Shown: piece by piece, positions 1 through 64,000 of the stretch
How positions within the stretch are numbered: the stretch's first letter is position 1
Layout of the letters: each line of letters opens with the position of its first letter
Source of the DNA: an uncultured virus (IMG/VR IMGVR_UViG_2852309159_000005)
Lineage: Duplodnaviria; Heunggongvirae; Uroviricota; Caudoviricetes
Length of the DNA: 64,000 nt
Strand: one strand, 5' to 3'
Virus record (IMG/VR): IMGVR_UViG_2852309159_000005
Location: 1 to 64,000 of that record
Position numbers and translations under genes: made by a program
The notes under the pieces: generated by a model
What the model was told of the DNA's origin: nothing
Database searches by the model: none
What the model saw: the letters and a program-made list of their open reading frames with translations, nothing else

Positions 1-1159
1 TCATTTTAAATTCTCTACTTTTCTTAAGTGGGACGTATTTGGGACACAAGTGCCAAAAATACTGTCTATTTGCTTTGCATGTTCAGTCAAATGATTAGGC
101 GCTAGGTGAGCATACCTTCTAACCATATCAACTGATTCCCATCCGCCCATTTCTTGTAATACTGAAAGTGGAACTCCGGACTGAATTAACCAGCTCGCCC
201 ATGTGTGGCGCAGATCATGAAAACGGAAGTTTTCTATTCCTGCTCTTTTTAGTGCCGCCCTCCATGCTGTGTTAGAATCAACTCGCATTTTCCTAACACT
301 TGGCGTTAATGTTCCGTCTGTTCTCTTCTTTGATTCAGTATGAACAAATACCCATTTGTAATGGTTTCCTATTTGCTCCTTAAGAACCTGACAAGCAGTG
401 TCATTTAAAGCAACACCAATTGCTTGGCCTGATTTGCTATCCTCTGGGTTTATCCATGCAACTTTCCTTTGCATATCAATTTGACTCCACTCTAAATTGA
501 TAATATTGGATCGCCTTAATCCAGTGGCCAATGCAAATGTAACTACGGATTTCAGTGGTTCAGGGCATTCTTGAATCAGTCTTTTAGCTTCATGATGCTC
601 TAACCACCGAACCCGCTTTTCTCTGATTGTTGGAACTTTGATAACGGGAGATTTTTCTAACCATTTCCAATCACGTTCAGCAGCTCTTAACAGAGATTTC
701 ATGATGGCGAGATGCTTTGCTTTGGTTGCGTTACTGACAGGGACATCAGTAAATGCGGGGATTTCCTTTCCCTTTCTTTTAGCTGATTCCGCTTGTTTTT
801 TCCCATCTCTCTCTTGCTTTTCTGTTTACCATCTTATTGATAACGGAATATATTTTTGCTTCTGTAATATCCTTAAGTCGGTAACCTTCAAAGTGATCTA
901 ACCAAAAAGAAAGCCGACCTTTATCGTCATCCAGTGATTTTTTGTCTGCTTTCTCTTCAATCCATCGAACTATAGCCTCTTCGAAAGTAACATCAGGAAA
1001 GTCACCAAGACGCTCTATGCGCCATAACTCGACCTTTCTTGTGTCGTGCAACTCCTGCGCGAGCTTCTTGTCCTCTGTGCCAAGAGATTCCTTGATTCTT
1101 TTACCGCTTGGCGTCGTGTAGTTTCCGTACCATATTTTACCTCTTCTGAATAAAGACAT
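1..1159 (-). CDS. int: Tyrosine integrase, P22 Int/DLP12 IntD type; split by a 1-nt indel near 790-800
   Basis: ORFs 779-1159 ([11 protein letters not shown]) and 1-702 ([24 protein letters not shown]) join into one IntD-like protein. Confidence 0.93.
30..46 (+). promoter_or_regulatory. Integrase arm-type site pair TGGGAC-N5-TGGGAC
   Basis: tgggacgtatttgggac here; the same arrangement tgggacgattttgggac occurs at 49511-49527 near the other prophage end. Confidence 0.6.
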
Positions 1160-1383
1160 GATTTTCCCTCTCGTGTCTCACCAGCGTTCACTGGTATATT
1201 GTGAATTGATTTATTAGCCGCCGCAATACACGCAGCTCTCGTAAATAGGTATGGCGAGTTTTTCTTTGATGGGTCCTTTCTTGTGTATGCAATCAATCCT
1301 AGCTTGCACCAACGAGAGAGTGTGTCTTCTGATATACCAATATATGCGGCAGCTTCTTTTCTTGGCATGGTCATCCCTTCCAT
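1015..1383 (-). CDS. xis: Excisionase, P22 Xis-like
   Basis: HTH plus [22 protein letters not shown], resembling P22 Xis; overlaps the int start. Confidence 0.85.
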
Positions 1384-1392
1384 TTTACCCTC

Positions 1393-1587
1393 CTATCCAT
1401 TCTTCCTTTTATACTGCTCATGGTCATCACCGCAATCTTTACTGCAGTATGCACTATTAGGTGCGACTGGTTCTTCGTGACACCAGATACACATTCCGCT
1501 ATATGATTTAATTGCTACCTTGCGATTTGATAATGACACTTGAATATATAATTCGTTTGTTTCATTTGCTGAGTCGATAATGTCCAT
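1393..1587 (-). CDS. Small TraR/DksA-like C4 zinc-finger protein
   Basis: N-terminal DIIDSA; CxxC...CxxxC cluster. Confidence 0.5.
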   Translation of the reverse strand: MDIIDSANETNELYIQVSLSNRKVAIKSYSGMCIWCHEEPVAPNSAYCSKDCGDDHEQYKRKNG

Positions 1588-1594
1588 AATTTAC

Positions 1595-2196
1595 CTATAT
1601 TAATTGAATACTTTCTTCCGCTTGGTCGCCATATACATCCCAATCACCGTATTTCTCACGAGCGAATAATTCGAGTCTAGGAACGTCTCCGTATAATTCC
1701 TCCAAACGATGATGTACCTCTTTTGGCTTTTCGCTGTGTTCACCTAAGCACGAGTAAATAATTTGTCTCACGCTTGCAGACTTACGAGGTAATCCATTTC
1801 CTCTTGTTGCTATTAAACACATTTCGACATTTTGACGAGTGTAATTACCGCAATTAATCTTTGTCTCATTGTTTAATATTTCCATGAAATCGAAAAAATC
1901 CTCTGGCGGTTTTTATTTATTCTATCTCCTGCATTTTTATTTAATTTAACCCATACGAACCCGAACATGTTTTTAACTTTAAAATCCCATGCTTCGGCTA
2001 GTTTTATTGCTTCTAGTGCAAAGTTCCCTGTGTACCACATAAACAGTACGGCATTTTTAGAGGAGTGTTTTTCTATTGGTAATCGGGAGAGTGAATATAA
2101 GTCGGTGGTATTGTAATGATTATCTGCTGCTCCATTTGATACTTTGTTATTGTAAGACCAAGGAGGGTCAGCAAGAATTAAGTCATACTTTTTCAT
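1595..2196 (-). CDS. MT-A70 family DNA adenine methyltransferase (frameshifted near 1880-1915)
   Basis: ADPPW catalytic motif; C-terminal EHSEKP...RLELFAR. Confidence 0.85.
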
Positions 2197-2410
2197 TCTC
2201 CGCTCCACTATCACTTATATAAAACGGCAGTCCATCAGCTTCCATTGGCTTTATATTGGTAAATTTACATGGAAATAGCATTCCATCAAATTCATTAGCC
2301 ATCGTTAATGCTTGCTTTGCTTGTAATGCGATAATGTGTTTAGGAAGCACTATTTGATATGTAATACCATCAATTAATACTAACGTCGTCATTGCTTGAA
2401 CTTGTTTCAT
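2183..2410 (-). CDS. Hypothetical early phage protein
   Basis: ORF in the coupled left operon. Confidence 0.55.
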   Translation of the reverse strand: MKQVQAMTTLVLIDGITYQIVLPKHIIALQAKQALTMANEFDGMLFPCKFTNIKPMEADGLPFYISDSGAENEKV

Positions 2411-2755
2411 ATCTCGCCCATTTCTATTTTTGCCAATTTATTTAACACCCTATCTCTCCTATATTTAGGAGCTTCAGGCTCATTCTTTTTATTTCCATGC
2501 CTACCACTGAAATAGTAATTAACAATTATTCTGCAGTGTTCGTTATAACTAGACTCTATTAGGTCATCCATCGTTGATAGCTTTTTCACCTGAGCACCTC
2601 TCCACAAACAACTTCAACATTCCGCACCTGCATTATTTGCACTGCACGGCTCTCGCATTCTTGCTGTGTGTATATTTTCTCTGTAACAGGCACAGCATAA
2701 CCCTGTATTAGCACGAGTAATACATATCCGATTATTTGCATGAATTGTTACTTGA

Positions 2756-3010
2756 TTAGATTACAGTTATAAACATCCCGCACTGTCCGCATTCATATTC
2801 ATTTACATCACGGCCGTTATCATGCCAATCATTAGCTCGGCATTTGCATGTTAATGTTTTCTTGGTTTTTGCTTTGTAGCTTATTAAGAAAGGTTTGTTG
2901 AAATATTGGATTTCATCATCAAATTTAAATGAACTAACCTGAATTGATTTATTTCTTTCAGAATGGTCTTTATATCTAAAATAAATATCCACCTCAAAAC
3001 CATCATTCAT
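2756..3010 (-). CDS. Hypothetical protein with C-terminal Cys cluster
   Basis: Coupled ORF, CKC...CGQC. Confidence 0.5.
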   Translation of the reverse strand: MNDGFEVDIYFRYKDHSERNKSIQVSSFKFDDEIQYFNKPFLISYKAKTKKTLTCKCRANDWHDNGRDVNEYECGQCGMFITVI

Positions 3011-3261
3011 TTTTTTATTTTCACTCCATTACAGATTAAGCTGTGTCTTATGGCTGTTGATAACGCTGAACGTAAGCATTGACACCCTTGATATTTAATT
3101 GCCGTATCTCTCGCAGTATTAACGAGCTCTCTTAGTTGATGATGTTTAATTTCTGGCTCGGCACTCTCGCGTGATGCTTGCCATACATCGAATAGATTTA
3201 TCGTTGATGATTTATTCTTACTGCGCCACTCTTCAAATTGCTGTCTTGATTTATCCATCAC
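3007..3261 (-). CDS. Ea/Eaa-type early hypothetical protein
   Basis: SRQQFEEW...WQASR motif common in lambdoid ea genes. Confidence 0.55.
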   Translation of the reverse strand: MMDKSRQQFEEWRSKNKSSTINLFDVWQASRESAEPEIKHHQLRELVNTARDTAIKYQGCQCLRSALSTAIRHSLICNGVKIKK

Positions 3262-3548
3262 TCCACCTTTCTATATCCAGCTTTATATAAACGCTCGGCA
3301 TGTGCTCTGGCTGTTCCCATTCCCATATCAACTAAACCTAAGTCACCAGTTGATAAATCAATTGCCATTTGCTCAATTTCTTTTTCTGCTATTTCCTTGC
3401 GCTTTTCATCTGCCATTTCTTTCACTAAATCAGAACACTCAAAACAAATATTTGCCGTATGACCTTGGATTAAATTATCTTTACCAACCTCCTTATCACA
3501 TAAGTTACAAACATCCTTAGGGTCTGGCTCTGGCAGTGTGAATTTCAT
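3258..3548 (-). CDS. ClpX-type C4 zinc-finger phage protein
   Basis: CNLC...LIQG...ICFECSDL. Confidence 0.6.
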   Translation of the reverse strand: MKFTLPEPDPKDVCNLCDKEVGKDNLIQGHTANICFECSDLVKEMADEKRKEIAEKEIEQMAIDLSTGDLGLVDMGMGTARAHAERLYKAGYRKVE

Positions 3549-3613
3549 AAATTACCCATAATGTGTAAAACTGTTCATATTCATTCCTCTTCATTGCATC
3601 CCTGCGAGTTAAA

Positions 3614-3979
3614 TTAAGCTGTCCGTAGCTTTTCAAGTTCGGGGTAATGTTTGCGGATTAATTCAATTGCTTCTGCAAAGCTAATTTCGCCTTCCATCTG
3701 CTTATCGAACCAAGTTTGAATATCCTCTGAATTGCCGTCGCTATCTTTCAGGTCGCTAAAAATATCAACCTCAGAATCCCATTCCAAAGCACCATATAGC
3801 CAATCAGTGGCTTCTTTTACTTTCCTTTTGCTAATTAAAAATGATGCTATCTGAACGGTGCTGGTGAAGCGATTTAATATACAGACAGTCGCATTACCCA
3901 TTGCCGCTCTATCCATAATGCTGCTTATTTCTTTTTTGAGTTTATCTGTCATATCCATCTCCTGTTTGCATCCTTGCAC
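3614..3979 (-). CDS. Hypothetical early protein
   Basis: ORF in the left operon. Confidence 0.55.
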   Translation of the reverse strand: MQGCKQEMDMTDKLKKEISSIMDRAAMGNATVCILNRFTSTVQIASFLISKRKVKEATDWLYGALEWDSEVDIFSDLKDSDGNSEDIQTWFDKQMEGEISFAEAIELIRKHYPELEKLRTA

Positions 3980-3996
3980 TGAGTCCTTTGGTTGAA

Positions 3997-4275
3997 TTAC
4001 ATAATTAATAAGCCATTTCTTATGTGTATATCATTAGGGCTTACGCCTAGCTCTTCTGCGATTTCATTTTTTAGGTCGCGAAATCTTAATTGAAAGTCGT
4101 GTTGAGCTAGTTCATGAATAAAAAGTTCCTTTCCAATAAAACTAAACTCACCGCTTAAATATGAGCCGTGTCGTGTATATTCATCATCTAGCAAATCATC
4201 TATTTCTTCTTCATCGATTGTCACGTTATCTATATCTGTTCCGATAATTATCTTTGGTACATAATTAATACTCAT
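3997..4275 (-). CDS. Hypothetical acidic protein
   Basis: ORF with RBS (AAAGGA) in the left operon. Confidence 0.55.
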   Translation of the reverse strand: MSINYVPKIIIGTDIDNVTIDEEEIDDLLDDEYTRHGSYLSGEFSFIGKELFIHELAQHDFQLRFRDLKNEIAEELGVSPNDIHIRNGLLIM

Positions 4276-4307
4276 GGTTATATCCTTTGGTTAAACGGGT
4301 GGAGTGG

Positions 4308-4797
4308 TCAGAAAGGCATAGGATCATCCCAATCTTGAGGTGGCTCACTTTGTGGTGTTTGATTACTCGATGCTTGTTTTGGTGCTTGCGGTTGCTGAGG
4401 TTGACCCCAACCGCCTTGGCCTTGTGAAGGTGCATTATCTTGACCACCACGGCCACCTAACATCTGCATTGTGCCACCGATATTCACCACAACTTCAGTG
4501 CTGTAGCGATCTTGACCACTTTGATCTTGCCATTTACGTGTTTGTAATTGACCTTCAATATAAACTTGTGAACCTTTACGCAGATATTCACCTGCAATTT
4601 CTGCTAATTTGCCGAAGATGCACACTCGATGCCACTCAGTTTTTTTCTTTCATCTCACCAGTTTGTTTATCACGCCACGATTCCGATGTGGCCAATGTGA
4701 GATTTGCAATAGCGCCACCTGATGGCATGTATCGAATTTCAGGGTCTTGCCCCAAGTGACCAATAAGAATACATTTATTCACGCCTTTACTTGCCAT
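4308..4797 (-). CDS. ssb: Single-stranded DNA-binding protein (frameshift at the T-run near 4640-4646)
   Basis: [23 protein letters not shown]...[10 protein letters not shown]...acidic DDPMPF tail. Confidence 0.95.
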
Positions 4798-5487
4798 ATA
4801 CACTCCATTGATTGCCAAATTGAATGCCTAACTTGTTTAACCCCTGATCCATTACTTCGATGAACTCAGGCACTAACTCGTCGAATTCTTTCATCATTTT
4901 TTCGTCACGCTCAACAAGGAAATATGCGATTTCTTTCCCTGCCGGCATGCGTGGGTCAAAATTTGCAAAGTGCCAGATATCCTTACCTGTAACCCACATG
5001 GAATATTGAACTTGAGCCACATATTCCTTTTTCATTGCATTGATTCCATTCAATGCCAAGTCTATAAATACGTCCGTGTTATTAGGGCATTTAAGCTCTA
5101 ATCCAGAGCCATCACTGCAAATGCCGTCTGGTGAGCAAGCTATCCGTAGTTGCTCATCTTTAAATATTATTGGCACTTCCTTTGCCGTTAATCCGGTGTA
5201 AAACTCGAATGTCATCCTTGCTTCTAATTCGTAGTTTTTACCCCATTCCAGCGTCCTTGCTGATACTTCCTTGTAAACTCCTGTACAGACTTCACCAATA
5301 AGGGTGTTTAAATATGTTTTCTTTGTGTCTGGCCATTTTTTTCCCTGACTTTGGCTTAGAGATAACCTTCCATGCCTCAGAGGCAGTTACTACACCGAGC
5401 CTGATAGACATCCATTCTTCGCTTCCTTGCTCTACTTTGGTTAAATCAATGCCTGTTTTTGCTTAGAATGATGTCATTACTAATCAT
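4787..5487 (-). CDS. Lambda-Exo/YqaJ-family exonuclease (5' part frameshifted)
   Basis: EQGSEEW...VTASE upstream; ACSPDG, LELKCP and [10 protein letters not shown] in the ORF. Confidence 0.9.
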
Positions 5488-6369
5488 TTTCCTTCTGCCT
5501 TTTTCCTTAGCATGTCGATAATGGTATTGGCTTCAAATGTGGTTAATTGCTCTGGATGGGATATTTGATGGTTGAATTTTTTTACTAATGAATGTGAAGA
5601 ATGCGTCACTCCATTCGCCATTAACTTTAAGCATCAAGTCCGTGATAGCCTTTAATTGATCCTCGCTTGCTGGCGTTATGTCCTTTGATTTACTTTCAGG
5701 CGCATCAAAATAATTTCCTTCACCTGCCTCGGTATTCACATAATCAATGGCTTGATCTAACCTTTCACGACGAGGCCAGTATTTGCTCGCTCTTTTCACA
5801 ATTGTTTTGCGAGCCATCTCATCCCACCATGTTTTCCATGGGCCATTTCTTGACTTGCTCGTAGCCTCAACAGCCTTTATCTCATCCAATCTCATCTCTT
5901 CCGTGAGATAGTCGCCACTTGCTGTTTTTACTGTGCAATAACCACCAATAACACTACCTCTATCACTGAATGCGTTATATTTGTGGGTTGGCGGGGTGTC
6001 TAGACCATTGGATTCATAAACATCATTTTCATGGACTAACTTGCATTGACCCCATTCGATAGCTTGAGTCACTTGAGCTAGGTGCATGAGGCCCATATAG
6101 CTAATATCAAGACACACGAATCCATTACGAGGAACTAAGTACGCCAACTTACTTGCAGGGTTTAATGTAATTCCAATGGCAGCCACATTAATAATTGCAT
6201 TCTGTGCGCTTGCAGGATTTTCCATTGCCACTTTTGCTAGGCTGTCATTCCGTTGAAACGCTTGGATTGCAAACTGGCTTTCCTTAGCCCATGTGATCGT
6301 TTGATCTGTCAGTGCGTTACAAAATAATGGTTCTTGTTGTTGCACAAACTCAATAATTGACGTGCTCAC
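5484..6369 (-). CDS. RecT-family single-strand annealing recombinase (C-terminal frameshift)
   Basis: GITLNPASKLAYLVPR...ISYMGL...PWKTWWDEMARKTIVKRASKYWP. Confidence 0.85.
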
Positions 6370-6617
6370 AATATCTCCTTATCTATCCCTATCTGAATAG
6401 CTGTTCTAATTCCGTCTAAAACCGCATCCAGCGCTTGGGGGCTAATTTCAAATACCGGATTTAACTTCCTTGCTAAATCCATACATAACAGTTCTTCTGG
6501 TAGGCTATCCATAACCTCATCAACTGATATTTTCTCTTCCTGAGAGTTAACAAACGCTTCTCGTTCCATTTGGCGTTCGTACCAGTCGTTTCTGAGTCCG
6601 CAGGTGTTGGTAATCAC
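6366..6617 (-). CDS. Hypothetical protein
   Basis: Coupled ORF. Confidence 0.55.
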   Translation of the reverse strand: MITNTCGLRNDWYERQMEREAFVNSQEEKISVDEVMDSLPEELLCMDLARKLNPVFEISPQALDAVLDGIRTAIQIGIDKEIL

Positions 6618-6889
6618 GCAACCCTCCTGAAATACAACTCATTGAGTATCTTCGCGACTACTTCCCCTCGTCCTGAGAGATGAATAGCCGCAGCGAGTGA
6701 CTTTTCGTCATACTGATTAATGATGTAATCAACGACTTCTGATGGCTCAGGTTGGTAATACTGAGTAAGCTCTCTGAATGATTCTGTTTCAATGCGGACA
6801 TCGTTAAGATTCTGAAAGGCTATTTCCGTGCCATTATTTCGGTTTCTACTGGTCATATCTGCATAGGTGTAACGTATAGTCAGTGACAT
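6614..6889 (-). CDS. Hypothetical protein
   Basis: Coupled ORF with RBS. Confidence 0.55.
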   Translation of the reverse strand: MSLTIRYTYADMTSRNRNNGTEIAFQNLNDVRIETESFRELTQYYQPEPSEVVDYIINQYDEKSLAAAIHLSGRGEVVAKILNELYFRRVA

Positions 6890-7111
6890 ACTTTCCTCCC
6901 GTAAGCCATCTTCTGTAGTTGACTCGCCAACCGCCAGACATCCTTGTTATTAGTTGAGACGGCTATCCTTGCCGCTTGACGTGCGAGTTGTAAAAAAGGC
7001 GTAGTGATACGCACCGCCATGCAATCACGCATAGCGCTGTAATAGTTAGTTTTCATTGTTACCTCGCTAGGTGAGCGATAGGGTGGTTATTTGGTGTTGG
7101 TGCGGTGGGTA

Positions 7112-8053
7112 TTAGTAGTTCATTGTCATGTGGGGGATTTTATTACCAGCAACTAACTTAATAAATTCAGTCGCTAATTTTTCATCAAACCCGTGACTTG
7201 CCAAGGCTTGTAAGGTTTCTTGGTTATACTTGCGACGATGTTCCTTATCAGCCTGACGTTTGGCTTCTTCCTGACGCTTACGTTCTTCTTCTGCTAATCG
7301 CGCTTGTTCTACTTCCCGTGCTTTCTTGCGTTCGGCTTCGATAGCTAATTGCTTCTCACGCTCTGCTCGTTCATGAGCTTCTTTAGCATCACGTTCTGCC
7401 TTTTCCTTGGCTTCTTTCGCCGCTTGCTCTGCACGTTGAATTGCTTCCTGCTTTTCACGCTCTGCACGTTCAGCGGCTTCTTTTGCTTCACGCTCACGCC
7501 GTGCTGCCGCTTCAATTTCTTGCTGTGCTTTGCGCTCAGCTTCAAGTCTTGCCTGTTCCGCAGCTTGTCGCTTCATTTCTTCTTCACGAGCAATGCGTTT
7601 GCGTTCTTCTTCAGCTTTGCGTAAATCAAACAGCTCGTTCATTTGCAGGGCTTCTTCATGATCAACTTCGATTTGCTTCTTAAGCGCTTCGGCTTCTTCG
7701 CGAGCTTTTTCTTGTGCTTCCCACTCTGTTAGTGGCTTGCGAATATCTGTGCTTAATGCATCTAGCTCGTCACGAAATATCTTGCGATTAGCATCAACTT
7801 TTTTGGGTAGCTCTTTTAACTTATCGACAACTGCTTTACCTTCCTTGTCGATATACGTTTTTGTTTGAGCAACTTTGTACGCCAGAGATGCAAAAGCCTT
7901 TCGGTTTTTAGCTACTGAGAAATCACTGTCGAGTTCTTTTCGCTCTTCTTCTGCTAGAGATTTAATGTACTCTAACATCTGATTTACTTTTTCTGTCGCC
8001 GTAAACAAACCTAGCGCCGTAGCTTGTTCAATTACGACTAATTCATTTGCCAT
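7112..8053 (-). CDS. Long coiled-coil (E/K/R/A-rich) early phage protein
   Basis: SLAYKVAQTKTYIDKEGK N-domain followed by charged helical repeats. Confidence 0.75.
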   Translation of the reverse strand: MANELVVIEQATALGLFTATEKVNQMLEYIKSLAEEERKELDSDFSVAKNRKAFASLAYKVAQTKTYIDKEGKAVVDKLKELPKKVDANRKIFRDELDALSTDIRKPLTEWEAQEKAREEAEALKKQIEVDHEEALQMNELFDLRKAEEERKRIAREEEMKRQAAEQARLEAERKAQQEIEAAARREREAKEAAERAEREKQEAIQRAEQAAKEAKEKAERDAKEAHERAEREKQLAIEAERKKAREVEQARLAEEERKRQEEAKRQADKEHRRKYNQETLQALASHGFDEKLATEFIKLVAGNKIPHMTMNY

Positions 8054-8146
8054 TTCCTATATTCCTTATGTGCGTATTCCTCACTATTAATAGCGATATG
8101 AATGATTAAGTGGTGGGTTACTGCTGACCAAGAGCTTTTGCGATTG

Positions 8147-8392
8147 CTAGAGTGGCGATTCTAACTTAGCGACAACTTCATCGAAATCAACTTCAAACTC
8201 TTCGCAGTAGTCTCGCAGTACAGTAAATTCAATGGAATTGTTTACAGCTTGAGCCTCATCCTGAGTAAGCAAATCATCACGGTAATCATAGAATGCTACG
8301 GCTGTTAATCGACCGCCTAATATCTCCTTTCCTGCGTTTACAGACGGCTCCTTGCCATCTTTATACTCAACTACGAATGTCATTTTTCCCAC
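8147..8392 (-). CDS. Hypothetical protein
   Basis: ORF in the left operon. Confidence 0.55.
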   Translation of the reverse strand: MGKMTFVVEYKDGKEPSVNAGKEILGGRLTAVAFYDYRDDLLTQDEAQAVNNSIEFTVLRDYCEEFEVDFDEVVAKLESPL

Positions 8393-8831
8393 ATATCACC
8401 CCCTAGCCTTTAACATTGCATCTGCCATGCGGTATGCGCAATTTGCGTGGTATTCTTCACTAAAAACTCATATCAAATGGCTTGCATTGTTCGTTTGAAA
8501 GCATCCCCTGCATAGCCTTAGCAGCGAAATAGTCTCGCAACGTCATGCCTGCGGTAGTGCCATGTAACTCTGTTGCTGGAATCGGAAAAGCCGCTCCACC
8601 TGTTTTATCTGTCATACTCCCTCCGTTATTAACTAATTCAACAGTTTCCAAAATGGAAATAGTTGCTCTATCTCCTATCTATTAATCAACTCACCACAGC
8701 CCACAGAATGGACTGGGATTAGTTAACTGTGCCCGTTTGTTTATCCACTTAGGGCGTCAGTGGTTTCTCTAGTCCCCACCAAAGAAATTGGTTACAATGT
8801 GTTCACCCCACCAATGAAAAAGGAAAACAAC

Positions 8832-9347
8832 ATGCACGTTCTATCAGAGAGGCAAGAAATGATTATTCAAGCATTAAATAATAGAGAATTCTTAATGAAA
8901 CCAATAACTCAGGATAAATTTAACGAGTTACTGGAAGAATTCGGAGAAGACCAACTAGCAAGAGAGTTGGACTACTTGCAAAAAAGAGGGTTAGTACAAG
9001 ACGGTGCTGTGAGAGTCGGCGTTGTCGATGATGAGCCCTATTCTTTTAATATTCACAAAATGGGGTTAACCGCTGATGGTGTTGACTGCGCTAATGCCGA
9101 CACTCTTGGTAACAAATTAAACGTTGTTAACATAAAAATTCACGAAAGCACCATTAACAATTTAGAAGCAATGATCAGAGCCGTTAACCTACCTGATGAA
9201 GATAAAAAAACGCTTCTCGATATGGTAAAGGAAAAGGGCGCTGAAGCTGTTGTTAGTAGAATGGTTGATTATGCATTTGCTAATGCAAGTATTGCTACCA
9301 AGCTATTCCTTGAAGCTACCAAAACAAAACTTGGATTTCATGACTAA
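8832..9347 (+). CDS. Accessory gene opposing the pL operon (sieB-equivalent position), possible winged-helix N-terminus
   Basis: RBS AAGGAA before ATG 8832; convergent with N. Confidence 0.7.
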   Translation: MHVLSERQEMIIQALNNREFLMKPITQDKFNELLEEFGEDQLARELDYLQKRGLVQDGAVRVGVVDDEPYSFNIHKMGLTADGVDCANADTLGNKLNVVNIKIHESTINNLEAMIRAVNLPDEDKKTLLDMVKEKGAEAVVSRMVDYAFANASIATKLFLEATKTKLGFHD

Positions 9348-9362
9348 GCCCATCCGTGGGCT

Positions 9363-9635
9363 TTACCTCGCCGTAACCCCGAACTCACTGCTCGGCTGTT
9401 TTGTTTTAACTCCTGAAAATACTGCTACATTAGGTAAGCAACAGTTATCTCCACTTGGATAATGCTTTGTTGGTTTGAGAGAGAGAACAGGGCGTTCTGG
9501 TCTCTCAACGCCAAATATCGAATCCCAAATTTCTTCCACTGAGCGACTTCTCATAGCTATCTTTCGAGCCAAAAACTCACCTTGCTTTCTGCGTCTGCGA
9601 ATTTTTGAGTTCTCTTTAAAAATTATTGTTGCCAT
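9363..9635 (-). CDS. N: N antitermination protein
   Basis: First pL gene after nutL; Arg-rich KIRRRRK; MATIIFKE, LARKIA and SEFGVT resemble phage 21 N; CLPNVA resembles the lambda/P22 N C-terminus. Confidence 0.85.
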   Translation of the reverse strand: MATIIFKENSKIRRRRKQGEFLARKIAMRSRSVEEIWDSIFGVERPERPVLSLKPTKHYPSGDNCCLPNVAVFSGVKTKQPSSEFGVTAR

Positions 9636-9750
9636 ATTTGCCTCCTAAGTGATATTTGGTGGTGATGCCGGATGCCTCCGGTAGCTGTCTTTCGCCCACA
9701 AGGCGACTGCTTGTCTTTTCGACCATCACCCCAAAAACCACTCAGTGGTT

Positions 9751-9793
9751 GCTCTGAAAATTTATTCTGAGCGTTCCTAATTGTAAAAGAGCG
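9751..9793 (-). promoter_or_regulatory. nutL: boxA CGCTCTTTTACA plus boxB GCTC-A-GAA-TAAATT-TTC-A-GAGC
   Basis: Lies between pL and N; mirrors nutR with a compensatory GAA/TTC vs GAG/CTC change. Confidence 0.85.
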
Positions 9794-9835
9794 AACATCC
9801 TGTTTATCTATGGCTCCTTGCCTTCGATGTGATAA

Positions 9836-9900
9836 ATATTACATGCGGTATTTATTTAAGTCAATACCATCGGTAATATAAAATTATATTTTCGGTAATA
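9836..9900 (-). promoter_or_regulatory. pL promoter and OL operators
   Basis: TTGACT-17 nt-TAATAT on the minus strand; three imperfect ATTACC/GGTAAT-type palindromes. Confidence 0.7.
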
Positions 9901-10007
9901 TTATTGAATTTAAAAGGAATTTTTTTCAAAAAAATCTCAGATTGGAATGCAGATCACTTCTTTGGAGGGGAGGGGGTACAAAAAAGCCCTCGCGGAGAGG
10001 GCTGGGG

Positions 10008-10520
10008 TTATCTATGTTTTGTTAAGTCTATAAGAGACTTAAGGCTTTCTACTATCTTCTGTCTTACATCGTCTTCTAAAGTTGGTTTGTGATACTTATC
10101 CCACTTAATCATTGATACAGCATCACAAAACTCCTTGTAAGCCACTATCAGCTTTTCTCTTTCCTTTTCTTTCATATGGATAGAAAGATTCAATATTTCT
10201 TTTTCATTAACTAAAGAATGGTGAACGCACAACCCTAAATCTAGATCTTTCTTGGCTTTAATGAGCCTTATGTAGATAGGGTCTGCAACTGAATTAAACT
10301 CTTTGCGCCGGTCGTTGCGTCTGTTCGAATAAACACCAATAAAGTATGATGCAATTATTGCAACGATTGATATAATTCTTTCAGTATTTGCAATAATCCA
10401 CTTAACTATTTCATCCACTATCGAGGTTCCTATGCCTAACTTGGAAGCCAAAATCATTGAATTAGAAAAGGCGAATGCAGTATTACAAAGCCAGTATGGA
10501 AACCTATTGGCTATTTGCAT
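10008..10520 (-). CDS. Immunity-region accessory protein (rex position) with one hydrophobic helix
   Basis: Directly downstream of cI; IISIVAIIASYFIGVY; terminator at ~9980-10003; true start may be internal. Confidence 0.65.
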   Translation of the reverse strand: MQIANRFPYWLCNTAFAFSNSMILASKLGIGTSIVDEIVKWIIANTERIISIVAIIASYFIGVYSNRRNDRRKEFNSVADPIYIRLIKAKKDLDLGLCVHHSLVNEKEILNLSIHMKEKEREKLIVAYKEFCDAVSMIKWDKYHKPTLEDDVRQKIVESLKSLIDLTKHR

Positions 10521-10592
10521 TGGGCTTATCGTAGTTATGTTTATAGCTATCTATCGGTTAAAATAAAATTATTAAAACGTGTCGTCAGGCCA

Positions 10593-11318
10593 TTAAAACA
10601 GTGCTCGGCCTGTTTTTTCGCAAGCGTCTATATATTTAATTGGTTTAACGATGGCTGACACATAGTGCATGGTGTCAACTTGATCTGGTGATAAAGTTAT
10701 AGGCTTGTGTGAGTTGTTTATACTGGAAAACTGATAGTCTCCATCACGAGTTTTGCTGAAAATTTTAATCATGTTGTGACCTTCTACCGTACGCACAAAA
10801 ACCTCATCGCCAGATCTGACTGTTGTATTTGGCTCAACCACAACAAATTCACCTGACTGAATGCGTGGCCACATACTGTCACCTTTAACCTTCAACCCGT
10901 AGGCGTCTTTATCGTCGCTGTATATCTTCAGCCAGCCATTGTGAGCCTCGATCATATCAACGGCACCATCAACACCTAAGAATGCCTCACCGCGCACCTG
11001 AACCATTCCTGAAGGCACTGTGCCTACATATTCGATTTCATCATCTACCGATTGAGCCAGAGACATTATTTGTTTAGATATTGACGGACTTATATCACTA
11101 ACAGCAACCTTCAATATCTTTGCAAATGTAGCAACTGCGTTCGGGTTTAATGGATTAATTCCATTTAAATAATGACTGACAGCACTTTGGTTGACACCTA
11201 GCTTTTCAGCTATGTCTTCTTGATTTATCCCTAGCGTCTTGCGCTTAGAGGAATAGATTGATTTAAGCCTTCTGGCATCTGCCAGTTGCTCTTCTGATAG
11301 CGGTTTCTTTTTGTTCAT
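10593..11318 (-). CDS. cI: CI repressor (HTH plus S24 autopeptidase)
   Basis: KKPLSEEQLADARRLK, lambda CI-like N-domain; GDSMWP. Confidence 0.95.
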   Translation of the reverse strand: MNKKKPLSEEQLADARRLKSIYSSKRKTLGINQEDIAEKLGVNQSAVSHYLNGINPLNPNAVATFAKILKVAVSDISPSISKQIMSLAQSVDDEIEYVGTVPSGMVQVRGEAFLGVDGAVDMIEAHNGWLKIYSDDKDAYGLKVKGDSMWPRIQSGEFVVVEPNTTVRSGDEVFVRTVEGHNMIKIFSKTRDGDYQFSSINNSHKPITLSPDQVDTMHYVSAIVKPIKYIDACEKTGRALF

Positions 11319-11327
11319 CCCTGCATT

Positions 11328-11395
11328 TTATTACTATAAGTTATATTTTAAAAATACCGTTGGTATTGACTTTTTTATTACCGAATATAATAATT
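11328..11395. promoter_or_regulatory. OR operators with pR/pRM
   Basis: AATACCGTTGGTATT and related palindromes; TTGACT at 11366. Confidence 0.65.
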
Positions 11396-11423
11396 AAGCT
11401 GATTCATTTTAAAGGAGAAGAAG

Positions 11424-11609
11424 ATGAACCAACTAGCTTTACGTGAATATGTCAAGGAGCATGGTCAAGATAAGACGGCTAAAGCAATAGGTGTTACTCA
11501 AGGCGCTATCAGTAAAGCGCTAAGAGAAGGGAGAAATATTCTCTTATCACAAACGGAAAATGGCATTAAAGCAATAGAAATAAAGCCATTTCCAAGCACT
11601 AAAAAATAA
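11424..11609 (+). CDS. cro: Cro repressor
   Basis: GQDKTAKAIGVTQGAISKA...EIKPFPS, lambda Cro-like. Confidence 0.93.
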   Translation: MNQLALREYVKEHGQDKTAKAIGVTQGAISKALREGRNILLSQTENGIKAIEIKPFPSTKK

Positions 11610-11618
11610 TCACCATCA

Positions 11619-11662
11619 CGCTCTTTAACATCGCTAACCCGCTCAGAGTAAATTCTCAGAGC
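11619..11662 (+). promoter_or_regulatory. nutR: boxA CGCTCTTTAACA plus boxB GCTC-A-GAG-TAAATT-CTC-A-GAGC
   Basis: Immediately after cro; consensus boxA; paired with nutL. Confidence 0.88.
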
Positions 11663-11745
11663 AAACAATCCGCTCATATGGAATGAGCCACGGATCATTA
11701 CTGCTGTTCCCAATATGGGAAGTAATTTAATAAGGAATTTAACAA

Positions 11746-12084
11746 ATGGAACTATCAAACGAACGCAAATTTCGAGAAATCGAATCAAAAATCATGAAAG
11801 GGATACTTGTTACTGGCGCTAGAGAAGTAGCGAAAAGAACGGGTATTCACGAATCACAAATATCTCGCTGGCAATCTCAACAATCCAAAACGCAATTAAG
11901 CTTCATACAACGTTGTGCAAGGCTTTTAGTTGCTATTGGGTATGAGACACCAGATGACACAGTGATATTGCAAGGTGATGAGGCTAGAGCGTTAATTCAG
12001 ATGCTTGAACATGTCAAAGCACCAAAAAGAAAAACCTCAACCACGGCGAATGGTGAGGCTTCTCAACAAATGGATTTAATTTAA
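11746..12084 (+). CDS. cII: CII activator
   Basis: GAREVAKRTGIHESQISRW HTH; position; OOP-like minus-strand terminator at ~12031-12061. Confidence 0.88.
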   Translation: MELSNERKFREIESKIMKGILVTGAREVAKRTGIHESQISRWQSQQSKTQLSFIQRCARLLVAIGYETPDDTVILQGDEARALIQMLEHVKAPKRKTSTTANGEASQQMDLI

Positions 12085-12253
12085 CAACAACCCAATGAGG
12101 TAATTATGGCAAAGAAACGCCGATTTATCAACCAAAATCAAGAAGAAAGAGTACATCCTGATAGCCCTGATGGGCTATTAGTCGCAGCGGCAAAAAACAG
12201 GAATTTCGGCAAGCGATTTGTCGAAGAGTTTAGAAAGCAACAAGGAGGTCAGC

Positions 12254-13744
12254 ATGTCAGCGGAAATAAAATATCTTGATGATTTTAGACCTGAGCCAAA
12301 GGTCATGGAGAGCAAAGTGGCTGACCTTGATAACGGCTATACCAGAATAGCGAATGAGTTATTAGATGCAATCATGCTTGCTGGATTAACCAAGCACCAA
12401 TTATTAATGGTTATGGCTGTGTGGAGAAAAACATACGGCTTTAATAAAAAAATGGATTGGGTTGGCAATGAACAACTTGAAAGCATGACAAAGATTGATA
12501 GCACCAAATGCTCCACCGCTAAAAATCAATTAGTTCGGATGAAAATCTTTATTCAGGAAGGTCGAAAAATTGGAATGAATAAGAATATTTCTGAGTGGAA
12601 AACTGACATTGACCGAAACAGTAAAGGTTTTACCGAAACGGTAAAGAATAGTTTTACTAAAACGGTAAAAACCACTTTACCGAAACAGTCAAACACAAAA
12701 GACAATAATACAAAAGACAAAAGACAAGATCCCACCATACCTCCCAAGGGAGGAAATCGAGGAGGCTCTCTCCGTGAAGAATTAATTTCAATCCTGGAAG
12801 GAAAATTTGATTTCGATAAGGCAGATAAGCTTCATGATTCTGTTGAGCAAAAATTAGTTGAGTTGGGTTATATCTGCGAAAGAGAATTTAGAGTTAGCGA
12901 CAGAGGGGACGGTAAAGCTGGTCGGGTTGATCTTCTGGTTTCCAATGGTGAAGGCGATTCTTGTGGCATTGAAATCGATAGACTGAATGCTAGAGATAAA
13001 TCCATTGTAAAACTAAAGCAACTTTCTGATGGTTTCGTTTTGGTTAGAGAAGGGATCGTGTCTGAGAGATATGATTTCGATGGGATACCAGTGGTAAGCG
13101 CTCATCCTATGTCATCTTCAAGTGAAGGAATTTCTCGTGAAGAGATAATCAGGGAAGCAAGAGAAGCTCTAGATTTTTATAACAATATTACTGGCTCTCA
13201 ATGCAGAGACTTTAAACCATTCATGACTCTCTTATCTCCAACCCAAAGCAGAGATAGATATCTGCTAAGTGATTTAATCACAGTTATTGAGTGGGTGGTG
13301 TCAACATGGAAGCGACGTAATAACTCAATAGCAAAACCAACCAATATCTGCCGAGTTAATCGCTTCGATGGCTATCTGTCTGATGCGCTCAAGTGGAAAA
13401 ACCGAGACGGTATCAACCCTGTCGATTGCCCTCATGAAGAATTAATTAAAATCTGGAATAAATACGTTCCTGAAAGAGCCATTGATTTTCATGAGTGGAC
13501 ATCACGTAGACCTGCCTACAAAGATTTGGAGGCTGTCTGGAATGGCAAAACCAACAAGGGACAGTGGCGTGAAGTAAAACACATGGACACCTGCTTCAAG
13601 CTGATATCGCAATCAAGTTTATTCACTGGTCTGCAAGACAAGGGGTGGTTAACTCTTGACTGGATCTTAACACCGACAAGATGGTCCCAAACCTACGAGC
13701 AAGCTAAACGAGAATACACCGAACGGAAAAAAGGGATTGTTTAA
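12254..13744 (+). CDS. Replication initiator, lambda O-like N-domain, unusually long
   Basis: VADLDNGYTRIANELL...RKTYGFNKKMDW; internal iterons. Confidence 0.88.
   Translation: MSAEIKYLDDFRPEPKVMESKVADLDNGYTRIANELLDAIMLAGLTKHQLLMVMAVWRKTYGFNKKMDWVGNEQLESMTKIDSTKCSTAKNQLVRMKIFIQEGRKIGMNKNISEWKTDIDRNSKGFTETVKNSFTKTVKTTLPKQSNTKDNNTKDKRQDPTIPPKGGNRGGSLREELISILEGKFDFDKADKLHDSVEQKLVELGYICEREFRVSDRGDGKAGRVDLLVSNGEGDSCGIEIDRLNARDKSIVKLKQLSDGFVLVREGIVSERYDFDGIPVVSAHPMSSSSEGISREEIIREAREALDFYNNITGSQCRDFKPFMTLLSPTQSRDRYLLSDLITVIEWVVSTWKRRNNSIAKPTNICRVNRFDGYLSDALKWKNRDGINPVDCPHEELIKIWNKYVPERAIDFHEWTSRRPAYKDLEAVWNGKTNKGQWREVKHMDTCFKLISQSSLFTGLQDKGWLTLDWILTPTRWSQTYEQAKREYTERKKGIV
12609..12692. repeat. Prophage origin: four 17-bp palindromic iterons, consensus TTTACCGAAACGGTAAA
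   Basis: Copies at 12609, 12629, 12653 and 12676, followed by an A-rich tract inside O. Confidence 0.85.
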
Positions 13745-15120
13745 TGGAAAATAAATTCACGGATTATTACTCAGAGCAGGCTGTCATTGGCGGAATACTG
13801 ATTGCCACATCTGAAACTGAGGAAATTGCTATCTCAGCGATTGAAAGTTTAGTTGCTGACGATTTCACATCATCGGCTCACAAAACCATATTTAAAGCCA
13901 TGCAAAGCCTTGTTAGAAATGGCTCTAAGGTTGATTTGGTTTTACTGAATGGAGAAATTGAACAACAAGGTAATTCAGGTATTACTGGCGGGTTCGGCTA
14001 TCTTGCTGAATGCACTAAAAACACATCAAGCATTCAAATGTTACCCGGTTATGTTCAGAAGATTAAGGACCTAACCACGGCACGAAAAACGCTTGCTGTT
14101 CTTAACGAAGGCATTGCGAAGATTAGCTCATCAAACGTTAGTAATCTTGTTGATGTTGTCGGTGAGGTTCAGTCCACAATCTCATCAATGGACACAGGTA
14201 GTGTTGTTGAAACACAGCACATTATGGACGGTGTCAATGAGTCGATAAATATTCTTGAGTCGATGATCAATGGTGATATCTGGAAATATAAAACTCAGTT
14301 TGGCTTACCTGATATCGATAAAGCATTTGGTGGGTTTAACAATACTGACTTGATTGTTATTGGTGGACGTCCAGGTATGGGTAAAACCATGTTCAGTACA
14401 GCAATCTCAAAAGCGATTGGATTGAAACAAAAGAAACCCGTTGTTTTTTATAGCCTTGAAATGCCGTCATGGCAGATATCAGAACGAATTTCTTTTCATC
14501 ATGCAGGGGTTAACAAGCAAGACTTGCTCGGTGATGATAAATCGAAAATAAACATGGATGAGGCTTGGGCTAAGTTATCTCATGCGCTTGCTGACATTCA
14601 GGAATCACCGATTTATATCAATGACCGACCATCAATGAGTATTCATGAAATACGTGCTGACGCTAGAAAGATGCACAAAAAAACAGGTGGTTTAGGTGTC
14701 ATTATCGTTGACTACTTGCAGAAAATGAAAATGACAAACCCTGAAAATATGAATCAGTCAGTGGGTGAGATTGCAACAGGGTTAAAGAACCTAGCAAAAG
14801 AGCTTAAATGCCCTGTAGTCGCACTTGCTCAGTTAAACCGTAACTTAGAGCAACGAACCAATAAACGCCCCGTCAATGCTGATTTGAGAGAGTCTGGCGT
14901 TATTGAGCAAGAGGCAGACGTTATCTTCATGATTTATCGTGATGAAAAATATAATCCTCAGTCAGAGCTAAAAGGGATCACTGAGGTTATTTGCACGAAA
15001 TCACGACACGCACCCGGTGCAGAAAAAACATATTACTTCACTAACGCTCGTGGTGGTTTAGATCAGGCTGTTTTAAGCAATCTAAGCAACGAATACGCAG
15101 ATGAAGAAATTGAGTGTTAA
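13744..15120 (+). CDS. DnaB-like replicative helicase (P22 gp12 type)
   Basis: GRPGMGKT, SLEM, IVDYLQ, DLRESGVIEQEAD. Confidence 0.95.
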   Translation: MENKFTDYYSEQAVIGGILIATSETEEIAISAIESLVADDFTSSAHKTIFKAMQSLVRNGSKVDLVLLNGEIEQQGNSGITGGFGYLAECTKNTSSIQMLPGYVQKIKDLTTARKTLAVLNEGIAKISSSNVSNLVDVVGEVQSTISSMDTGSVVETQHIMDGVNESINILESMINGDIWKYKTQFGLPDIDKAFGGFNNTDLIVIGGRPGMGKTMFSTAISKAIGLKQKKPVVFYSLEMPSWQISERISFHHAGVNKQDLLGDDKSKINMDEAWAKLSHALADIQESPIYINDRPSMSIHEIRADARKMHKKTGGLGVIIVDYLQKMKMTNPENMNQSVGEIATGLKNLAKELKCPVVALAQLNRNLEQRTNKRPVNADLRESGVIEQEADVIFMIYRDEKYNPQSELKGITEVICTKSRHAPGAEKTYYFTNARGGLDQAVLSNLSNEYADEEIEC

Positions 15121-15139
15121 CACGCAAGAGGATTTTTAG

Positions 15140-15343
15140 ATGAATTTATTAACACATACCGTCACCAAGGTATTAGGTGATCCTGTTCGTCACACTTACA
15201 AATCGGATGATGGAACAGAAAATGAATATTACCTAACGCCAGTCGAGTGTGATTGCTGGGGTAATATTTCTAACACGAAAGTGATGACAAATACTCTTGA
15301 GCAAGCCAAGGCAATTAAAGTCGGCTATGAGTGGGAATCGTGA
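15140..15343 (+). CDS. Hypothetical nin-region protein
   Basis: ORF with RBS. Confidence 0.55.
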   Translation: MNLLTHTVTKVLGDPVRHTYKSDDGTENEYYLTPVECDCWGNISNTKVMTNTLEQAKAIKVGYEWES

Positions 15344-15571
15344 GGATTTTTAGATGGAATATTTACGAGATATTTTAGGCACATTGTTTTTCATGCTAGT
15401 ACCGATTACTGGATTTTTATCTGTTGCATTCCTGATGTATCACGAAAAATCAGGTTGGGGATGGTTACTTTTAGCAGTGGTTGCCATATCAGGAAGTTTA
15501 AAAATTAGTTATGGCGATTAAGCGAGGTGTTGAGTGATGAAAGGAACAACGTTAACAGGTGGAGGCATCTA

Positions 15572-15821
15572 ATGCAGGGAAACTAATTGGGTTAAGTGTA
15601 GTGATTCACTACCTGAACTAGACACGCCAGTGTTCGCTGGATGGTTTTGGAATGGCAAGTTTGTATGGCATGTGTTCATGCGTTCAGATTCAAGTTTTGA
15701 AGGTTGGGTCTGGTCGCGCTCTTACTGCCATTATATCAGCGATAACGATGAGTTTATTGAAGATGACGATTATCCAATAACTCACTGGATGCCACTCCCA
15801 CCAATGCCAGAGGGTGAATGA
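15572..15821 (+). CDS. DUF551-like protein
   Basis: WVKCSDSLP...ITHWMPLPPMPE. Confidence 0.7.
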
Positions 15822-15914
15822 TGGACGAGCGAAAACTAAGACTAGAAGCCGTAGCAATTTGGCAAGAGCTAATTTTACAAGCTAAGCAAAAATATCAATG
15901 GTGGGAGTTGTAGT

Positions 15915-16112
15915 ATGAACGAACTCAAGAAATGCCCGTTTTGCGGGAGTAATAACGTAGAAGCTTTTTGTCAGTATGAAGAAGATTGCCCTGATCGTTC
16001 AGCGATAGTGCGTTGTCATAATTGCGATGCACAATCAGCTCAAATGATTGGGAAAGGTAAAATAGCTATGGCAATCGCAGCATGGAACAGGAGAGCTAAC
16101 AGTGAAAATTAA
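15915..16112 (+). CDS. Lar-family restriction alleviation protein
   Basis: LKKCPFCG...VRCHNCDA...AIAAWNRR. Confidence 0.75.
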   Translation: MNELKKCPFCGSNNVEAFCQYEEDCPDRSAIVRCHNCDAQSAQMIGKGKIAMAIAAWNRRANSEN

Positions 16113-16607
16113 ATGTGTAGGGTGTGGTCATATCCATCTCAAAAGTGAAAGACTGCATCCGCCTGAATTCAAAAACTCAATGTGCCCTAAGTGTTGGTGT
16201 CAGGGTTTCATCATATTGGAGAGCTAACAGTGAGTGATCCAGTAGAAGTCATGGTCTATTACGTTAACTTCAATGCGAATAGCAGATTTTGGATGTTGAA
16301 AATAAATGTAGGTTGGATTGAGGAACACTATAAATTCCCATGCAAACCAACTAAAAGACAAATCCGCAAAAAGAAAAAAAGAATGGATACAAGAAGCTAG
16401 ATACTGGATTGAGGCATATTCAGAAATTCAAGGGGGCTAACAGTGAGTGATAAGAAATGAGCATTTCAGCAATCACAACAATCAGATGTTTTTTCACTGG
16501 TCATAAATTCGAAAAGCAAGAAAACTGCTGCAATGACGGATCATATTTCTTTTGCTCTCGATGTGGCATGACCCTATGGAGATATAACATTAAGTACAGG
16601 AGGAATA

Positions 16608-17052
16608 ATGCAGAAGCAAACATTCCTACTCAGGAATACCCAGATACTAAAAAACCTTAAAGCCGTACTAGATAATTTACCCCTCAACGAAGAATTCCCC
16701 CTAGAAGTAAAAAATCTCAGAATCCAGCCGAACACTACCGCAGAACGATATGTTCCATGCGCTATGTGGTGATGTATCAAAGCAAATGACACTCAACAAT
16801 GAGCCACTGAAATTATGGCAGTGGAAGAATGTCTTTGTGTCTGGCCACTGGATGGTTACTACAGGAGCGAAGGAGTCACCGTTAATTAGGGGAATTGAAG
16901 GTGAGCTATTAAACATACGCGAGAGCACGTCTCAAATGGGGAAGAAGCGCATGAGTAGCTTAATTGAATACTCGACAGCTTGGGCGGTACAAAGTGGCGT
17001 AAAACTGCGTACAACTCGTTATGAATACAACTACTACGGTCACAGGGAGTAA
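16608..17052 (+). CDS. ninB: NinB/Orf recombination protein (frameshifted)
   Basis: RTLPQN...FHALCGDVSKQ...RESTSQMGKKRMSSLIEY. Confidence 0.85.
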
Positions 17053-17282
17053 TGACTATGACAGACAACGTAAACAACCCACCACACTACGCATCAGGTG
17101 ATATCGAGTGCATCGATGCCATTAAAGCCAGTATGACCAAGGAAGCGTTTCTTGGCTATCTCAAAGGCAATATTCAAAAGTATGTCTGGCGATACGAAAA
17201 GAAAATTAATCCAGTCGAAGATTTGAAAAAGGCTCGTTGGTATATGAGTCGACTCGTTGAAGAAGTGGAGACTGAAAAATGA
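17052..17282 (+). CDS. DUF3310 protein
   Basis: DNVNNPPHY...ECID...GNIQKYVWRY...EDLKKARWY. Confidence 0.85.
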   Translation: MTMTDNVNNPPHYASGDIECIDAIKASMTKEAFLGYLKGNIQKYVWRYEKKINPVEDLKKARWYMSRLVEEVETEK

Positions 17283-17397
17283 CGCCAGAAGAAAAGTTAA
17301 AGCAATATGACGAGAAGTTAGAAGAGGCTCAGAAATTGGTTCGATTTATCGAAGAAAGTCGTCGTGAGCATATTAACCGCTACAACTTAAACAGGAA

Positions 17398-17862
17398 ATG
17401 ATTATGACTGACGAACAATACAGAAACTATGCAAATGTAATAGTAGCAGTTCGCGAATTTACATCATTCAACCATAAAACTATCTCATCAGTAGTTGGTT
17501 TGACACCTCACCGCTCAGGGACAGTTATCAGAAAACTGCTTGAATTTAAATGTATCAGGGAGGTTAGTAGCGAAAGAGGGTCTGGTACCAAAATGATCCG
17601 CAATTACTCTGTTAGAGATGATGCAATTACTCGACTGAGAATGCAGTTTGAAAGAGAGCGTCGAGCCAATTTACCAGTTTTCCCTAAGGTTAAAAAGGTC
17701 GAGGAGACAGAACCAAAACAGCCAAAGCAACAAGATGATGACTTTAAGTGCATATTAAAGTTTGTCGACAAGGCTGATGTCTCAGGCATGGGTAATCCAA
17801 TGCTAATGAAAATAGACTCATTACTCAAAGGGGTTCGCAATGAAGTGTCGGTCATGCAATAG
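17398..17862 (+). CDS. Hypothetical protein, possible winged helix
   Basis: ORF in the nin region. Confidence 0.55.
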   Translation: MIMTDEQYRNYANVIVAVREFTSFNHKTISSVVGLTPHRSGTVIRKLLEFKCIREVSSERGSGTKMIRNYSVRDDAITRLRMQFERERRANLPVFPKVKKVEETEPKQPKQQDDDFKCILKFVDKADVSGMGNPMLMKIDSLLKGVRNEVSVMQ

Positions 17863-17954
17863 ACAGCTAACAGATGATGAAATTTATGTGTGTGCTCAAT
17901 GCTCTGATGAATACGCTCATTTGGAAGTGATGGATAAAATCAAAGGAGAGGGAG

Positions 17955-18245
17955 ATGGCGAACTTACGCAAAGAAGCTCGAGGCCGTGAATGCCAAATTA
18001 GAATACCGGGTGTATGTAGCGGTAATTCTGAAACGGTTGTCTTAGCTCATTATCGAATGTCTGGCATTTGCGGTACTGGAATAAAGCCTAATGATATTTT
18101 TGGTGCTTGGGCATGTAGTGCTTGTCATGATGAATCTGATAGACGCACTCACTATGTTGATGCTGAATACGCAAAGCAATGTCATTTAGAAGGTGTTATT
18201 CGCACTCAGGATATTCTCATCAAGGAGGGTAAGATTAAGGTATGA
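17955..18245 (+). CDS. DUF1364/YbcO-like putative nuclease
   Basis: LRKEARGRECQIRIPGVC...TVVLAHYR...ACSACHD. Confidence 0.88.
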   Translation: MANLRKEARGRECQIRIPGVCSGNSETVVLAHYRMSGICGTGIKPNDIFGAWACSACHDESDRRTHYVDAEYAKQCHLEGVIRTQDILIKEGKIKV

Positions 18246-18607
18246 ACGAGTATCACTTAAAATTGCCGTGGCCACCGAGCAATAATACGTACTGGAGGCA
18301 TTGTAGAGGACGGCATTATATCTCACCCAAAGGCACCAACTACCGAAAGCAAGTAACAGATTACATCAAGCAACACAACCTAGACGTAGAAACCACTTCC
18401 CGCATCAAAATAGTCATTACAGCAAATCCCCCAGATAAACGACAAAGAGACCTCGATAACTTGCCAAAGGCAGTTTTCGATTCGTTAACTCATGCCGAAT
18501 TTTGGGTAGATGATAGCCAAATTGATGATATGCGGGTCCGTCGAGGTGAAAAGGTTACTTATGGCTCATTAGATATCACGATATGGGAGGTAGATGATGT
18601 TCAGTGA
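18242..18607 (+). CDS. rusA: RusA Holliday junction resolvase
   Basis: LPWPPSNNTYWRH...RDLDNLPKAVFDSL...DDSQI. Confidence 0.95.
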   Translation: MNEYHLKLPWPPSNNTYWRHCRGRHYISPKGTNYRKQVTDYIKQHNLDVETTSRIKIVITANPPDKRQRDLDNLPKAVFDSLTHAEFWVDDSQIDDMRVRRGEKVTYGSLDITIWEVDDVQ

Positions 18608-18812
18608 TTTAATCGCAGCTATTGAAGAGTGCAGGTTTAGAGCATTAACAGAACGCACAGGGAATAAGACAAAACGTTATCTATCTGTCATTCAGCTTAA
18701 CAATGGCTTTATGAGGATAGTTGAAACAACCCAAGCCAAAAGTTTAGGTTATCGCATCATGTATTCAGTCGGTTGCGATAGATATCACACAGTATTACCG
18801 GAGGTGAGATGA
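18594..18812 (+). CDS. NinH-like/hypothetical protein
   Basis: Coupled ORF before Q. Confidence 0.5.
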   Translation: MMFSDLIAAIEECRFRALTERTGNKTKRYLSVIQLNNGFMRIVETTQAKSLGYRIMYSVGCDRYHTVLPEVR

Positions 18813-19312
18813 GCTATATCGGAGAAAAGGAATTAACAGATGAGCAGTTTCGCTGGCTTGATGGTTGGTTAAATCTGTGGGGGGCGTGGGTATATTCTGG
18901 TCGTATCGATATTCGCATGATCAACATGATTTATAAATTCATGCAAACAGTTGAGCCAAGTAAAAACCCATCAAGACCTATGTGCAATGACGATGAAGGA
19001 ATGTTGATTTCTCAGGTCGTAGATTCAGTCATCGCCACTGACACACAAGCCTATGGAATATTACTAAGTTATTACGCTCATGGTTCATCTAAGCTGTCGA
19101 TTGCATCTTACTATCACCGAGTTGCAAAACCACGCAAAATGCAAACAAGAGGGGGGAATAAATACGCCAAGCCATCTCACAGGACTTGCAGGAGAGAAGT
19201 TGACGAAAAACTTAAAGCTACTCAGTGGTTATTGTACGAACCTCTGCGAAATGCAATGAATAATCGTAAACGTGTAGCTAAAGTAAAGAAAATAGCTGAA
19301 CTTTGCTATTGA
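18809..19312 (+). CDS. Q: Late antiterminator Q
   Basis: WLNLWGAWVYSG...RPMCNDDEGMLISQVVD; position before lysis genes. Confidence 0.9.
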   Translation: MSYIGEKELTDEQFRWLDGWLNLWGAWVYSGRIDIRMINMIYKFMQTVEPSKNPSRPMCNDDEGMLISQVVDSVIATDTQAYGILLSYYAHGSSKLSIASYYHRVAKPRKMQTRGGNKYAKPSHRTCRREVDEKLKATQWLLYEPLRNAMNNRKRVAKVKKIAELCY

Positions 19313-19387
19313 CATTAATGGACAAATGGACAACAATTATAAGGTAAGTTGCTTTACGTGACTCTTAAGTTTGCTTACCTCATTCAA

Positions 19388-19412
19388 GACCTCGCTTCGG
19401 CGGGGTTTTTTG
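19388..19412 (+). terminator. tR'-like terminator after the late promoter (TTGACA at 19309)
   Basis: GACCTCGC-TTCG-GCGGGGTT followed by a T-run. Confidence 0.8.
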
Positions 19413-19836
19413 TTATCTGGAGTTTGTATGTATGACGAATTCGACGGATTCTAAATATCCAACTAGGTCTGACTTAGCTAAAGCCAACCCTTACACTGAG
19501 CGCGATAAATTGTCAGAAGAAGAACGTGAAGAGAGACGTTGGAAGTTTAATGATTCTCTATTTTTCGGTAACGGGTATCTCAAGCTTTAATTCCCCCGAA
19601 TTATAGGGAATAAGTTATTGATATTTATCCAGAGTGCTTATTTGCATTGTGGTAATCCAACTCTCCGGAATTTCCGGATAGTTCACATGTTCGGTTATTC
19701 CGAACAACTCATTCAGAAGATCGCTTAGGCGGTCTTTTTTCGTATATGCCGACCACAGAATCAATCACCCTCGTTATCACGTTCACACAAGAGCTGTGAG
19801 TCGGCACCTTATTAACTAAATAAATTGGTAAATGTT

Positions 19837-20260
19837 ATGTCAAAAGAGATAAGCGAATTACAGTTTAGTCTTCACTATGCCTCAGAAACAGACAGTGAAA
19901 AGAATACCTCCATCATTTTAACGGCGAATATCCATACGGCTGATGGTGAAACTCAACAACTGACACAATTAATTTGCACGACATCTTCCGCAGGTAAAAA
20001 GCAATATCGAATCGGCTTGCAAAAAAATTAGTGATGCTGGTGCTCCATTGCTGGTGGCGATTGAATCCTATTGGCGCAAAAACACACAAGAGAGTTGTGT
20101 TTATTTGTTAGAGAAAGCGAAGCAATTTATTCAAGGACACTTACAACAAACGAATACATGGATATCTATGTATGGTCTTGTGATTGTTTCTAATGCGTCA
20201 CTGGAAGAACAGTTGCCTGAAGGTTTATTAAAGGCACTTAAAGTATCAATCCCCGCCTAA
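19837..20260 (+). CDS. Hypothetical protein between Q and holin (frameshift at the A-run near 20021-20028)
   Basis: Two adjacent ORFs that join across a homopolymer. Confidence 0.55.
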
Positions 20261-20313
20261 TTTTTTTAACACTTTCACACTAATCATCAACGGACACTCC
20301 TCTGGGGGTGACT

Positions 20314-20583
20314 ATGCGTATGGAAAAATTAACCAATGTAACTTATGGAACAGCAGGCCTAACGGCCTTTTTTGCCAGTCTTTCGTTATATGAATGGGGA
20401 TTTGTTATCGGGATGGCGTTCAGCATGGTTCTCGGTTTAGCCACTTACTTTATGACTCGTCGAGAACAACGAAAACGCACTCAATTATTTGAAAAGCTTG
20501 TTCGTCATGTTGACCCACAAAACCCGACCGAAACCTTAAAAAAGCTTGCTGAATTAATGGTGAAAGCGCCAAAGGATATTTAA
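20314..20583 (+). CDS. Holin with dual-start motif Met-Arg-Met
   Basis: Two hydrophobic segments, basic C-terminus, ATG CGT ATG; directly upstream of the lysozyme. Confidence 0.85.
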   Translation: MRMEKLTNVTYGTAGLTAFFASLSLYEWGFVIGMAFSMVLGLATYFMTRREQRKRTQLFEKLVRHVDPQNPTETLKKLAELMVKAPKDI

Positions 20584-21053
20584 TGTCTCTCAAACAGAAA
20601 ATAGCGGTGATAACAACAGCAGGAGCAACAGCCATCGCGTTAGTAGTAATAGCCCATTTTGAAGGTGTACGTTATGAACCTTATCGTGATGTGGCAGGTG
20701 TTCTAACTGTTTGTTATGGACATACAGGCAAAGACATTATTCAAGGCAAGAGATACACACAACAAGAATGTGATGCGTTATTACAAATCGATTTTATTAA
20801 GACACAACAGCAAGTCGATGCATTAATCAAAGTATCACTCGATGACTACACCAAAGCTGCTTTATATTCCTTTGCTTTTAATGTGGGTACAACCGCATTT
20901 GCTCGCTCAACATTACTCAAGAAGCTAAACGCTGGTGATAGAGCGGGTGCCTGTGAAGAAATGAAACGTTGGATATATGCAGGCGGAAAGGTCTGGCGAG
21001 GGCTTGTCAGTCGTCGAGAGGCGGAGTCAGCACTATGTCATGGAAAACTTTAA
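20583..21053 (+). CDS. SAR endolysin (GH24 lysozyme, phage 21 R-like)
   Basis: N-terminal Ala/Gly-rich helix; FEG...YRDVAGVLTVCYGHT; GLVSRREAE. Confidence 0.93.
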   Translation: MSLKQKIAVITTAGATAIALVVIAHFEGVRYEPYRDVAGVLTVCYGHTGKDIIQGKRYTQQECDALLQIDFIKTQQQVDALIKVSLDDYTKAALYSFAFNVGTTAFARSTLLKKLNAGDRAGACEEMKRWIYAGGKVWRGLVSRREAESALCHGKL

Positions 21054-21195
21054 TCATCATTATCGGCTTTATTCTTGCATTACTCATTACAGTCGCTGGT
21101 GGCATTTATCTCTTGATTGATAACTCATGTACTAAAGACCAAGTGAGTTTAGAAAAGCGCTGTCAGATTGCACTCTCATATCATCGGTACTAATC

Positions 21196-21657
21196 ATGAA
21201 ATACGGAAAACTCTATGCCGTCATTGCGATGGTAGGCATTATCGTGGGTAGTTATTGGGTGATTAACTGGCAAGCTAATAGGATTAATTCACTGACAGAT
21301 ATCAACAAAAAACTGGCCGTGGCTCTCGAAGAACAGAAGTCTATTAATACTGACTATCAAGCACGCATAATGCGATTAAATCAGTTGGATATTCAATATA
21401 CGCAGGAGCTAGCGAATGCTAAGAATGAAATTAGTCACTTGCGTGATATTAGTGAGCGTCATCCAGAGCGGGTGTACATCAAAGCCGAGTGCCCCAAAGT
21501 CAAAACCACTCCCTCCACCAGCTTGGCTTATGCAACCACCGCCCGACCTACTGACACCGCTATCCGAAATTATTGGTTACTCAGAGAGCGAATTGCAGAG
21601 TCAGAACAGATGATTAAAGGGTTGCAGGATTATATCAAACAAGAATGCATGGAATAA
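21196..21657 (+). CDS. Rz: i-spanin Rz
   Basis: N-terminal TM, coiled coil, GLQDYIKQEC. Confidence 0.9.
   Translation: MKYGKLYAVIAMVGIIVGSYWVINWQANRINSLTDINKKLAVALEEQKSINTDYQARIMRLNQLDIQYTQELANAKNEISHLRDISERHPERVYIKAECPKVKTTPSTSLAYATTARPTDTAIRNYWLLRERIAESEQMIKGLQDYIKQECME
21416..21613 (+). CDS. Rz1: o-spanin Rz1, embedded out of frame in Rz
   Basis: Signal peptide with SGC lipobox and Pro-rich tail. Confidence 0.85.
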   Translation: MLRMKLVTCVILVSVIQSGCTSKPSAPKSKPLPPPAWLMQPPPDLLTPLSEIIGYSESELQSQNR

Positions 21658-22005
21658 AAAAAAAGCCCAGCATGGGTGCATGGGCAAACTAACAGGATAT
21701 TAATCAAAGTATAGTGATAATTACTTAGTATAGCTTAAGTAAATATATATATCAGCAATTAGATAAGTCGTTTATCCATTAAGGAGAGTGATCATATCTT
21801 GACTGCTAGGAACAGACTAGAAGTGGCTTGGCAGTGTATCGCTAAGCTGCGAACTCTACGCATTTCATTCTGTGCATTCACCGCGCAATTAAAAACACTC
21901 ACAGAACCTTACAGAAAGTCGAACCTGAGAAAAACCGTTAATGGTGTTTTCTGTGGGGCGGTTATTTCTGGTGAACAGGTTCGCTTTTCTATAAGGATTT
22001 ACACC

Positions 22006-22590
22006 ATGAGCAAATCATTAGTTTTCAAAGGTAATGAAATTACTCCATTTGATAATGGTGATAATAAGATTTGGTTTACCAGCTCTCAGATGGCTAAGCT
22101 ACTCGAATACAAAAATGAGAAGTCAGTAACCAATCTATATAACGCCAACAAAGACGAGTTTTCTGATGATATGACAATGGTCACTGAAACAATGACCAAT
22201 GGAATAAACAACAACTTACGTAAGAAAAAGGTCAGGATCTTCTCTGTTAGAGGTGCACATCTAATCGGAATGTTAGCTAATACAGATGTAGCGAAATCCT
22301 TGCGTCGATGGTTACTTGATCTAGCTGAAAAAGAGTCAAAACCACAAACAGGGTTAGCAAACCTTGACATGAATGAGCTTAAACCCCTGACTATCAATGA
22401 GATGCAAAATAGATTAGTAGCAGCCGATAACTGGTCGTTCGAGAACTTTGGCAGGAAAGGTAGTGACTTAATGAATTTACGCAAGCGTCACCTAAAGAAA
22501 ATACGCAAAGCGAAGAAGGCAATTAAAGAACTATCACAATTAACCTTGCCTGATATGGGCGAATTTCCAGATGGAGAAGAGCCAGCATGA
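22006..22590 (+). CDS. Bro-N domain antirepressor-like protein
   Basis: IWFTSSQMAKLLEY...DEF...RIFSVRGAHLIGM. Confidence 0.8.
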   Translation: MSKSLVFKGNEITPFDNGDNKIWFTSSQMAKLLEYKNEKSVTNLYNANKDEFSDDMTMVTETMTNGINNNLRKKKVRIFSVRGAHLIGMLANTDVAKSLRRWLLDLAEKESKPQTGLANLDMNELKPLTINEMQNRLVAADNWSFENFGRKGSDLMNLRKRHLKKIRKAKKAIKELSQLTLPDMGEFPDGEEPA

Positions 22591-22793
22591 ACCACGAACA
22601 ATTCATAGAGCAGAACGTACTAGCCGAGTTAAAAAAGCTCGGCTTTTCTTTACCTGTTTGTCGTAGAGCAAGTTACATGGCGGTAGATCATTATCGCCGA
22701 AGCTCTCAAGCAAGTAGAAAAGGGCGAATGTTTGACGACTGCTTACATATTGCCAAAGTGTGGGCGAGTAAGTTCGCTAAGGAGAAAGTATGA
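22587..22793 (+). CDS. Hypothetical protein
   Basis: Coupled ORF. Confidence 0.55.
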   Translation: MNHEQFIEQNVLAELKKLGFSLPVCRRASYMAVDHYRRSSQASRKGRMFDDCLHIAKVWASKFAKEKV

Positions 22794-22975
22794 CCAAACA
22801 AGAAAAAGCAAACTTATCCATTCTCTATCGTCAATTACAGCAATCACTTGAATACTTACACTGTGGAAGAGTTGATGATGGGAGAATAGTTGCTGAAATC
22901 GTCGAGCGCGAGTTAGGCAAGTTAGTCAACAAACAGAAAACCAAATAGGCCCTAGCGGCCTTTTTTATTTAAGGA

Positions 22976-23584
22976 ATGGATATGGCTAAAAGACCAGATT
23001 GGGAGGCCATCGAGTCGGCTTACCGAGCTGGCGTGATGTCCATAAGGGAAATAGCCTCTCAATACGAGATAACCCATCAGGCGATAAGTAAGCGTGCCAA
23101 GAAAGAAGGATGGGAGCGAGATTTAAAGGCAAAGGTTAAGGCTAGGGCTGAAAACTTGGTTGCCAAAAGGGAGGTTGCCAGTCTGGTTGCCACCGAAAAG
23201 GCTATTTCAGAACGGCAACTTATTGAGGCTAATGCCGAGGTTATCGCTAATGTCCGCATGGAGCATAGAGGCGATATTCGAAGGGCTAGAGAGTTAACTA
23301 ATAACTTATTTGATGAACTATCTGCTGAATGTGCTGATGTGCCAGCCTTAAGAAAACTTGGCGAGTTAATGTTTAGTCCTGATGATAACGGACGCGACAA
23401 ACTCAATGAAATTTATCACTCAATCATCTCCCTGCCTGAGCGCGTTAAGTCAGCCAAAGCATTAAGCGAAACATTTAAAAATTTAGTTGGCCTTGAGCGT
23501 CAAGCATATGGCCTTGATGATGTTCAGCCGAATAAGACAGCTAGTCAGCTATCAGAACTAATGGACGACTTATCTAAGGAATAA
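22976..23584 (+). CDS. terS: Terminase small subunit
   Basis: PDWEAIESAYRAG...KRAKKEGW HTH; precedes terL. Confidence 0.85.
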   Translation: MDMAKRPDWEAIESAYRAGVMSIREIASQYEITHQAISKRAKKEGWERDLKAKVKARAENLVAKREVASLVATEKAISERQLIEANAEVIANVRMEHRGDIRRARELTNNLFDELSAECADVPALRKLGELMFSPDDNGRDKLNEIYHSIISLPERVKSAKALSETFKNLVGLERQAYGLDDVQPNKTASQLSELMDDLSKE

Positions 23585-23586
23585 TC

Positions 23587-25071
23587 ATGAAGCCAGAACA
23601 TCTTGCATTATTGAGAGATAAGCTCTGGCGATTAAATCACCTCTACTGGATAACCAATAAAGAAGGCAAGCCAGTTCGATTTAAAATGACGCCTGAGCAA
23701 CTCGAATATTTTGAAGGGATGCACACGCGAAACATTATCCTTAAAGCCCGTCAGCTTGGCTTCACTACTGAGGTCTGCATTATCCAGCTAGACGCAGCGT
23801 TATTTGAGGCGGCTAAATGTGCATTGATAGCCCACACACTTAACGATGCTAAGCGGCTATTTAGGGAAAAGATAAAGTATGCCTATGACAAGCTACCCGA
23901 TGAAATCAAAGCGGCTAACCCAGCGAGTAATGATGCGGCTGGTGAGTTGGTGTTTAGCAAAGGCGGCTCGCTTTATATCAGCACGTCATTTCGTGGCGGT
24001 ACACTCCGTTATTTGCACGTTTCTGAGTTCGGTAAGATATGTGCTAAGTATCCAGAGAAAGCCCGTGAGATTGTCACTGGCGCATTTGAGGCGGTATCAA
24101 GCGATTGTTTTACGACGATTGAAAGCACAGCGGAGGGTCGAGCAGGTTATTTCTTCGATTATTGCCAGTCTGCTGAGAAAGCGCAAATTCAGAATAAGAC
24201 TCTCTCTAACCTAGACTGGAAGTTCTTTTTCTTCTCATGGTGGAAGAATCCAGAGTATGCCATTAACCCTGTTGAGCCATTACCCCAGCGGTTAGTTGAT
24301 TACTTTGATGAGATAGCCAGCAAACATGGTGTTCAATTAAACGAGCGCCAGAAAGCATGGTATTACGCCAAAGAGAAAACGCTTGGCGACGATATGAAAC
24401 GGGAATACCCGTCAATACCGTCTGAGGCATTCCAACAATCGGTTGAAGGCGCTTACTACGCTAAGCAATTCCGCTACCTGTACGAAAATAAACGCATTGG
24501 CACACTTCCTGATAACTCACACTTACCGGTTCACACGTACTGGGATATTGGCGTCGGTGATTCAACATCAATTTGGTTTATCCGTGAAGTGGGCGAAGAG
24601 TTCCATGTCATTGATCACTACTCAAACAGTGGTGAAGGTCTACGGCACTACATGAAAGTGTTAAAAGACAAAGGCTACACATATGCAAGTCACAATGGCC
24701 CTCATGATATCGATAACCGTGAGTTTGGTTCTGATGCGAAATCACGACGTGAATTAGCGCGTGAGGGGTACGAAATCGACGGACAAATTTACTCAATCCG
24801 ATTTGAAGTAGTGCCGAAGCTTTCAGTTGATGAAGGTATCGAGGCAGTACGTGAAATTCTGCCACTTTGCGTGTTTGATGAGCATAAATGTAGTGAAGGC
24901 ATTGCTCATCTAGAAGCTTATCGTAAAGAGTGGGATGACAAGCGAGGCTGTTGGAAAGATAAACCGCTTCACGATTACACGTCACATGATGCTGATGGAT
25001 TTAGATATTTTGCAGTGAGTCGAAGAAATACTAAACGGTTGACTAAGAAAATAGAATTTAACTGGAACTAA
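23587..25071 (+). CDS. terL: Terminase large subunit
   Basis: ILKARQLGFTT, HVSE, ESTA; nuclease WDIG...SHDADGFRY. Confidence 0.93.
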   Translation: MKPEHLALLRDKLWRLNHLYWITNKEGKPVRFKMTPEQLEYFEGMHTRNIILKARQLGFTTEVCIIQLDAALFEAAKCALIAHTLNDAKRLFREKIKYAYDKLPDEIKAANPASNDAAGELVFSKGGSLYISTSFRGGTLRYLHVSEFGKICAKYPEKAREIVTGAFEAVSSDCFTTIESTAEGRAGYFFDYCQSAEKAQIQNKTLSNLDWKFFFFSWWKNPEYAINPVEPLPQRLVDYFDEIASKHGVQLNERQKAWYYAKEKTLGDDMKREYPSIPSEAFQQSVEGAYYAKQFRYLYENKRIGTLPDNSHLPVHTYWDIGVGDSTSIWFIREVGEEFHVIDHYSNSGEGLRHYMKVLKDKGYTYASHNGPHDIDNREFGSDAKSRRELAREGYEIDGQIYSIRFEVVPKLSVDEGIEAVREILPLCVFDEHKCSEGIAHLEAYRKEWDDKRGCWKDKPLHDYTSHDADGFRYFAVSRRNTKRLTKKIEFNWN

Positions 25072-25072
25072 C

Positions 25073-26450
25073 ATGAATACAAACGTTGATTACAAGCATC
25101 CAGCTTACAATGAGTTTTTGCCTGAATGGGACATGGTTGGCGATTGTGTTGATGGCGAACGAGTTGTTAAAAGCAAGAAAGAGAAATACCTCCCTCATCC
25201 GGCAGATAACAAAGATGAAGATGATAAGGGTAATGAGCGTTATAAGCGCTATTTAGCTAGAGCATCCTTTCTGAATGCCACGGGTAGGACACTTAGTGGT
25301 TTACTTGGTATTGCTTTCAGTAAGCCAGTAAAGATTAGTATTAGTGGTGATGTTGAGTATTTAGAAACTGATATTGACGGTCAAGGTCAGCCACTTACTC
25401 AAATGATAAGGGATGCGTTATCGCAAAACTTACAGCGTGGTCGAGCAGGTTTATTAAGTGATTTTAGTGGTTCAGGTATTCAGTCAGAGGCTAATAAAGG
25501 TCGCTCCTATATTCGGTTGTTTACAGCAAAAGAAATTATCAATTGGCGTGTAACGAACGGGAAAACATCCCTCGTTGTCCTCAAATATCAGGAGCCAGTA
25601 GATACAGATGATTTTGAACTGCAAATGCAGAATAACTGGATTGAATTAAGGCTTGTTAACAATGTAGCTTGCTCTCGTCGCTGGTATGAAGATGGAGATA
25701 TAAAAGTTACAGAGTGGGTTGTATTAAAGGATGCACACGGCATTCCATTAAGGGAGTTGCCGTGGTCATGGATTGGTTCAATGAACAATGATCACACCCC
25801 TGATGCTCCTCCTCTTGCAGATATTGCGTACTTAAATATCAAACATTATCAAGTTGAGGCTGATATCGCAGAGTCTGCACATACTGTCGGTCAGCCGATG
25901 ATTGCACTAACTGGCCTTACTGATGATTGGGTTGAAAGACACGTGTCTGAAGGGTTTTACTGTTGGTTCACGCAAAGGGGTGTTGCTGCCACAGGGTGGT
26001 GATATGAAATTTGCGCAGCCAGAAGACAGAAACATTCAAATAAACCTAGCTGAGCGCAGAGAAAAGCAGATGGCAATGCTAGGAGCTAAGCTAGTTGAAC
26101 GCGGGACATCAGCAAGAACAGCGACTCAGGCACAGGATGAGGCTCAAACAGATAATTCAGTGCTTTCGTTGTGTTCAGGAAACGTCGAAAAGGCCGTTAA
26201 CCGAGCACTTAATTTCTGCATTCAGTTTGAGGGGAGTGGTGAGGCAACTATTGAGATAAACAAAGTTTACGATATTGCTCAACTGGATTCGCAAGCAATC
26301 ACAGCTCTCCTTGCTTCTCTCCAATCTGGGGCTATGCGATTGATTGATTTTGTTAAGTACCTGCAAAGTATCAATATCATCCCTCAAGATGAGAAAGCTG
26401 AGGATGTTATCGAAGAGATAGAATTATCGCGAGCTAACTCAATGATGTAG
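25073..26450 (+). CDS. Portal protein, DUF4055-like (frameshift near 25955)
   Basis: RYKRYLARASFLNATGRTL; position after terL; two overlapping ORFs. Confidence 0.85.
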
Positions 26451-26452
26451 AG

Positions 26453-27523
26453 GTGAATATGCAATCGCAGTTGATGTTAGATAATTCAATGATGATCCAA
26501 ATTCTCCTAGAACGACTCAAAGCTGGCATTGTTGATAGAGAGGAAATGCAAAGAGAGCTAAGGGCGGCTGTTACTAAGGCGTTAGCTAATTTCTCAGGTC
26601 AGATAACATCGAGGTCAAAACTAAACGCCATAATTGCTGAGTTAAAGCGAGAGCTATCACCAGTTCTGACCAGTTACTCTGAGCATTTACTGCAATCTGT
26701 TCTCGATATCGGTGTTGAGTCAAGCCAACTTGAAGTTGATAGCTTATCGCAGATAGTAACAAATGAAGTAAGCAAGCCTGATGCTGAGAAAGTTAAAAAA
26801 GCCATTTTAAATGTGCCGCTGATATTAACCGCTTGGGGCGGCTCTTTATTTCTCAAGAAATTTATATCATCTTGGGTGACTAGCTCTATCCAGCAAGTAG
26901 AGAATCAGACTGTTTTGGCTATGGCTGCTCAAAGTAACATTCAAGTTCTACAGTCCACTATTAATGGGGCTGCAATTGATAAAACACAGGTCTCTACATC
27001 GACGATATCTCGAATTACTTACAACTACAGAACAATTGCAAATACGGCAATTCAGCATGCTCATACATGTGCGGCTCAGGAATTTTATAAGGAGAATGAC
27101 GATTTAATTAAAGAGGAAGAATTCAGCGCAATACTGGACAACAAAACATCATCGACGTGTAGGGCTTTATCAGGAAACCGATATCCTGTTGGGGCTGGCC
27201 CAATGCCACCATTACACCCAAACTGCCGAAGTCAGCGATTGCCAATACTTAATGATAAATTTGCTAATTTGATAATAACTAAACCAATAGGAAGATCTGA
27301 ATGGGGAGAAGAAAGCTATTATGAATGGCTATCTAGGCAACCGGCCAAAAGACAGGATTTAATATTGGGTCCGACTAGAGGGAAGTTGTTTCGTGATGGT
27401 GGTTTATCTCCAGAGCGATTCGCACAGTTGCAGTTACATAAAAACTTTAAACCAATGACACTTAAAGATATGCAAAAGTTTGCGCCTAAAGCGTTTGAGC
27501 GAGCAGGAATTGAATTGAAATAA
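26453..27523 (+). CDS. Head morphogenesis protein (SPP1 gp7/Mu F)
   Basis: LDNKTSSTCRAL...PPLHPNCRS. Confidence 0.88.
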   Translation: MNMQSQLMLDNSMMIQILLERLKAGIVDREEMQRELRAAVTKALANFSGQITSRSKLNAIIAELKRELSPVLTSYSEHLLQSVLDIGVESSQLEVDSLSQIVTNEVSKPDAEKVKKAILNVPLILTAWGGSLFLKKFISSWVTSSIQQVENQTVLAMAAQSNIQVLQSTINGAAIDKTQVSTSTISRITYNYRTIANTAIQHAHTCAAQEFYKENDDLIKEEEFSAILDNKTSSTCRALSGNRYPVGAGPMPPLHPNCRSQRLPILNDKFANLIITKPIGRSEWGEESYYEWLSRQPAKRQDLILGPTRGKLFRDGGLSPERFAQLQLHKNFKPMTLKDMQKFAPKAFERAGIELK

Positions 27524-27597
27524 CACAAACCCACCACTGAGTGGGTTTTTTATTATCCGCAGTTAGAGACTGCACCATCTAAACCAGAGGTTTTACG

Positions 27598-28284
27598 ATG
27601 TTTAAATATTTATTAACGAAAGAAGAATTTGACGCATTAACTGATGAGCAAAAGGCTCTTTACAAAGAGTCTGGTGGTAATTACCAACTTCAAATCGAAG
27701 GTATGCCAGAAATTCCAGATGTGTCAGGTCTTCAAAAGAAAGTTGATGAATTACTTTCTGAGAAAAAATCAGAGCAGGAGAAACGCCGGCAAGCTGAAGA
27801 GGCTGCAAAAAAAGCAGCAGAAGATCAAGCGCGTAAAAATGGCGATATCGAATCACTAGAAAAAAGCTGGGCTGAAAAGTTAAAGACGCGTGAAAACGAG
27901 TTATTAGCACAGCTGCAGGAGAAAGACGCGAGTCTACATACGCTATTAGTTGATAACGTTGCTCAAACTGTGGCTACAAAGCTTGCTGGTGACGCTGCTC
28001 CGTTAATCATGCCACACATTAAATCTCGATTATCAGTAGAAGATGGTAAAACGCGAGTGGTTGATGCTAACGGTCATCCTTCTGCATTTACCATTGATGA
28101 TTTAGAAAAAGAATTTCGTAGTAACCCGTTATTTGCTCCAGTAATTATTGGTAGTAAAGCCACCGGAACCGGAGGGGAAGGCGGTAAAGGGAAATCACCA
28201 GCCGGAGGCAGTGAAAAACCCAAAAGCGCGAATCCGTTAGTGGACAGCGCACGTGAAATCATTGCTAATATCCAAGAGGATTAA
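27598..28284 (+). CDS. Capsid scaffolding protein
   Basis: Coiled coil, Gly-rich C-terminus, precedes the capsid gene. Confidence 0.75.
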   Translation: MFKYLLTKEEFDALTDEQKALYKESGGNYQLQIEGMPEIPDVSGLQKKVDELLSEKKSEQEKRRQAEEAAKKAAEDQARKNGDIESLEKSWAEKLKTRENELLAQLQEKDASLHTLLVDNVAQTVATKLAGDAAPLIMPHIKSRLSVEDGKTRVVDANGHPSAFTIDDLEKEFRSNPLFAPVIIGSKATGTGGEGGKGKSPAGGSEKPKSANPLVDSAREIIANIQED

Positions 28285-28289
28285 TTTAT

Positions 28290-29240
28290 ATGTCTTTATA
28301 TATTTTTCAAAAACAAGTGTCTCTAGCGGCAACAGAGTTGGTTGCTCAGGCTGTCCGTCAATTTAACGAAGCATCTGGTGGTGCTTTAGTTATTGGCGAT
28401 GGTGATCATATCGGTGATTACATTGAGCAAACATCATGGCAGTTGCTTGGTGGTCTGGCTCAGCGACGCAATGCATATGGTTCAGGTAATCTAACGCCAC
28501 AAGAATTGGGGCAAATCCTTGACCGTATGATTAAGATTGATGGTCGTATTGGCCCTGTCTCAGTTACCCCGACAATGATGAAGCGACTAGGTAAGGACGT
28601 ATCAGAAGCGGCTGCGGTAGTTGCTGCTCAATCAGCAGAAGCCATGTTACAAGATTACCTGAATACTACTGGCGCGGCATTAAAAGCAGCTATTTCTGGT
28701 AATAAAACAGCCGTTACTGTTGGAGGTGAAACACCATCATTAAGAGGTTTAAATAAAGCAACACGTCCATTCGGTGATGCATATTCGCGTATTGTTGCTT
28801 GGTTGATGGATGGTGCAACATTCAACGACTTTATGGATGAGACATTAACCAACGCAAATAACCTATTCCAAATTGGCAACGTCGCCATTAAACAAGATAA
28901 CCTTGGCCGTCGTTTTGTTATCTCTGATATTCCAGCTTTATCAGATGCAGACAAACAACATTCGCTAGGTTTAGTGACTGGTGCTGCTGCGGTTCAAACA
29001 TCACCACTAATCATGAAGGCTCAGGATGTATTAGGGCAAGAAAATATTAAGGCACTAATGCAAGGTGAGTACGACTTTACTATTGGTTTGCGTGGTTACC
29101 AGTGGAGCAAAGATAGCATCAAATCCCCAACTAACGAACAGATTGCCGCGGTAGCTAACTGGAAGCAAATTGCTACGGATATTAAAGATACTGCTGGTGT
29201 TATGGTTTCATTTGGCAAAGATACTAGCGTTGGTGGGTAA
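28290..29240 (+). CDS. Major capsid protein
   Basis: 316 aa, QFNEASGGA, position. Confidence 0.82.
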   Translation: MSLYIFQKQVSLAATELVAQAVRQFNEASGGALVIGDGDHIGDYIEQTSWQLLGGLAQRRNAYGSGNLTPQELGQILDRMIKIDGRIGPVSVTPTMMKRLGKDVSEAAAVVAAQSAEAMLQDYLNTTGAALKAAISGNKTAVTVGGETPSLRGLNKATRPFGDAYSRIVAWLMDGATFNDFMDETLTNANNLFQIGNVAIKQDNLGRRFVISDIPALSDADKQHSLGLVTGAAAVQTSPLIMKAQDVLGQENIKALMQGEYDFTIGLRGYQWSKDSIKSPTNEQIAAVANWKQIATDIKDTAGVMVSFGKDTSVGG

Positions 29241-29276
29241 CGTGAGGGGCCGCCGCCCCTTATTTATCCATGAGGA

Positions 29277-29660
29277 GTGAGCATGTCTATTGCGATTACG
29301 GTTGAGCAAGTTAATGAGCAATTAGAGGTGATGGGGTTTGAGGCAACAAGTCTTGTCATAAACTCTGCTATATCTATAGTGGACACTATTGATACTTGCC
29401 TTGATAGCGCAGGGTATTCAGATGCGGTAATTGCTTTAATTAAACTGTATTCGGTTATCCTTATATTATCATCTGCTGATGTTCGTAAAATCGCGTCAGA
29501 GCACGCACCTTCTGGCGCTTCTGTTTCATATCAGTATTTTTCTGATGGCAGAAAAACGTTGCTAAAAATGCTGTCTTCCCTAGATACCAATGGATGTACT
29601 AATAGCCTTCCTATTGAACGCCCCGTAGGTGTCATTCAGTTTGATGTAGTTCGGGGGTGA
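29277..29660 (+). CDS. Head-tail adaptor
   Basis: SEHAPSGASVSY; position. Confidence 0.65.
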   Translation: MSMSIAITVEQVNEQLEVMGFEATSLVINSAISIVDTIDTCLDSAGYSDAVIALIKLYSVILILSSADVRKIASEHAPSGASVSYQYFSDGRKTLLKMLSSLDTNGCTNSLPIERPVGVIQFDVVRG

Positions 29661-29661
29661 T

Positions 29662-30003
29662 ATGGGGAAAATCCTGCGACGATTTTGCAAAGGGTGGGCA
29701 ACCATCTGGAAAGTTGAGGGGAAAGATAAATACGGGAAGCCTATATTTTCAGAGCCAATCCATATCCGGTGTGATTACGGAAGTAGCTTTAAAGATGGTA
29801 GTAAAACTATTGGTACTGAAATAATTATTAAGAATGTCATTTGGACTGAGTATAGCGAAGCTTCTCAAGAAGACTATATCGCCATCGGTAAGTATGAAGA
29901 CAGAGAGCCATTTTTGCATGGTGCTAGTAGGATTAAGTCTATCGATAGAGACCGTGATATTAATGGCGGTCTAGATGATTACACACTAACAACGGCGGTG
30001 TAA
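29662..30003 (+). CDS. Head closure protein
   Basis: Position and size. Confidence 0.6.
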   Translation: MGKILRRFCKGWATIWKVEGKDKYGKPIFSEPIHIRCDYGSSFKDGSKTIGTEIIIKNVIWTEYSEASQEDYIAIGKYEDREPFLHGASRIKSIDRDRDINGGLDDYTLTTAV

Positions 30004-30005
30004 CT

Positions 30006-30374
30006 ATGGGGGCAAAAGTAAAAGGAATAAGTAATGCGATATCTAACTTAAACTCTCTGGTTGGAAGCATAGCATCAAAGAAGATAGCTCGAGCCATGCA
30101 TAGAGCGCTAGATATTGGTGGCAGGCAAGCTGCTGTATACACGCCAATTGACACTAAAACGCTCATTAATTCACAATTTAGAGATGTAAAAGTAAAAGGT
30201 GCTCTATTTACTGGTCGCGTTGGTTATTCTGCTTCATATGCTGTTTTTGTTCATGATCCTAATGTTAAACAAACTTTCCGCAGACCTACTGCTAAGAAAG
30301 AATTCCTCCTGAAGGGGTTTAAGGAAACGAAGCAAATGATTGATCAGGCTGTTGCTGAGGAACTTAAAATATGA
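30006..30374 (+). CDS. HK97 gp10-like neck protein
   Basis: TPIDTKTLINS...YAVFVHD...EFLLKG. Confidence 0.75.
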   Translation: MGAKVKGISNAISNLNSLVGSIASKKIARAMHRALDIGGRQAAVYTPIDTKTLINSQFRDVKVKGALFTGRVGYSASYAVFVHDPNVKQTFRRPTAKKEFLLKGFKETKQMIDQAVAEELKI

Positions 30375-30742
30375 CGACCTTTGAGAGACTGAAAAACTAT
30401 TTTTCTGAATCAGGGTTATCTGATGGTTTCATTCAGCAGGATTATATTTGGAATGAAAAAGAAGGTAATGATTCAGATTCATATATCGTATTTCAGCAAC
30501 TAAATGGAACTGGTCGTATTGATGATTTAAGTGGCGATGATTTCTTCACCGTTTCACTCATATCTGGCAAGGCGTGGATTGATTTTATTGTTCAGAGAGC
30601 TAACGAAATACTAGAGTATGTAAGGTGTCACTCTAGAAGTCATAACATTGGTTTTATTATCAATACATCTGGTTTTGTTAATCCAATTCAAACGACAGAA
30701 GGTAGGTTTATTATCCCGCTTTCTTTCCGCTGTACATCTTAA
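30371..30742 (+). CDS. Tail terminator protein
   Basis: Position before the tube gene. Confidence 0.65.
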   Translation: MTTFERLKNYFSESGLSDGFIQQDYIWNEKEGNDSDSYIVFQQLNGTGRIDDLSGDDFFTVSLISGKAWIDFIVQRANEILEYVRCHSRSHNIGFIINTSGFVNPIQTTEGRFIIPLSFRCTS

Positions 30743-30806
30743 ATTAAACACATCTCAACAGGTCGCTTATGCGGCCTTTTTTATTTGCAAATAAAGAGGT
30801 TATAAC

Positions 30807-31562
30807 ATGGCACAATGCCCTGATGATAAAGGCCTAGTGATGGGTAACGCAGGTATTCTGCGCATTGCAAAAGGCTGCCCTGACCAAGTACCAGCACAAG
30901 ATCAATTCTTGCGCTTAGGTGCGCTAACAAGCAAGTCATTCGATTTCGGTATGGAGACAGTGACATCTAATGCTGATGACACCAAAGGCTTAACTGAGTC
31001 AATTGTTACTGGTGCTGACTTCACCATTAGTTTTGATGGTGAATTAAAGAAAGCTGGTGTAACCGGTTCTACTTCCGCGTTTGATATTGCCAAAGAAATC
31101 CTTGATGAAATCAAAGCAAGTCGCCAACCGTCATATTGGGTTCAACTTGATATGAAAGGCGATGGCTCTGATGTTGTTCAGGGTTATATGGCTTTCACAT
31201 CTTGGTCAATGGAGTTTCCAACAAAAGAAATTTCTACCTATTCAGGTGAGCTAAAAGTTGCTGATGCAGAAACGGTTGAGTGGCTACAAGAAGAAATCGT
31301 TGTTCAAAGTATTGCCGTCGAGCCAGCCACTCTGTCTGTAAAAGTGGGTGAAACTAAGACATTTACCGTCAAATTTACCCCAACCGATGCGACGAACAAA
31401 AACTACACCGCTGTGAGCGATAAGCCGAACTTTGCAACAGTTACTCAGCTTGTGAATGTAGTCACCGTGCGTGGTGTTGCTGAAGGTACTGCAAATATCA
31501 CTGTCACATCTGAAGATGGTAGTAAAACAGCAAAATGCGTGGTCACTGTTACCGCTGCTTAA
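30807..31562 (+). CDS. Major tail tube protein with C-terminal Ig-like (Big_2) domain
   Basis: VKVGETKTF...PTDATNK...GTANITVT...CVVTV. Confidence 0.88.
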   Translation: MAQCPDDKGLVMGNAGILRIAKGCPDQVPAQDQFLRLGALTSKSFDFGMETVTSNADDTKGLTESIVTGADFTISFDGELKKAGVTGSTSAFDIAKEILDEIKASRQPSYWVQLDMKGDGSDVVQGYMAFTSWSMEFPTKEISTYSGELKVADAETVEWLQEEIVVQSIAVEPATLSVKVGETKTFTVKFTPTDATNKNYTAVSDKPNFATVTQLVNVVTVRGVAEGTANITVTSEDGSKTAKCVVTVTAA

Positions 31563-31611
31563 TATTACAAAGGGTGCTTTCGAGTGCCCTTGATAATATT
31601 CAGGAGGGATT

Positions 31612-32305
31612 ATGACACCTATTTTAGAAATCGGGGGAGATGGTTATCTCTACTGATAAAAAGGATTACTTATTTAGACCATCGTTCATCAATATGACAA
31701 GAATCGGTGAGCCTAAACAGATTGTGAAAGCCTACGGTCAATTAAATGGCGCTGAGGTGCAAGAGTTAATTGCACGCGCCGTAATGAGCTACAGGGTTAT
31801 TCCTGAGTGGTTAATAAAAGCCATTAGCAAGCCAACATATGGGCGTAATATCCTACAAACTGCAATGATGGTTATGCAGGCGTGCTGTGATGATGATTGT
31901 TCAGAAATTATTGGTGAATGGAGATCGGGTAAGCGAGGTATTGTCTATAAAAACGGCAAGATGCCAATCGCTGACATTATCGTCATTGCTCGAGAATTAT
32001 TCACTCACGGAATTATCGGTAAAGCGAAGATCCGCAAACTTCAACGCAATGAGGGCAAAAACGAATTCTCAGATGAGTTTATGGCAATTGACTACATTAG
32101 CTCAGCTCGTGCTCACTTTGGTATGAATCGAGAGGAAGCCGAACAGTTAACCATGACTGAATTTCAGATGATGCTCAAAGCTAAATACCCTGATGAGAAA
32201 GGCTTCACTAAAGAAGAATATGACAACATCATGAAGCAAGATGATAGGCGTAATAATGAGTTAATCAGTGGTAAGCGCAGATTGGTGAGCAGAAAGAGAA
32301 AGTAA
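31612..32305 (+). CDS. Tail assembly chaperone, DUF6246-like (indel in the G-run near 31633)
   Basis: Follows the tube gene; ARAHFGM...LTMTEFQ. Confidence 0.7.
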
Positions 32306-32490
32306 ACAAGGGCATCCGTGCCCTTTGCTACTCTAAAGATTAATATAATGAGCTAACCTCATAATGCTATAGGTATAGTTTTTTATTTTAAAGTGTGAGT
32401 TTATGTCAAAAATGACAAGTTTCTCTTTTAAGATGAGCTTTACGTGATACAATGTTTGCAAATTAATTATGAAGGTTTTTAAGGTAAAAA

Positions 32491-33648
32491 ATGTTGGTAT
32501 CTTTTGGTGCGAAGAACTTTGCAAGTTTTAAAGAGGGGTTCGATATCTCATTTAGATTTGGTAACGCTTGTCCTGAGCAGATATCACAAGGTAAAAGTAT
32601 TAGTAATATTATTTGTGTCAAAGGGGCTAATGGTGCTGGAAAAACAAATATTTTAAAAGCATTAAATTTTATTTCTTCTTTCATATCTCGTTCATTTGAT
32701 ATAAAACCAGATAGTCATATTCTTTTTGATTCATACTTCTCATCCATAACACCATCAGAGTTTTATGTATCGTTTATTATTGGTGATATTTTATATACGT
32801 ACGAGGCGATACTCACTGATAAAAAGGTAATAAATGAAAAATTATATAGAAAAATAAATAGGGAAGTTTTGGTTCTAGAAAGAGATGAGAATGAAATAAA
32901 GTATATTCATAAAGATTTTTCTGAACTAGAGAAGATTCCAGTATTAAGAAGTAATGTTTCAATAATTAGCATGGCCCGTCAATTTGGACTTGGATCTGTA
33001 TCTGATATTTGGTTATTTTTTACAGGTATAATGTCAAATGTTTCTTATTCTGGCTTAATGATGGATGCTTTTGAGTTAGATAAAATAAATGAACTAATGC
33101 ATTCAAATAAAGAATTATTGAGTTTTACCAAAAGATTTGTATCAAAGTTTGATCCATCTATTAAAGATATTTTTATAAAAGAAAGTGAAACAACAGTTCT
33201 TTTGACAGGAAGTAATAAAAAGACATTTGACCCTTGGTTCGTTTATGATGTAGATGGAGAGGTGGAGTTTCTTTCATTTCATAACCAGTCGAGTGGGACA
33301 AAATCTTTATATAAGCAATCATTGCTTTATTATTTTGTTATAGAGCATGGTTCCGTACTTGTGATGGATGAATTTGATATAAATTTACATCCACATATAT
33401 TACCACATCTTATAGATTTCTTTTTAGACGAAGACATAAATAAGAACAACGCACAGTTGTTGTTTACAACTCATAATACTGAAATATTAGATATTTTAGG
33501 AAGATATAGAACGTATTTAGTAAATAAAGATGGTACTGAAAGTTTTTGCTACCGATTAGATGAAATAAAGGGAGATATCATCAGGAACGATCGCTCAATA
33601 GCTAAAGTTTATAACCAGGGAAAAATAGGAGGAGTTCCTAGGTTATGA
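32491..33648 (+). CDS. ABC-type AAA_21 (RloA/AbiEii-like) ATPase, low-GC moron
   Basis: Walker A GANGAGKT, signature SSGT, Walker B VMDE-FDINLHP, H-loop FTTH, C-terminal YNQGKIGGVP. Confidence 0.88.
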   Translation: MLVSFGAKNFASFKEGFDISFRFGNACPEQISQGKSISNIICVKGANGAGKTNILKALNFISSFISRSFDIKPDSHILFDSYFSSITPSEFYVSFIIGDILYTYEAILTDKKVINEKLYRKINREVLVLERDENEIKYIHKDFSELEKIPVLRSNVSIISMARQFGLGSVSDIWLFFTGIMSNVSYSGLMMDAFELDKINELMHSNKELLSFTKRFVSKFDPSIKDIFIKESETTVLLTGSNKKTFDPWFVYDVDGEVEFLSFHNQSSGTKSLYKQSLLYYFVIEHGSVLVMDEFDINLHPHILPHLIDFFLDEDINKNNAQLLFTTHNTEILDILGRYRTYLVNKDGTESFCYRLDEIKGDIIRNDRSIAKVYNQGKIGGVPRL

Positions 33649-34154
33649 GCAGAAAATTCAGTAACTCAAAGACAGATAAATACCTCGATACTTTATCGCA
33701 ATATATCAGTTTAGATAATGACGATTGTGATTTATCAAAACGTTCGAAATTTAATTTTTCCTATTTTTGTGATGACCAGAAATGTGCTTGCTCAATTGAT
33801 GAGTGGGGAGGAGATAATTCATCGGCGTTTCTGAAAAAATTAATAGAACTTAGTAAACACTCTTTGTTGGATTTAAGGCGGCTGCCAATTGGCAGTGGTA
33901 GAAAGCGGCGTAATATTCTTGAAGTTTATCAGCAATATCCTAGCCATAGTAATTTTTCTCGCCCAGTACATGTACCTCATCAGGCTGAATGGGCTAGAAT
34001 TAGACTAGATAGTGCAACCCGACTAATAGGATTTGTATTACCAGATGATTATCATGGAGCCCATCATCAAGTAACATCATATCAATATGATAAAAATACA
34101 TTTTATGTTGTTTTTATAGATAAAAATCATAATTTCTATCCAACAAAAAAATAA
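33645..34154 (+). CDS. Putative RelE-fold (MAG6450-like) effector coupled to the ATPase
   Basis: ATGA overlap; KFNFSYF...RLIGF...FYVVFIDKNHNFYP; terminator at 34165-34186. Confidence 0.6.
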   Translation: MSRKFSNSKTDKYLDTLSQYISLDNDDCDLSKRSKFNFSYFCDDQKCACSIDEWGGDNSSAFLKKLIELSKHSLLDLRRLPIGSGRKRRNILEVYQQYPSHSNFSRPVHVPHQAEWARIRLDSATRLIGFVLPDDYHGAHHQVTSYQYDKNTFYVVFIDKNHNFYPTKK

Positions 34155-34320
34155 GTTAAAACTAACCCACTCCGGTGGGTTTTTTGTTGTCTGAATCTCA
34201 TGGCTTATTGATATTATTTGATTATTCTAAATTAGAATAACGGAGCCACAAAAATTTTGTATTCAAATATTGAGCGGTAAAAATATTTTACCGCTATCTA
34301 GCTCGTACTTGGCTGGGTGG

Positions 34321-35007
34321 TTAGTTTTTAGGTTTGTCTCTATTTTCTGCTGCTTGGCGTGGGCCTTCTGGTAGCGACCCGAACATATTATCAACTTCTT
34401 TTGGTTCGGTGATGCCTTGCTGAACAATCATATTGATGAGTGCGAAAAGCTTAAATGAGACATCATCAAAATCATCATCGCTGATAGTACCAGGGTGAAC
34501 GGCATTGTTGCCAACGATGCGAATGATATCGGCGGATCTGATTAGCTTTTTCGATACCAGTTCATCTTCGGCTAATTTAGCTAAATCGGCATTGATGTTT
34601 TTACCTTCACCGCCAAGATGCATACAAAGTTTCTGTAATCCTAAGCGGAGAAGGGCTACGGCGCCACGTGGAGACTTCTGGTAGATGCTAGCAGCTTCAA
34701 GGTAATCTTTTTTAATCTCATCAGGCATATCGTCAGATGGCTGGGGCGCTCGAATCGCGAATGGATAAACCATGCTTCCTTGATAATAAATATTCCCTTC
34801 TTGGTCTGTTCTGGAATTGGTGATACTCCACATTGCTATCTGCTTGCATCTTACGCATACAGATATTAGAGCATCATCGAAATATTTTCTGCCTGTATAT
34901 CGATTTCCATCAATCAAAGTGGAAAAGTTCATATGTGCAAATGCGTTGCAATGAGGGCATGTAAAAGCATCCGTATTTAGAGCTGGTGCAGTATAGGTGT
35001 TCATCAA
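34321..35007 (-). CDS. DUF4145 (HEPN-like) protein with Zn ribbon
   Basis: CPHC...CVRC; DYLEAASI..SPRGAVALLRL; RIVGNNAVH (Rx4-6H-like). Confidence 0.85.
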   Translation of the reverse strand: MMNTYTAPALNTDAFTCPHCNAFAHMNFSTLIDGNRYTGRKYFDDALISVCVRCKQIAMWSITNSRTDQEGNIYYQGSMVYPFAIRAPQPSDDMPDEIKKDYLEAASIYQKSPRGAVALLRLGLQKLCMHLGGEGKNINADLAKLAEDELVSKKLIRSADIIRIVGNNAVHPGTISDDDFDDVSFKLFALINMIVQQGITEPKEVDNMFGSLPEGPRQAAENRDKPKN

Positions 35008-35013
35008 ACATCC

Positions 35014-35469
35014 TTATTTATCAGTTGGTGTGTTGTTTTTATCTGATATACCAATCAAAAAGCCATTATTATCAATGGTTCTTTCTGAAACCTCGTAGCC
35101 TAATTTTTTTAGCTGTTCAAATGTAGGGCTTAGAATGGCGAAAAAATCCTCTTCATCAAGGATCTCTAGCTCTAAGTCGCTAAGAGAAACACAAAACTCA
35201 GTGTGTCCAATGCGCGCCTTTTTGTTTATCTCTGCAAATGTTCTTTTAAGAATCACACCAGATAGCTCTTCTCTTGCTTTTTTAGCTATCTGAACAACAT
35301 CTTTAGCTGAAATTAATTCATCAGTGTTGACTTCATTAAGAAAACTTATTTCCAGCCTTTGAACTATTTCTGCATTCATAGAACGAGTGTTTTCTTTAGC
35401 AGATAACTCTATTTTTTCTTTTAATTCAATAGGTAGCCTAATACGTAATTGCGGATCTTCTCTGCTCAT
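35014..35469 (-). CDS. Arc/Mnt-family repressor
   Basis: MSREDPQLRIRLP...RSMNAEIVQRL. Confidence 0.9.
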   Translation of the reverse strand: MSREDPQLRIRLPIELKEKIELSAKENTRSMNAEIVQRLEISFLNEVNTDELISAKDVVQIAKKAREELSGVILKRTFAEINKKARIGHTEFCVSLSDLELEILDEEDFFAILSPTFEQLKKLGYEVSERTIDNNGFLIGISDKNNTPTDK

Positions 35470-35510
35470 GATGAATTCCAGTTTTCGTAATGAAAATAAT
35501 TACAAAATTA

Positions 35511-35577
35511 TGCCCCACTGTGGGGTTGACTTCAATGACGCACGGTGTGACAATGGTTTTGCCCCACATTGAGGCAT
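35511..35577. promoter_or_regulatory. Three related palindromic operators between the divergent Arc-family genes
   Basis: TGCCCCACTGTGGGGT, TGACGCACGGTGTGACA, TGCCCCACATTGAGGCA. Confidence 0.65.
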
Positions 35578-35598
35578 CAAAGAATTAAGGATGAAATA

Positions 35599-35775
35599 AT
35601 GCAAAAAGCAAAAGATATGTATCAGAAGAAAATTAGATTCCCAGAGGATGTGTGCAAGGCAATTCAAGCTAACGGGGATTTAGAGTGTAGAAAATTTAAT
35701 ACGGAGATTATTTATCAACTAAGGAAAGCTTACGGATTGATAGAAAGTAAAAACCCCAGTTGCACGAACAACTGA
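35599..35775 (+). CDS. Arc-like DNA-binding protein
   Basis: KIRFPEDV...RKFNTEIIYQLRKAYG. Confidence 0.75.
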   Translation: MQKAKDMYQKKIRFPEDVCKAIQANGDLECRKFNTEIIYQLRKAYGLIESKNPSCTNN

Positions 35776-35816
35776 GGCTTTACATCAAATAAACTCTTTG
35801 GGCGAGAATAAATGAC

Positions 35817-36389
35817 ATGAACAGTATAACCAAGAATGATCTTACTTTCCAGAACTTCACATTCAACCCTATCGTTGAAAATGGGCAAGTGTGGTTGACA
35901 TCAACTGAAATTGCACAGGTATTAGGTTATAGCCGTACTGATAGTGTAAGTAAATTGTACTCACGTAATTCAGATGAGTTTACGGACTCTATGACAATGA
36001 CCGTCAATATGACGTTCAACGGGATAAACAATAGCTTACGTAATAAATTGGTCAGAGTTTACTCACTTCGTGGCGCACACCTGATCGCAATGTTCGCATC
36101 CACTCCAGTAGCTAAAGAGTTCCGTAAATGGGTGCTGGATATTCTGGATAGAGAAGTAGCTGACAAGAAAGACTTACCAATAGAAAAAGATAGTTCGGTA
36201 AGTGCAAACGGATTATTAGCAAGATTAAGTCTGATTTGTACAACATGGGATGAAGCTAGAAAGGATATTGAGAACTTTGATCCGAAAATGGCGAAACGTC
36301 TTAATTCAACAATGAGTATGTTTTTAATGTACTCACAACACATGAAAGGAATAGCTAAGACAAAACAAGTTAGGAGATTAACACATTGA
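35817..36389 (+). CDS. Bro-N antirepressor
   Basis: VWLTSTEIAQVLGY...YSLRGAHLIAMF...AKEFRKWVLD. Confidence 0.85.
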   Translation: MNSITKNDLTFQNFTFNPIVENGQVWLTSTEIAQVLGYSRTDSVSKLYSRNSDEFTDSMTMTVNMTFNGINNSLRNKLVRVYSLRGAHLIAMFASTPVAKEFRKWVLDILDREVADKKDLPIEKDSSVSANGLLARLSLICTTWDEARKDIENFDPKMAKRLNSTMSMFLMYSQHMKGIAKTKQVRRLTH

Positions 36390-36466
36390 TAGGCACTAAA
36401 AACAGAAAAGCCAACAGGTGCGAACTGCTGGCTAATCCCAAACAAAACCAAAAAGGAAATGTTTCA

Positions 36467-37261
36467 ATGAACGATTTAACTTTAGCATCACATGAAACAA
36501 ATGTCACTATGTCAAGTCGTGAGATTGCAGAATTAACAGGAAAGGCTCACCATCACGTAGTTCGTGACATTGAGAAAATGTTTATGGAACTAGATTTTAA
36601 TTATCCAAAAACGGATGATTATGTTTCTAAAGAGTTTTTTATTAAGCGTAAAAATTACAAGGGTCGTTCTGTTATTGATGAAATAGGATTAGACCAAGAT
36701 CTTACAATGACGTTAATGACTGGATACAGTGTTCCATTGCGCCATAAAGTATCAAAACGCTGGAGGGAGCTTGAGTCAGGGAAAGCAACACCAATTGTTG
36801 CACTTAATGACCCTGAATTCTTGCGTTCTGCTTTATTAAATTACACTGAAAAAGTATTAGCGCTTGAATCATCAAATAAAGAGCTAACAAATAAAGTCGA
36901 GTGTATGTCTAACTTGTTCAAAGAAGGCATGACACCGACTCAATTTTGTAAAATGCTTAACGGTGTAAATACTCAACAAGTTCAAATGTGGTTAGCTGAA
37001 CGCAACTGGTTATTTAACGAAAGCAGGTCAGGTAAAAATATTCGCTGGCGTGTTGCTTCATACGCTCGTGATAAATACATGACAGAAAACCAGAGTGAAA
37101 TTAATCCACATGGTCACGAGCCTTTTATTAAGTATCAACCAGTTTTATTAAAGAAAGGTGCTAAACGCCTTTATGATCTCTATCTTGCTGGTGAACTACC
37201 AATGAAAAAGAACTGGGATGGATTATTTACTCATGACAAGGAATTCAAAGAAGTAGCTTAA
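36467..37261 (+). CDS. Rha/KilA-C antirepressor
   Basis: TMSSREIAELTGKAHHHVVRDI...RWRELE; C-terminal ANT-like domain. Confidence 0.85.
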   Translation: MNDLTLASHETNVTMSSREIAELTGKAHHHVVRDIEKMFMELDFNYPKTDDYVSKEFFIKRKNYKGRSVIDEIGLDQDLTMTLMTGYSVPLRHKVSKRWRELESGKATPIVALNDPEFLRSALLNYTEKVLALESSNKELTNKVECMSNLFKEGMTPTQFCKMLNGVNTQQVQMWLAERNWLFNESRSGKNIRWRVASYARDKYMTENQSEINPHGHEPFIKYQPVLLKKGAKRLYDLYLAGELPMKKNWDGLFTHDKEFKEVA

Positions 37262-37383
37262 TCACCCAAGCCAAGGACGGCTTGTTTGAGATCACACGCC
37301 ACGCCTCTTAACTGAGGCTTTTTGCTTTTCTTTGCACCACAAACAGCTAAACTAATAACAAATTAACTAACGAGGATGGTGTT

Positions 37384-37797
37384 GTGGATATAAAAATAGA
37401 TATTGCACCAAATGAGCTTTATCAAATTATAGAAAATAAAGACGGAGTTGTAACATATTTTGCAAATAGAGATAGGATTAGAGAGCTAATCGTTGATAAA
37501 GAAAAACAAACTATATTAGCTGAGTCTCAAGGCATTGATAGGATGATGTTTAACAATGACTATATGGATAAATTCAACTTATTGATAGTTAATGAGCCAG
37601 TAGAAGCTCAAGCTAATATCTATGAAGTATTCGCTCAAGAATTAGAAATAATTACAAATAGAATAAACAAAGAGACGGAAAGCATCATCCAAGAAACAGA
37701 AAAAATGAATAAGAATGCAGAAAATATTGGGAAAGTTATTGGGGCTGTATTGTTAGGTTGCGCTACATTCTTTATTCTTTACATGATCAATAATTAA
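37384..37797 (+). CDS. Moron protein with C-terminal TM helix
   Basis: Low GC, own RBS, terminator at ~37824-37848; VIGAVLLGCATFFILYMI. Confidence 0.65.
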   Translation: MDIKIDIAPNELYQIIENKDGVVTYFANRDRIRELIVDKEKQTILAESQGIDRMMFNNDYMDKFNLLIVNEPVEAQANIYEVFAQELEIITNRINKETESIIQETEKMNKNAENIGKVIGAVLLGCATFFILYMINN

Positions 37798-37867
37798 TTT
37801 ATAAGCCACACATTAATCAAAGTAACCCTGCCAATCGGCGGGGTTTTTCATTTTAAGGAGCCGATAA

Positions 37868-40800
37868 ATGGCAAATGTAGGCGAAATTGTTTATCAAGTT
37901 CAAATGGATGTTGAGCAACTGCTAACATCTCAGCGTCAGTTAGAGCAACGTCTTAATCGTATGGATAGTAGCTTTAATCGAACGTCTCAGTCGGTAAATA
38001 ATACTGAGCGCTCAATGTTATCTTTATCCAAGGTTGCTGCATCACTTGCCGGCTATCTATCAGCTTCAATGGTTGCTAGTTACTCCGAAGCATGGACTGA
38101 GTTAAACAACAAATTATCTAACTCTGTTCGTGCAAGTGAGTCACTTATTGATGTTACTCAACGAGTATTTGATATCTCTCAAGCAACGCGATCTAGTCTT
38201 GATGCCACAGCAACACTCTACGCACGATTAGAGCGAGGGACGAGAGAATACAATACATCAGCAGAAGACTTAGCAAAATTAACATCCATCATTAACCAAG
38301 GTTTTATCGTATCTGGTGCTACTGCGCAGGAAGCAGAAAACGCCATCATTCAGCTATCACAAGGTATCGCTTCCGGGGTTCTCCGTGGTGAGGAATTTAA
38401 CTCAGTAGCAGAGCAGGGTAGCCGTTTGATGGTTGCGCTTGCTGACTCAATGGGTGTTGGTATTGGTCAGCTGCGCAAGATGGCTGCGGAAGGTAAACTA
38501 ACTACTGATGTTGTTGTGAAAGGATTGCTCTCTCAGGGTGATGCAATCGGTAAAGAGTTTGCTAAAACAACTCGAACAATGTCACAGGCATTTCAAGAGG
38601 CAGGGAACAACTTAACCAAGTTTCTTGGTGAAAACACAACAATAAAGACATCTATTAACGTATTCAGTGATGCTGTAATTACTGTTAGTAAAAAGTTTGG
38701 ATGAACTTAGTTCCGTCTTGACAGTAATCGCTGCGGTGGTTGGTTCAAGATATGTTGGCGCATTAGCTATGGCTACCAAGTCAAAAATTATGATGGCAGC
38801 AGCTTCTCGTCAAGAGTCAGTCGCCCACGCTGCAATCAGCGAAAGCCAGCGAGTATGCTGCAAATATGTCGGTCAGAAAGGCCCAGGCAGATTTAGCTTC
38901 TGCCAGATCGGCCGTTGCTCTCGCTCAAGCAGAGTATAACGTTGCGAAGGGAACTTTAGCGGAAGCAACTGCACTTGATAACTTAATTGCTAAAAAAACA
39001 TTGGCTTCAAAAGCTGCAATAACATTAACTCAAGCAACCCAAGCGCAAACGGCAGCAATGGCAAACTCAGCAGCGGCGGCAAGGTCAGCGTCATTGTCCA
39101 TGGGTTTATTGCGTGGAGCTATGGGAATGTTAGGCGGTCCTGCTGGTGTGGCTATGTTAGCTGGTGCTGCTATATATTACTTTTATCAACAGTCAAAAGA
39201 AGCTAGAGAAGAATCAAATAAGTTTGCTGACGACATAAGAGGTCTTACTGAGGAGTATGAAAAATTCTCTAGAGCAGCAAAAGAAGCGGCTATAGTTGAG
39301 GCTAAAAAACACTTAGAAGTCGCTGATGAAGAAGCTGCAAAACTTAAGTACACGATCAGTTTGATTGAAAAAGAGATTAAAGAATTAAATGATGGATTTG
39401 ATTTATTTGGGGTAAATGCTGATAAGTCAGCTAAATTTACAGACCAACTAAAAACAGCTGTTGCTAATTTAGAAAAGCAAGAGGAAAGAAGGGGTAATAT
39501 TCTCTATAAAATAGAGATGATGCAGTCTGATTTAAATGGAACATTAAAACAAGGAGCAGATCTTCTGCAGAGAGAGTCATCCATATTGCCAAACGCTAAA
39601 GATGCTTGGAATGCTTATGGTTTCTCTATCGAGCGTGCAACCAGACAAAAGAAAGAATTTAATGCACAAAGCTTAATAATGGAGTGGTCAGACAAAGGTC
39701 TTGACTTGAGAAAATCTCTAGAGAGAGAAGCTAAATTAGCTAACGCAAAAAGTGAGATTGACAAAAGAAAGCTACAAGTTGAGTTTTACGCAGAAGATAA
39801 TGGATTGTCAGAGCAAGAGGTAGCATCATTAAATCAATATGCTATAGCTGCACAAGAAGCTCAAGATGCCGCAGCCGAACGCAACAAAACGACCAAGGAA
39901 TCAACCAAAGCCACAGACGCAGCATATGAGGCACTAAAGCGCCAGAGAGAAGAAATTGAGCTTTTAAACAAAGGTTATAAAGATGGTTCTCTTGAAATGG
40001 CTAAGTATGATGCTGTTAAAGCATTGGGTGACAAAGCATCTCCTAAACAGATTGAAAAAGCGGAGCAACTCGCAGAAGAAAAATACAACATTGAGCGTAA
40101 TCTAGCAGATAAGAAAGCCGCGCTTGAGCTTGATTTGGTTGCTAAGGCTAAGGAATCTCACGATAAGCAGTTGGCAGACTTAGAGCGGATAACAAAAGAT
40201 GATGTATCTCTCACTGAACAGGCAGCAAGGCGTAAAGCTGAAATTGAGGCGGAATATCAACAGAAGATAGCCGAAATAAAGGCTAATAACGCTGTCTCAC
40301 CGCAAGATGACATCAAAGGGAAAGTAGACCCTGTTCAGCAACTCAAAAACGAACACGAACGTAAACTTGCACTTATAAAAGAGTACGAAAACCAAAAGGT
40401 TTTAACTCAACAGCAAAGTTTAGAGTTAATGAATGCCGCTAATACTCAATATGAGCAAGACCGGTTAAATGCTCAATGGGAGATATGGCGTAATCAAAGT
40501 CAAGCTAATCAATTCTTAGCTGATGGGTTGGACGCATTAGGACAACGCTCTACTAACGTACTCACGGGGCTATTAACAGGCACACAATCCCTTAATGATG
40601 CTTTCCGTAATGTCGCATTAACCATTGTAGACCAAGCCGTTGGCGCTCTGGTTCAAATGGGTATGCAACAGGTTAAGAATATGGTTACTGAAAGTGCCAT
40701 GCGTAAGGCTTCCAATGCACAAGCTATAGCGGAGGCTACAACTACTGGCGCAGCAATCACAAATGCTATGGCTTCCGGCGGCAGCGACAACCAGTATTGC

Positions 40801-41209
40801 CACTATGGGCTCTGCTGCTACATGGGGTATGGCAGCAATGGCAACAGCTATTCCCGCTATGATTGGCGCTTGCTGGCGCTCGTAAAAATGGCGGGCCCCG
40901 TAAATGCTGGCTCTATGTATCGAGTGGGTGAAGGTGGTAAGCCTGAGATATTCAAAGCATCGAACGGTAATCAGTACATGATACCGGGTGATAATGGTCG
41001 AGTTATTAGCAATCGACAAATGGGTAAAGGTTGGTAATGGGTGTCAGCATGGGTGATATGAACTTTACATTCCAAGTTTCAAGCGCCTAATGGCATCACT
41101 CAAAAGGAAGCACAACAGATACAGCAAATGGTAAGAGGTACGGTTTATGACGTACTTGGTAACGAAATGCGTAGCGGTGGTGCTTTGGAAAAAAGTAAGA
41201 AGTTGGTAA
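37868..41209 (+). CDS. Prophage tape measure protein (several indels)
   Basis: QLSQGIASGVLRGEEFNSVAEQ N-terminal tape-measure domain; C-terminal YRVGEGGKPE; fragments 37868-38704, 38697-38939, 38866-41037. Confidence 0.9.
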
Positions 41210-41410
41210 TTAAGAGAGGTAGTTATGAGTAATCAAGATTTAGAAGCGTTAGTTAGTACGTTATCAGCACAAGTGGTACAGCAAGGGCAACAAATTGCAG
41301 AGTTACAAAAACAGCTCGCGGATATGCAATTAACGAGCTGTGATGGTGATCATATGAGGGCTTATATTGAACCACATGACTAAAATGAATGATGCATTTT
41401 CAACTAAATC

Positions 41411-41695
41411 TTAGTTTTTTTGTGTAGACTTAACTATATTTACTGCCGCGTCATACGCTCCAACTATTGACGGGTCATGACTGACACCAATCTCAGGAAG
41501 GGTATCGAGCCTTAGTTGAAGATGTTTAATGATATGATTAGATACAGCTTTATCTTCTCCTTCTTTTTTTGTGATTGTGTCTAAAACCTTTATAATTTCT
41601 TGTAAAATAACGAGGCTAGTAAGATCACCCTTAAGGATTTTTTGGTTAGTATTAAGCGATTCGTTTAGCACTTTTTTTAATATCGTATTCTTCAC
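41411..41695 (-). CDS. Small antisense moron between the TMP and tail M genes
   Basis: ORF convergent with a short + strand ORF (41225-41413). Confidence 0.5.
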   Translation of the reverse strand: MKNTILKKVLNESLNTNQKILKGDLTSLVILQEIIKVLDTITKKEGEDKAVSNHIIKHLQLRLDTLPEIGVSHDPSIVGAYDAAVNIVKSTQKN

Positions 41696-41845
41696 TCATT
41701 TTTATTCCCTCACACCGAAGTAAGTCAGCCATTCCTTCGGCAAGTTTCTCTGGGCTGAATATATAAAATAACCTAATGGATATTTATTAATATCCTGATA
41801 TTTGATCAGGCGGCTTTGTGTCGCCTTTTTTTATTGGAGTAACCA

Positions 41846-42178
41846 ATGGAAGAGTTTAAATGGCGACCTGAAACAGCTTTATCAGGTGGGTAATGAGCCT
41901 AAAGTGAAAGTAGCCAAGTTTGGTAACGGTTACGAACAAAGAGTCAAAGACGGGATCAACAACCAACTAAAGACTTATCAACTCTCATTTATTAAAACAT
42001 GCTGATATTGGGAAACAGATTGATGAGTTTCTTAAGGCTAGAGGTGCAGTTGAATCATTCTTATGGCTAACCAGTGATGATAACTCTAAACGTAAATTTG
42101 TTTGCCGTAGCTGGCAGGTAACACCAAGAGCGACGGTGTGGCAGATAGACTGCAACATTTGAGGAGGTTGTTGCATGA
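41846..42178 (+). CDS. Minor tail protein M (frameshifted)
   Basis: EPKVKVAKFGNGYEQRVKDGIN. Confidence 0.85.
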
Positions 42179-42878
42179 GGGATATACCTCAAGAGATGCG
42201 CATAGATGTTGCAGATTTACAGCAAAATGCAATGTTAGATTTGTATGAGGTCCGATTTAAGTCGTTTTGGTGGTGACGTTTTACCGGTTTCATGACGGCA
42301 TGAATGGCTTATTAAAAACCTATTATTTGGCAGGGCTTACGATATGAGCCTTATCCTGTTCAGGTTACAGGGTTTAGTGTAACGGCTCAGGGTGCATCAG
42401 ACAGACCAAAAATGACGTTTGCTAACTTTGACGGAATGTTAACTGCGATTAACAACGACTATGATGATGCGCTAGGCGCTGTTGTTACTCGCAGGCAGGT
42501 TTTAGAGCAATATCTCGATGCTGTTAATTTTCCCAACGGAAACCCCACAAGCAGATCCAACCAGAGAAGCCGTTCAAAAATATGTTATCGAACAGCGAGG
42601 AAAGTTCAGACTCTGATTTTGTGACGTATATATTAGCACTTCCAACAGAAACAGATAACGCCCTGATACCTAGACGGGTTATTCAGGCTGATATCTGCTC
42701 GTGGCGATACAGAGGATTTGATTGTGGTTATGATGGCCCTCCTGTTGCAGATGAAAAAGACCAACCAACAACCGATCCCTTAAAAGACAAATGCTCTCAT
42801 AAATACAGCGGGTGCAAATTAAGACACAAAGGGAATATGCCATTCGGCGGGTATTTAGGATCAAATAAATTAGGTTAA
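42175..42878 (+). CDS. Minor tail protein L (frameshifted)
   Basis: YLDAVNFPNGN; CSWRYRGFDCGY...DKCSHKYSGCKLR...PFGGY. Confidence 0.88.
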
Positions 42879-42881
42879 TCC

Positions 42882-43601
42882 ATGATTGAGAAAGACATTA
42901 TCGCTCACGCGAAAGCGGAAGGAGTGAGGGAGTCTTGCGGCTTAATTTCGGGTGACAGGTATTTCCCTTGCAGAAACATACATCCCGATCCGCAAAACTA
43001 TTTTGAAGTTAACCCAGACGATTGGATGACGGCAGAGTGCTATTCAGAAATCAAAGCTATTGTTCATAGTCACCCTGACGGAAAGCCTTTCCTGAGTTCT
43101 GGCGACAGAACAATACAAAGGAAAACAAATCTGCCTTGGTGGTTGGTATGTGATGTAGAGATCCATAAGTTCAGGCCAATAGCGCCACTGTTAGGTAGAG
43201 AGTTTAAGCATGGTGAGCAGGATTGTTATTCCATTATACGTGATGCCTATCATCTGTCAGGCATTCAGCTAGATGATTTTATTCGTCCCGATGAATGGTG
43301 GTACACAGAACAAAATCTCTATCTTGATAACACGGACAAGCAGGGATTTTATCAAGTAGAAGAGGCTCAAGCAGGCGATATGATATTGATTTGCTTAGGC
43401 ACATCAAAACCTTGTCACGCTGCGTTGTACTTAGGTAATCAAGAGATATTGCATCACAGGCCAGACAGATTGAGTAAGCGAGATACTTACGGTGGTTACT
43501 GGTTTAAATACACGCACAGTATTTGGAGACATAAACAATGGTCAAATTACAGTTTGCAGGCTATTTACGCAGATTTGGACGCAGGTTCGAGCTTGAGGTA
43601 A
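42882..43601 (+). CDS. Tail assembly protein K (JAB plus NlpC/P60)
   Basis: ESCGL, HSHP, GEQDCY, HAALY. Confidence 0.9.
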   Translation: MIEKDIIAHAKAEGVRESCGLISGDRYFPCRNIHPDPQNYFEVNPDDWMTAECYSEIKAIVHSHPDGKPFLSSGDRTIQRKTNLPWWLVCDVEIHKFRPIAPLLGREFKHGEQDCYSIIRDAYHLSGIQLDDFIRPDEWWYTEQNLYLDNTDKQGFYQVEEAQAGDMILICLGTSKPCHAALYLGNQEILHHRPDRLSKRDTYGGYWFKYTHSIWRHKQWSNYSLQAIYADLDAGSSLR

Positions 43602-44105
43602 GTAATGCAGGTGAGGCCTTACGCTGTCTTTTGCTATCAAATTGATGGGTTGAAAAAAGAGATTAATCAAGGTCAGTTTCGCGTTCGTATCGCAGGTAAT
43701 GATATGACCGAGGATAGTATTTCCACGGGATTAAGTGCGCCATTAAATGAAGGTGATGTTATTACAATCGTCCCCATAGTTGGTGGTGCTAAATCAGGCG
43801 GGTGGCTAGGCATTATTGGTGGGGCTGCTTTAATTGGCGCATCGTTTTTAATACCGGGCGGATTTTTGGCAACGATGACATCGACCGCATTATTTGCCGC
43901 GGGTGTAGGTGTGGCCGCCGCGGGATTGGCAACCATGTTAACTAAAACACCGCCAGCGCCAAGCATAGAGGGGCGAAACTCAGAGAGTAACCAGTATTTC
44001 AGTTCGTTATCAAATAGAGTCGGGCAAGGCTATCCGGTTCCTATCTGTTATGGCGAGATGGTTGTGGGTTCAAATGTAATATCACAAGGTTTGGAGACTG
44101 TTTAA
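43538..44105 (+). CDS. Tail assembly protein I (frameshifted)
   Basis: IVPIVGGAK...GQGYPVPICYGEMVVGS. Confidence 0.88.
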
Positions 44106-47100
44106 TGGGTAAAGGTGGCGGTGGAGGAAGCACTCCGAGGTTGCTCGATGACAACTTAAAAAACAAACAATTTCTTAATGTCATCGATTTAGTTTCAGAA
44201 GGGCCAATAGAAGGCCCTGTAGGTGGTATGTCAGGTTTTCTATTGAATGGAACGCCTGTTGTAGATGAAGATGGTAATCCAAATATTCATGGTGTTGAGG
44301 TTCAGTGGCGAGCAGGAACGCAAACGCAAGAACCATTAGAGGACTTTTCTTTTGTAGAAAAAGAAATCCCTGTCAATGTAGAGGTAAAAAAAAGCACACC
44401 AATTTTACGCACCATTTCAGATCAGGAAACTGACCGCGTTAGATTCACTTTGGGTGTTTCTGCTCTTGTTAGTCAAGATGACAAGGGAAATCAGGACAAT
44501 GCTACGGTAGAAATGCTTATTGAGGTTAATGATGGCTCTGGCTGGGTGCATGCGGAAAAGGTAACAATAGGACCAGGTTAAAATAAGCGGTCAATATCTT
44601 GAGTCTCATATCATCGATGCGCCTAAAAAGAAACCTTTCCAAATTAGAGTCTCACGATTAACAGATGATAGTAAAAGTGATCTGCTGAAAAACGGAACGG
44701 TATGGGCAAGCTACACAGAAATAACTGACGCTAAATTCTCTTACCCTAATTCTGCTGTCGTAGGGATGAAAATCGATAAATCCCAATACGGTGATACACC
44801 CAATCGCACCTATCATATCAAAGGGATGATTATCCAAGTTCCAGATAACTATGATCCCGAGTCCCGTACTTATACAGGCATCTGGACTGGTCGCTTCAAG
44901 CCAGCATGGTCTAATAACCCTGCATGGGTTTTTTACGATTTAGTCACCAATGAACGATACGGTATAGGAGAGATGATCGGCTCGTTTGGTGTTGATAAAT
45001 TCGCGCTATATGCCATTGCTCGTTACTGTGATGAATTGGTTGATGATGGGTTTGGCAACAAAGAGCCTCGCTTTACTTTTAATGCCTACATTACCTCTCA
45101 ACGAAAAGCCAAAGAAGTGCTTGATGACTTAGCGTCTGTATTTCGCGGTATGCCTTTATGGGACGGACAGCAATTAACGTGCTTTCAAGATAGACCATCA
45201 GATCCAGTATGGACGTACACAAACTCAAATGTTATTGATGGCAAATTTAAATACACATCAACAGCGAAATCAGCCCGTCATAATGCTATCGAGGTATCAT
45301 GGATAAACCAGAGTAATGGATGGAGTGAAGAAAGAGAATTTATCCAAGATGATGATCTTATTCAGCGCTTCGGTGGTGTAAATGTTAAGAAAGTTACTGC
45401 TTTTGGTTGCACTAGCCGCGGACAGGCTCACAGAGTGGGTAAATGGATATTACAGACAGAAAAGCTGGAGAAAGATAGCGTTACATTCTCAACAGGAAGA
45501 GAGGGGGTTAACTGCATTTCTGGCGATATTATTGAAGTAGCAGACGATAGCTTTTCAGGAGTGAAGGTAGGAGGTCGGGTTTTATCAGTTAATGGTAGCA
45601 CTATTACTGTTGATGCGCCTATAGATTGGAAATATGACGATAAAGGCACTTTCTCATTTTTAGGGGCATCAGGTGGGTTCGAGAAAGTAGACATTCAATC
45701 TATCGATGGTGATATTGTCACTTTGCGGGAGATACCGAATGGATTGAAACAGTATGGTGTATTTTCCATTTCAAAAAGCACATTAACTACAAGATTATTT
45801 CGTGTAATTTCCATTACTGAGGACAATGAAGGAAATTACCTATACAACTGCATTCAGCATGAACCGCAAAAGGAAAGCATTGTTGATAATGGAGTTGATT
45901 TTACTGGAAACCCGCCAACACAGAATATTATTCGCATTCCTAATATAGAGCGACTTTCCATTGCCTATGTCAATGACAGCTCACAAGTTCAGGCTAGGGC
46001 AATGTGGATGACAACAACCATCAACAGAAATATTTCATTTAATGTCACTCTTTATAAAGACAGTAAGGTTGTATCTACTGGTAATACCACAGATTTAGAG
46101 TACTACTTTAATGGGCTTGAAGCTGGTGACTATCTTGTCGGTGTGAGAGGCAGAGATACTAATGGGATGCTTGGTAATGAATCAAAAGTCCAGATGGTTA
46201 TTGGTACGCCAAGTGCGCCTAGCTCAATAATTGTTGAGTCTGGTTTTTTTGAAATAAAGTTAATCCCTCATATCGCCGCGCCACACACTCTAAATACCGA
46301 GTTTGAGTTCTGGTTTTCTGGTGAAAGAAGAATAGACAATGTTAATGAAATAGAGTCAAAGGCTGATTTCTTAGGTCGCGCTAAGTTTTGGACAAAATGG
46401 CAGTTAAAGCCGGGGCACGATTACTGGTTTTATGTAAGAAGCGTAAATGAATATGGAAAGTCTCATTTTGTGGAGGCTAAGGGGCAAGCTGATGATAACA
46501 CGGAGGCTATTCTCGATGAGTTAGACGGCCAATTCATGACAACAGAGGCAGGTAAACAACTCAGCGAAGAGCTGAAATGGAATACGGAGTCTATTGCTGA
46601 ACTTGTTAATGCCACCTATGAATTATCTACTGATTTACTCGTTAGAGATGGTAATGCGCAGGCTGGTATTACTCAACTACAACAACTCCGAGTTTCTGAT
46701 AATGAAGCATGGGCGCAGGATATTAAGCGTGTATATGCATCTATTGATGAGAATGCCGCTGAGGTTAAACGCGCCCAAAATTCTATTGTGGATTTAAACA
46801 AAGCATTTGCTGAGGATAGAACCAGAGTACAGGCTCGATTTGACGAACAAGAGGGCATGATTGAAGAGAAGATGCAGGCCACGTTTGAGCAATCAGGCGA
46901 CGGTGTTGTGACCCACTCGATTAATATCACCATTAAACACGATGGCGTGAGTTATAACGCAGCAGGGCAAGTAATTAGCGCTCAGGTTAAGAACGGCAAG
47001 CTTGAAAGTTTCATTGGCTATAACGCGAATAACTTTGCTTGGTATAACCCTGTAAATGGCAAGATGGAATTATTCATGTATGCCAAAAATGGGCAGTTGT

Positions 47101-47795
47101 TTATTCGAGACTTATTTATCGAAGATGGCTCTATTACAAATGCAAAAATAGGGAATGTGATTCAATCTAATAATTATTTAAATGGAAGGCCGAGCTGGAT
47201 AATTAATAAAAATGGGTTTGCTGAATTCCAGAATATAAAAGCGAGAGGAGAAATAGAGGCAACTTCTGGACGTTTAAAAAATGTTGTTATTGAAGAAAGT
47301 TGTGACATTCTCGGTAAGCTAAAGGTTGAGAATTTAGAGGGGAATATAGTCACAGTTACTCAGGACGTTTATCACAACCTCTCATTCTCTCATAACAATA
47401 TTGTTGAGTTATTTAAAGTTAAACGCAGAACACAAAAGTGTTTTATATGGGTGCAAGGAGCATTAAATCCTTACGAAAGAATACCCAATAATGGCGTGAA
47501 ACCAGAAAATCGTTCAGCATTTGCATATCGTGCACCGTTTTACAGAAATGGAGCAGGGGCGGCTGATATCTATATTGATGGAGTTATCCAGCCTAGGCCG
47601 AGCATCTACAACATGGAAGACACATCAACATCTGATTTTTATGCTGTAAATGAGTTTGTACTGGAATTAAGTCCGGGTGAAGGAGTTGCAAGTATTGGTA
47701 TAAAAATCCCTCAAGGTGGCAGTGAAACGACACGGTTTATTATGCGAGCCAGAATAATCGTATTCCCAGATAACCAAGACGTTATTTTTAATTAA
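44105..47795 (+). CDS. Central tail tip/host specificity protein J (frameshift near 44578)
   Basis: MGKGGGG...SEGPIEG; WSNNPAW; FGCTSRGQAHR; DGSITNAKIG. Confidence 0.92.
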
Positions 47796-47811
47796 TTAGG
47801 AATTCATAATC

Positions 47812-49227
47812 ATGATATACACAACAGGCACTGTTAGCACGGTGTCAGGGTCTGCTATTGTCTCTGGCACAGGTACTAAATGGACAGTTAATAATCCCGC
47901 TATTCGCTCAGGCACCATTATTTTAATTAAAAATGGTAATGCTAATTTTATTTACATGGTGGATAGAGTTAATAGCGATACAGAATTAGTCATTTCACAG
48001 CCGGCTACATTTACCGTAAAAAACACCAGTTACAGTATTAATCTCACTGAGCCGAACTCATACAGCGACGCTAATAATCGTATGACCGCTATTGCATCAG
48101 ATACGACGTATTTTCTGCGAGCAATGGATCAATGGATGATGAATAACGGTGTAGTGACAGTAGAGCTATCTAACGGGCAAAAAGTAACGTTAGATAGCAT
48201 TAAGAAGATGCAGGGGGATATTGGTAATAAAGCCGATTTATCAGTAATAGCAGAGCAAACGTTTAGGGGAATTATTAATGCGTCTAGAGTTTGTGCTCAA
48301 CAAAATGATTATAAATATATGTTGGGAGTACGGGGAGGGCAGGCATTTCTAGATTACTGGGATGGTAAACAGTGGACTGGTGAAGTATTACACCCACAAA
48401 GACCCGGTATGATGATGCTGGTTAATGATTATGGTATGAATACTTCAGGAAACATAGAGGTAGTAGACTTCAATAACTTAAAAGGGTTTGGTTGGCATAA
48501 TCAGCCTGCGACAACGGAGGCTGGTAAGAGTTTAAATCACCCAACGAAACGGGCGGGTAATTTAACTGTTTGGCGTGGCGCTGGTCAATCATCATGCATA
48601 CAACACTGGATGGATTACTATACTGCTGAGGCACTATCTCGTACCTATTACTCATATGAGGATAGGTGGAGTCGGTGGTATAAAACATATGGGGAACAAA
48701 ATACAACAGTTGATCCCCAAGGATTCATAAAAAAAGCTTCCCCGATAGTTAACATCAATCCCGACGGCACATTCACCACTAACGATGAATCAGAAGGCGC
48801 TACAGTTACTCGAGTGGCCCAGGGTGAATATCTTATCGAAGGCGTGCTCGGCTTTAACTCAGATGCAGGTTGGGGTGGTGTTGATGGTGGTATTGAAATT
48901 CCACTTGATGTTAATAAACAGCCGTTGATATGGGTAGACTCTAAAGTTATGGAGGACGGTTCTATCCTCGTGAGAACGTATCATCGCACTCACCCTAACG
49001 CACCTGAGTTTGCCCGTAATGATATTGATGGTTACAAAGACGGCGACCCAATTGATATCCCTGATGGTCGCTTTATTTCCGTTCGTGTACAAATGCCAGA
49101 GCAATCAATCTATAACGTGAGAATGCGTGAGATGGAAGAGGCGCAGAAAGCGGAAGAGGAACGCAGGAAAAAAGAAGAGGAGATGAAAGAGCAATACGGG
49201 CTGGGTGAAAATGACGCATTGCTATAA
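47812..49227 (+). CDS. Side tail fibre
   Basis: MIYTTGTVS N-terminus; knob-like middle; TTVDPQGFIKKASP C-domain. Confidence 0.8.
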   Translation: MIYTTGTVSTVSGSAIVSGTGTKWTVNNPAIRSGTIILIKNGNANFIYMVDRVNSDTELVISQPATFTVKNTSYSINLTEPNSYSDANNRMTAIASDTTYFLRAMDQWMMNNGVVTVELSNGQKVTLDSIKKMQGDIGNKADLSVIAEQTFRGIINASRVCAQQNDYKYMLGVRGGQAFLDYWDGKQWTGEVLHPQRPGMMMLVNDYGMNTSGNIEVVDFNNLKGFGWHNQPATTEAGKSLNHPTKRAGNLTVWRGAGQSSCIQHWMDYYTAEALSRTYYSYEDRWSRWYKTYGEQNTTVDPQGFIKKASPIVNINPDGTFTTNDESEGATVTRVAQGEYLIEGVLGFNSDAGWGGVDGGIEIPLDVNKQPLIWVDSKVMEDGSILVRTYHRTHPNAPEFARNDIDGYKDGDPIDIPDGRFISVRVQMPEQSIYNVRMREMEEAQKAEEERRKKEEEMKEQYGLGENDALL

Positions 49228-49231
49228 TTAA

Positions 49232-49463
49232 TTATTCTGTCTTCAAATACTGCACAGAATTCGCATCTGGAAACTTCTTACTTCTCTCACGATAAAAACG
49301 CTAATCGTTCATTAAAGTACGCTCTCAAATGTGCTGGTTGTTGTCGTTCAACTTCTGAGGCAACAACTGGCATATTGAGGCGTTCTTTATATGCGACACC
49401 ACTTGCGGCTAAATCGACATTGATTTTGTCTTTTTCTTCTTGAGTTAGGTTTGCGATGTTCAT
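49232..49463 (-). CDS. holE: DNA polymerase III theta subunit homolog (extra T near 49295 truncates the ORF)
   Basis: [22 protein letters not shown]...QPAHLR closely resembles HolE. Confidence 0.88.
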
Positions 49464-49636
49464 AACAGGTCCGGTTAGTTTTTGGAGAGTATAGCAGGGT
49501 GTGGAATTAATGGGACGATTTTGGGACAAGCAACATGAAGCAGCATAAGGCAACTTCAAGTAACTTTAGGTAAGGTGGGACGTGTGAACGCTTGGTGAGA
49601 CTGTATTTAGTTGATATTAAAGCATAATTCTACGCT

Positions 49637-49681
49637 CTTCTAAGCCGTAGGTCACAGGTTCGAATCCTGTAGGGCGTACCA
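49637..49681 (+). other. 3' half of tRNA-Arg(UCU): prophage attR core and probable satellite attL
   Basis: CTTCTAAGCCGTAGGTCACAGGTTCGAATCCTGTAGGGCGTACCA gives anticodon loop, T-arm and CCA; the 5' half is absent. Confidence 0.88.
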
Positions 49682-49795
49682 TTCTCAAGTATTTCAACGT
49701 CTACAACAGTCCATAAAAACCCTTATAAAATCAGCTATCACAAGAATTCCTAGTATTTCAAGGTCTAGTTACATCTATTGAAATCTACATATATG

Positions 49796-49816
49796 TGGGG
49801 GCATAATTGGGGGCAT
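49796..49816 (+). promoter_or_regulatory. P4-type integrase arm sites TGGGGGCAT x2
   Basis: tgggggcataattgggggcat upstream of int; inverted copy at ~49839. Confidence 0.65.
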
Positions 49817-49847
49817 TACCCCGTTCAATGAAAATTGGTGCCCCCAG

Positions 49848-51059
49848 ATGAAGCTAACAGCCAGACAAGTAGAGACTTCCAAGCCAAAAGAGAAAGCTTA
49901 TAAACTTTCTGACGGTGGGGGCATGTATTTAGAAGTTGCTCCGAATGGTTCTAAGTATTGGCGTATGAAATATAGATATGCTGGTAAAGAGAAAAGGCTG
50001 GCTTTAGGTGTATACCCATCAATATCACTCGCACAAGCTAGGGCGAAGAGAGAAGAAGCCAAGCGCATATTAGCGTTAGGTGATGATCCATCTTTAGTGA
50101 AGAAAGCAGAAAAGAGAGAGAAAGAATCTCAAGTAAATAATAGCTTTGAAAAAATCACGCTTGAATGGCATGACTATAAAAAGCCGAATTGGTCAAAAGG
50201 TTATGCGGATGATTTACTAGAAGCCTTCCAGAAAGATATCTTTCCTTATATTGGTAAAGTTAGCATTACGGAAATTAAACCGTTAGATATGTTAGAAGTG
50301 CTTCGGAAGTTAGAAAAACGCGGCGTGTTGGATAAACTTAAAAAGATAAGGCAGGCATGTAACCAAGTATTCCGCTATGCAATTGTGACAGGACGGGCCG
50401 AGTATAATCCTGCATCAGAATTAGCCGGCGCACTGTCTACTCCAAAAGCTAAGCATTTTCCTCACTTAAATGTGAATGAGTTACCTGAGTTTTTACAGGC
50501 ACTATCTGTATGTAGTGGAAGTAAGATCACTCAGATTGCGACAAAGCTATTAATGATAACAGGCGTTCGTACTATTGAGCTTAGAGCGGCTGAATGGTCA
50601 GAAATTGATTTTGATAAAGCTATTTGGGAAATTCCAAAAGAACGTATGAAAATGCGTCGCCCTCACATGGTGCCATTATCTACACAGGCCTTAGAATTAT
50701 TCAAAGAAATACAAACCATAACAGGAAAGTTTAAGTATATCTTTCATGGTAGGAATGATGCTTCTAAGCCAATGAGTGAAGCGGCCATAAATCAGGTTAT
50801 CAAGCGTATTGGTTATGATGGTAGAGCCACAGGTCACGGATTCAGACATACAATGAGCACCATCCTACACGAGCAAGGCTATAACACTGCATGGATTGAG
50901 ACACAACTTGCACACGTTGATAAAAACTCTATTCGTGGAACGTATAACCATGCTCAGTATATTGATGGCCGTAGAGAAATGCTTCAATGGTACGCTGATT
51001 ATATGGATACTTTAGAGAACGGGGATAATGTTGTGCACGGTAACTTTAAACGTGCTTAA
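49848..51059 (+). CDS. int: P4/CP4-57 IntA-family integrase
   Basis: YKLSDGGGMYLEV...GSKYWRMKYR; TGVRTIE; HGFRH; YNHAQY. Confidence 0.95.
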   Translation: MKLTARQVETSKPKEKAYKLSDGGGMYLEVAPNGSKYWRMKYRYAGKEKRLALGVYPSISLAQARAKREEAKRILALGDDPSLVKKAEKREKESQVNNSFEKITLEWHDYKKPNWSKGYADDLLEAFQKDIFPYIGKVSITEIKPLDMLEVLRKLEKRGVLDKLKKIRQACNQVFRYAIVTGRAEYNPASELAGALSTPKAKHFPHLNVNELPEFLQALSVCSGSKITQIATKLLMITGVRTIELRAAEWSEIDFDKAIWEIPKERMKMRRPHMVPLSTQALELFKEIQTITGKFKYIFHGRNDASKPMSEAAINQVIKRIGYDGRATGHGFRHTMSTILHEQGYNTAWIETQLAHVDKNSIRGTYNHAQYIDGRREMLQWYADYMDTLENGDNVVHGNFKRA

Positions 51060-51270
51060 CCCACCAGCAGACACATACAGAACCAGACTTTTAAAGGTCT
51101 AGTTTTTTGTACCGAGAAAGGGTATCAATAATATTTAATCATTAAATGTATGATGTGGCTGAATTCTAACTAAGATGAGAAAAATCTTAATATACGCTTA
51201 AGAGTACACTCTAGTAGACGACAATAGACTATGCGAAGATGTGATAAATAAAACTGTTCGTTTCTTAAGC

Positions 51271-51298
51271 TTGACTGTTCATTATTACAGTATAATAT
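51271..51298 (+). promoter_or_regulatory. Sigma70-like promoter overlapped by a LexA box CTGTTCATTATTACAG (51275-51290)
   Basis: TTGACT...TATAAT/TAATAT; exact CTGT-N8-ACAG core. Confidence 0.75.
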
Positions 51299-51332
51299 AC
51301 CTAGTAGTACCGCAGTAGATCATTGTGGACTT

Positions 51333-51965
51333 TGTTCTTTAACATCTTTGCGCTGAAAAAGTGCGCTATGTTCTTTAACAACGATGATAGCGAGTTGTGT
51401 ATTCGCTATCAGAATGGAGTCGCTGATAAAGCGTCCAATGCTCTTTGACAAATTCAGGTATTCCCAGAGTAAATTCTCAGGGGCAATCTGTCACGGTGGC
51501 GCTCTTGAAGCGCTGATATATGAAGTTTTATCTGATTAGTGGTAGAACGTATTTGTAATAAATACAGGACGCTCAGAGGAACTTCTCCGAGCATATAAGT
51601 TTTATTGATAATCTTTATATTAGATTATCAGCTCTTTAAAATATGGATTCCCCCTTAGGTTGTCTTGAGGGGGGCTAATGATAACCTCATTAGTATGTTG
51701 ATGACTTCTCAACATAAATAATATTTGTACGGATAGCTACTTGCTCTTTAAAAATGACCTGCGCTCCTTGCAAACGGGAGCTTTTAGTAAGCAATTTAAT
51801 GCTATTGTTATGTTTACTAAATATATGTATTTCAGGTCGTTAATAGCAATTCGTTAATCTGACTATTCAAATTAGTGATTGTTCTTTGAAATTTTAATGC
51901 TCTGCCTTTGTGGAGTATAGCTGTAGTTCTGTTCTTTTATAATCAATAGCACATGCATCGTGTGC
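51333..51965 (+). promoter_or_regulatory. Tandem array of boxA elements and boxB-like hairpins (nut-like array)
   Basis: boxA-like 12-mers at 51333, 51369, 51439, 51630, 51742, 51880 and 51930, each followed by a hairpin. Confidence 0.8.
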
Positions 51966-52061
51966 ACAAAGTTAATTAATTGTTGAGAATATTTCCTCTT
52001 AAACAGTAAATTTTCTCTTCTATTAAAATATCTAAAATATAAACCTGAATAATGCGTTATT

Positions 52062-52091
52062 AACCTTATACATTTATGTATAGGGTTTTTT
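52062..52091 (+). terminator. Intrinsic terminator just upstream of alpA
   Basis: AACCTTATACA-TTTA-TGTATAGGGTT followed by a T-run. Confidence 0.7.
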
Positions 52092-52126
52092 CGCATGTCT
52101 TTTCATATCACATTAAGGAAAATACT

Positions 52127-52324
52127 ATGAATAATCTGATTAGGCTTTCAGAGGTTTTGCGACGCACAGGTTACAGCAAAGCTTGGATTTATAGATTAAT
52201 TAAAGAAAATGACTTTCCTAAACAAGTTAAAATAGGAGCCCGTTCTATTGCTTTCGTTGAGTCGGAAGTCGATGAATGGATCGCTAATAAGATTGCTGAA
52301 TCACGTTCTGGTGAGGTGGCATAA
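52127..52324 (+). CDS. alpA: AlpA-family regulator/excisionase
   Basis: LIRLSEVLRRTGYSKAWIYRLI...FPKQVKIGARSIAFVESEVDEWI. Confidence 0.95.
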   Translation: MNNLIRLSEVLRRTGYSKAWIYRLIKENDFPKQVKIGARSIAFVESEVDEWIANKIAESRSGEVA

Positions 52325-52719
52325 TGGAAAAGAAAAACCACCCATTACAGGTGGCTTCTCAGAATAACGTAGCGTCGTCTATTCTACCAAAGAACCCACC
52401 TAAAAAACACCGTGCCCGTTTATATATGTTAGGTACTGGCATTAATGGTTTTACGGAGAATGAAATATTAATTCATTGCCGTTTATCGTCAGGCCGTAAT
52501 TACCCGAATGAATTAGAGCGTTTATTGAATATCGAACTAGAACGCATTGATGAGCCTAATCCTGATGGTATCGGATCACATTATCGTTACCGCTTTAAAA
52601 CGGCTCAAGATGTGCAGAAGGTTATTGACTTAATAAATAAACGTGCTGAACAAGGTAATTACCAACCCATAGATAACGCACTCATAAATAATATTTTAAG
52701 CCTGTACCCGACCGAATAA
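52324..52719 (+). CDS. Hypothetical satellite protein, possible winged helix
   Basis: Coupled to alpA. Confidence 0.65.
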   Translation: MEKKNHPLQVASQNNVASSILPKNPPKKHRARLYMLGTGINGFTENEILIHCRLSSGRNYPNELERLLNIELERIDEPNPDGIGSHYRYRFKTAQDVQKVIDLINKRAEQGNYQPIDNALINNILSLYPTE

Positions 52720-52733
52720 CGGAGTAATAAATA

Positions 52734-53429
52734 ATGAAACTGAAAAATAACAGCTTAAGTGCTGGTGGATTCGCTCACCCTGAAATCAGCCAAGATCCTA
52801 TTTTAATTCAACACAAAACTGAGCCGAGAATAGATAGTCGCTTGTTTGCTAAGCGAGCTGGATTACAACATCGTAGCCTATACAAATTAATTAAAAATAA
52901 CATTAAGCAACTAAGAGAGTTCGGATCACTGCCGTCATTTGAAATCGCAGCAGTGAAAGAAACGGGCGCACGAGGAATTAAGCACAACCGTTATTATCTG
53001 CTTAATGAAAGCCAATTTGATTTTATGTGCCGTATTGTTCGCGGTCGTAATCATGAGCAGATGACGCAATTCAAGCTGGACGTTACCAAAGCATTCAGCA
53101 AGAAACGCGCCGCTGAACCTATCCGCCGTGAATATTTGCCACATTACCATGAGTCACGCGACGCACTCAGAGACTTAGGCGCAGAGAAACATCATTACAT
53201 CAATTTAGCCCGTACAGAGAACCGATTAACAGGCTTACTCACTGGCGAACGCGCCAGCGCAGACGAGCAACAATTAGGTTTATTGGTCTGTATGCAGAAA
53301 ATCGAACGGGCAGCATTTCAAGATGCGATTGATTCGGGCTTATCGGCTACTCAGGCATTGCGAGAGGTTAGCAAACGCATTGAGCAGTTCGCTAGTTTAA
53401 TGAGTCCTACGGTGCGAATTGGTGGCTAA
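52734..53429 (+). CDS. Rha-family regulator
   Basis: EPRIDSRLFA...YYLLNESQ...FKLDVTKAF. Confidence 0.8.
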   Translation: MKLKNNSLSAGGFAHPEISQDPILIQHKTEPRIDSRLFAKRAGLQHRSLYKLIKNNIKQLREFGSLPSFEIAAVKETGARGIKHNRYYLLNESQFDFMCRIVRGRNHEQMTQFKLDVTKAFSKKRAAEPIRREYLPHYHESRDALRDLGAEKHHYINLARTENRLTGLLTGERASADEQQLGLLVCMQKIERAAFQDAIDSGLSATQALREVSKRIEQFASLMSPTVRIGG

Positions 53430-54034
53430 TATGATGAATATCGCAGCTAATGCCTACCAAGTGAATGATTCCCTACTGGCAGGTAATAACGTAAGTTCAA
53501 CTTACACCACGACTAATACGGTAGCTTTAAACTATGGTATTACGGGCAGTCAATCAGCGAAAATTTACGCCAATCAATCAATCCTAACCACCGTTGGAGG
53601 ATGGGATAACAGCGATAACCTAAAAACGTGGAGAATTTACACCATTTATTAAAGGTGATTTTTCTCACCTTTCTAAAGTCGGAAAATCTCGCTATTTATC
53701 GAGTGAAATTGAGTTTTTTGAGTCCATAAAAAAGGGCAGCCAATCGGCTACCCTTGGAAACGTCGATATTAAATACCGAGCAAGTGAGAACTATAAGAAT
53801 AGTATTCATCTTGTTATCGGTAAAGATGACAACCTTGAGTTAATACAAAAATGTGCAATACATCACTTGCACTTATGGGTAATTGTTGGCTATAGTGATC
53901 AGGCACTAGCAAAATCTAGTGTCAGAATTGGCGTTCTGAATCAGTTACTGGCGACACATGACGCGCCTTGCGTCTTTTTTTGTGTCCATGCCTACGCACA
54001 CCCATTAAATGCGGTATTATATCGCGCTGAATCT

Positions 54035-54114
54035 ATGGTGGCGGCAGCAGAGCAACCGAAAGGTTGGCTGGATTCCAGTAACTCCAGTAACGCCAACTCT
54101 ACTGTCGTCACCAC
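54035..54114 (+). ncRNA. C4/P4 CI-type antisense immunity RNA
   Basis: Long outer stem with a GAAA-tetraloop hairpin; CCAGTAAC and AACGCCAA are complementary to GTTACTGG/TTGGCGTT found upstream (53928-53951) and downstream (54123-54161); PLE-like promoter TTGCAC..TATAGT at 53867-53896. Confidence 0.8.
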
Positions 54115-54172
54115 CCCCGAAATTGGCGTTTCAAGTGGTGACTCCTTAACTAAGTTACTGGAGATCATCGTT

Positions 54173-54364
54173 ATGATGGCAACCCCTACCCACACTCAAT
54201 TCAAATTTTTGTTTCTGAGTATTAAACGCTCAGATACAACCGCTAAACCTTGTCGTATTGCTGTTACAGCATCGAATGAACACGATGCAAGACTGATGCT
54301 TGTACGTGATTATATCCTGTCATTCGCTGGTCGCTTACCTGCTCAGGAGGTGGCTCATGCGTAA
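54173..54364 (+). CDS. Icd-like cell division inhibitor (C-terminal part of the Ash-like ORF 53867-54364)
   Basis: FKFLFL...ASNEHDARLML...LSFAGRLP. Confidence 0.8.
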   Translation: MMATPTHTQFKFLFLSIKRSDTTAKPCRIAVTASNEHDARLMLVRDYILSFAGRLPAQEVAHA

Positions 54365-54530
54365 CCCTCAACCTAACGATTTCTACACGCATAAAAATAA
54401 TAGCGAAACCGTCAAAGTTCTATCAGTTCAATTTAACCGTGTGACCTTTCAGCGAGACGGCTTTGATAATCCTGTCATTGTTCCATTAAGCCAGTTCAGC
54501 AACGAATACATTTATTCGGGGAGGGCTTAA
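54357..54530 (+). CDS. DUF4222-like protein
   Basis: PQPNDFY...RVTFQRDGF...PLSQF. Confidence 0.65.
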   Translation: MRNPQPNDFYTHKNNSETVKVLSVQFNRVTFQRDGFDNPVIVPLSQFSNEYIYSGRA

Positions 54531-54963
54531 TTATGGGGCGTTATCCAGAAAACTATAAGCGTATTCAAGCCGAAATTTCGAACATGTTAGGCAATGACCT
54601 CCTTTTATCTTCAGAAGAACGTAGCCGTGACCGATTACTTAGGGTTCGGAAAGGTATGGCTCATATTCTTAGTGAAGTATTTCCTCTAATTGATGATCCC
54701 AAAAAAACAAGAACTCTATTACTGGTTGGAAGCCATTAGCCGTATCAGTGGCGCAGAAGCCGTAGACGCTAAATCGAAGGGGGAAGCATGAGCAAACCTA
54801 TTCCATTGGACATAGCTGCATACAAGGCGCAGCAAAATAATTCATTACTTGCCGTTATCTTAGAGTTAGCAAGTAAAGATTGTTCGCGGGAGTTAATCGA
54901 CCTCGTTTCTATTGCGTATGACTTTAATGCGGAAATATGTGAATCCCTTGAGGAGGCGACCAA

Positions 54964-55173
54964 ATGAAAACAATCAAGTTAAATATTGGTCACTTATCTA
55001 CCTTGGAAGAAGTCGAACACATCAACGAAGAACTTCAAGCGTTGTTAATCCCACTGTTAACAGCTGTAGAGAATGAAGCTGAGACGGATACGCATTTTAT
55101 GCTGAGAGCAGTCAACCGCTCAGTGTGTGCTCAAGGAAAAGAAATCACAAAGTTGGTGGAGGTGATGAAATGA
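54964..55173 (+). CDS. Hypothetical satellite protein
   Basis: Coupled ORF with RBS. Confidence 0.55.
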   Translation: MKTIKLNIGHLSTLEEVEHINEELQALLIPLLTAVENEAETDTHFMLRAVNRSVCAQGKEITKLVEVMK

Positions 55174-55754
55174 GACAAGTCACTATCAATGCCACCAGCT
55201 TAAGTCCATTCATGTATCAAGGTAAGCGAGTTGTCACCTTTGCCATGATTGACGAGGTACACCAACGCCCGAAAGGTACAGCAAAGCGCACATTCAACAC
55301 GCATAAAAAGCACTTTATTGATGGAGTGGATTATTTTTTGCTCACTAAGTACGTCATACGTACCGAGTTACCCGAACTGGAAATAGCTGGAAAAGCAAAA
55401 GAGTTAATGCTTATCACTGAATCAGGTTACTTGATGATAGCCAAGCCATTTACAGATGATTTGTCGTGGCAGGTTCAGCGCTCAATGGTTAACAGCTACT
55501 TTCGTTTGTCTGACTTTCCAGAAATTAAACACATTCAAATACCCACGCTGGCGGAACTTGAAGCCATGCCAATTGGTGAGGCTCAGAACTTGATTAGCCG
55601 CTTAGAGGCTGATTCTTATCAAGGGCACGGTAGGCGTGGCAGCTATGCCATGAACCTACGTCGCAAAGAGAAGAAAGCACTTAAACCAATGGTAATCGCC
55701 ATTGAGCAAGCCTCACAGCTACACATTCAGGATATGGGAGATTATCACTCATGA
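55170..55754 (+). CDS. ORF6N-domain antirepressor-like protein
   Basis: YQGKRVVTFAMIDEVHQRPKGTA...LITESGYLMIAKPFTDDLSWQVQR. Confidence 0.85.
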   Translation: MRQVTINATSLSPFMYQGKRVVTFAMIDEVHQRPKGTAKRTFNTHKKHFIDGVDYFLLTKYVIRTELPELEIAGKAKELMLITESGYLMIAKPFTDDLSWQVQRSMVNSYFRLSDFPEIKHIQIPTLAELEAMPIGEAQNLISRLEADSYQGHGRRGSYAMNLRRKEKKALKPMVIAIEQASQLHIQDMGDYHS

Positions 55755-55923
55755 GAACGTTTCTAATTGCAGGTTATGGCACAACACTAAAAGGCCTAAC
55801 ACTAGGCATTAACAAGCAAGTGATATCTGCCAGCCTAAAAGATGCTCAGTCACAAGTGGTGCGAGAGGCGCAACGTGACGGTTTAATTGATATCCGAATC
55901 AACTATGTGCGTGAGGTGAAGTA

Positions 55924-56118
55924 ATGACGCAAGAACAGAAACGTGAAATAGAGCAATTACTAGAACCGCACCAGTTAAAAGTATTAATGCTAATCACCTT
56001 ACTTTCTACGTGGTTGGAAGCAGAGGAATGCGATGAAACCAGAAACATGATCTGGGCTGTATTGACTGTTGTTTATTCAATTAGGGATGAAATGAACGAA
56101 GCAGTAGAGGGTAAGTAA
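55924..56118 (+). CDS. Hypothetical protein
   Basis: Coupled ORF. Confidence 0.55.
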   Translation: MTQEQKREIEQLLEPHQLKVLMLITLLSTWLEAEECDETRNMIWAVLTVVYSIRDEMNEAVEGK

Positions 56119-56714
56119 TGAATATTTCTAATATTAACGCATTCGAACACAGTGAACAGGGTGTGATCCTCATTACTGAAGCAGCCAACCAAGAGGCTAT
56201 CAGTTATACCGAAGCATTAGAGGCATTAAACGATGGTAGCTTTGATGGTGATCTGATTTTTGGCTTTGAATTAGTTTTAGCTATATCCAAAGGAGAGCGT
56301 GACGGCTTTTTTAATCCAACTAATCAGCAGCGTGTGATCTTGTGGCGTTGGATTGTAGCCGCTTCGTTCGTCGCAGAGCAAGCAGACAATAACGGGACGC
56401 ATCAAGTTGACAACGGCAGAGGTAAAACCATTACCGCCGCTATTTATCGCAACAAACATGCAGCGTTAACCGTCTATGCCGCAAGCGAACGTATGTTACT
56501 AGCTAATCACATTGAGGGCGCTGCTTATGAGCACTATGGGGCAGAGAATGGCGCAATTATGGCAGTAAAGATATATAGGGATTTTATCAATCTTGAGCCT
56601 AAACGTGGTTGCCGACTATCAGAGCGAGGGCGTGAGGGGTTATCTGTTCTTCATGATGATCTAATTAGGGCGATAGAAGATGGTGAATTTAGCGACACCG
56701 TAACCATTCATTAA
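56118..56714 (+). CDS. Hypothetical satellite protein
   Basis: 198-aa coupled ORF. Confidence 0.65.
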   Translation: MNISNINAFEHSEQGVILITEAANQEAISYTEALEALNDGSFDGDLIFGFELVLAISKGERDGFFNPTNQQRVILWRWIVAASFVAEQADNNGTHQVDNGRGKTITAAIYRNKHAALTVYAASERMLLANHIEGAAYEHYGAENGAIMAVKIYRDFINLEPKRGCRLSERGREGLSVLHDDLIRAIEDGEFSDTVTIH

Positions 56715-56728
56715 AAGGACGCAATGAC

Positions 56729-57073
56729 ATGATAACGAAGAATTTTAAAGTTAATTCACTAGCGAATAGCTACGCAGCCGCTATTTACCACGATATTACC
56801 ACACGTAATGGCGGTGATTGGTTTTCGATGAAGGTAGGCAACAAAACGATTGAAGTTGCCATTATTGACGGTGTGAAAGGTATTCGAATGCTCGTTGATA
56901 GCTATTTGCTGAAAGCCTTAAAGGGGCAATATCCCACATGGGAGGCAGTTGCTATTAGCTTGATAGAGCAATGTGTCATTAATGGATATGTCACAGGTTA
57001 TGGTCGAGAGGTGTGGCAAAGCATGATTAATGATATGGGCGACTCTTTAGCTGATAAGGGGGCGTTTCAATGA
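56729..57073 (+). CDS. Hypothetical protein preceding the primase
   Basis: RBS; ATGA overlap with the primase. Confidence 0.6.
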   Translation: MITKNFKVNSLANSYAAAIYHDITTRNGGDWFSMKVGNKTIEVAIIDGVKGIRMLVDSYLLKALKGQYPTWEAVAISLIEQCVINGYVTGYGREVWQSMINDMGDSLADKGAFQ

Positions 57074-59818
57074 AGCCGATTGATGTTATCCGTGAGGTGA
57101 AGCTGAAAGCTAACGGACAATGGCAAGCTATATTATCTCACCTTGAGGCAGAAGTGCCCCTAAACACGCACACGGCTTGCCCTCATTGTGGTGGTAAAGA
57201 CCGGTTTAGATTTGATAACAAGGACGGTAATGGCACGTTTATTTGTAATCAGTGCGGTTCTGGTGATGGATTAGATCTCGTTCAGCGTGTGTTAGGTGTC
57301 AGTGTAACCGAAGCTGCAAAAGAGGTTGCTAACATAATTGGTATTGATACCCGTTCAGCGTGTCCACCAGCCTACCGTCGTTCTGAGATAAAAGCACAAC
57401 AAGACGAACTGAAAGCGCAGCAAGCCGAAAAACAAGCTAACGAGAAGAGAGAGAAGCATAAACGCTTTATTGAACGGTATAACCGCACTATTGCCAATGT
57501 TCAACGTGGGAGATCTGACTATCTCAAGGCTAAGGGGCTGCATGGTTTTGAAATGGATTTATTACAGGACGGTTCTCTTATCATTCCATTATTGGACGCT
57601 GGTGGCGTTATTACTGGCGCACAAACTATTAAGCCTAATGGTGATAAGCGTTTACTGTCAGATAGCTCAAAGTCAGGCAGTTATTACCCCATCAATGAGC
57701 CTGTAAACGTCTCTACGGTGATTATCGCTGAAGGATTAGCAACCGCCCTAACGTGTCACTTAATCCAACCAGAAGCGCACACAGTTGCGGCAATTGATGC
57801 GGGAAACCTCATTCATGTAGCTAAGGTAATGCGAGTTAAGTATCCAGAGAGCAAGATTATTATTGCTGGGGATAACGATATTAAGCCAGACCAAGACAAT
57901 ACAGGGAAATTAGCGGCAGAAAAGGCAGCTAAGGCGGTTAATGGTGTCGCAGTTTTACCCCCAACTGATGATAAAGCCGATTGGGATGACTACCGCCTAT
58001 CACACGGTATTGAGGCGGCAAGACAGGCATTTAATGGCCAAGTGGATCAGCAAGCAGGTGAAATAGTGGAAGAGAATAACGTGATCCACATTGACGCAAA
58101 AAAGAAAGTCAGACCTGACGATGACTTAGCCCCATTTTTTGATAAGCGTCATGGTGGTTTGTATTACATCGAACGCAAGCAAAACAATACGACGGGCGAG
58201 ATTGACGAAAAAGAAACGTGGTTTTCGGATGAAATGGCTACGGTAGGTATTGGCTCTGATGGCAAAGACAGCTATTTAGTTATCGAGATGAAGCAAGAAG
58301 GTAGCAACCGCATAATTTATGAAGCCATTCCGAGACGTGAACTAGGTTCGCCTCAAGGGTGGGGGAGGTTACGCTCCCGTGGCGTTAATATTACAACAAA
58401 GCGTGGTCAATTGGATTTATTAGCTAACTACCTTCAACGGAAAGGAAAGCGCGACGAATGGACGATCACACATACCGCAGGTTGGCATGATGGAGCGTAT
58501 GTGATGCCCGATGGTCATATTATTGGTACACCTAGCCGCCCTGTTGCCTTTTGCGGCGGAACGTCTGCCGTTGCGGGTTATATCGTCAGGGGAACCGCTG
58601 AAAGCTGGCGGAAGAATGTCGGTAATTTAATGAAAGGCAACCAATCTATGATTTTAGGTGGTTTAGTTGCGTTAGCTGCCCCACTGAACTCATTATCGGG
58701 CGGTAGCTCGTTTGGCATTCACCTATTCGCTCAATCCTCAGCAGGGAAAACAACTACTGTAGAAGCGGCTTCAAGTATCTACGGTGTACCCGATGAACTG
58801 AAATTAACATGGGATGCGACAAAGTACGGGTTAACGATTGAAGCCGCCTCTCGAAATGATGGATTTATGCCAATTGATGAAATTGGGCAGGGTAACGATG
58901 TGCGGCATGTGGCAGGAAGTGCCTACAGTTTATTTAATGGTACAGGGCGTATTCAAGGTAATAAAGACGGGGGAAACAAAGCCGTTTTACGTTGGGCGAT
59001 TGTGGCGTTATCAACGGGTGAGGAAGATTTTGAAACTTACCTCATTCGTAATGGTGTTACCCCAAAAGCAGGGCAATTAGTGCGACTGGTGAGTGTGCCA
59101 TTTACCGATACTGTCGAGTTTCACAGCCTTGATGATGGTGATTTGCATTCACGAGCAATAAAACGCGCATCAACGCAGCATTGCGGGGCAGTTGGTAGAG
59201 CATGGATTGAGTATTTAGCCAACAATCAGGACATGGCCAACCAGAAAGTGACCGTCAAAGAAAACGAATGGTTATCGAGTTTACCCGAAGAGGCGTCACC
59301 ACAGGTTAAGCGAGTCCGCTACCCGTTTTGCCATGTTAGACGCTACCGCAGAGCTATCAGCCTCAATTACGGGTTGGGATAGTGGCGAATGTAGCCGATT
59401 TATTCGTAATAGCTTCAATGAATGGCTAGAGAACTATGGCACAGGAAACCGAGAAAAATATCAAGTCGTTAAACGGGCAAGGGATTTTATTCAACGCTAT
59501 GGATTAAATCGCTTTCAGCCATACACCTATGGGAAGCGCAACGGAGATTTAGACCGAGTTTACGCAGGAAGAATAACAAACCTTGCGGGTTACTTGGTTT
59601 CTGGTCGCAGAGAGGACGGCAAGGACGAATATCATATTATCCCGTCAGTATTTGAAGATGAAATACTCTCAGGTATTCAAAAGAAATTGGGGGCGGAAGC
59701 GCTCGAAGAGGCAGGTATTTTAGTCAGACCGGAATCAGGGCGTGTAGACGGTAAAACTATCAGCATTAATGGTAGTCAGCAGCGATTTGTTGTCTTAATT
59801 GATAGCGAGGAAGAATAA
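57070..59818 (+). CDS. Primase-helicase (Zn finger, TOPRIM, DUF927); frameshift near 59315-59330
   Basis: CPHCGGKDRFRFD; AEGLATA; AGDND; GWHDGAYVMPDG; SSAGKTT. Confidence 0.92.
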
Positions 59819-59857
59819 CCAGCCAGAACAGAATCCCCGTGATGAATTAAAAACGTT

Positions 59858-60099
59858 GGGATAAGTGGGATAACGGGATAAGAATTAAAAAAGATAATAA
59901 TATTATTAAGTTAAGTTACTTCTATTTATCCCATGTTATCCCAAGTTACCCCAAATCAAATGATAATAATTTGTTACAAATGTTAATCAAAAAGCAAAGT
60001 TATCCCAAAAATAAAAAGTCTGGGATAAGAAATCGAGGTGTTTGGGATAAGTTAACTTGATGATATTAAATGAAAATAAGCAACTTATCCCGTTATCCC
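59858..60099. repeat. Satellite replication origin: ten GGGATAA/TTATCCC iterons around AT-rich spacers
   Basis: GGGATAA at 59858, 59867, 59875, 60022, 60044; TTATCCC at 59926, 59936, 60000, 60085, 60093. Confidence 0.85.
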
Positions 60100-60137
60100 A
60101 AAGAAAAATCGTTTTTCGCCTATAGAGAGATATTTAA

Positions 60138-60576
60138 ATGAGCACTCAAATACTCACACTAAAACGTAAAAAATCCACCAGCAACGAACACACCAAAAAG
60201 CTTGCAAACTAAAACGCCACAGGAAGCCTCGCAGCAACCGAAGAAGAAAAATAAGGCAGATGTTCACGCGAAGAAGAAACAACACCGTATTGACCGTATA
60301 GCGAAGCACTGGACGATATTTAATGAGCCAGAGGCTAAACCACTGATGATAGGTATCAAGGAAGTCATGATTGCTGAGGTTAAAGATAAAGGGTTGGATA
60401 TTCCAGAGAGCCATATTAAACAGGGATTACGATCATACATTAGTCGTAAAACCTATCTGAAAGCCCTTACTCTGGGCGGTAATCGTTTTGATATGAACGG
60501 GCAGCCTAAAGGAGAAATCACACCTCAACAACAAGCATTAGCAAAACAAATGCTGGTGGAATGGGGGAGACAATAA
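60138..60576 (+). CDS. ProQ/FinO-domain protein (5' frameshift)
   Basis: KPLMIGI...LRSYISRKTYLKAL..GGNRFDMNGQPKGEIT. Confidence 0.85.
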
Positions 60577-60681
60577 ATAAAAAATACCGCCAGAGCGTGA
60601 GCAAAGGCGGTCACTAGAAGAAAAAATGTATAGACATAGCCTTCCTATCCTAATATCAAACAACAAATAAGTCATCAAAAA

Positions 60682-60697
60682 CTGGTTATAAATACAG
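60682..60697. promoter_or_regulatory. Second LexA-like box CTGGTTATAAATACAG upstream of the tail module
   Basis: CTG-N10-CAG with an AT-rich core (reverse strand CTGTATTTATAACCAG); TATAAT at 60728. Confidence 0.6.
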
Positions 60698-60970
60698 TGT
60701 GTTGATTTAAATTTATACCAGAACAGTTATAATGTTTCACAATACGCAATGAATTAATAAATTGATGCAAAAGGTGAAATGTTATGAGCCAATCTCAAAA
60801 AAAACATTCAGTCATTCTTACCCCGTCACAATCTGAGCTATTGAAATTTTTGTTACCCCAAAGAGCAAGCAAACAACCCTAGCCACAGAAAAGTAACGTT
60901 ACATAGTATTGCACGTAGAGCATTAGATATAGGTTTAGATATGATGCAAAAAAATCATTAAGGAATATTT

Positions 60971-61312
60971 ATGACAGGAAAATTTATTCAACAATTTGAG
61001 CGTAAAAATGCCATCGTGAATATAAATACATCGGATGGCATAAAGTCACTTGCTGTCGTGTTTCGTCTCCCCAAAGACCCTAATACACAAAGTTATCTTC
61101 GAATGATCCAGGCTATTCCTGAAATGTCACCTACGGAAATTTTGCTTGAGGTTATCGAAGCATGGGAATTTGATGAGTCGCTTAACTCAGCCAATATGAC
61201 TAAGTTGATTGATAATTGTCCTCAGGCCGCATTTGCCATCATGGAAGCGTTTGGGCGTTTGATTCATTCTCGTGAAATACAACAAATCTGGGGGCAAAAA
61301 TGGCTGATGTAG
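60971..61312 (+). CDS. Phage tail assembly chaperone (TAC_4-like)
   Basis: EVIEAWEFDESLNSANMTKLIDNCPQAAFAI; overlaps the tape measure start. Confidence 0.65.
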   Translation: MTGKFIQQFERKNAIVNINTSDGIKSLAVVFRLPKDPNTQSYLRMIQAIPEMSPTEILLEVIEAWEFDESLNSANMTKLIDNCPQAAFAIMEAFGRLIHSREIQQIWGQKWLM

Positions 61313-64000
61313 CAACAATTTCGCTTGAGGTGAGAACGTCTGACTTAGAGCGCGGTACGCAAAAGTTAAAAGAGTTTGGAGATACAGCCGAAAAGGTGAG
61401 TAGTTTCTTCGCGAAATTTAAATGACCAGTTTAATAAAGGGGTTGGTCACCAAAAAAAAATTTCTGATGTAATAAAAAAGCAAAGGGAAGAATTTGATAA
61501 TTTACTTAACTCGATAAATCCAACCAATAAAGCGTTTCAAAAACTAGATGAATGGCAAGCTAAATTAGCTAGCGCTAGCAAAAAAGGTATTTACCCAAGT
61601 GATGAGATTGCAAAGTATAACGCCATACTTGAGCAGACTAGAGATAAATTAACACGAGTTAATATGTCCCTTACTGCTGAAGGGCAGGCGCTATTAGCTC
61701 AAGAGGCGGCAACAAATAGAGCTAAGCGAGCTGCTGATGATTTTTTAAATTCACTGAAAAATCAAACTGAAATCATAGGAAAAACGAGGACAGAGATTTT
61801 AGAGTTAAAAGCAGCACAACTTGGTGTGTCGCAACAAGCCGCGCCGATGATCAATAAGCTAAAAGAGCAAGAAAAAGCCTTTATGAATGGCTCAATTACC
61901 ATTGGCCAATATCGAAACGCTATGCGGCAATTGCCAGCCCAAATGACAGATATTGTTACGTCATTAGCATCAGGAATGCCTGTTTGGATGGTGATGATAC
62001 AACAAGGGGGGCAGATAAAGGACTCATTTGGTGGTATAGGTAATTCATTGAAGGCTGTAACTTCATTAATCACTCCGTTAAATGTAGGGCTTGCTGCCGC
62101 TGCTTTAGCCGTGGGAGGTTTGAGTTATGCGACATTCAAAGCCCAGATGGTACAGGAAGCCTTTAACCGAGCATTAATAACATCAGGTAAGTATGCTGGG
62201 CTTTCTCGAGGGGAAATTATTGGTTATGCGAACACCATTACTCAAGCTGGGCTAAGTGCTGATTCAGCCACAGAATCACTTACTAAGCTATTAGACGCGG
62301 GGTTAAAAATAGGTGTCGACATTGGCAAGGCTGGAAATGCTATTGCGGAATTTTCCCGTTATTCAGGTAAAAGCATTGATTCGCTTGTCTCGCATTTTGC
62401 ACGATTATCTAATGATCCGTATGGTGGTTCTATTGAACTAAATAAACAGTATCGCTATTTAAGCGCTTCTGTATTACAGCACATTAAAGAACTAGAAGAC
62501 CAAGGAAAGACCACGGAAGCCGTAACATATGCTACTGACGCATTAAGTGGAGCGATGGCAGATCGCGCAAATGAAATACGTTCAAGCATGGGGACACTAC
62601 CAAGCTTTTTTGATGAGATTGGACGTGCTGCTAATAAAATGTGGGATTCGGTGATGGGGCTTGGTGCTGATCCTTCCAAAGCTGAACGATTAGCTAAACT
62701 AGAACAACAAATAAAGTTTGCTAAATCTGATCCTCGGAGGGGTACAGATAAAAGAAAAGGGCTTTCTTATAAAGATGATAAAGAATTGGAACTTCTAGAA
62801 AAGGAAAGGGATGAGTTACTAAAATCAATTGAAGCTGATAAAAAGGCAGCAGAACTCCAAGAGCGTAGTATTAACAACCAAGTATATTTTAATCAACTGG
62901 TTGATAAAGGCACAGATAATGCCGAGAAACGCAGGAGGGAGCACGAAAAATTAAATAAAGCTATACAGGATAATATTGAGCTAGCGAAAAAAGGTGAAGT
63001 CAAACTCTGGACAGATGAACAAATAAAAATGGCCAGAGAAGGAATTGATAAAGCTTTTAAGGATCCGGTTAAACGTAAACCGACTTTTCATAAAGCTGCT
63101 TTTGCAGGAATGCGCCGTGATGAAGGCACTCAAAGTCATGTCATTGCGTTAAAAGCTGAGCTTGAGATGTTGAGTCAAGAAAGCCGACATATAGGCACAA
63201 TTAGTCAGCAACGTAGGGCATTATGGCAAGAGCAAGCTAAGTTTCAAATTCTTGAGCAAGCCAATAAAGAACGAACACTGAGCTTGGAAGAACGAGCCTT
63301 ATTAGCAAGAAAAGACTCAATATTGGCAGAAAAAGAAAAGGCCGCCAGTATTGGAGATCAGATAGAGCAACAGAAACAGTTAAATCAGTTACGTTATTCC
63401 AATGATGACCTTAAAGCTGAGATCGAACTACGCAAAGCAACGATAGGAATGACTAACGAACAAATAGCACAACAAAGAGAACTACTCAAATTAAAAATGG
63501 AGTGGACTAAAAAAGGAGGGGCTGAAACGGATGAAGAATACCTACGTGGTGTAGATTTAATTCAGGAAAAATATGAAACAGAAAGCTGGCTACGTGAGCA
63601 ATGGCGCGAAGGAGTTAAGAAAGCATATGCAGAATATGTGATTAGTGTTACAGATGCAAATGCGGCAGCACAACAATTAACTAAACAAGCTTTTGATAGC
63701 ATGACGGGGGCAATGACTGACTTTCTAACGAAAAGCAAAGCTAGTTTTAAAGATTATGCTGCTAGTTTCTTTAATTTGGCAACAAAAATGATCGTCCAGC
63801 TTACAACGATAAGAATGTTAGAGGCTGGGCTTGGTGGTACAACACTTGGTAATTTTTTAGGGATAAAAGGGCATGCCACAGGTGGCTATACTGGTGATGG
63901 TGGTAAATATGACCCCGCAGGTGTAGTACATAAAGGCGAGTTCGTCTTTACCAAGGAAGCAACGCAACGACTAGGTGTGGATAATCTCTATCGACTAATG
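61300..64000 (+). CDS. Lambda gpH-type tape measure protein carried by the satellite (extra T near 61405; runs off the window, absent from the ORF track)
   Basis: Hand translation: GQYRNAMRQLPAQMTDIVTSLASG...QQGGQIKDSFGG and HATGGYTGDGGKYDPAGVVHKGEFVFTKEATQRLGVDNLYRLM, both gpH hallmarks; frame open from ~61406 to the end. Confidence 0.92.

Follow-up and report, generated by a model that had tools for sequence, protein, structure and literature searches.

What switches on alpA, the activator gene of Gram-negative PICIs, and what part might the untranslated leader that precedes it in the satellite studied here play in that switch? According to the available text of two papers, the gene is turned on by the helper phage through a product that those papers do not identify (PMC6092414; PMC11773190), and no word beginning 'terminat' occurs in the available text of the second. 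The first also agrees, as far as its available text goes, with the background assumed by the original prediction for this locus, namely that these satellites lack a Stl repressor and use AlpA as activator (PMC6092414). That prediction held that the leader is a tandem array of boxA-like sites and boxB-like hairpins, collected by the satellite so that the N proteins of many helpers can antiterminate into alpA, or else an RNA that titrates N and Nus factors. We assessed the locus in the window (the whole 64-kb stretch of DNA analysed), along with the nut sites of phages and the int-alpA gaps of related satellites.

The satellite and its leader

The satellite comprises, in order, int, alpA, a zone of Bro type that includes a C4-like RNA, primase and captured late genes; int, alpA and primase are co-oriented and the captured late genes are the only virion genes, which places the element among the Gram-negative PICIs. 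The layout fits the four-zone PICI plan as given in the available part of its description (PMC10111431). The P4-like capsid-size and Rho-antagonist genes sid, delta and psu were absent among ORFs 52324-61312 (Pfam and PHROGs), which does not fit a P4-like satellite. Its integrase, a P4-type tyrosine recombinase (49848..51059, + strand; Pfam Arm-DNA-bind_3, Phage_int_M and Phage_integrase), is followed by a hairpin and T-run (51081..51112, +; gap 25-48) that is likely the int terminator (dG -5.4; -11.9 in relatives), and alpA lies at 52127..52324 on the same strand (Pfam Phage_AlpA, 4.4e-21; PDB 8c3t 'AlpA family phage regulatory protein', 9.5e-6). At the satellite ends, neither a tRNA nor a flanking direct repeat of at least 14 nt was found. 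The satellite also carries a C4-type RNA and isrK. Derivation of its tape-measure gene from the resident prophage was rejected (the two genes are not similar), and the idea that its AlpA is an antiterminator like P. aeruginosa AlpA was dropped because the PDB sequence search returned only 8c3t and TorI, with no P. aeruginosa AlpA entry.

The int-alpA leader is ORF-free (the longest ATG ORF there is 74 aa), bearing out its supposed non-coding character, and it matched no Rfam family, even at E<=5. All seven same-strand boxA-like 12-mers that had been claimed were read directly in the sequence: TGTTCTTTAACA at 51333 and 51369, TGCTCTTTGACA at 51439, AGCTCTTTAAAA at 51630, TGCTCTTTAAAA at 51742, TGTTCTTTGAAA at 51880 and TGTTCTTTTATA at 51930, all on the + strand and none on the - strand. 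The pattern WGYTCTTTRAMA, built from the leader sites themselves, has six matches when both strands of the 64-kb window are scanned, every one of them on the + strand and within 51333-51891 (0.33 expected; 0 of 100 shuffles reached 6). An independent rule (at most two mismatches to TGCTCTTTAACA, which we take to be the rrn boxA core, plus a TCTTT core) identified five sites on the + strand and none on the - strand of the leader (51300-52000), an enrichment over shuffled sequence of the kind that had been named in advance as a check (mean of 0.034 strict boxA in 2,000 dinucleotide shuffles of the leader, none of which reached 5). In the remaining 63.3 kb, the same rule found two sites on each strand, two of these four (11619, +; 9793, -) being the boxA of the resident prophage nutR and nutL, respectively. 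The leader sites therefore exist, are strand-specific and are non-random.

The hairpins named in the original prediction (GCGCTGAAAAAGTGC at 51350-51364, CGCTGATAAAGCG at 51421-51433 and CTAATGATAACCTCATTAG at 51675-51693) were all present, and its claim that a hairpin shortly follows every boxA held for six of the seven (5-12 nt downstream) but not for the second boxA, where a spacer hairpin precedes boxB, an order that the homologous phage nutL reproduces exactly. In predicted stability the small boxB hairpins do not surpass shuffled sequences (z -0.3 to -1.9), so that the succession of boxA and hairpin is a weak feature alone and support for boxB comes from matches to phage sites rather than from folding energy.

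Elements suggestive of transcription and termination flank the array. A promoter-like TTGACT-16-TAATAT (51271..51298, +; 9/12 in a consensus scan) lies ~35 nt 5' of the first boxA, in a region where such matches are in no excess (17 versus 16.0 expected from shuffles); its position is conserved in three relatives (L015, L173 and L178), and TGGACA-17-TATATT was read directly at the equivalent relative place in other genera. Directly before the first boxA is a 5' hairpin (51306..51331, +; dG -8.3), with the same sequence in those three relatives. At the other end, 31 nt before the alpA start, is a candidate intrinsic terminator (52052..52096, +; hairpin core 52062-52087, T-run to 52091), with a dG of -18.7 kcal/mol (z -6.3) that none of 200 shuffles equalled in stability. 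The same terminator-like element is found in L015 and L173, L178 has the hairpin but fails the T-run rule, and other genera have equivalent hairpin and T-run elements of different sequence. Under a strict rule, such elements, singly or as a pair, lie no more than 105 nt from alpA in 9 of 11 array leaders, and a CCRCA...TGYGG+TTT hairpin (6 distinct sequences) occurs in array-bearing leaders only. Three raw-read RNA runs contained zero reads from the region; in one contig run, a relative was covered to an even depth throughout, and these contigs may represent DNA.

Leader modules and phage nut sites

Nut sites direct N-dependent processive antitermination with NusA, NusB, NusE and NusG. The leader shares with lambdoid nutL and nutR a boxA that is followed, on the transcribed strand, by a small boxB hairpin, although here the flanking promoter and terminators are predicted. 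We compared the leader with a nut catalogue of 136 phage nutL/nutR regions and three references (the nutL and nutR of the window prophage, and IME1369_01). Four separate regions of the + strand matched at E<=0.01 and none of the reverse complement (mean of 0.02 regions in 100 shuffles; 0 of 60 random window segments with a region), and the matched phage sites are canonical, located either 3' of a PL-like promoter and 5' of N or in the interval from cro to cII. Across 80 phage N loci, the proteins share a common C-terminus and differ in their arginine-rich N-termini, each paired with its own boxB type; six of eight leader modules have BLAST-level matches to nutL or nutR of distinct N lineages, and the other two have motif-level matches. 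Phages of the clade use the boxA variants TGTTCTTTAACA, AGTTCTTTAACA and CGCTCTTTAACA.

Module 1 (51333..51366, +) joins boxA TGTTCTTTAACA to the boxB GCGCT-GAAAA-AGTGC, which differs by 2 nt from lambda nutR boxB (checked against the lambda record J02459), and is 89.7% identical over 29 nt to a site directly 3' of cro, the nutR position, in Providencia phage PSTNGR2lys, a match that is weak alone (E=3 versus the whole phage library). The nutL of this phage, upstream of an N gene, has the same boxB, and the module also resembles nutL of L166-168 and nutR of L260, L273 and L277. Module 2 (51369..51436, +), consisting of boxA, a spacer hairpin (51386-51410) and the boxB core CGCTGATAAAGCG, is 92.6% identical over 68 nt to the nutL of L169 (E 1e-21) and 87.5% identical over 64 nt to a site between a PL-like promoter and an N-like gene in Morganella phage IME1369_01. 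Among five module 2 sequences, 90% of cells were paired, compared with 24-43% with partners slid; covariation, a check proposed for relatives, gave no significant compensatory signal in these sequences (two compensatory pairs, equalled in 153 of 500 shuffles).

Module 3 (51439..51482, +; boxA TGCTCTTTGACA and boxB CCCAGAG-TAAATT-CTCAGGG, with an A.A mismatch) corresponds to the lambdoid prophage that neighbours the satellite. This prophage encodes an N-like antiterminator with an arginine-rich N-terminus (9363..9635, -; PHROG 271 'anti-termination protein N-like', 2.4e-12), a nutL (9750..9793, -; boxA CGCTCTTTTACA and boxB), a site that also precedes N in 25 loci of the 80, and a nutR between cro and cII (11619..11662, +; boxA CGCTCTTTAACA and boxB GCTCAGAG-TAAATT-CTCAGAGC). 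The 16-nt core of module 3 is identical (16/16) to the boxB of this nutR (11641-11662) and is present in 17 nutR loci. A co-resident prophage boxB in the satellite array was clear for this window only, in comparison with L016 and L022 (two other contigs, each with a close relative beside a prophage), where no clear copy of that prophage's boxB was found in the array. Module 3, a mimic of the resident prophage nutR, was missing from the hairpins listed by the earlier reader.

Further downstream, module 4 (51570..51593, +) is a boxB, GCTCAGAG-GAACTT-CTCCGAGC, without a nearby boxA of its own, identical at 23 of 24 positions to nutL boxB of L125/L129 and nutR boxB of L248/L276 (E 5e-5 and 2e-5). 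Module 5 (51630..51672, +; boxA AGCTCTTTAAAA and a 10-bp hairpin with TAGG-TTGT-CTTG) has a motif-level likeness only, to nutR boxB of L238, L247, L252 and L270 (TAGG-N4-CTTG). In module 6 (51742..51785, +), boxA TGCTCTTTAAAA is followed by boxB GCTCCTTGCAAACGGGAGC, identical (17/17) to the L280 nutR boxB (E 1e-3), and then TTTT; the module scored terminator-like in a scan, with an unexceptional fold (z -0.26). Module 7 (51880..51916, +; boxA TGTTCTTTGAAA and a boxB with loop GCCTTTGT) shows motif-level likeness to nutR boxB of L282 (3 loci), L245, L254 and L255, and its stem varies among this window, L015 and L178 with pairing retained (direct reading). Module 8 (51930..51968, +; boxA TGTTCTTTTATA and boxB GCACA-TGCATCG-TGTGC) matches a site directly 3' of cro in Providencia phage PSTCR7lys (89.5% over 38 nt, E 5e-3) and is identical to nutR of L289 (20/20) and L283 (18/18). 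Folding predicted three further hairpins on the + strand: GCGCT-CTTGA-AGCGC (51499..51513), which had no match in the nut catalogue, and CTAATGA-TAACC-TCATTAG and ATGTTGA-TGACTTC-TCAACAT (51675..51716). The first of this latter pair, which had been read as a weak echo of the phage 21 loop, has no match in the nut catalogue. For the second, the likeness to nutR of L239-type phages is weak, being confined to the loop word TGACTTC.

Judged by sequence comparison, individual leader modules show homology, and in some cases identity, to genuine nut sites of phages. With regard to the likenesses to lambda, P22 and 21 that were originally put forward, the 2-nt difference from lambda stood, but the best matches are to phages of the Morganellaceae, where matching of the hairpins had been proposed, and not to lambda, P22 or 21. 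The phage matches, together with module turnover among relatives, support the suggestion that the satellite collected boxB variants of different helpers 5' of alpA.

Arrays in related satellites

Relatives in Proteus, Providencia, Escherichia, Pantoea, Mixta and Pluralibacter contain different, shuffled arrays in the same int-alpA slot, with modules gained, lost and reordered, in line with the modular turnover for which the original prediction had proposed to look. The order of promoter-like site, array, hairpin with T-run and alpA recurs across several genera with differing module sets. Related satellites supplied 99 unique int-alpA gaps for comparison. Arrays (at least two boxA) were found in 13 of 17 ORF-free gaps versus 1 of 82 ORF-bearing gaps, the ORF of the latter being a spurious minus-strand frame (Fisher p = 5e-12, not a true probability because the rows are related). 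The other 81 ORF-bearing gaps are without any boxA, and variable, unrelated ORFs fill the slot in 81 of the 99. Over all gaps, 48 boxA lie on the + strand and 4 on the - strand; that the array points the same way as alpA has no diagnostic value, since every ORF in the slot does so too. Instead of an array, the 365-nt leader of EcCICFT073 contains repeats of AACAA type and a single CACTCTTAAAAA with a hairpin after it. Given this leader and the prevalence of an ORF in most relatives, the mechanism considered below cannot be general for Gram-negative PICIs, and EcCICFT073 must be induced otherwise or via a single degenerate site.

One array-bearing leader type was found in 271 of 5,426 complete E. 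coli genomes. E. coli relatives carry the exact lambda nutR boxB and 48 nt at 93.8% identity to the depositor-annotated nutL of 933W-like phages (GQ499361), and the 3' part of their leader gave chance hits only against the phage library. The published E. coli PICI EcCIMP1 has a leader of this type, with 3 differences from L075 over ~463 aligned positions. In the available text on EcCIMP1, induction and packaging by a helper phage are shown, and an alpA-lux reporter (-449 to +50), which spans the whole leader, was induced by the helper Kapi1 with mitomycin C, was not induced in the non-lysogen and remained inducible without alpA (PMC11773190). The Kapi1 genome includes a gene for an N-like protein together with boxA and boxB sites, its nutR boxA being the 12-mer TGCTCTTTAACA; one EcCIMP1 module resembles the Kapi1 boxB without being identical to it (stem TCAC.., 4 of 6 loop letters the same).

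Possible roles of the array

Because the leader is a string of different phages' nut sites, the satellite most likely wakes via whichever helper N appears, and we assign a probability of about 0.7 to the leader acting as a multi-helper N-antitermination sensor for alpA. The leader would be a transcribed, untranslated cassette: behind its promoter would come at least eight nut sites, acquired as copies of the nutL and nutR of various lambdoid phages from the host clade, and behind these the terminator hairpins, immediately 5' of alpA. Without a phage, leader transcripts would stop at the terminators and alpA would be silent. A lambdoid helper in lytic growth would make N, which would bind its cognate boxB in the nascent leader RNA while NusB/NusE bound boxA, turning RNA polymerase termination-resistant and permitting read-through into alpA; AlpA would then switch on both its own gene and the satellite cycle, a step already published for Gram-negative PICIs, and the many boxB types would allow one satellite to answer many helpers. 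Promoter activity, termination at the hairpins and N action on these sites are what we infer here.

The array could instead be anti-phage cargo whose RNA interferes with lambdoid phages entering the cell by sequestering their N and NusB/NusE, while the terminators insulate alpA. Plasmid-borne boxA 3' of strong promoters competes with lambda for a host factor, NusB/NusE would be bound by the several boxA on every RNA, and the unrelated ORFs that occupy the slot in most relatives are as expected of an accessory-gene hotspot. However, N and Nus factors bound on nascent RNA would modify the transcribing polymerase and give terminator read-through into alpA, which makes a pure decoy hard to separate from a sensor, and in the available text on EcCIMP1 the leader reporter is helper-induced (PMC11773190); we consider a role as decoy alone unlikely. 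Another alternative is N-independent antitermination of the rrn type, in which boxA would recruit NusB/NusE and partners, and thereby shield the long leader against Rho in the presence and absence of phage alike. The leader boxA copies are near TGCTCTTTAACA and the untranslated RNA is ~800 nt, but the hairpins of each boxA are phage-specific boxB, needless for rrn-type systems, the leader ends in intrinsic terminator-like hairpins, and its composition lacks the C-over-G bias typical of Rho loading sites. Constitutive read-through would also express alpA without a helper, contrary to PICI behaviour in the available text of the published work (PMC6092414; PMC11773190), and this explanation seems to us very improbable.

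We give equally little credence to the array as recombination scars, that is, fragments of phage early regions picked up without a role. The 92.6% identity of module 2 to a phage nutL suggests recent transfer, but only nut fragments were kept, at least eight of them, from different phage lineages, in one orientation and with no flanking phage genes, and the same pattern recurs in independent, different arrays of at least six genera. Least probable of all, with a negligible share of our belief, are DNA-level repeats serving as operators or iterons for AlpA, integrase or a replication protein: a 12-mer repeated in one orientation near int could represent arm-type or regulator sites, but the boxA copies are unevenly spaced (36 to 191 nt), the G.U pairs and compensated stems are in keeping with an RNA, and the identity with phage nut sites accounts for the repeat as well as for what adjoins it.

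Relative to known systems, the sensor reading would combine familiar parts in an unfamiliar way. In a lambdoid phage, both nut sites share a single specificity and serve that phage's own N, whereas the satellite has at least eight tandem nut sites of different specificities before an activator gene and encodes no N. As in SaPI Stl derepression and P4 activation by P2 Cox, satellite induction would be tied to an early helper product, but those systems use protein-protein or protein-DNA contact with one helper protein, whereas the proposed receptor is an RNA array reading a family of RNA-binding antiterminators. BoxA-dependent Nus antitermination is also found in rrn leaders, CRISPR leaders and suhB, which share the boxA sequence and the protection of untranslated RNA synthesis, but need neither a phage protein nor a phage-specific boxB. 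Literature searches on PICIs and nut sites, and on EcCICFT073 and antiterminators, returned no description of such an array, in agreement with the original statement that none was known, and a search on PICIs and antitermination returned no paper on this topic, judged by title and abstract. To our knowledge, a satellite reading a helper's antiterminator would, if true, be the first case.

For the subgroup with array leaders, which includes the experimentally tractable EcCIMP1, these results point to a candidate inducer, a phage N protein acting on leader RNA sites. If true, this would explain how one satellite answers many helpers, the arrays would be a natural catalogue of N/boxB specificities, and the leader would offer a compact multi-input RNA sensor for engineering. 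More speculatively, and in our view rather doubtfully, a group of Enterobacterales PICIs may maintain an evolving 'antenna' of captured nut sites that is both helper sensor (through N antitermination into alpA) and N/Nus decoy, with a module content that records, and could predict, helper range; were this so, the antenna would in turn influence how N/boxB pairs diversify among lambdoid phages.

Prophage and satellite gene content

Positions 1 to about 49230 of this virus-type record are occupied by a lambdoid prophage, with cI at 10593-11318 (−), cro at 11424-11609 (+) and a cII-like gene at 11746-12084 (+). Its 90-aa N-like antiterminator (9363-9635, −) has an arginine-rich N-terminus and matches PHROG 271, 'anti-termination protein N-like' (2.4 × 10−12); nutL lies upstream of N (boxA 9782-9793, −) and nutR between cro and cII (boxA 11619-11630, boxB 11641-11662, +). 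A HolE-like gene (DNA polymerase III theta; 49287-49559, −; Pfam 9.6 × 10−30) separates the tail-fibre gene of the prophage from the satellite integrase.

The satellite, which lies from 49848 on, has a P4-type integrase followed by alpA (52127-52324). Its other genes encode Rha-type and ORF6N-type 'Bro' proteins, a DUF4222 protein, a Toprim/DUF927 primase, a ProQ/FinO-like protein, a tail chaperone and a tape measure, and Rfam identifies isrK (65.1 bits) and C4 antisense RNA (69.1 bits). The layout matches the four-zone plan of Gram-negative PICIs (integration, Bro and immunity RNA, replication, captured late genes) as outlined in PMC10111431. Rfam hits at 53890-54118, within the Bro zone, are to c4-a1b1 targets (40.7 bits, which is below threshold), isrK and C4 antisense RNA, that is, a P1/P7/P4-type antisense immunity RNA within a PICI-like element. 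The primase is split over overlapping frames (57070-59382 and 59333-59818) that match successive parts of PHROG 1139, and therefore contains a frameshift, real or a sequencing error; in an E. coli relative it is a single 918-aa gene. Tail assembly chaperone and tape-measure genes occupy 60971-64000, 3′ of the replication zone; the tape measure proved unrelated to that of the resident prophage and may be a captured late gene or part of another prophage.

A nut-like array in the int-alpA leader

In the 1067-nt gap between int and alpA, the longest ATG-initiated ORF is 74 aa. A hairpin with a T-run follows int (51081-51112), and a promoter-like site (TTGACT-16-TAATAT, 51271-51298; a weak call) and a 5′ hairpin precede the first boxA, which starts at 51333. 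The array extends to about 51968. Beyond it, 31 nt upstream of the alpA start codon, lies a hairpin with a T-run (52052-52096; dG −18.7 kcal/mol, z −6.3; none of 200 shuffles was as stable); the boxB of module 6, followed by TTTT, may form a weaker stop. Folding energies of the small boxB hairpins were not thermodynamically unusual, and the leader lacked a C-over-G bias in composition.

On re-reading the sequence, we recovered in place every boxA-like 12-mer and hairpin of the original prediction. Its degenerate boxA pattern has six matches in the 64 kb, all on the + strand and between 51333 and 51891 (0.33 expected; 0 of 100 shuffles reached 6). The predicted excess of boxA over shuffled sequence also held under an independent rule that was not fitted to the sites (at most two mismatches to TGCTCTTTAACA plus a TCTTT core): 51300-52000 contained five sites on the + strand and none on the − strand, relative to a shuffle mean of 0.034 (0 of 2000 reached 5). 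The remainder of the window had two sites on each strand; among them, 11619 (+) and 9793 (−) correspond to boxA of the prophage's own nutR and nutL.

For comparison with phage sites, the resident N was used as a query to retrieve 80 viral loci, whose upstream regions supplied nutL sites and whose N proteins were read, and the resident cII was used to retrieve 56 loci, whose cro-cII stretches supplied nutR sites; the merged catalogue included three reference stretches (the window prophage nutL and nutR, and Morganella phage IME1369_01). At E ≤ 0.01, four separate regions of the leader matched the catalogue, relative to none for its reverse complement, a mean of 0.02 (maximum 1) for 100 dinucleotide shuffles and none in any of 60 random 1067-nt window segments.

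The suggested matching of the hairpins to Morganellaceae phage nutL and nutR sites succeeded for modules 1-4, 6 and 8, gave only motif-level likeness to phage boxB families for modules 5 and 7, and failed for the hairpins at 51499, 51675 and 51694, which had no match or a weak match in the catalogue. Module 1 (51333-51366) is similar (89.7% of 29 nt) to the nutR located immediately after cro in Providencia phage PSTNGR2lys; the nutL of that phage has the same boxB and precedes an N gene. Module 2 (51369-51436) is 92.6% identical over 68 nt to a phage nutL (L169; E = 1 × 10−21) and 87.5% identical over 64 nt to IME1369_01, in a stretch flanked by a PL-like promoter and an N-like gene; an unusual hairpin in the boxA-boxB spacer is shared. 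Module 3 (51439-51482) contains the 16-nt core of the resident prophage nutR boxB, including its internal A.A mismatch, with a lower stem that differs in sequence and keeps its pairing. Module 4 (51570-51593), with no boxA of its own nearby, is identical at 23 of 24 positions to the boxB of two nutL loci (L125, L129) and two nutR loci (L248, L276). Modules 6 (51742-51785) and 8 (51930-51968) are identical to nutR boxB sequences from the catalogue (17/17, L280, and 20/20, L289, respectively), and module 8 is also 89.5% identical over 38 nt to a site directly after cro in Providencia phage PSTCR7lys.

Among the N proteins of the 80 loci, a near-invariant C-terminal part was joined to arginine-rich N-terminal parts of at least six types, each accompanied by its own boxB, as expected of N/boxB specificity pairs. 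The Morganellaceae lambdoid N proteins (L091-L170 and window 9363-9635) are mosaics, with a common C-terminal 45 aa and at least six swapped N-terminal modules.

Arrays and ORFs among satellite relatives

Two sets of relatives were assembled: 79 viral loci fetched with the integrase, and 60 loci, one per species, fetched from genomes via the product of the gene that follows alpA. In the first, alpA followed int in 72 of 80 sequences (the window counted); in the second, alpA was present in 44 of 60 loci, with int upstream in 41 of the 44. Among the 99 unique int-alpA gaps from both sets, 82 contained an ORF of at least 100 aa, all co-oriented and very variable, several being DUF6387 proteins; 81 of these 82 gaps had no array, and the single exception (E. 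coli locus L082) has only a spurious minus-strand frame. Arrays (at least two boxA) occurred in 13 of the 17 ORF-free gaps, the other four being short (256 and 363 nt) or resembling degraded ORFs (two gaps). BoxA totals were 48 on the + strand and 4 on the − strand. The association of arrays with ORF-free gaps (Fisher value 5 × 10−12) is descriptive only, because the rows are related by descent. In most relatives (L012-L090, L174-L230) the slot ORFs are co-oriented, highly variable and 150-370 aa long, and many start with a conserved peptide such as MSRLIPENPYTSTGWHS; they could represent an alternative helper sensor or cargo.

Array leaders were found in Proteus myxofaciens, Providencia alcalifaciens, Pantoea septica, Mixta mediterraneensis and Pluralibacter gergoviae, and the leader of an array-bearing E. 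coli element was present at ≥80% coverage in 271 of 5426 complete E. coli genomes. All share a common plan: a conserved promoter-like site (TGGACA-17-TATATT outside the Morganellaceae), the array, and one or two hairpin and T-run elements within about 105 nt of alpA (9 of 11 array leaders under a strict rule for these elements). Module sets vary between genera: the exact lambda nutR boxB is present in E. coli and Pluralibacter leaders, and the L082 leader shares 48 nt (93.8%), boxB included, with the depositor-annotated nutL of 933W-like phages. The anticipated modular turnover was evident within the Morganellaceae group, made up of the window and four related satellites (L015, L022, L173 and L178), in which modules were gained, lost and reordered; for example, module 8 comes after module 7 in the window, lies ahead of module 6 in L178 and is missing from the other three, and L015, L022 and L178 share a ninth module that the window lacks. 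Covariation, a further suggested check, was not significant. A CCRCA...TGYGG hairpin, in six distinct versions with wobble and compensated positions, was confined to array leaders.

Published PICIs and the proposed role of the leader

The published PICI EcCIMP1 is integrated at tRNA-Thr adjoining proA in E. coli MP1; over about 463 aligned positions its leader shows 3 differences from that of a satellite relative (L075 type). According to PMC11773190, the EcCIMP1 alpA-lux reporter (−449 to +50 of alpA, a span that covers the whole leader) was strongly induced upon induction of the helper phage Kapi1, was not induced in a mitomycin-treated non-lysogen, and remained inducible in an alpA deletion; a word search of the paper's text returned nothing beginning 'terminat'. 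In Kapi1, boxA and boxB sites follow cro and also precede the gene for a 101-aa protein whose N-terminus is arginine-rich. The third EcCIMP1 module starts its stem much like the Kapi1 boxB and shares four of six loop letters with it, a suggestive likeness short of identity. P22-type DNA ejection protein genes follow the E. coli element at tRNA-Thr (L172, 22458-27294) and point to captured late genes or the remains of a tandem prophage.

By every sequence criterion testable here, the leader sites are nut sites, and for nut sites placed in front of alpA, N-dependent read-through is the most direct expectation. Polymerase acquiring N and Nus factors on the leader RNA would ignore the putative terminators that would otherwise shield alpA, and we put the probability that the leader is an N-antitermination sensor driving read-through into alpA at roughly 70%. 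That the RNA serves solely as a decoy for N and Nus factors, the other option of the original prediction, appears improbable and is hard to separate mechanistically from a sensor; a decoy effect on the phage may accompany the sensor role. Antitermination by Nus factors alone is unlikely, as are readings of the array as functionless scars or as DNA operators.

The proposed N sensing is clearly not universal among PICIs. The int-alpA gap of the classic EcCICFT073 (L171, 9161-9525) has no nut array, and according to PMC6092414 the inducer of this element 'remains to be identified'. The same gap has at least five AACAA-type direct repeats and one CACTCTTAAAAAT word (12/13 as in the lambda nutL boxA region), with a hairpin and T-run next. 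A literature search, mostly at abstract level and mostly outside subscription journals, turned up no report of a satellite with nut sites or of PICI induction by N. The parts of the proposed sensor are classical; their deployment is not.

Follow-up and report, generated by a model that had tools for sequence, protein, structure and literature searches.

In lambdoid phages such as lambda, P22 and 933W, the nutL and nutR sites consist of a boxA that is followed by a boxB hairpin on the nascent RNA, with a promoter upstream and terminators downstream, and there is one such site per phage operon. The N protein acts in trans, on whichever transcript bears its nut site, and its target in lambda is the arrangement of a promoter, a nut site, a terminator and a gene. 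Laboratory constructs in which N is assayed in trans are built of a promoter, nut, a terminator and a reporter, which is the same logic as that of the satellite leader described here. Also phage satellites are known to sense an early helper product in order to start their cycle: SaPIs are derepressed by helper proteins and P4 is activated by the Cox protein of P2, in both cases by protein-protein or protein-DNA contacts and with one partner. Gram-negative PICIs such as EcCICFT073 have co-oriented int, alpA, Bro/Rha-type and primase genes together with captured late genes, as laid out in PMC6092414 and PMC10111431. According to PMC6092414, alpA of EcCICFT073 is a switch that is turned on by helper phages, with the inducer "under study" in 2018, and AlpA activates its own promoter. 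PMC10111431, which covers the general layout of Gram-negative PICIs, has 0 occurrences of nut or boxA, and in the full-text literature, a body that leaves out most subscription journals, no paper was found in which satellites or alpA are connected with nut, boxA or N.

Here a satellite of this kind is analysed, in which an array of eight nut-like units lies in the untranslated leader between a consensus promoter and a strong terminator before alpA. Judged by its sequence, the leader between int and alpA is probably an N-responsive antitermination switch, by which the N of any cognate helper phage would turn alpA on. The window, i.e. the whole stretch of DNA that was analysed, comprises the first 64 kb of a 73,413-bp IMG/VR provirus record, which probably comes from Morganella, judging by the integrase of the satellite. 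A lambdoid prophage spans position 1 to ~49.3 kb and carries int, RecT, N, cI, cro, cII, O, DnaB, Q, lysis and tail genes, with cI at 10593-11318 on the minus strand and cro at 11424-11609 on the plus strand. The PICI-like Gram-negative satellite starts at 49.8 kb and has every gene on the plus strand, including the integrase gene (49848..51059; Pfam Arm-DNA-bind_3, Phage_int_M and Phage_integrase), the product of which is 92-93% identical to Morganella copies, the alpA gene (52127..52324), which encodes 65 aa from an ATG with a ribosome-binding site (Pfam Phage_AlpA, E 7e-21, the match lying on 52076-52324), and a Toprim/DUF927 primase gene (57070-59382, assigned by Pfam). Int, alpA and the primase are thereby co-oriented like in the Gram-negative PICIs, and further proteins of the satellite are Rha, Ash and ORF6N. 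With P4-like satellites the element has only Ash and the Toprim/DUF927 primase in common, and no match to the Psu, Sid or Delta families was found among its 17 + 4 ORFs. A 20-bp direct repeat, GGGGGCATAATTGGGGGCAT, at 49797..49816 (plus strand) is the likely left att site. Its second copy is found beyond the window at record positions 69373-69392 (L337 5373-5392), and as the two copies bracket the region from int through the tape-measure gene, they suggest a satellite of 19.6 kb with its right end outside the window. The satellite itself encodes no N, as none of the ORFs found in it is arginine-rich and N-like.

An N gene is present in the neighbouring prophage, where it lies on the minus strand downstream of PL and nutL (9363..9635) and encodes an antiterminator of 90 aa with an arginine-rich N-terminus. 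It matches Pfam N_peptide with an E-value of 8.7e-6 and 26.6 bits, just below the curated cut-off of 27.9. With the N-like ORF of Morganella phage IME1369_01 it shares 33% identity, the arginine-rich stretches being different. The nutL site (9751..9793, minus strand; -10.2 kcal/mol, z -2.8) is composed of boxA CGCTCTTTTACAA at 9793-9781 and a boxB hairpin at 9772-9751, and the nutR site (11619..11662, plus strand; -9.2 kcal/mol, z -3.2), which follows just after cro, is composed of boxA CGCTCTTTAACAT at 11619-11631 and a boxB hairpin at 11641-11662.

In the satellite, the plus strand of the 1,067-nt spacer between int and alpA has no ORF of at least 60 aa. A hairpin with a U-run after the int stop codon (51085..51108, plus strand; -9.1 kcal/mol, z -2.0) is the likely int terminator and likely insulates the leader from int. 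The leader promoter, TTGACT-16-TAATAT, is found at 51271..51298 on the plus strand, and an intrinsic terminator with an 11-bp stem and U6 (52062..52091, plus strand; -16.8 kcal/mol, z -4.0) lies ~35 nt before the alpA start. With prophage PR (11366-11395), the region of the leader promoter (51271-51300) has TTGACT and the spacing to TATAAT in common, and it contains a TATTAC half-site that resembles the prophage operators; a control of the satellite promoter by cI is doubtful, as the putative operator would be 2 bp shorter than that of the prophage.

All eight units between promoter and terminator are on the plus strand. Unit 1 (51333..51365) has boxA TGTTCTTTAACAT and a 5-bp hairpin with a GAAAA loop, and unit 2 (51369..51437) has boxA TGTTCTTTAACAA, a long hairpin at 51385-51411 and a hairpin with a GAUAA loop at 51415-51437, together folding with -23.2 kcal/mol (z -3.5). 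Unit 3 (51439..51483) consists of boxA TGCTCTTTGACAA and a hairpin at 51462-51483, the core of which is identical in 16/16 positions to the nutR boxB of the prophage. Unit 4 (51571..51592; z -2.6) is a hairpin with a GAACUU loop and an A.C mismatch and has no adjacent boxA, with a weak boxA-like motif, CGCTCTTGAA, upstream at 51500-51509. Unit 5 (51630..51674) has boxA AGCTCTTTAAAAT and an 11-bp hairpin (-18 kcal/mol), unit 6 (51742..51781) has boxA TGCTCTTTAAAAA and the hairpin GCTCCTTGCAAACGGGAGC followed by UUUU and was also classed as terminator-like, unit 7 (51880..51918) has boxA TGTTCTTTGAAAT and a hairpin with the core CTCTGCCTTTGTGGAG, and unit 8 (51930..51965) has boxA TGTTCTTTTATAA and the hairpin GCACATGCATCGTGTGC. 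In all seven boxA-bearing units the boxA is unpaired and is followed by the hairpin after a spacer of ~4-20 nt, and within the 1 kb before alpA there are seven boxA-like motifs in sense and none in antisense direction. The array thus lies between a promoter and a terminator on one strand, as nut sites do, and Rfam gave no match to the leader at E-values up to 1. Between units 5 and 6 there is a further hairpin without boxA (51694-51716, ATGTTGA...TCAACAT, z -2.5) that is conserved in five of six leaders.

Since N acts on just such a lambda-like arrangement of promoter, nut, terminator and gene, the leader can be read as a switch that would hold alpA off until a cognate N is made. The near-consensus sigma-70 promoter would start an untranslated RNA of ~800 nt that bears the seven combinations of single-stranded boxA and hairpin and the one hairpin alone, and by default this RNA would end at the terminator at 52062-52091, or earlier by way of Rho, and alpA would be silent. 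When a lambdoid phage is induced from a resident prophage or infects the cell, its immediate-early N would bind the unit whose boxB it recognises, N would assemble with NusA, NusB, NusE and NusG on the polymerase, transcription would read through into alpA, and AlpA would then turn the satellite on. With the boxB of the neighbour in unit 3 and the boxB types of different phages in other units, the array would detect helpers over a broad range. Compared with the lambdoid nut sites, it is different that eight tandem units of apparently differing specificity are present instead of one site per operon, and that the array resides on a satellite that has no N of its own and would control alpA. Compared with the laboratory constructs, the satellite leader would be natural, multi-specific and wired to the activator of a mobile element. 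For a Pseudomonas AlpA, an action as antiterminator is described in PMC7969949, and we infer that either such an antitermination or the self-activation known from EcCICFT073 would amplify the signal in the satellite.

The similarity between unit 3 and the prophage, which had drawn attention to the locus in a first-pass annotation, is exact over the 16-mer CAGAGTAAATTCTCAG, which occurs at nutR (11644-11659, plus strand) and in the satellite (51465-51480, plus strand) and nowhere else in the window. As had been noted, both copies are preceded by a boxA, CGCTCTTTAA at 11619 and TGCTCTTTGA at 51439, with 12-13 nt in between at nutR as well as in the satellite hairpin 51462-51483. With up to three mismatches, five sites are found in the window against 0.98 expected, a number that none of 100 shuffled sequences reached. 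These include nutL (9754-9769, minus strand, two mismatches) and the second satellite hairpin (51574-51589, three mismatches); a similar site at 26666 was taken as an unrelated chance match. NutL, nutR and the two satellite hairpins do indeed fold alike, with a lower stem, one mismatch, a 3-bp GAG/CUC stem and a 6-nt loop, and the second family member that had been proposed at 51571-51592 is real, matching the nutR region in 21/24 positions without having a boxA directly upstream. The compensatory change that had been claimed for the lower stem is smaller than it was said to be, as two pairs differ and the other two are unchanged, but the pairing is kept: the 22-nt hairpins of nutR and unit 3 are identical in 18/22 positions, and the four differences make up two base pairs that are both still paired (G-C to U.G and U-A to C-G). 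When four random substitutions were simulated, all seven pairs were kept in 5.7% of the trials, and the observed pattern of two doubly changed pairs that are both kept appeared in 0.06%.

Extended to a family of nine hairpins, in which the phage nutL and nutR are joined by units 3 and 4 from four satellites, the comparison gave 98.4% of cells paired and three pairs that change on both sides, G.U pairs being among the covarying ones. The covariation score was reached by none of 500 shuffles, and controls with a slid register were 8-67% paired. A scan of IMG/VR with the 22-nt hairpin pattern returned 93 stretches, from which 80 loci on 47 contigs were taken, and in 33 of these 47 contigs the boxB class of units 3 and 4 occurs in the arrangement of nutL and nutR, with one copy on the minus and one on the plus strand at a distance of 1.3-3.9 kb; three of the 14 contigs with a single copy are sibling satellites. 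This boxB class is a real class of phage nut sites, and its occurrence at paired nutL/nutR positions, along with the covariation, supports the earlier suggestion that the RNA structure is under selection. After collapsing, 37 distinct contexts remain, 23 with the nutR form and five with the nutL form, and among the 37 there are six with the GAACTT loop of unit 4, two with a C at the mismatch as in unit 4, and eight phage contexts in which there is no boxA within 45 nt and the hairpin, as in unit 4, follows GGAAC. A genome-wide pattern with two degenerate positions in the 16-mer was too permissive, with at least 120 matches that were mostly chance hits in unrelated phyla, and the only relevant ones among the matches listed were in Providencia stuartii and Morganella morganii H1r, both being phage nutL sites.

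Unit 3 is not the only unit with a counterpart in phages. Seven of the eight units have their counterparts among the nutL and nutR sites of distinct Morganellaceae phages, their boxB classes being found at the nutL/nutR positions of N-encoding phages, and the array as a whole matches nut sites from at least seven types of phage, that of the neighbour included. When 50,697 phage records were searched by blastn with the leader, 14 of them matched, and three of these were used; the other 11, from uncultured, Bacteroides, Staphylococcus, Campylobacter, Enterococcus and Acinetobacter phages (E 0.2-3), were dropped as chance. Unit 2 matches nutL of Morganella phage IME1369_01 over 64 nt with 87.5% identity (E 1e-12), at a position between a PL-like promoter and the N-like ORF. 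Unit 8 matches Providencia phage PSTCR7lys over 38 nt with 89.5% identity (E 6e-3), and unit 1 is identical in 28/34 positions to a site in Providencia phage PSTNGR2lys, the blastn match of 29 nt with 89.7% identity (E 3) being weak alone. In both Providencia phages, the match starts 7 nt past the stop codon of the annotated cro. Unit 4 is identical in 25/28 positions to IMG/VR phage sites that also lack a boxA and have GGAAC before the hairpin, as in nutL. The 17-nt hairpin core of unit 6 is found in eight IMG/VR phage loci, of which six make up three pairs of opposite orientation and one is located directly behind a cro-like gene and ahead of cII. The hairpin of unit 7 agrees in 15/16 positions with a site that four IMG/VR phage contigs have behind a cro-like gene. 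An extra unit that is present in sibling satellites was found in one IMG/VR phage. In each of three IMG/VR loci that were annotated, the match directly follows a cro-like gene, opposite to an S24 repressor gene, and cII, ydaT or O genes come after it. For unit 5 no phage cognate was found, as seven of its ten matches are not from satellites and these have no hairpin or boxA context.

These matches bear on the possibility that the leader is antiterminated without any N, like rRNA operons, with boxA recruiting NusB and NusE, the leader always being shielded from Rho and the hairpins being incidental. A leader of ~800 nt without ORF would agree with such a function, and so would the boxA motifs, e.g. 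TGTTCTTTAACAA, which we take to be close to the rrn consensus. However, seven of the eight hairpins match boxB of distinct phages, the order of boxA and then hairpin is that of phage nut sites and not the boxB-boxA-boxC that precedes rRNA genes, and the gene downstream is alpA. A constitutive readthrough into an excision activator would be costly, and the strong intrinsic terminator downstream speaks against it as well, so that a shielding of the rrn type is quite improbable.

Similar arrays are present in eight other satellites, in which units have been gained and lost. Among 80 loci of AlpA relatives, three have at least three sense boxA motifs before alpA, namely those of Providencia alcalifaciens (6), Proteus myxofaciens (3) and an Enterobacter MAG (6), the other 77 having 0-1, and among 80 relatives of the integrase, arrays were seen in Pantoea septica and Mixta. 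Three sibling satellites in IMG/VR have the same leader. The boxA counts in the eight other leaders are 6, 3, 6, 4, 4, 8, 8 and 8 in sense and 0, 0, 0, 0, 1, 0, 0 and 0 in antisense direction, which adds up to 54 to 1 over all nine arrays. It could be argued that the repeats function at the level of DNA, as operators or as binding sites for Int, AlpA or a repressor, and the spacer between int and alpA is the place where such repeated short motifs would be expected; but this strict strand bias, 7 to 0 in the present leader, the maintenance of pairing through G.U pairs, which are relevant in RNA only, and the fact that the units match phage nut sites and not operators leave it with very little probability.

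The more distant arrays contain the boxB hairpins of well-known phages. Among the eight, two have hairpins of the lambda type and two of the Stx-phage type, and the boxB sequences common to phages and arrays include the complete lambda cores in the Enterobacter and Mixta arrays (nutL 13/13 in L213, nutR 11/11 in L025). Matches to units of these two arrays are found in 159 and 187 phage records, most of them from Stx-converting and P22-like phages, and they include the depositor-annotated nutR boxA/boxB of phages mEp234 and epsilon34. The Enterobacter leader found nothing in E. coli genomes. No boxA array is present in the int-alpA spacer of EcCICFT073, in which respect this PICI differs from the satellite analysed here, and three other E. 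coli alpA loci are without array, too, and the array is therefore a trait of a subfamily and not a general PICI mechanism.

When the six Morganellaceae leaders are aligned, promoter and terminator are conserved while the units come and go as modules: unit 2 is missing in Providencia, four leaders have an extra unit, and unit 8 has been replaced. The leader promoter is kept in six of six leaders, with one base changed in L205, and a 22-nt core of the terminator is identical in all six and was found, in both collections, only in these elements. This conservation is relevant to the idea that the array is a decoy, constitutively transcribed to soak up the N of the helper together with Nus factors and thereby to hinder the phage. 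A near-consensus strong promoter that drives eight binding units on one RNA would suit a decoy, and interference with helpers is common among satellites according to PMC6092414, but a decoy needs neither a conserved strong terminator ~35 nt before alpA nor a fixed placement between promoter and alpA, which is seen in nine of nine arrays. As the polymerase that is modified by N is the one that makes the nut RNA, N binding on a decoy would itself cause readthrough, and the roles as decoy and as switch are compatible and may coexist. Taken as the explanation of the array, the decoy is unlikely.

The units could also be non-functional leftovers of exchanges with phage immunity regions, as satellites and lambdoid phages are mosaic and the sibling composites differ in blocks. 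Each phage match is confined, however, to the boxA-boxB segment (29-70 nt) without any flanking phage coding sequence, the units all have the same orientation and order, the pairing of the hairpins is preserved, and the arrays recur in two satellite branches and six genera, all of which makes mere debris a highly improbable origin.

With the leader read as an N-responsive switch, it can be asked whether the neighbouring prophage is the partner of the satellite. The first-pass annotation had proposed that the satellite copies the nut site of the adjacent prophage, and unit 3 does match nutR of the neighbour, but this description is too narrow, because six other units of the eight match nut sites of other phages, because unit 3 is found also in satellites whose host or neighbouring prophage lacks such a boxB, and because adjacency and match coincide in only one of four prophage-satellite composites. 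Unit 3 is present also in the Proteus myxofaciens satellite and in the three sibling satellites. The three sibling records contain the same satellite next to prophages of other immunity types, the unit 3 core being found in the satellite only, and no hairpin match between the leader and the own prophage was found in these three records, where the candidate nut sites differ. Also in Proteus and Providencia genomes the boxB core of units 3 and 4 was found in the satellite alone, with a pattern that would miss a nutL-type variant, and the loose core pattern used on these genomes gave as many control matches as real ones. Unit 3 predates this neighbourhood, and the neighbour is only one possible inducer of the satellite. 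An N of the neighbour's type as cognate inducer, which had been put forward as well, would fit the anatomy of promoter, nut units, terminator and alpA. In the prophages of two sibling records (G007 11564-11610 and G008 12172-12220), a boxA, CGCTCTTTAAAAA, follows cro and is in turn followed by a different, weaker hairpin that has no counterpart among the units of the satellite array.

Several observations count against the switch. The lower stem of unit 3 differs from that of the phage, unit 4 has no adjacent boxA, unit 5 has no phage cognate, and the blastn match of unit 1 has an E-value of 3. Arrays are found in only 3/80 loci of AlpA relatives, and EcCICFT073, for which helper-dependent alpA induction has been shown, has none. 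In three of four composites the neighbouring prophage is without a unit-matching site, and the prophage N narrowly misses the Pfam cut-off. If the leader nevertheless functions as an N-responsive switch, this subfamily would possess a sensor made of RNA, by which the antitermination machinery of the phage is turned to the use of the satellite. In contrast to the contacts of SaPIs and P4, sensing would here be done by RNA and would read many partners, which would account for one satellite of this subfamily answering many helpers, and the helper phages of the subfamily could be read directly from sequence. We give about even chances to the further idea that the subfamily keeps a modular, updatable library of boxB hairpins from local lambdoid phages, in which sensing of N leads to satellite induction and units are swapped as the phages change, so that the array would record which helpers can be exploited.

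A relative of the leader is present in RNA-library run X1, of which there are contigs only, so that level, ends and strand are not readable. Apart from the leader, the satellite has a gene for an RNA-binding protein with a ProQ/FinO domain (60202-60576), and this protein might act on the structured leader RNA. Further downstream follow genes for a tail assembly chaperone (60971-61312) and a lambda-type tape-measure protein (61664-64000, running on into L337), which would fit the zone of captured late genes of Gram-negative PICIs as described in PMC10111431, or a role in tail interference. An abortive-infection gene of the Abi_2 family lies within the putative satellite at L337 1423-2463, i.e. 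record positions 65423-66463 (Pfam E 1.8e-50). At the other end, between the tail-fibre gene of the prophage and the satellite, there is a gene for a HolE-like protein (DNA polymerase III theta) on the minus strand (49287-49559), which is common to all four prophage-satellite composites.

Follow-up and report, generated by a model that had tools for sequence, protein, structure and literature searches.

A tail assembly chaperone and tape measure module in the variable slot of a PICI-type satellite, and its possible role in building chimeric tails

The window, by which we mean the whole 64,000-nucleotide stretch of DNA analyzed here (positions 1 to 64,000 of virus record IMGVR_UViG_2852309159_000005), contains a prophage followed by a satellite element of 19.8 kb, which runs past the end of the window into the rest of the contig and is bounded by att sites at both ends (Table 1). 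The left site, attL, is also where the preceding prophage has its right-hand boundary. It scores only 18.7 bits against the Rfam tRNA model (gathering score 29) because the 5' half of the tRNA is absent, and ARAGORN did not find a whole tRNA at this place. The arm-type repeat is an exact 20-mer common to both element ends, for which about 1e-5 matches are expected by chance. By gene content, the element is of the Gram-negative PICI type (int-AlpA-primase): its integrase lies at the end beside a tRNA-derived att site, there are direct repeats at both ends, AlpA is downstream of int, and the element has a primase and an iteron origin. The primase is split into two ORFs, an arrangement kept in all the relatives examined, and relatives of the element adjoin tRNA-Ser or tRNA-Leu genes. 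A P4-type identity was rejected on the gene order int-alpA-primase; the genes sid, psu and delta, which we take to be the capsid-size genes of P4, were not recognized in the element.

Pfam and PHROG scans of the element's ORFs found no capsid, portal, terminase or lysis genes, the only structural exceptions being a tail assembly chaperone (TAC) and a tape measure gene. Homologs of the terS and capsid-remodeling genes of three other loci (L053, L054 and L055) were not found in the window's contig by tblastn, and NCBIfam returned nothing for 14 of 15 proteins searched.

Table 1. Features of the satellite element, in order along the contig (positions beyond 64,000 lie outside the window).
Feature	Position	Strand	Remarks
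attL	49630..49682	+	3' part of tRNA gene: UCU anticodon loop, T-arm, acceptor 3' strand, CCA; read from sequence
Arm-type repeat, 20 bp, GGGGGCAT twice	49797..49816	+	Exact copy at contig 69373-69392, outside window
Tyrosine integrase	49848..51059	+	Phage_integrase, Phage_int_M, Arm-DNA-bind_3; PHROG 1
AlpA-family regulator	52076..52324	+	PF05930, 74 bits
Regulatory block: Rha, Ash, DUF4222, ORF6N antirepressor	52734..55754	+	
Primase (Zn ribbon, Toprim, DUF927)	57070..59818	+	C-terminal part is a separate overlapping ORF, 59333-59818
Iteron cluster, likely origin of replication	59845..60104	no strand	Direct and inverted copies of GTTATCCCAA
ProQ/FinO-family protein, left edge of variable slot	60202..60576	+	PF04352, 61.5 bits
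Palindrome, promoter-like site (60706-60733) and small regulator-like ORF	60698..60970	+	
Tail assembly chaperone (TAC), 113 aa	60971..61312	+	
Tape measure, ~1,002 codons	61300..64000 in window, on to contig 64309	+	
162-aa secreted-type protein	contig 64357-64845	+	
Abi_2/AbiD defense gene	contig 65423-66463	+	PF07751, 172 bits; PADLOC AbiD, E 7e-58
Conserved 139-aa gene, right slot edge	contig 66699-67118	-	
Conserved small right-arm genes, 62, 121 and 75 aa	contig 67929-69357	+	
attR	contig 69450-69468, past window end		19-base copy of tRNA 3' end

The TAC and tape measure lie in a variable slot whose edges are formed by the ProQ/FinO gene (84-89% identity in L050, L051, L052 and L085) and the 139-aa gene (82-93% identity in L050, L051, L052, L054 and L056; matched in 17 of 301 genomes). 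In the window's element the slot is loaded with the small regulator-like ORF, the TAC, the tape measure, the secreted-protein gene and AbiD, and a promoter-like site and ribosome-binding sites belong to the module itself. We found no family match for the 162-aa secreted-type protein in Pfam, PHROG, NCBIfam or PADLOC, and an Atlas search led to unnamed clusters only.

An earlier note on this DNA had described a TAC-like ORF overlapping a tape measure gene, and this pair is real. The TAC matches Pfam Phage_TAC_4 (PF08748) with 36 bits against a cut-off of 21.1, over profile columns 74-117 of 124 only. It ends at 61312, and its last 13 bases overlap the tape measure gene, which begins at 61300. 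It has only five relatives in 5.8 billion clusters, all five with PF08748, and none among species-representative genomes in a search with the TAC alignment. Its model had no Foldseek match in the PDB at E 0.001 or better, and a PDB sequence search gave chance-level rows only. In lambda, a programmed -1 frameshift gives a longer G-T form. Here there is no separate T ORF, the -1 frame at the end of the TAC is the tape measure's own frame, and no canonical slippery heptamer was seen there by eye.

The tape measure matches TMP_2 (PF06791) with 204.6 bits (cut-off 30.2), Tape_meas_lam_C (PF09718) with 52 bits (cut-off 23) and PHROG 24 with an E-value of 1e-218. The gpH-type assignment made by the earlier note therefore stands, but the gene is full-length rather than "near-full-length", with ~1,002 codons compared to 976-981 in three other loci (L002, L003 and L005). 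At 1.5 Å per residue, a surplus of about 26 residues would lengthen the tail by only some 4 nm. The iteron cluster fits the origin that the note had placed ahead of the module, along with ProQ. Its remark that no tail tube, neck or gpT-like gene precedes the module also agrees with our Pfam and PHROG results inside the element. It had named three further things to look for beyond position 64,000 or at the junction–an attR, a continuing M-L-K-I-J tail operon, and a misassembly. The attR exists, placing the module inside the element's own att sites; the operon is absent, and the tape measure is followed instead by the 162-aa ORF, AbiD, the conserved right arm and attR; and both junctions are bridged by contigs from independent sequencing runs. 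By comparison, the tape measure homolog at L002 is followed by M and L (by Pfam) and then by ORFs of K, I and J size.

Four sequencing runs (X1 to X4) were examined, and each covers all 30 bins of the sequence; 14 of the 23 runs listed contain at least half of the sampled words, and no RNA run contains this stretch. In X1, X3 and X4, contigs of 11.8-12.0 kb connect the region upstream of ProQ with the tape measure, and others of 3.5-5.9 kb connect the 3' end of the tape measure with the 139-aa gene; run X2 gave short contigs only, of about 0.5-1.2 kb. In this record, the tape measure is broken by an extra letter near 61404, which leaves 41 codons on one side and an ORF of 881 codons on the other. 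None of the three runs that cover the place (X1, X2 and X4) has this letter, so the tape measure gene is intact in other samples and its break here is probably an assembly error. The small regulator-like ORF is likewise in two pieces in this record, and all four runs lack one letter at 60856, which restores a single frame. Other frame breaks in the record affect the portal, the prophage tape measure, J and GrpB. In X1, X3 and X4 we also saw doubled depth, with identical loose ends, exactly at the tape measure segments that are shared with a prophage, which suggests that these genomes have another tape measure gene.

The satellite's tape measure resembles that of L002, a lambda-like prophage of Proteus mirabilis, and the resemblance is very uneven. 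Identity is 90-98% over the first 200 residues and 20-36% across most of the middle; a single window of 50 residues close to the C-terminus reaches 94%, and the extreme end has 38%. For the ~550 residues of the center, no locus found exceeds 34% identity. On these identities the tape measure is a mosaic, with phage-like ends and a private center. The tape measure of the adjacent prophage (37868-38704 and 38866-41037) belongs to a different family, PHROG 1107, as the earlier note had recognized in stating that the satellite gene was not copied from its neighbor. Its further suggestion that the satellite may target another helper gains support from the nearly identical ends: rather than the neighboring prophage, a lambda-like prophage of Proteus such as L002 is the likely helper. 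In two genomes there is a second tape measure that belongs to the same family as the satellite's, with 43% identity in G003 and 38% in G001.

We found that the synteny, whose recurrence the earlier note had left to be searched for, does extend to other genomes. We compared 20 informative elements, comprising the window's element, seven from one search, and 12 of the 15 fetched in another, and 11 of the 20 have a tape-measure-like gene in the same slot. The slots of the 20 contain a whole tape-measure-like ORF of 600-1,245 aa (10 elements), a split one (one element, L051), remnants (two elements), a baseplate hub only (one element), or no recognized gene of this kind (six elements). Three unrelated tape measure families are involved: PHROG 24, in the window's element only; PHROG 1107, in seven elements; and PHROG 2276/2013, in three elements, whose tape measures have a transglycosylase domain. 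The window's combination of TAC_4 and PHROG 24 occurs in one element family only among those found. The backbone is conserved on both sides of the slot in five relatives (L050, L051, L052, L054 and L056). The slot itself varies from 0.6 to 12.7 kb and can also contain an IS transposase, tail-fiber fragments, and defense genes, which in relatives include ShosA and SoFic. Since the tape measure is split in L051, reduced to remnants in two elements (L056 and L084), and not recognized in six, the module is dispensable for some members.

In the relatives the module is under purifying selection, with dN/dS values of 0.18-0.25 for the tape measure, 0.04-0.25 for a 112-aa gene upstream of it, and 0.12-0.15 for a 121-aa gene (the primase has 0.23-0.29). 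The 112-aa protein precedes PHROG-1107-type tape measures and has no BLASTP similarity to the TAC; its AlphaFold2 model (AF2 pLDDT 84) has generic helical matches, with no TAC among the 50 matches listed, and we call it a putative chaperone by its position alone. The 121-aa gene has 58-64% identity to a tail-completion/Neck1 gene (30006-30374) in the prophage adjoining the satellite in the window. The prophage has this gene ahead of its tube gene, but the satellites have it behind the tape measure, and because of this different placement the relatives' module is, on gene order, not a colinear phage fragment.

To our knowledge, satellites were thought until 2026 to take helper tails as they come, and we know of no satellite-encoded tape measure that has been shown in particles other than that of the PLEs of Vibrio cholerae. 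The PLE report describes a tail module of TMP, TAC and the baseplate hub BhuB with which chimeric tails are made (Mathur, Boyd et al., Nature 2026, PMC12987554). There, deleting tmp costs 96-99% of transduction, and PLE virions contain the PLE tape measure (PMC12987554). Of the roles that the earlier note suggested, namely a swap into helper tails, poisoning of tail assembly, and escape from superinfection exclusion, the swap thus has an experimental precedent. On balance, we lean toward the view that the TAC and tape measure of the window's element are a working module with which a PICI-type satellite builds chimeric tails, and are not prophage debris. By analogy with the PLEs, building chimeric tails would be the module's most likely function. 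When a helper siphophage is induced, the satellite would make its own tape measure and the cognate chaperone. The phage-like ends of this tape measure would dock onto the tail-tip and tail-completion parts of the helper, and its private center would stand in for the ruler and DNA-ejection conduit of the helper wherever a tail belongs to a particle with satellite DNA, presumably to the satellite's benefit.

The same mosaic could be read another way, with the satellite tape measure, alone or with the TAC, as a dominant-negative competitor: its ends would occupy the helper's tail-tip and tail-completion partners and lower the helper titer, and the module would not be needed for the satellite's own transfer. 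The N-terminal and near-C-terminal segments that are almost identical to the Proteus prophage tape measure, next to a center and last 70 residues that differ, are what such a competitor might look like, and the company of AbiD in this slot and of ShosA and SoFic in those of relatives is in keeping with an antiphage role. Tail assembly is also a known target of satellite and prophage defenses, namely Tab, Tai and Rta, in the accessible text of three reports (PMC10884400, PMC12987554, PMC11364771). The tail-assembly blockers described in the accessible text of two of these (PMC10884400, PMC12987554) are, however, small proteins and not 1,000-residue rulers with a chaperone, and the PLE tape measure, as far as the accessible portions of PMC12987554 go, is built into satellite virions and is required for transfer. 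A structural role is the better fit for long ORFs that purifying selection maintains from end to end. We consider interference unlikely; it and substitution are not mutually exclusive, and both may hold.

Two explanations would deprive the module of any function in the satellite. One is that the slot is a recombination hotspot that catches pieces of helper phages, so that the TAC and tape measure are a functionless passenger. The high variability of the slot in size and contents is as expected for a hotspot, as are the remnant and split copies in three relatives and the frameshift in the window's record; but this frameshift is absent from other samples, and 10 of the 13 elements with any tape measure sequence have a whole ORF. 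The low dN/dS values, the presence of three unrelated families at one place, the module's own promoter-like and ribosome-binding sites, and a gene order rearranged relative to phages all speak against a passenger, and we find inert cargo quite improbable. The other is that the TAC and tape measure come from a separate decayed prophage beside the satellite, or that the junction is an assembly artifact. The tandem arrangement of prophage and satellite and the several frame breaks in the record give some reason to consider it. Beyond the tape measure, however, come the satellite's conserved right arm and attR, with no att remnant between and nothing like M-L-K-I-J, and contigs of three independent runs bridge both junctions, which makes an origin outside the satellite scarcely credible.

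If the TAC and tape measure do work in chimeric tails, a broader proposal can be made, which we put forward tentatively and hold to be doubtful in its full extent. A PICI lineage of Proteus, Providencia and related enterobacteria may keep a swappable "tail-core" slot whose loads match the type of helper. Two kinds of load have been seen: in one, a tape measure of the lambda-H or PHROG-1107 type is accompanied by a chaperone and a tail-completion protein; in the other, the tape measure bears a transglycosylase and a baseplate hub goes with it. Phage-like ends would plug into helper tails and the private center would be a different ejection conduit, by which satellite DNA could get into cells, helper lysogens among them, where the helper itself is stopped by exclusion directed at its tape measure or by tail-blocking defenses. 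This would place a PLE-like strategy in an unrelated and widespread PICI lineage that uses the siphophages of Proteus, Providencia and their relatives. It would add to that strategy a single slot with interchangeable contents, drawn from at least three unrelated tape measure families and, in some members, including a baseplate hub. The mosaic of phage-like ends and private center gives a pointer to the parts of a tape measure that have to fit the helper, and these elements offer a tractable system, with ordinary laboratory lysogens, in which to study what a satellite gains from a ruler and DNA-ejection conduit of its own. We found no described case in PICIs of Proteus or Providencia in the literature, although Extended Data Fig. 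10 of PMC12987554, whose legend is the accessible part, may include one.

The likeness to the PLEs, namely a satellite-encoded tape measure and TAC side by side, is one of gene content. Unlike the PLEs, the window's element has an unrelated int-AlpA-primase backbone and presumably a siphophage helper, where the PLE helper is a myophage according to the accessible portions of that report. Its lambda-H-type tape measure has ends that reach 98% identity to a prophage's, compared to 20% between PLE and ICP1 (PMC12987554). A further difference is the slot, whose contents can be swapped: three tape measure families have been seen in it, and defense genes share it with the module. The domains TMP_2, Tape_meas_lam_C and Phage_TAC_4, and a TAC translationally coupled directly upstream of the tape measure, recall gpG/gpGT-gpH of lambda and gp13-gp16 of HK97. 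In contrast to these siphophage pairs, the satellite's module lacks a tube gene before it, M-L-K-I-J after it, and a separate T extension.

Among other satellites, putative tmp genes are mentioned for cf-PICIs and PLE-like elements (PMC12987554, legend of Extended Data Fig. 10), and a tape measure is reported in EPIP satellites of Mycolicibacterium in a preprint (PMC12822802). The cf-PICIs and EPIPs also encode capsid and packaging proteins, whereas none is recognized in the window's element. Among Gram-negative PICIs, EcCIMP1 is described as having no phage-like structural genes, and two hypothetical virion-morphogenesis candidates are common to it and its P22-like helper (Pick, Stadel and Raivio, ISME J 2025, PMC11773190). 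The slot of an E. coli element that has a relative of the window's primase (~65% DNA identity) is without a tape measure; there ProQ and PerC come after the primase, and the slot contains PerC and SieB.

The satellite carries its own tail assembly chaperone (TAC) and tape measure genes, as the earlier note had proposed; both are identified by Pfam matches, the tape measure by a PHROG match as well, and both lie inside the element's ends. For the Pfam family Phage_TAC_4 (cut-off 21.1), the ORF at 60971-61312 reaches 36 bits, and the large ORF after it scores 204.6 bits on TMP_2 and 52 bits on Tape_meas_lam_C, and matches PHROG 24 with an E-value of 1e-218. The window is the first 64,000 of the 73,413 bases of the virus record. 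Beyond position 64000, where the earlier note had suggested looking for attR and further tail or terminase genes, we found a copy of the tRNA gene's end, and no M-L-K-I-J operon following the tape measure. An exact 20-base repeat, made up of two copies of GGGGGCAT, occurs ~115 bases inside the left end of the satellite and again ~60 bases inside its right end, which is the arrangement expected of arm-type integrase sites flanking attP. Because both the tRNA-end copies and the 20-base repeats are present at the two ends, we estimate that the element is ~19.8 kb long, with the TAC and tape measure internal to it. The cluster of GTTATCCCAA repeats fits a putative origin of replication. A siphophage prophage, with its integrase truncated at the start of the contig, lies upstream of the satellite (window 1-49682). 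Prophage and satellite share one tRNA-derived site and are therefore arranged in tandem.

Features of the satellite, the adjoining prophage and the flanking chromosome (positions above 64000 are contig coordinates beyond the window)
Feature	Position	Remarks
Prophage portal	25073-26002 / 25923-26450	split in record
Prophage tape measure	37868-38704 / 38866-41037	split in record
Prophage J	44105-44581 / 44766-47795	split in record
3' part of tRNA gene	49630-49682	anticodon loop UCU
Tyrosine integrase	from 49848	arm-binding domain; gene order of satellite starts here
AlpA, Rha, Ash, DUF4222, ORF6N antirepressor		downstream of integrase, in that order
Primase	57070-59382	Zn ribbon, Toprim, DUF927
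Primase C-terminal part	59333-59818	overlapping separate ORF; PHROG 1139 positions 754-885
Direct and inverted GTTATCCCAA repeats	59845-60104	cluster between primase and ProQ
ProQ/FinO protein	60202-60576	
162-aa ORF		after tape measure; signal-peptide-like N-terminus, read from sequence
Abi_2/AbiD gene	65423-66463	after 162-aa ORF
139-aa gene		minus strand; after AbiD
Three small genes		after 139-aa gene
Copy of tRNA gene's end	69450-69468	19 bases
Chromosomal GrpB	71920-72535	two overlapping pieces (profile positions 2-103 and 101-159); further frame break in record

The earlier note was right about the tape measure gene but not about its being only near-full-length. The ORF list starts the large ORF at 61664. 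The first 34 residues of tape measures from Proteus and Providencia prophages (L002-L005) are matched at 82-88% identity by a 41-codon ORF at 61300-61425, and the frame that follows this ORF carries the same alignment on at 97% identity; DNA alignment places one extra letter in the record near 61404. We compared the record over 60100-67200 with contigs from four public sequencing runs from four studies (X1-X4, of which X1 may be the record's source sample). The extra letter is absent in X1, X2 and X4, and the fourth run has no contig across the place. Similarly, a letter at 60856 is absent in all four runs and one at 60168 in three of the four. From these differences and the other split genes in the record we infer indel errors in the record and a tape measure that is whole in nature; its break is probably an artefact, and the gene would occupy 61300-64309 (~1,002 codons). 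The prophage gene splits are probably due to the same indel problem. Ahead of the TAC, 60698-60970 contains a small ORF, which is whole only in the four runs compared, as well as a palindrome and a promoter-like site; together these three may act as the module's own regulator.

Two readings would take the tail genes away from the satellite. Misassembly of the junctions is ruled out by bridging contigs in X1, X3 and X4: contigs of 11.8-12.0 kb span ProQ, the TAC and the 5' end of the tape measure, and contigs of 3.5-5.9 kb span its 3' end, the 162-aa ORF, AbiD and the 139-aa gene. All 30 bins are covered in each of the four runs compared, with X2 represented by short contigs alone (~0.5-1.2 kb). 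The stretch is widespread: of the 23 runs listed, 20 contain all or some of it and 14 have half or more of the sampled words. That a separate decayed prophage owns the two genes is likewise ruled out, by their position internal to the satellite ends and by the lack of a tail operon after them.

The tape measure is a mosaic. We measured identity per 50-residue window against the tape measure of L002, a lambda-like prophage of Proteus mirabilis ATCC 29906 in which M-L-K-I-J come next. Identity is 90-98% across residues 1-200, 20-36% over most of the middle (one window reaches 52%), 60% and then 94% near the C-terminus, and 38% at the extreme end. None of the 48 loci found with the protein exceeds 34% identity across the central 550 residues, and the nearest sequenced phages, mostly T1-like, reach 38% identity. 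The shared end segments, and just these, show a ~1.3- to 2-fold increase in depth in X1, X3 and X4, and contigs break at these same segments with identical loose ends; we take this pattern to mean that the same genomes contain a second tape measure, borne by a prophage.

Synteny of primase, ProQ and tape measure recurs in other genomes, with different tape measure families. Identity across relatives (Providencia, Proteus myxofaciens, Photorhabdus and others) is 60-97% for the primase and its C-terminal ORF, for ProQ, and for the 139-aa gene and small right-arm genes, and the stretch between ProQ and the 139-aa gene, the slot, is variable. Using the 139-aa protein as query in 301 genomes of the GTDB family of Proteus myxofaciens, we obtained 17 matches and took 15 neighbourhoods, leaving out G003 (the genome of L052) and G283 (two very small contigs). 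Twelve of the 15 were informative; the other three were two short contigs and an isolated fragment. With the window's element and seven related loci, the survey comprises 20 elements. Ten have a whole tape-measure-like ORF of 600-1,245 aa (the window's, L050, L052, L085, L087, L090, L091, L093, L096 and L097), one has a split tape measure (L051), two have remnants (a 135-aa C-terminal piece in L056, and a 343-aa piece next to an IS transposase in L084), one has only a baseplate hub (L092), and in six no tape measure was recognised (L053, L054, L055, L088, L089 and L095). The slots of L050, L051 and L052 encode a ~170-aa protein, a 112-113-aa protein (PHROG 19131), a tape measure of PHROG 1107/1538 (1,111 aa, 395 + 736 aa and 1,086 aa, respectively) and a 121-122-aa protein of PHROG 5 ('tail completion or Neck1'), with a 190-aa protein also in L050 and L051. 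A third tape measure family (PHROG 2276/2013) is found in L085, L087, which has an SLT transglycosylase domain, and L090, which additionally has a baseplate hub (PHROG 196). Three of the members that lack a tape measure, from Xenorhabdus, Photorhabdus and Morganella, have a small terminase in its place, and two of these three also have tail-fibre fragments. Defence genes occupy the distal slot in some members–AbiD in the window's, ShosA in L095 (12421-13332) and SoFic in L087 (12614-13798)–so that the slot end adjoining the 139-aa gene, where these genes differ from member to member, forms a small hotspot of defence genes next to the tail-core module. The lineage is PICI-type and siphophage-associated, with a modular tail-core slot.

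In its backbone the element is similar to EcCIMP1-type PICIs (PMC11773190). An E. coli element with a primase ~65% identical at the DNA level has ProQ, PerC and SieB in its slot, without a tape measure. In the E. coli relative L099 (ECamp52, 3454300-3466027 of its record), which lies beside tRNA-Gly, the primase is followed in the RefSeq annotation by ProQ, PerC and super-infection exclusion protein B. In the Vibrio cholerae satellites called PLEs, TMP, TAC and BhuB take the place of parts of the helper ICP1, virions contain the PLE tape measure, and tmp deletions lose 96-99% of transduction (PMC12987554); the legend to Extended Data Fig. 10 of that paper also mentions PLE-like elements and some cf-PICIs with putative tmp genes. 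According to a December 2025 preprint (PMC12822802), PLE11 and the preprint's own EPIPs were the only satellites known to have tape measures. In the literature that we searched, neither this lineage nor a tape measure slot in Proteus/Providencia PICIs had been described.

The structural part of the earlier interpretation is supported, and we infer the function. By analogy with PLEs, the satellite would make its own ruler and chaperone upon helper induction, and these would be assembled with the helper's tube, tip and fibres; the phage-like ends of the tape measure would confer compatibility with the helper, and its private centre and cognate TAC distinctness. Candidate gains are escape from a tape-measure-directed blocker (the satellite's own or the recipient's), escape from superinfection exclusion, and telling satellite particles from helper particles. 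The main rivals to this substitution of tail parts are interference with helper tails and carriage of the module as inert cargo. Evidence that the module functions comes from relatives. Between L050, L051 and L052, dN/dS is 0.18-0.25 for the tape measure, 0.04-0.25 for the 112-aa gene, 0.12-0.15 for the 121-aa gene and 0.23-0.29 for the primase. The primases of L050 and L051 are near-identical (pS 0.002) but their tape measures are divergent (pS 0.2-0.3), so the module is exchanged separately from the backbone. In the prophage adjoining the window's satellite, the tail-completion/Neck1 gene (30006-30374) shares 58-64% identity with the 121-aa protein, and the tape measure shares 33-56% identity with the C-terminal halves of the L050-L052-type tape measures. 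These two genes are on opposite sides of the tube gene in the prophage but adjacent in the satellites, an order unlike that of a colinear captured fragment. A second tape measure of the same family is present in the genomes G003 (43% identity) and G001 (38%), and was not found in G002.

Some smaller observations concern individual elements. The primase is split in the window (57070-59818) and in every relative examined, so the split is conserved and might reflect a programmed shift. In place of a tape measure, the Xenorhabdus and Photorhabdus members (L053:4921-5655, L054:15873-16427) have short tail-fibre genes, a small terminase and two paralogous ~200-aa proteins. The next gene after the 1,245-aa tape measure of L093 is a 246-aa ORF (9929-10669) with a match to PHROG 13702, a 'terminase large subunit' family. 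In the adjoining prophage, a non-structural block of lower GC (0.33-0.37) lies between the tail tube region and the tape measure (32491-37261) and encodes unknown proteins, a DNA-binding protein, an Arc-like protein and two antirepressors.
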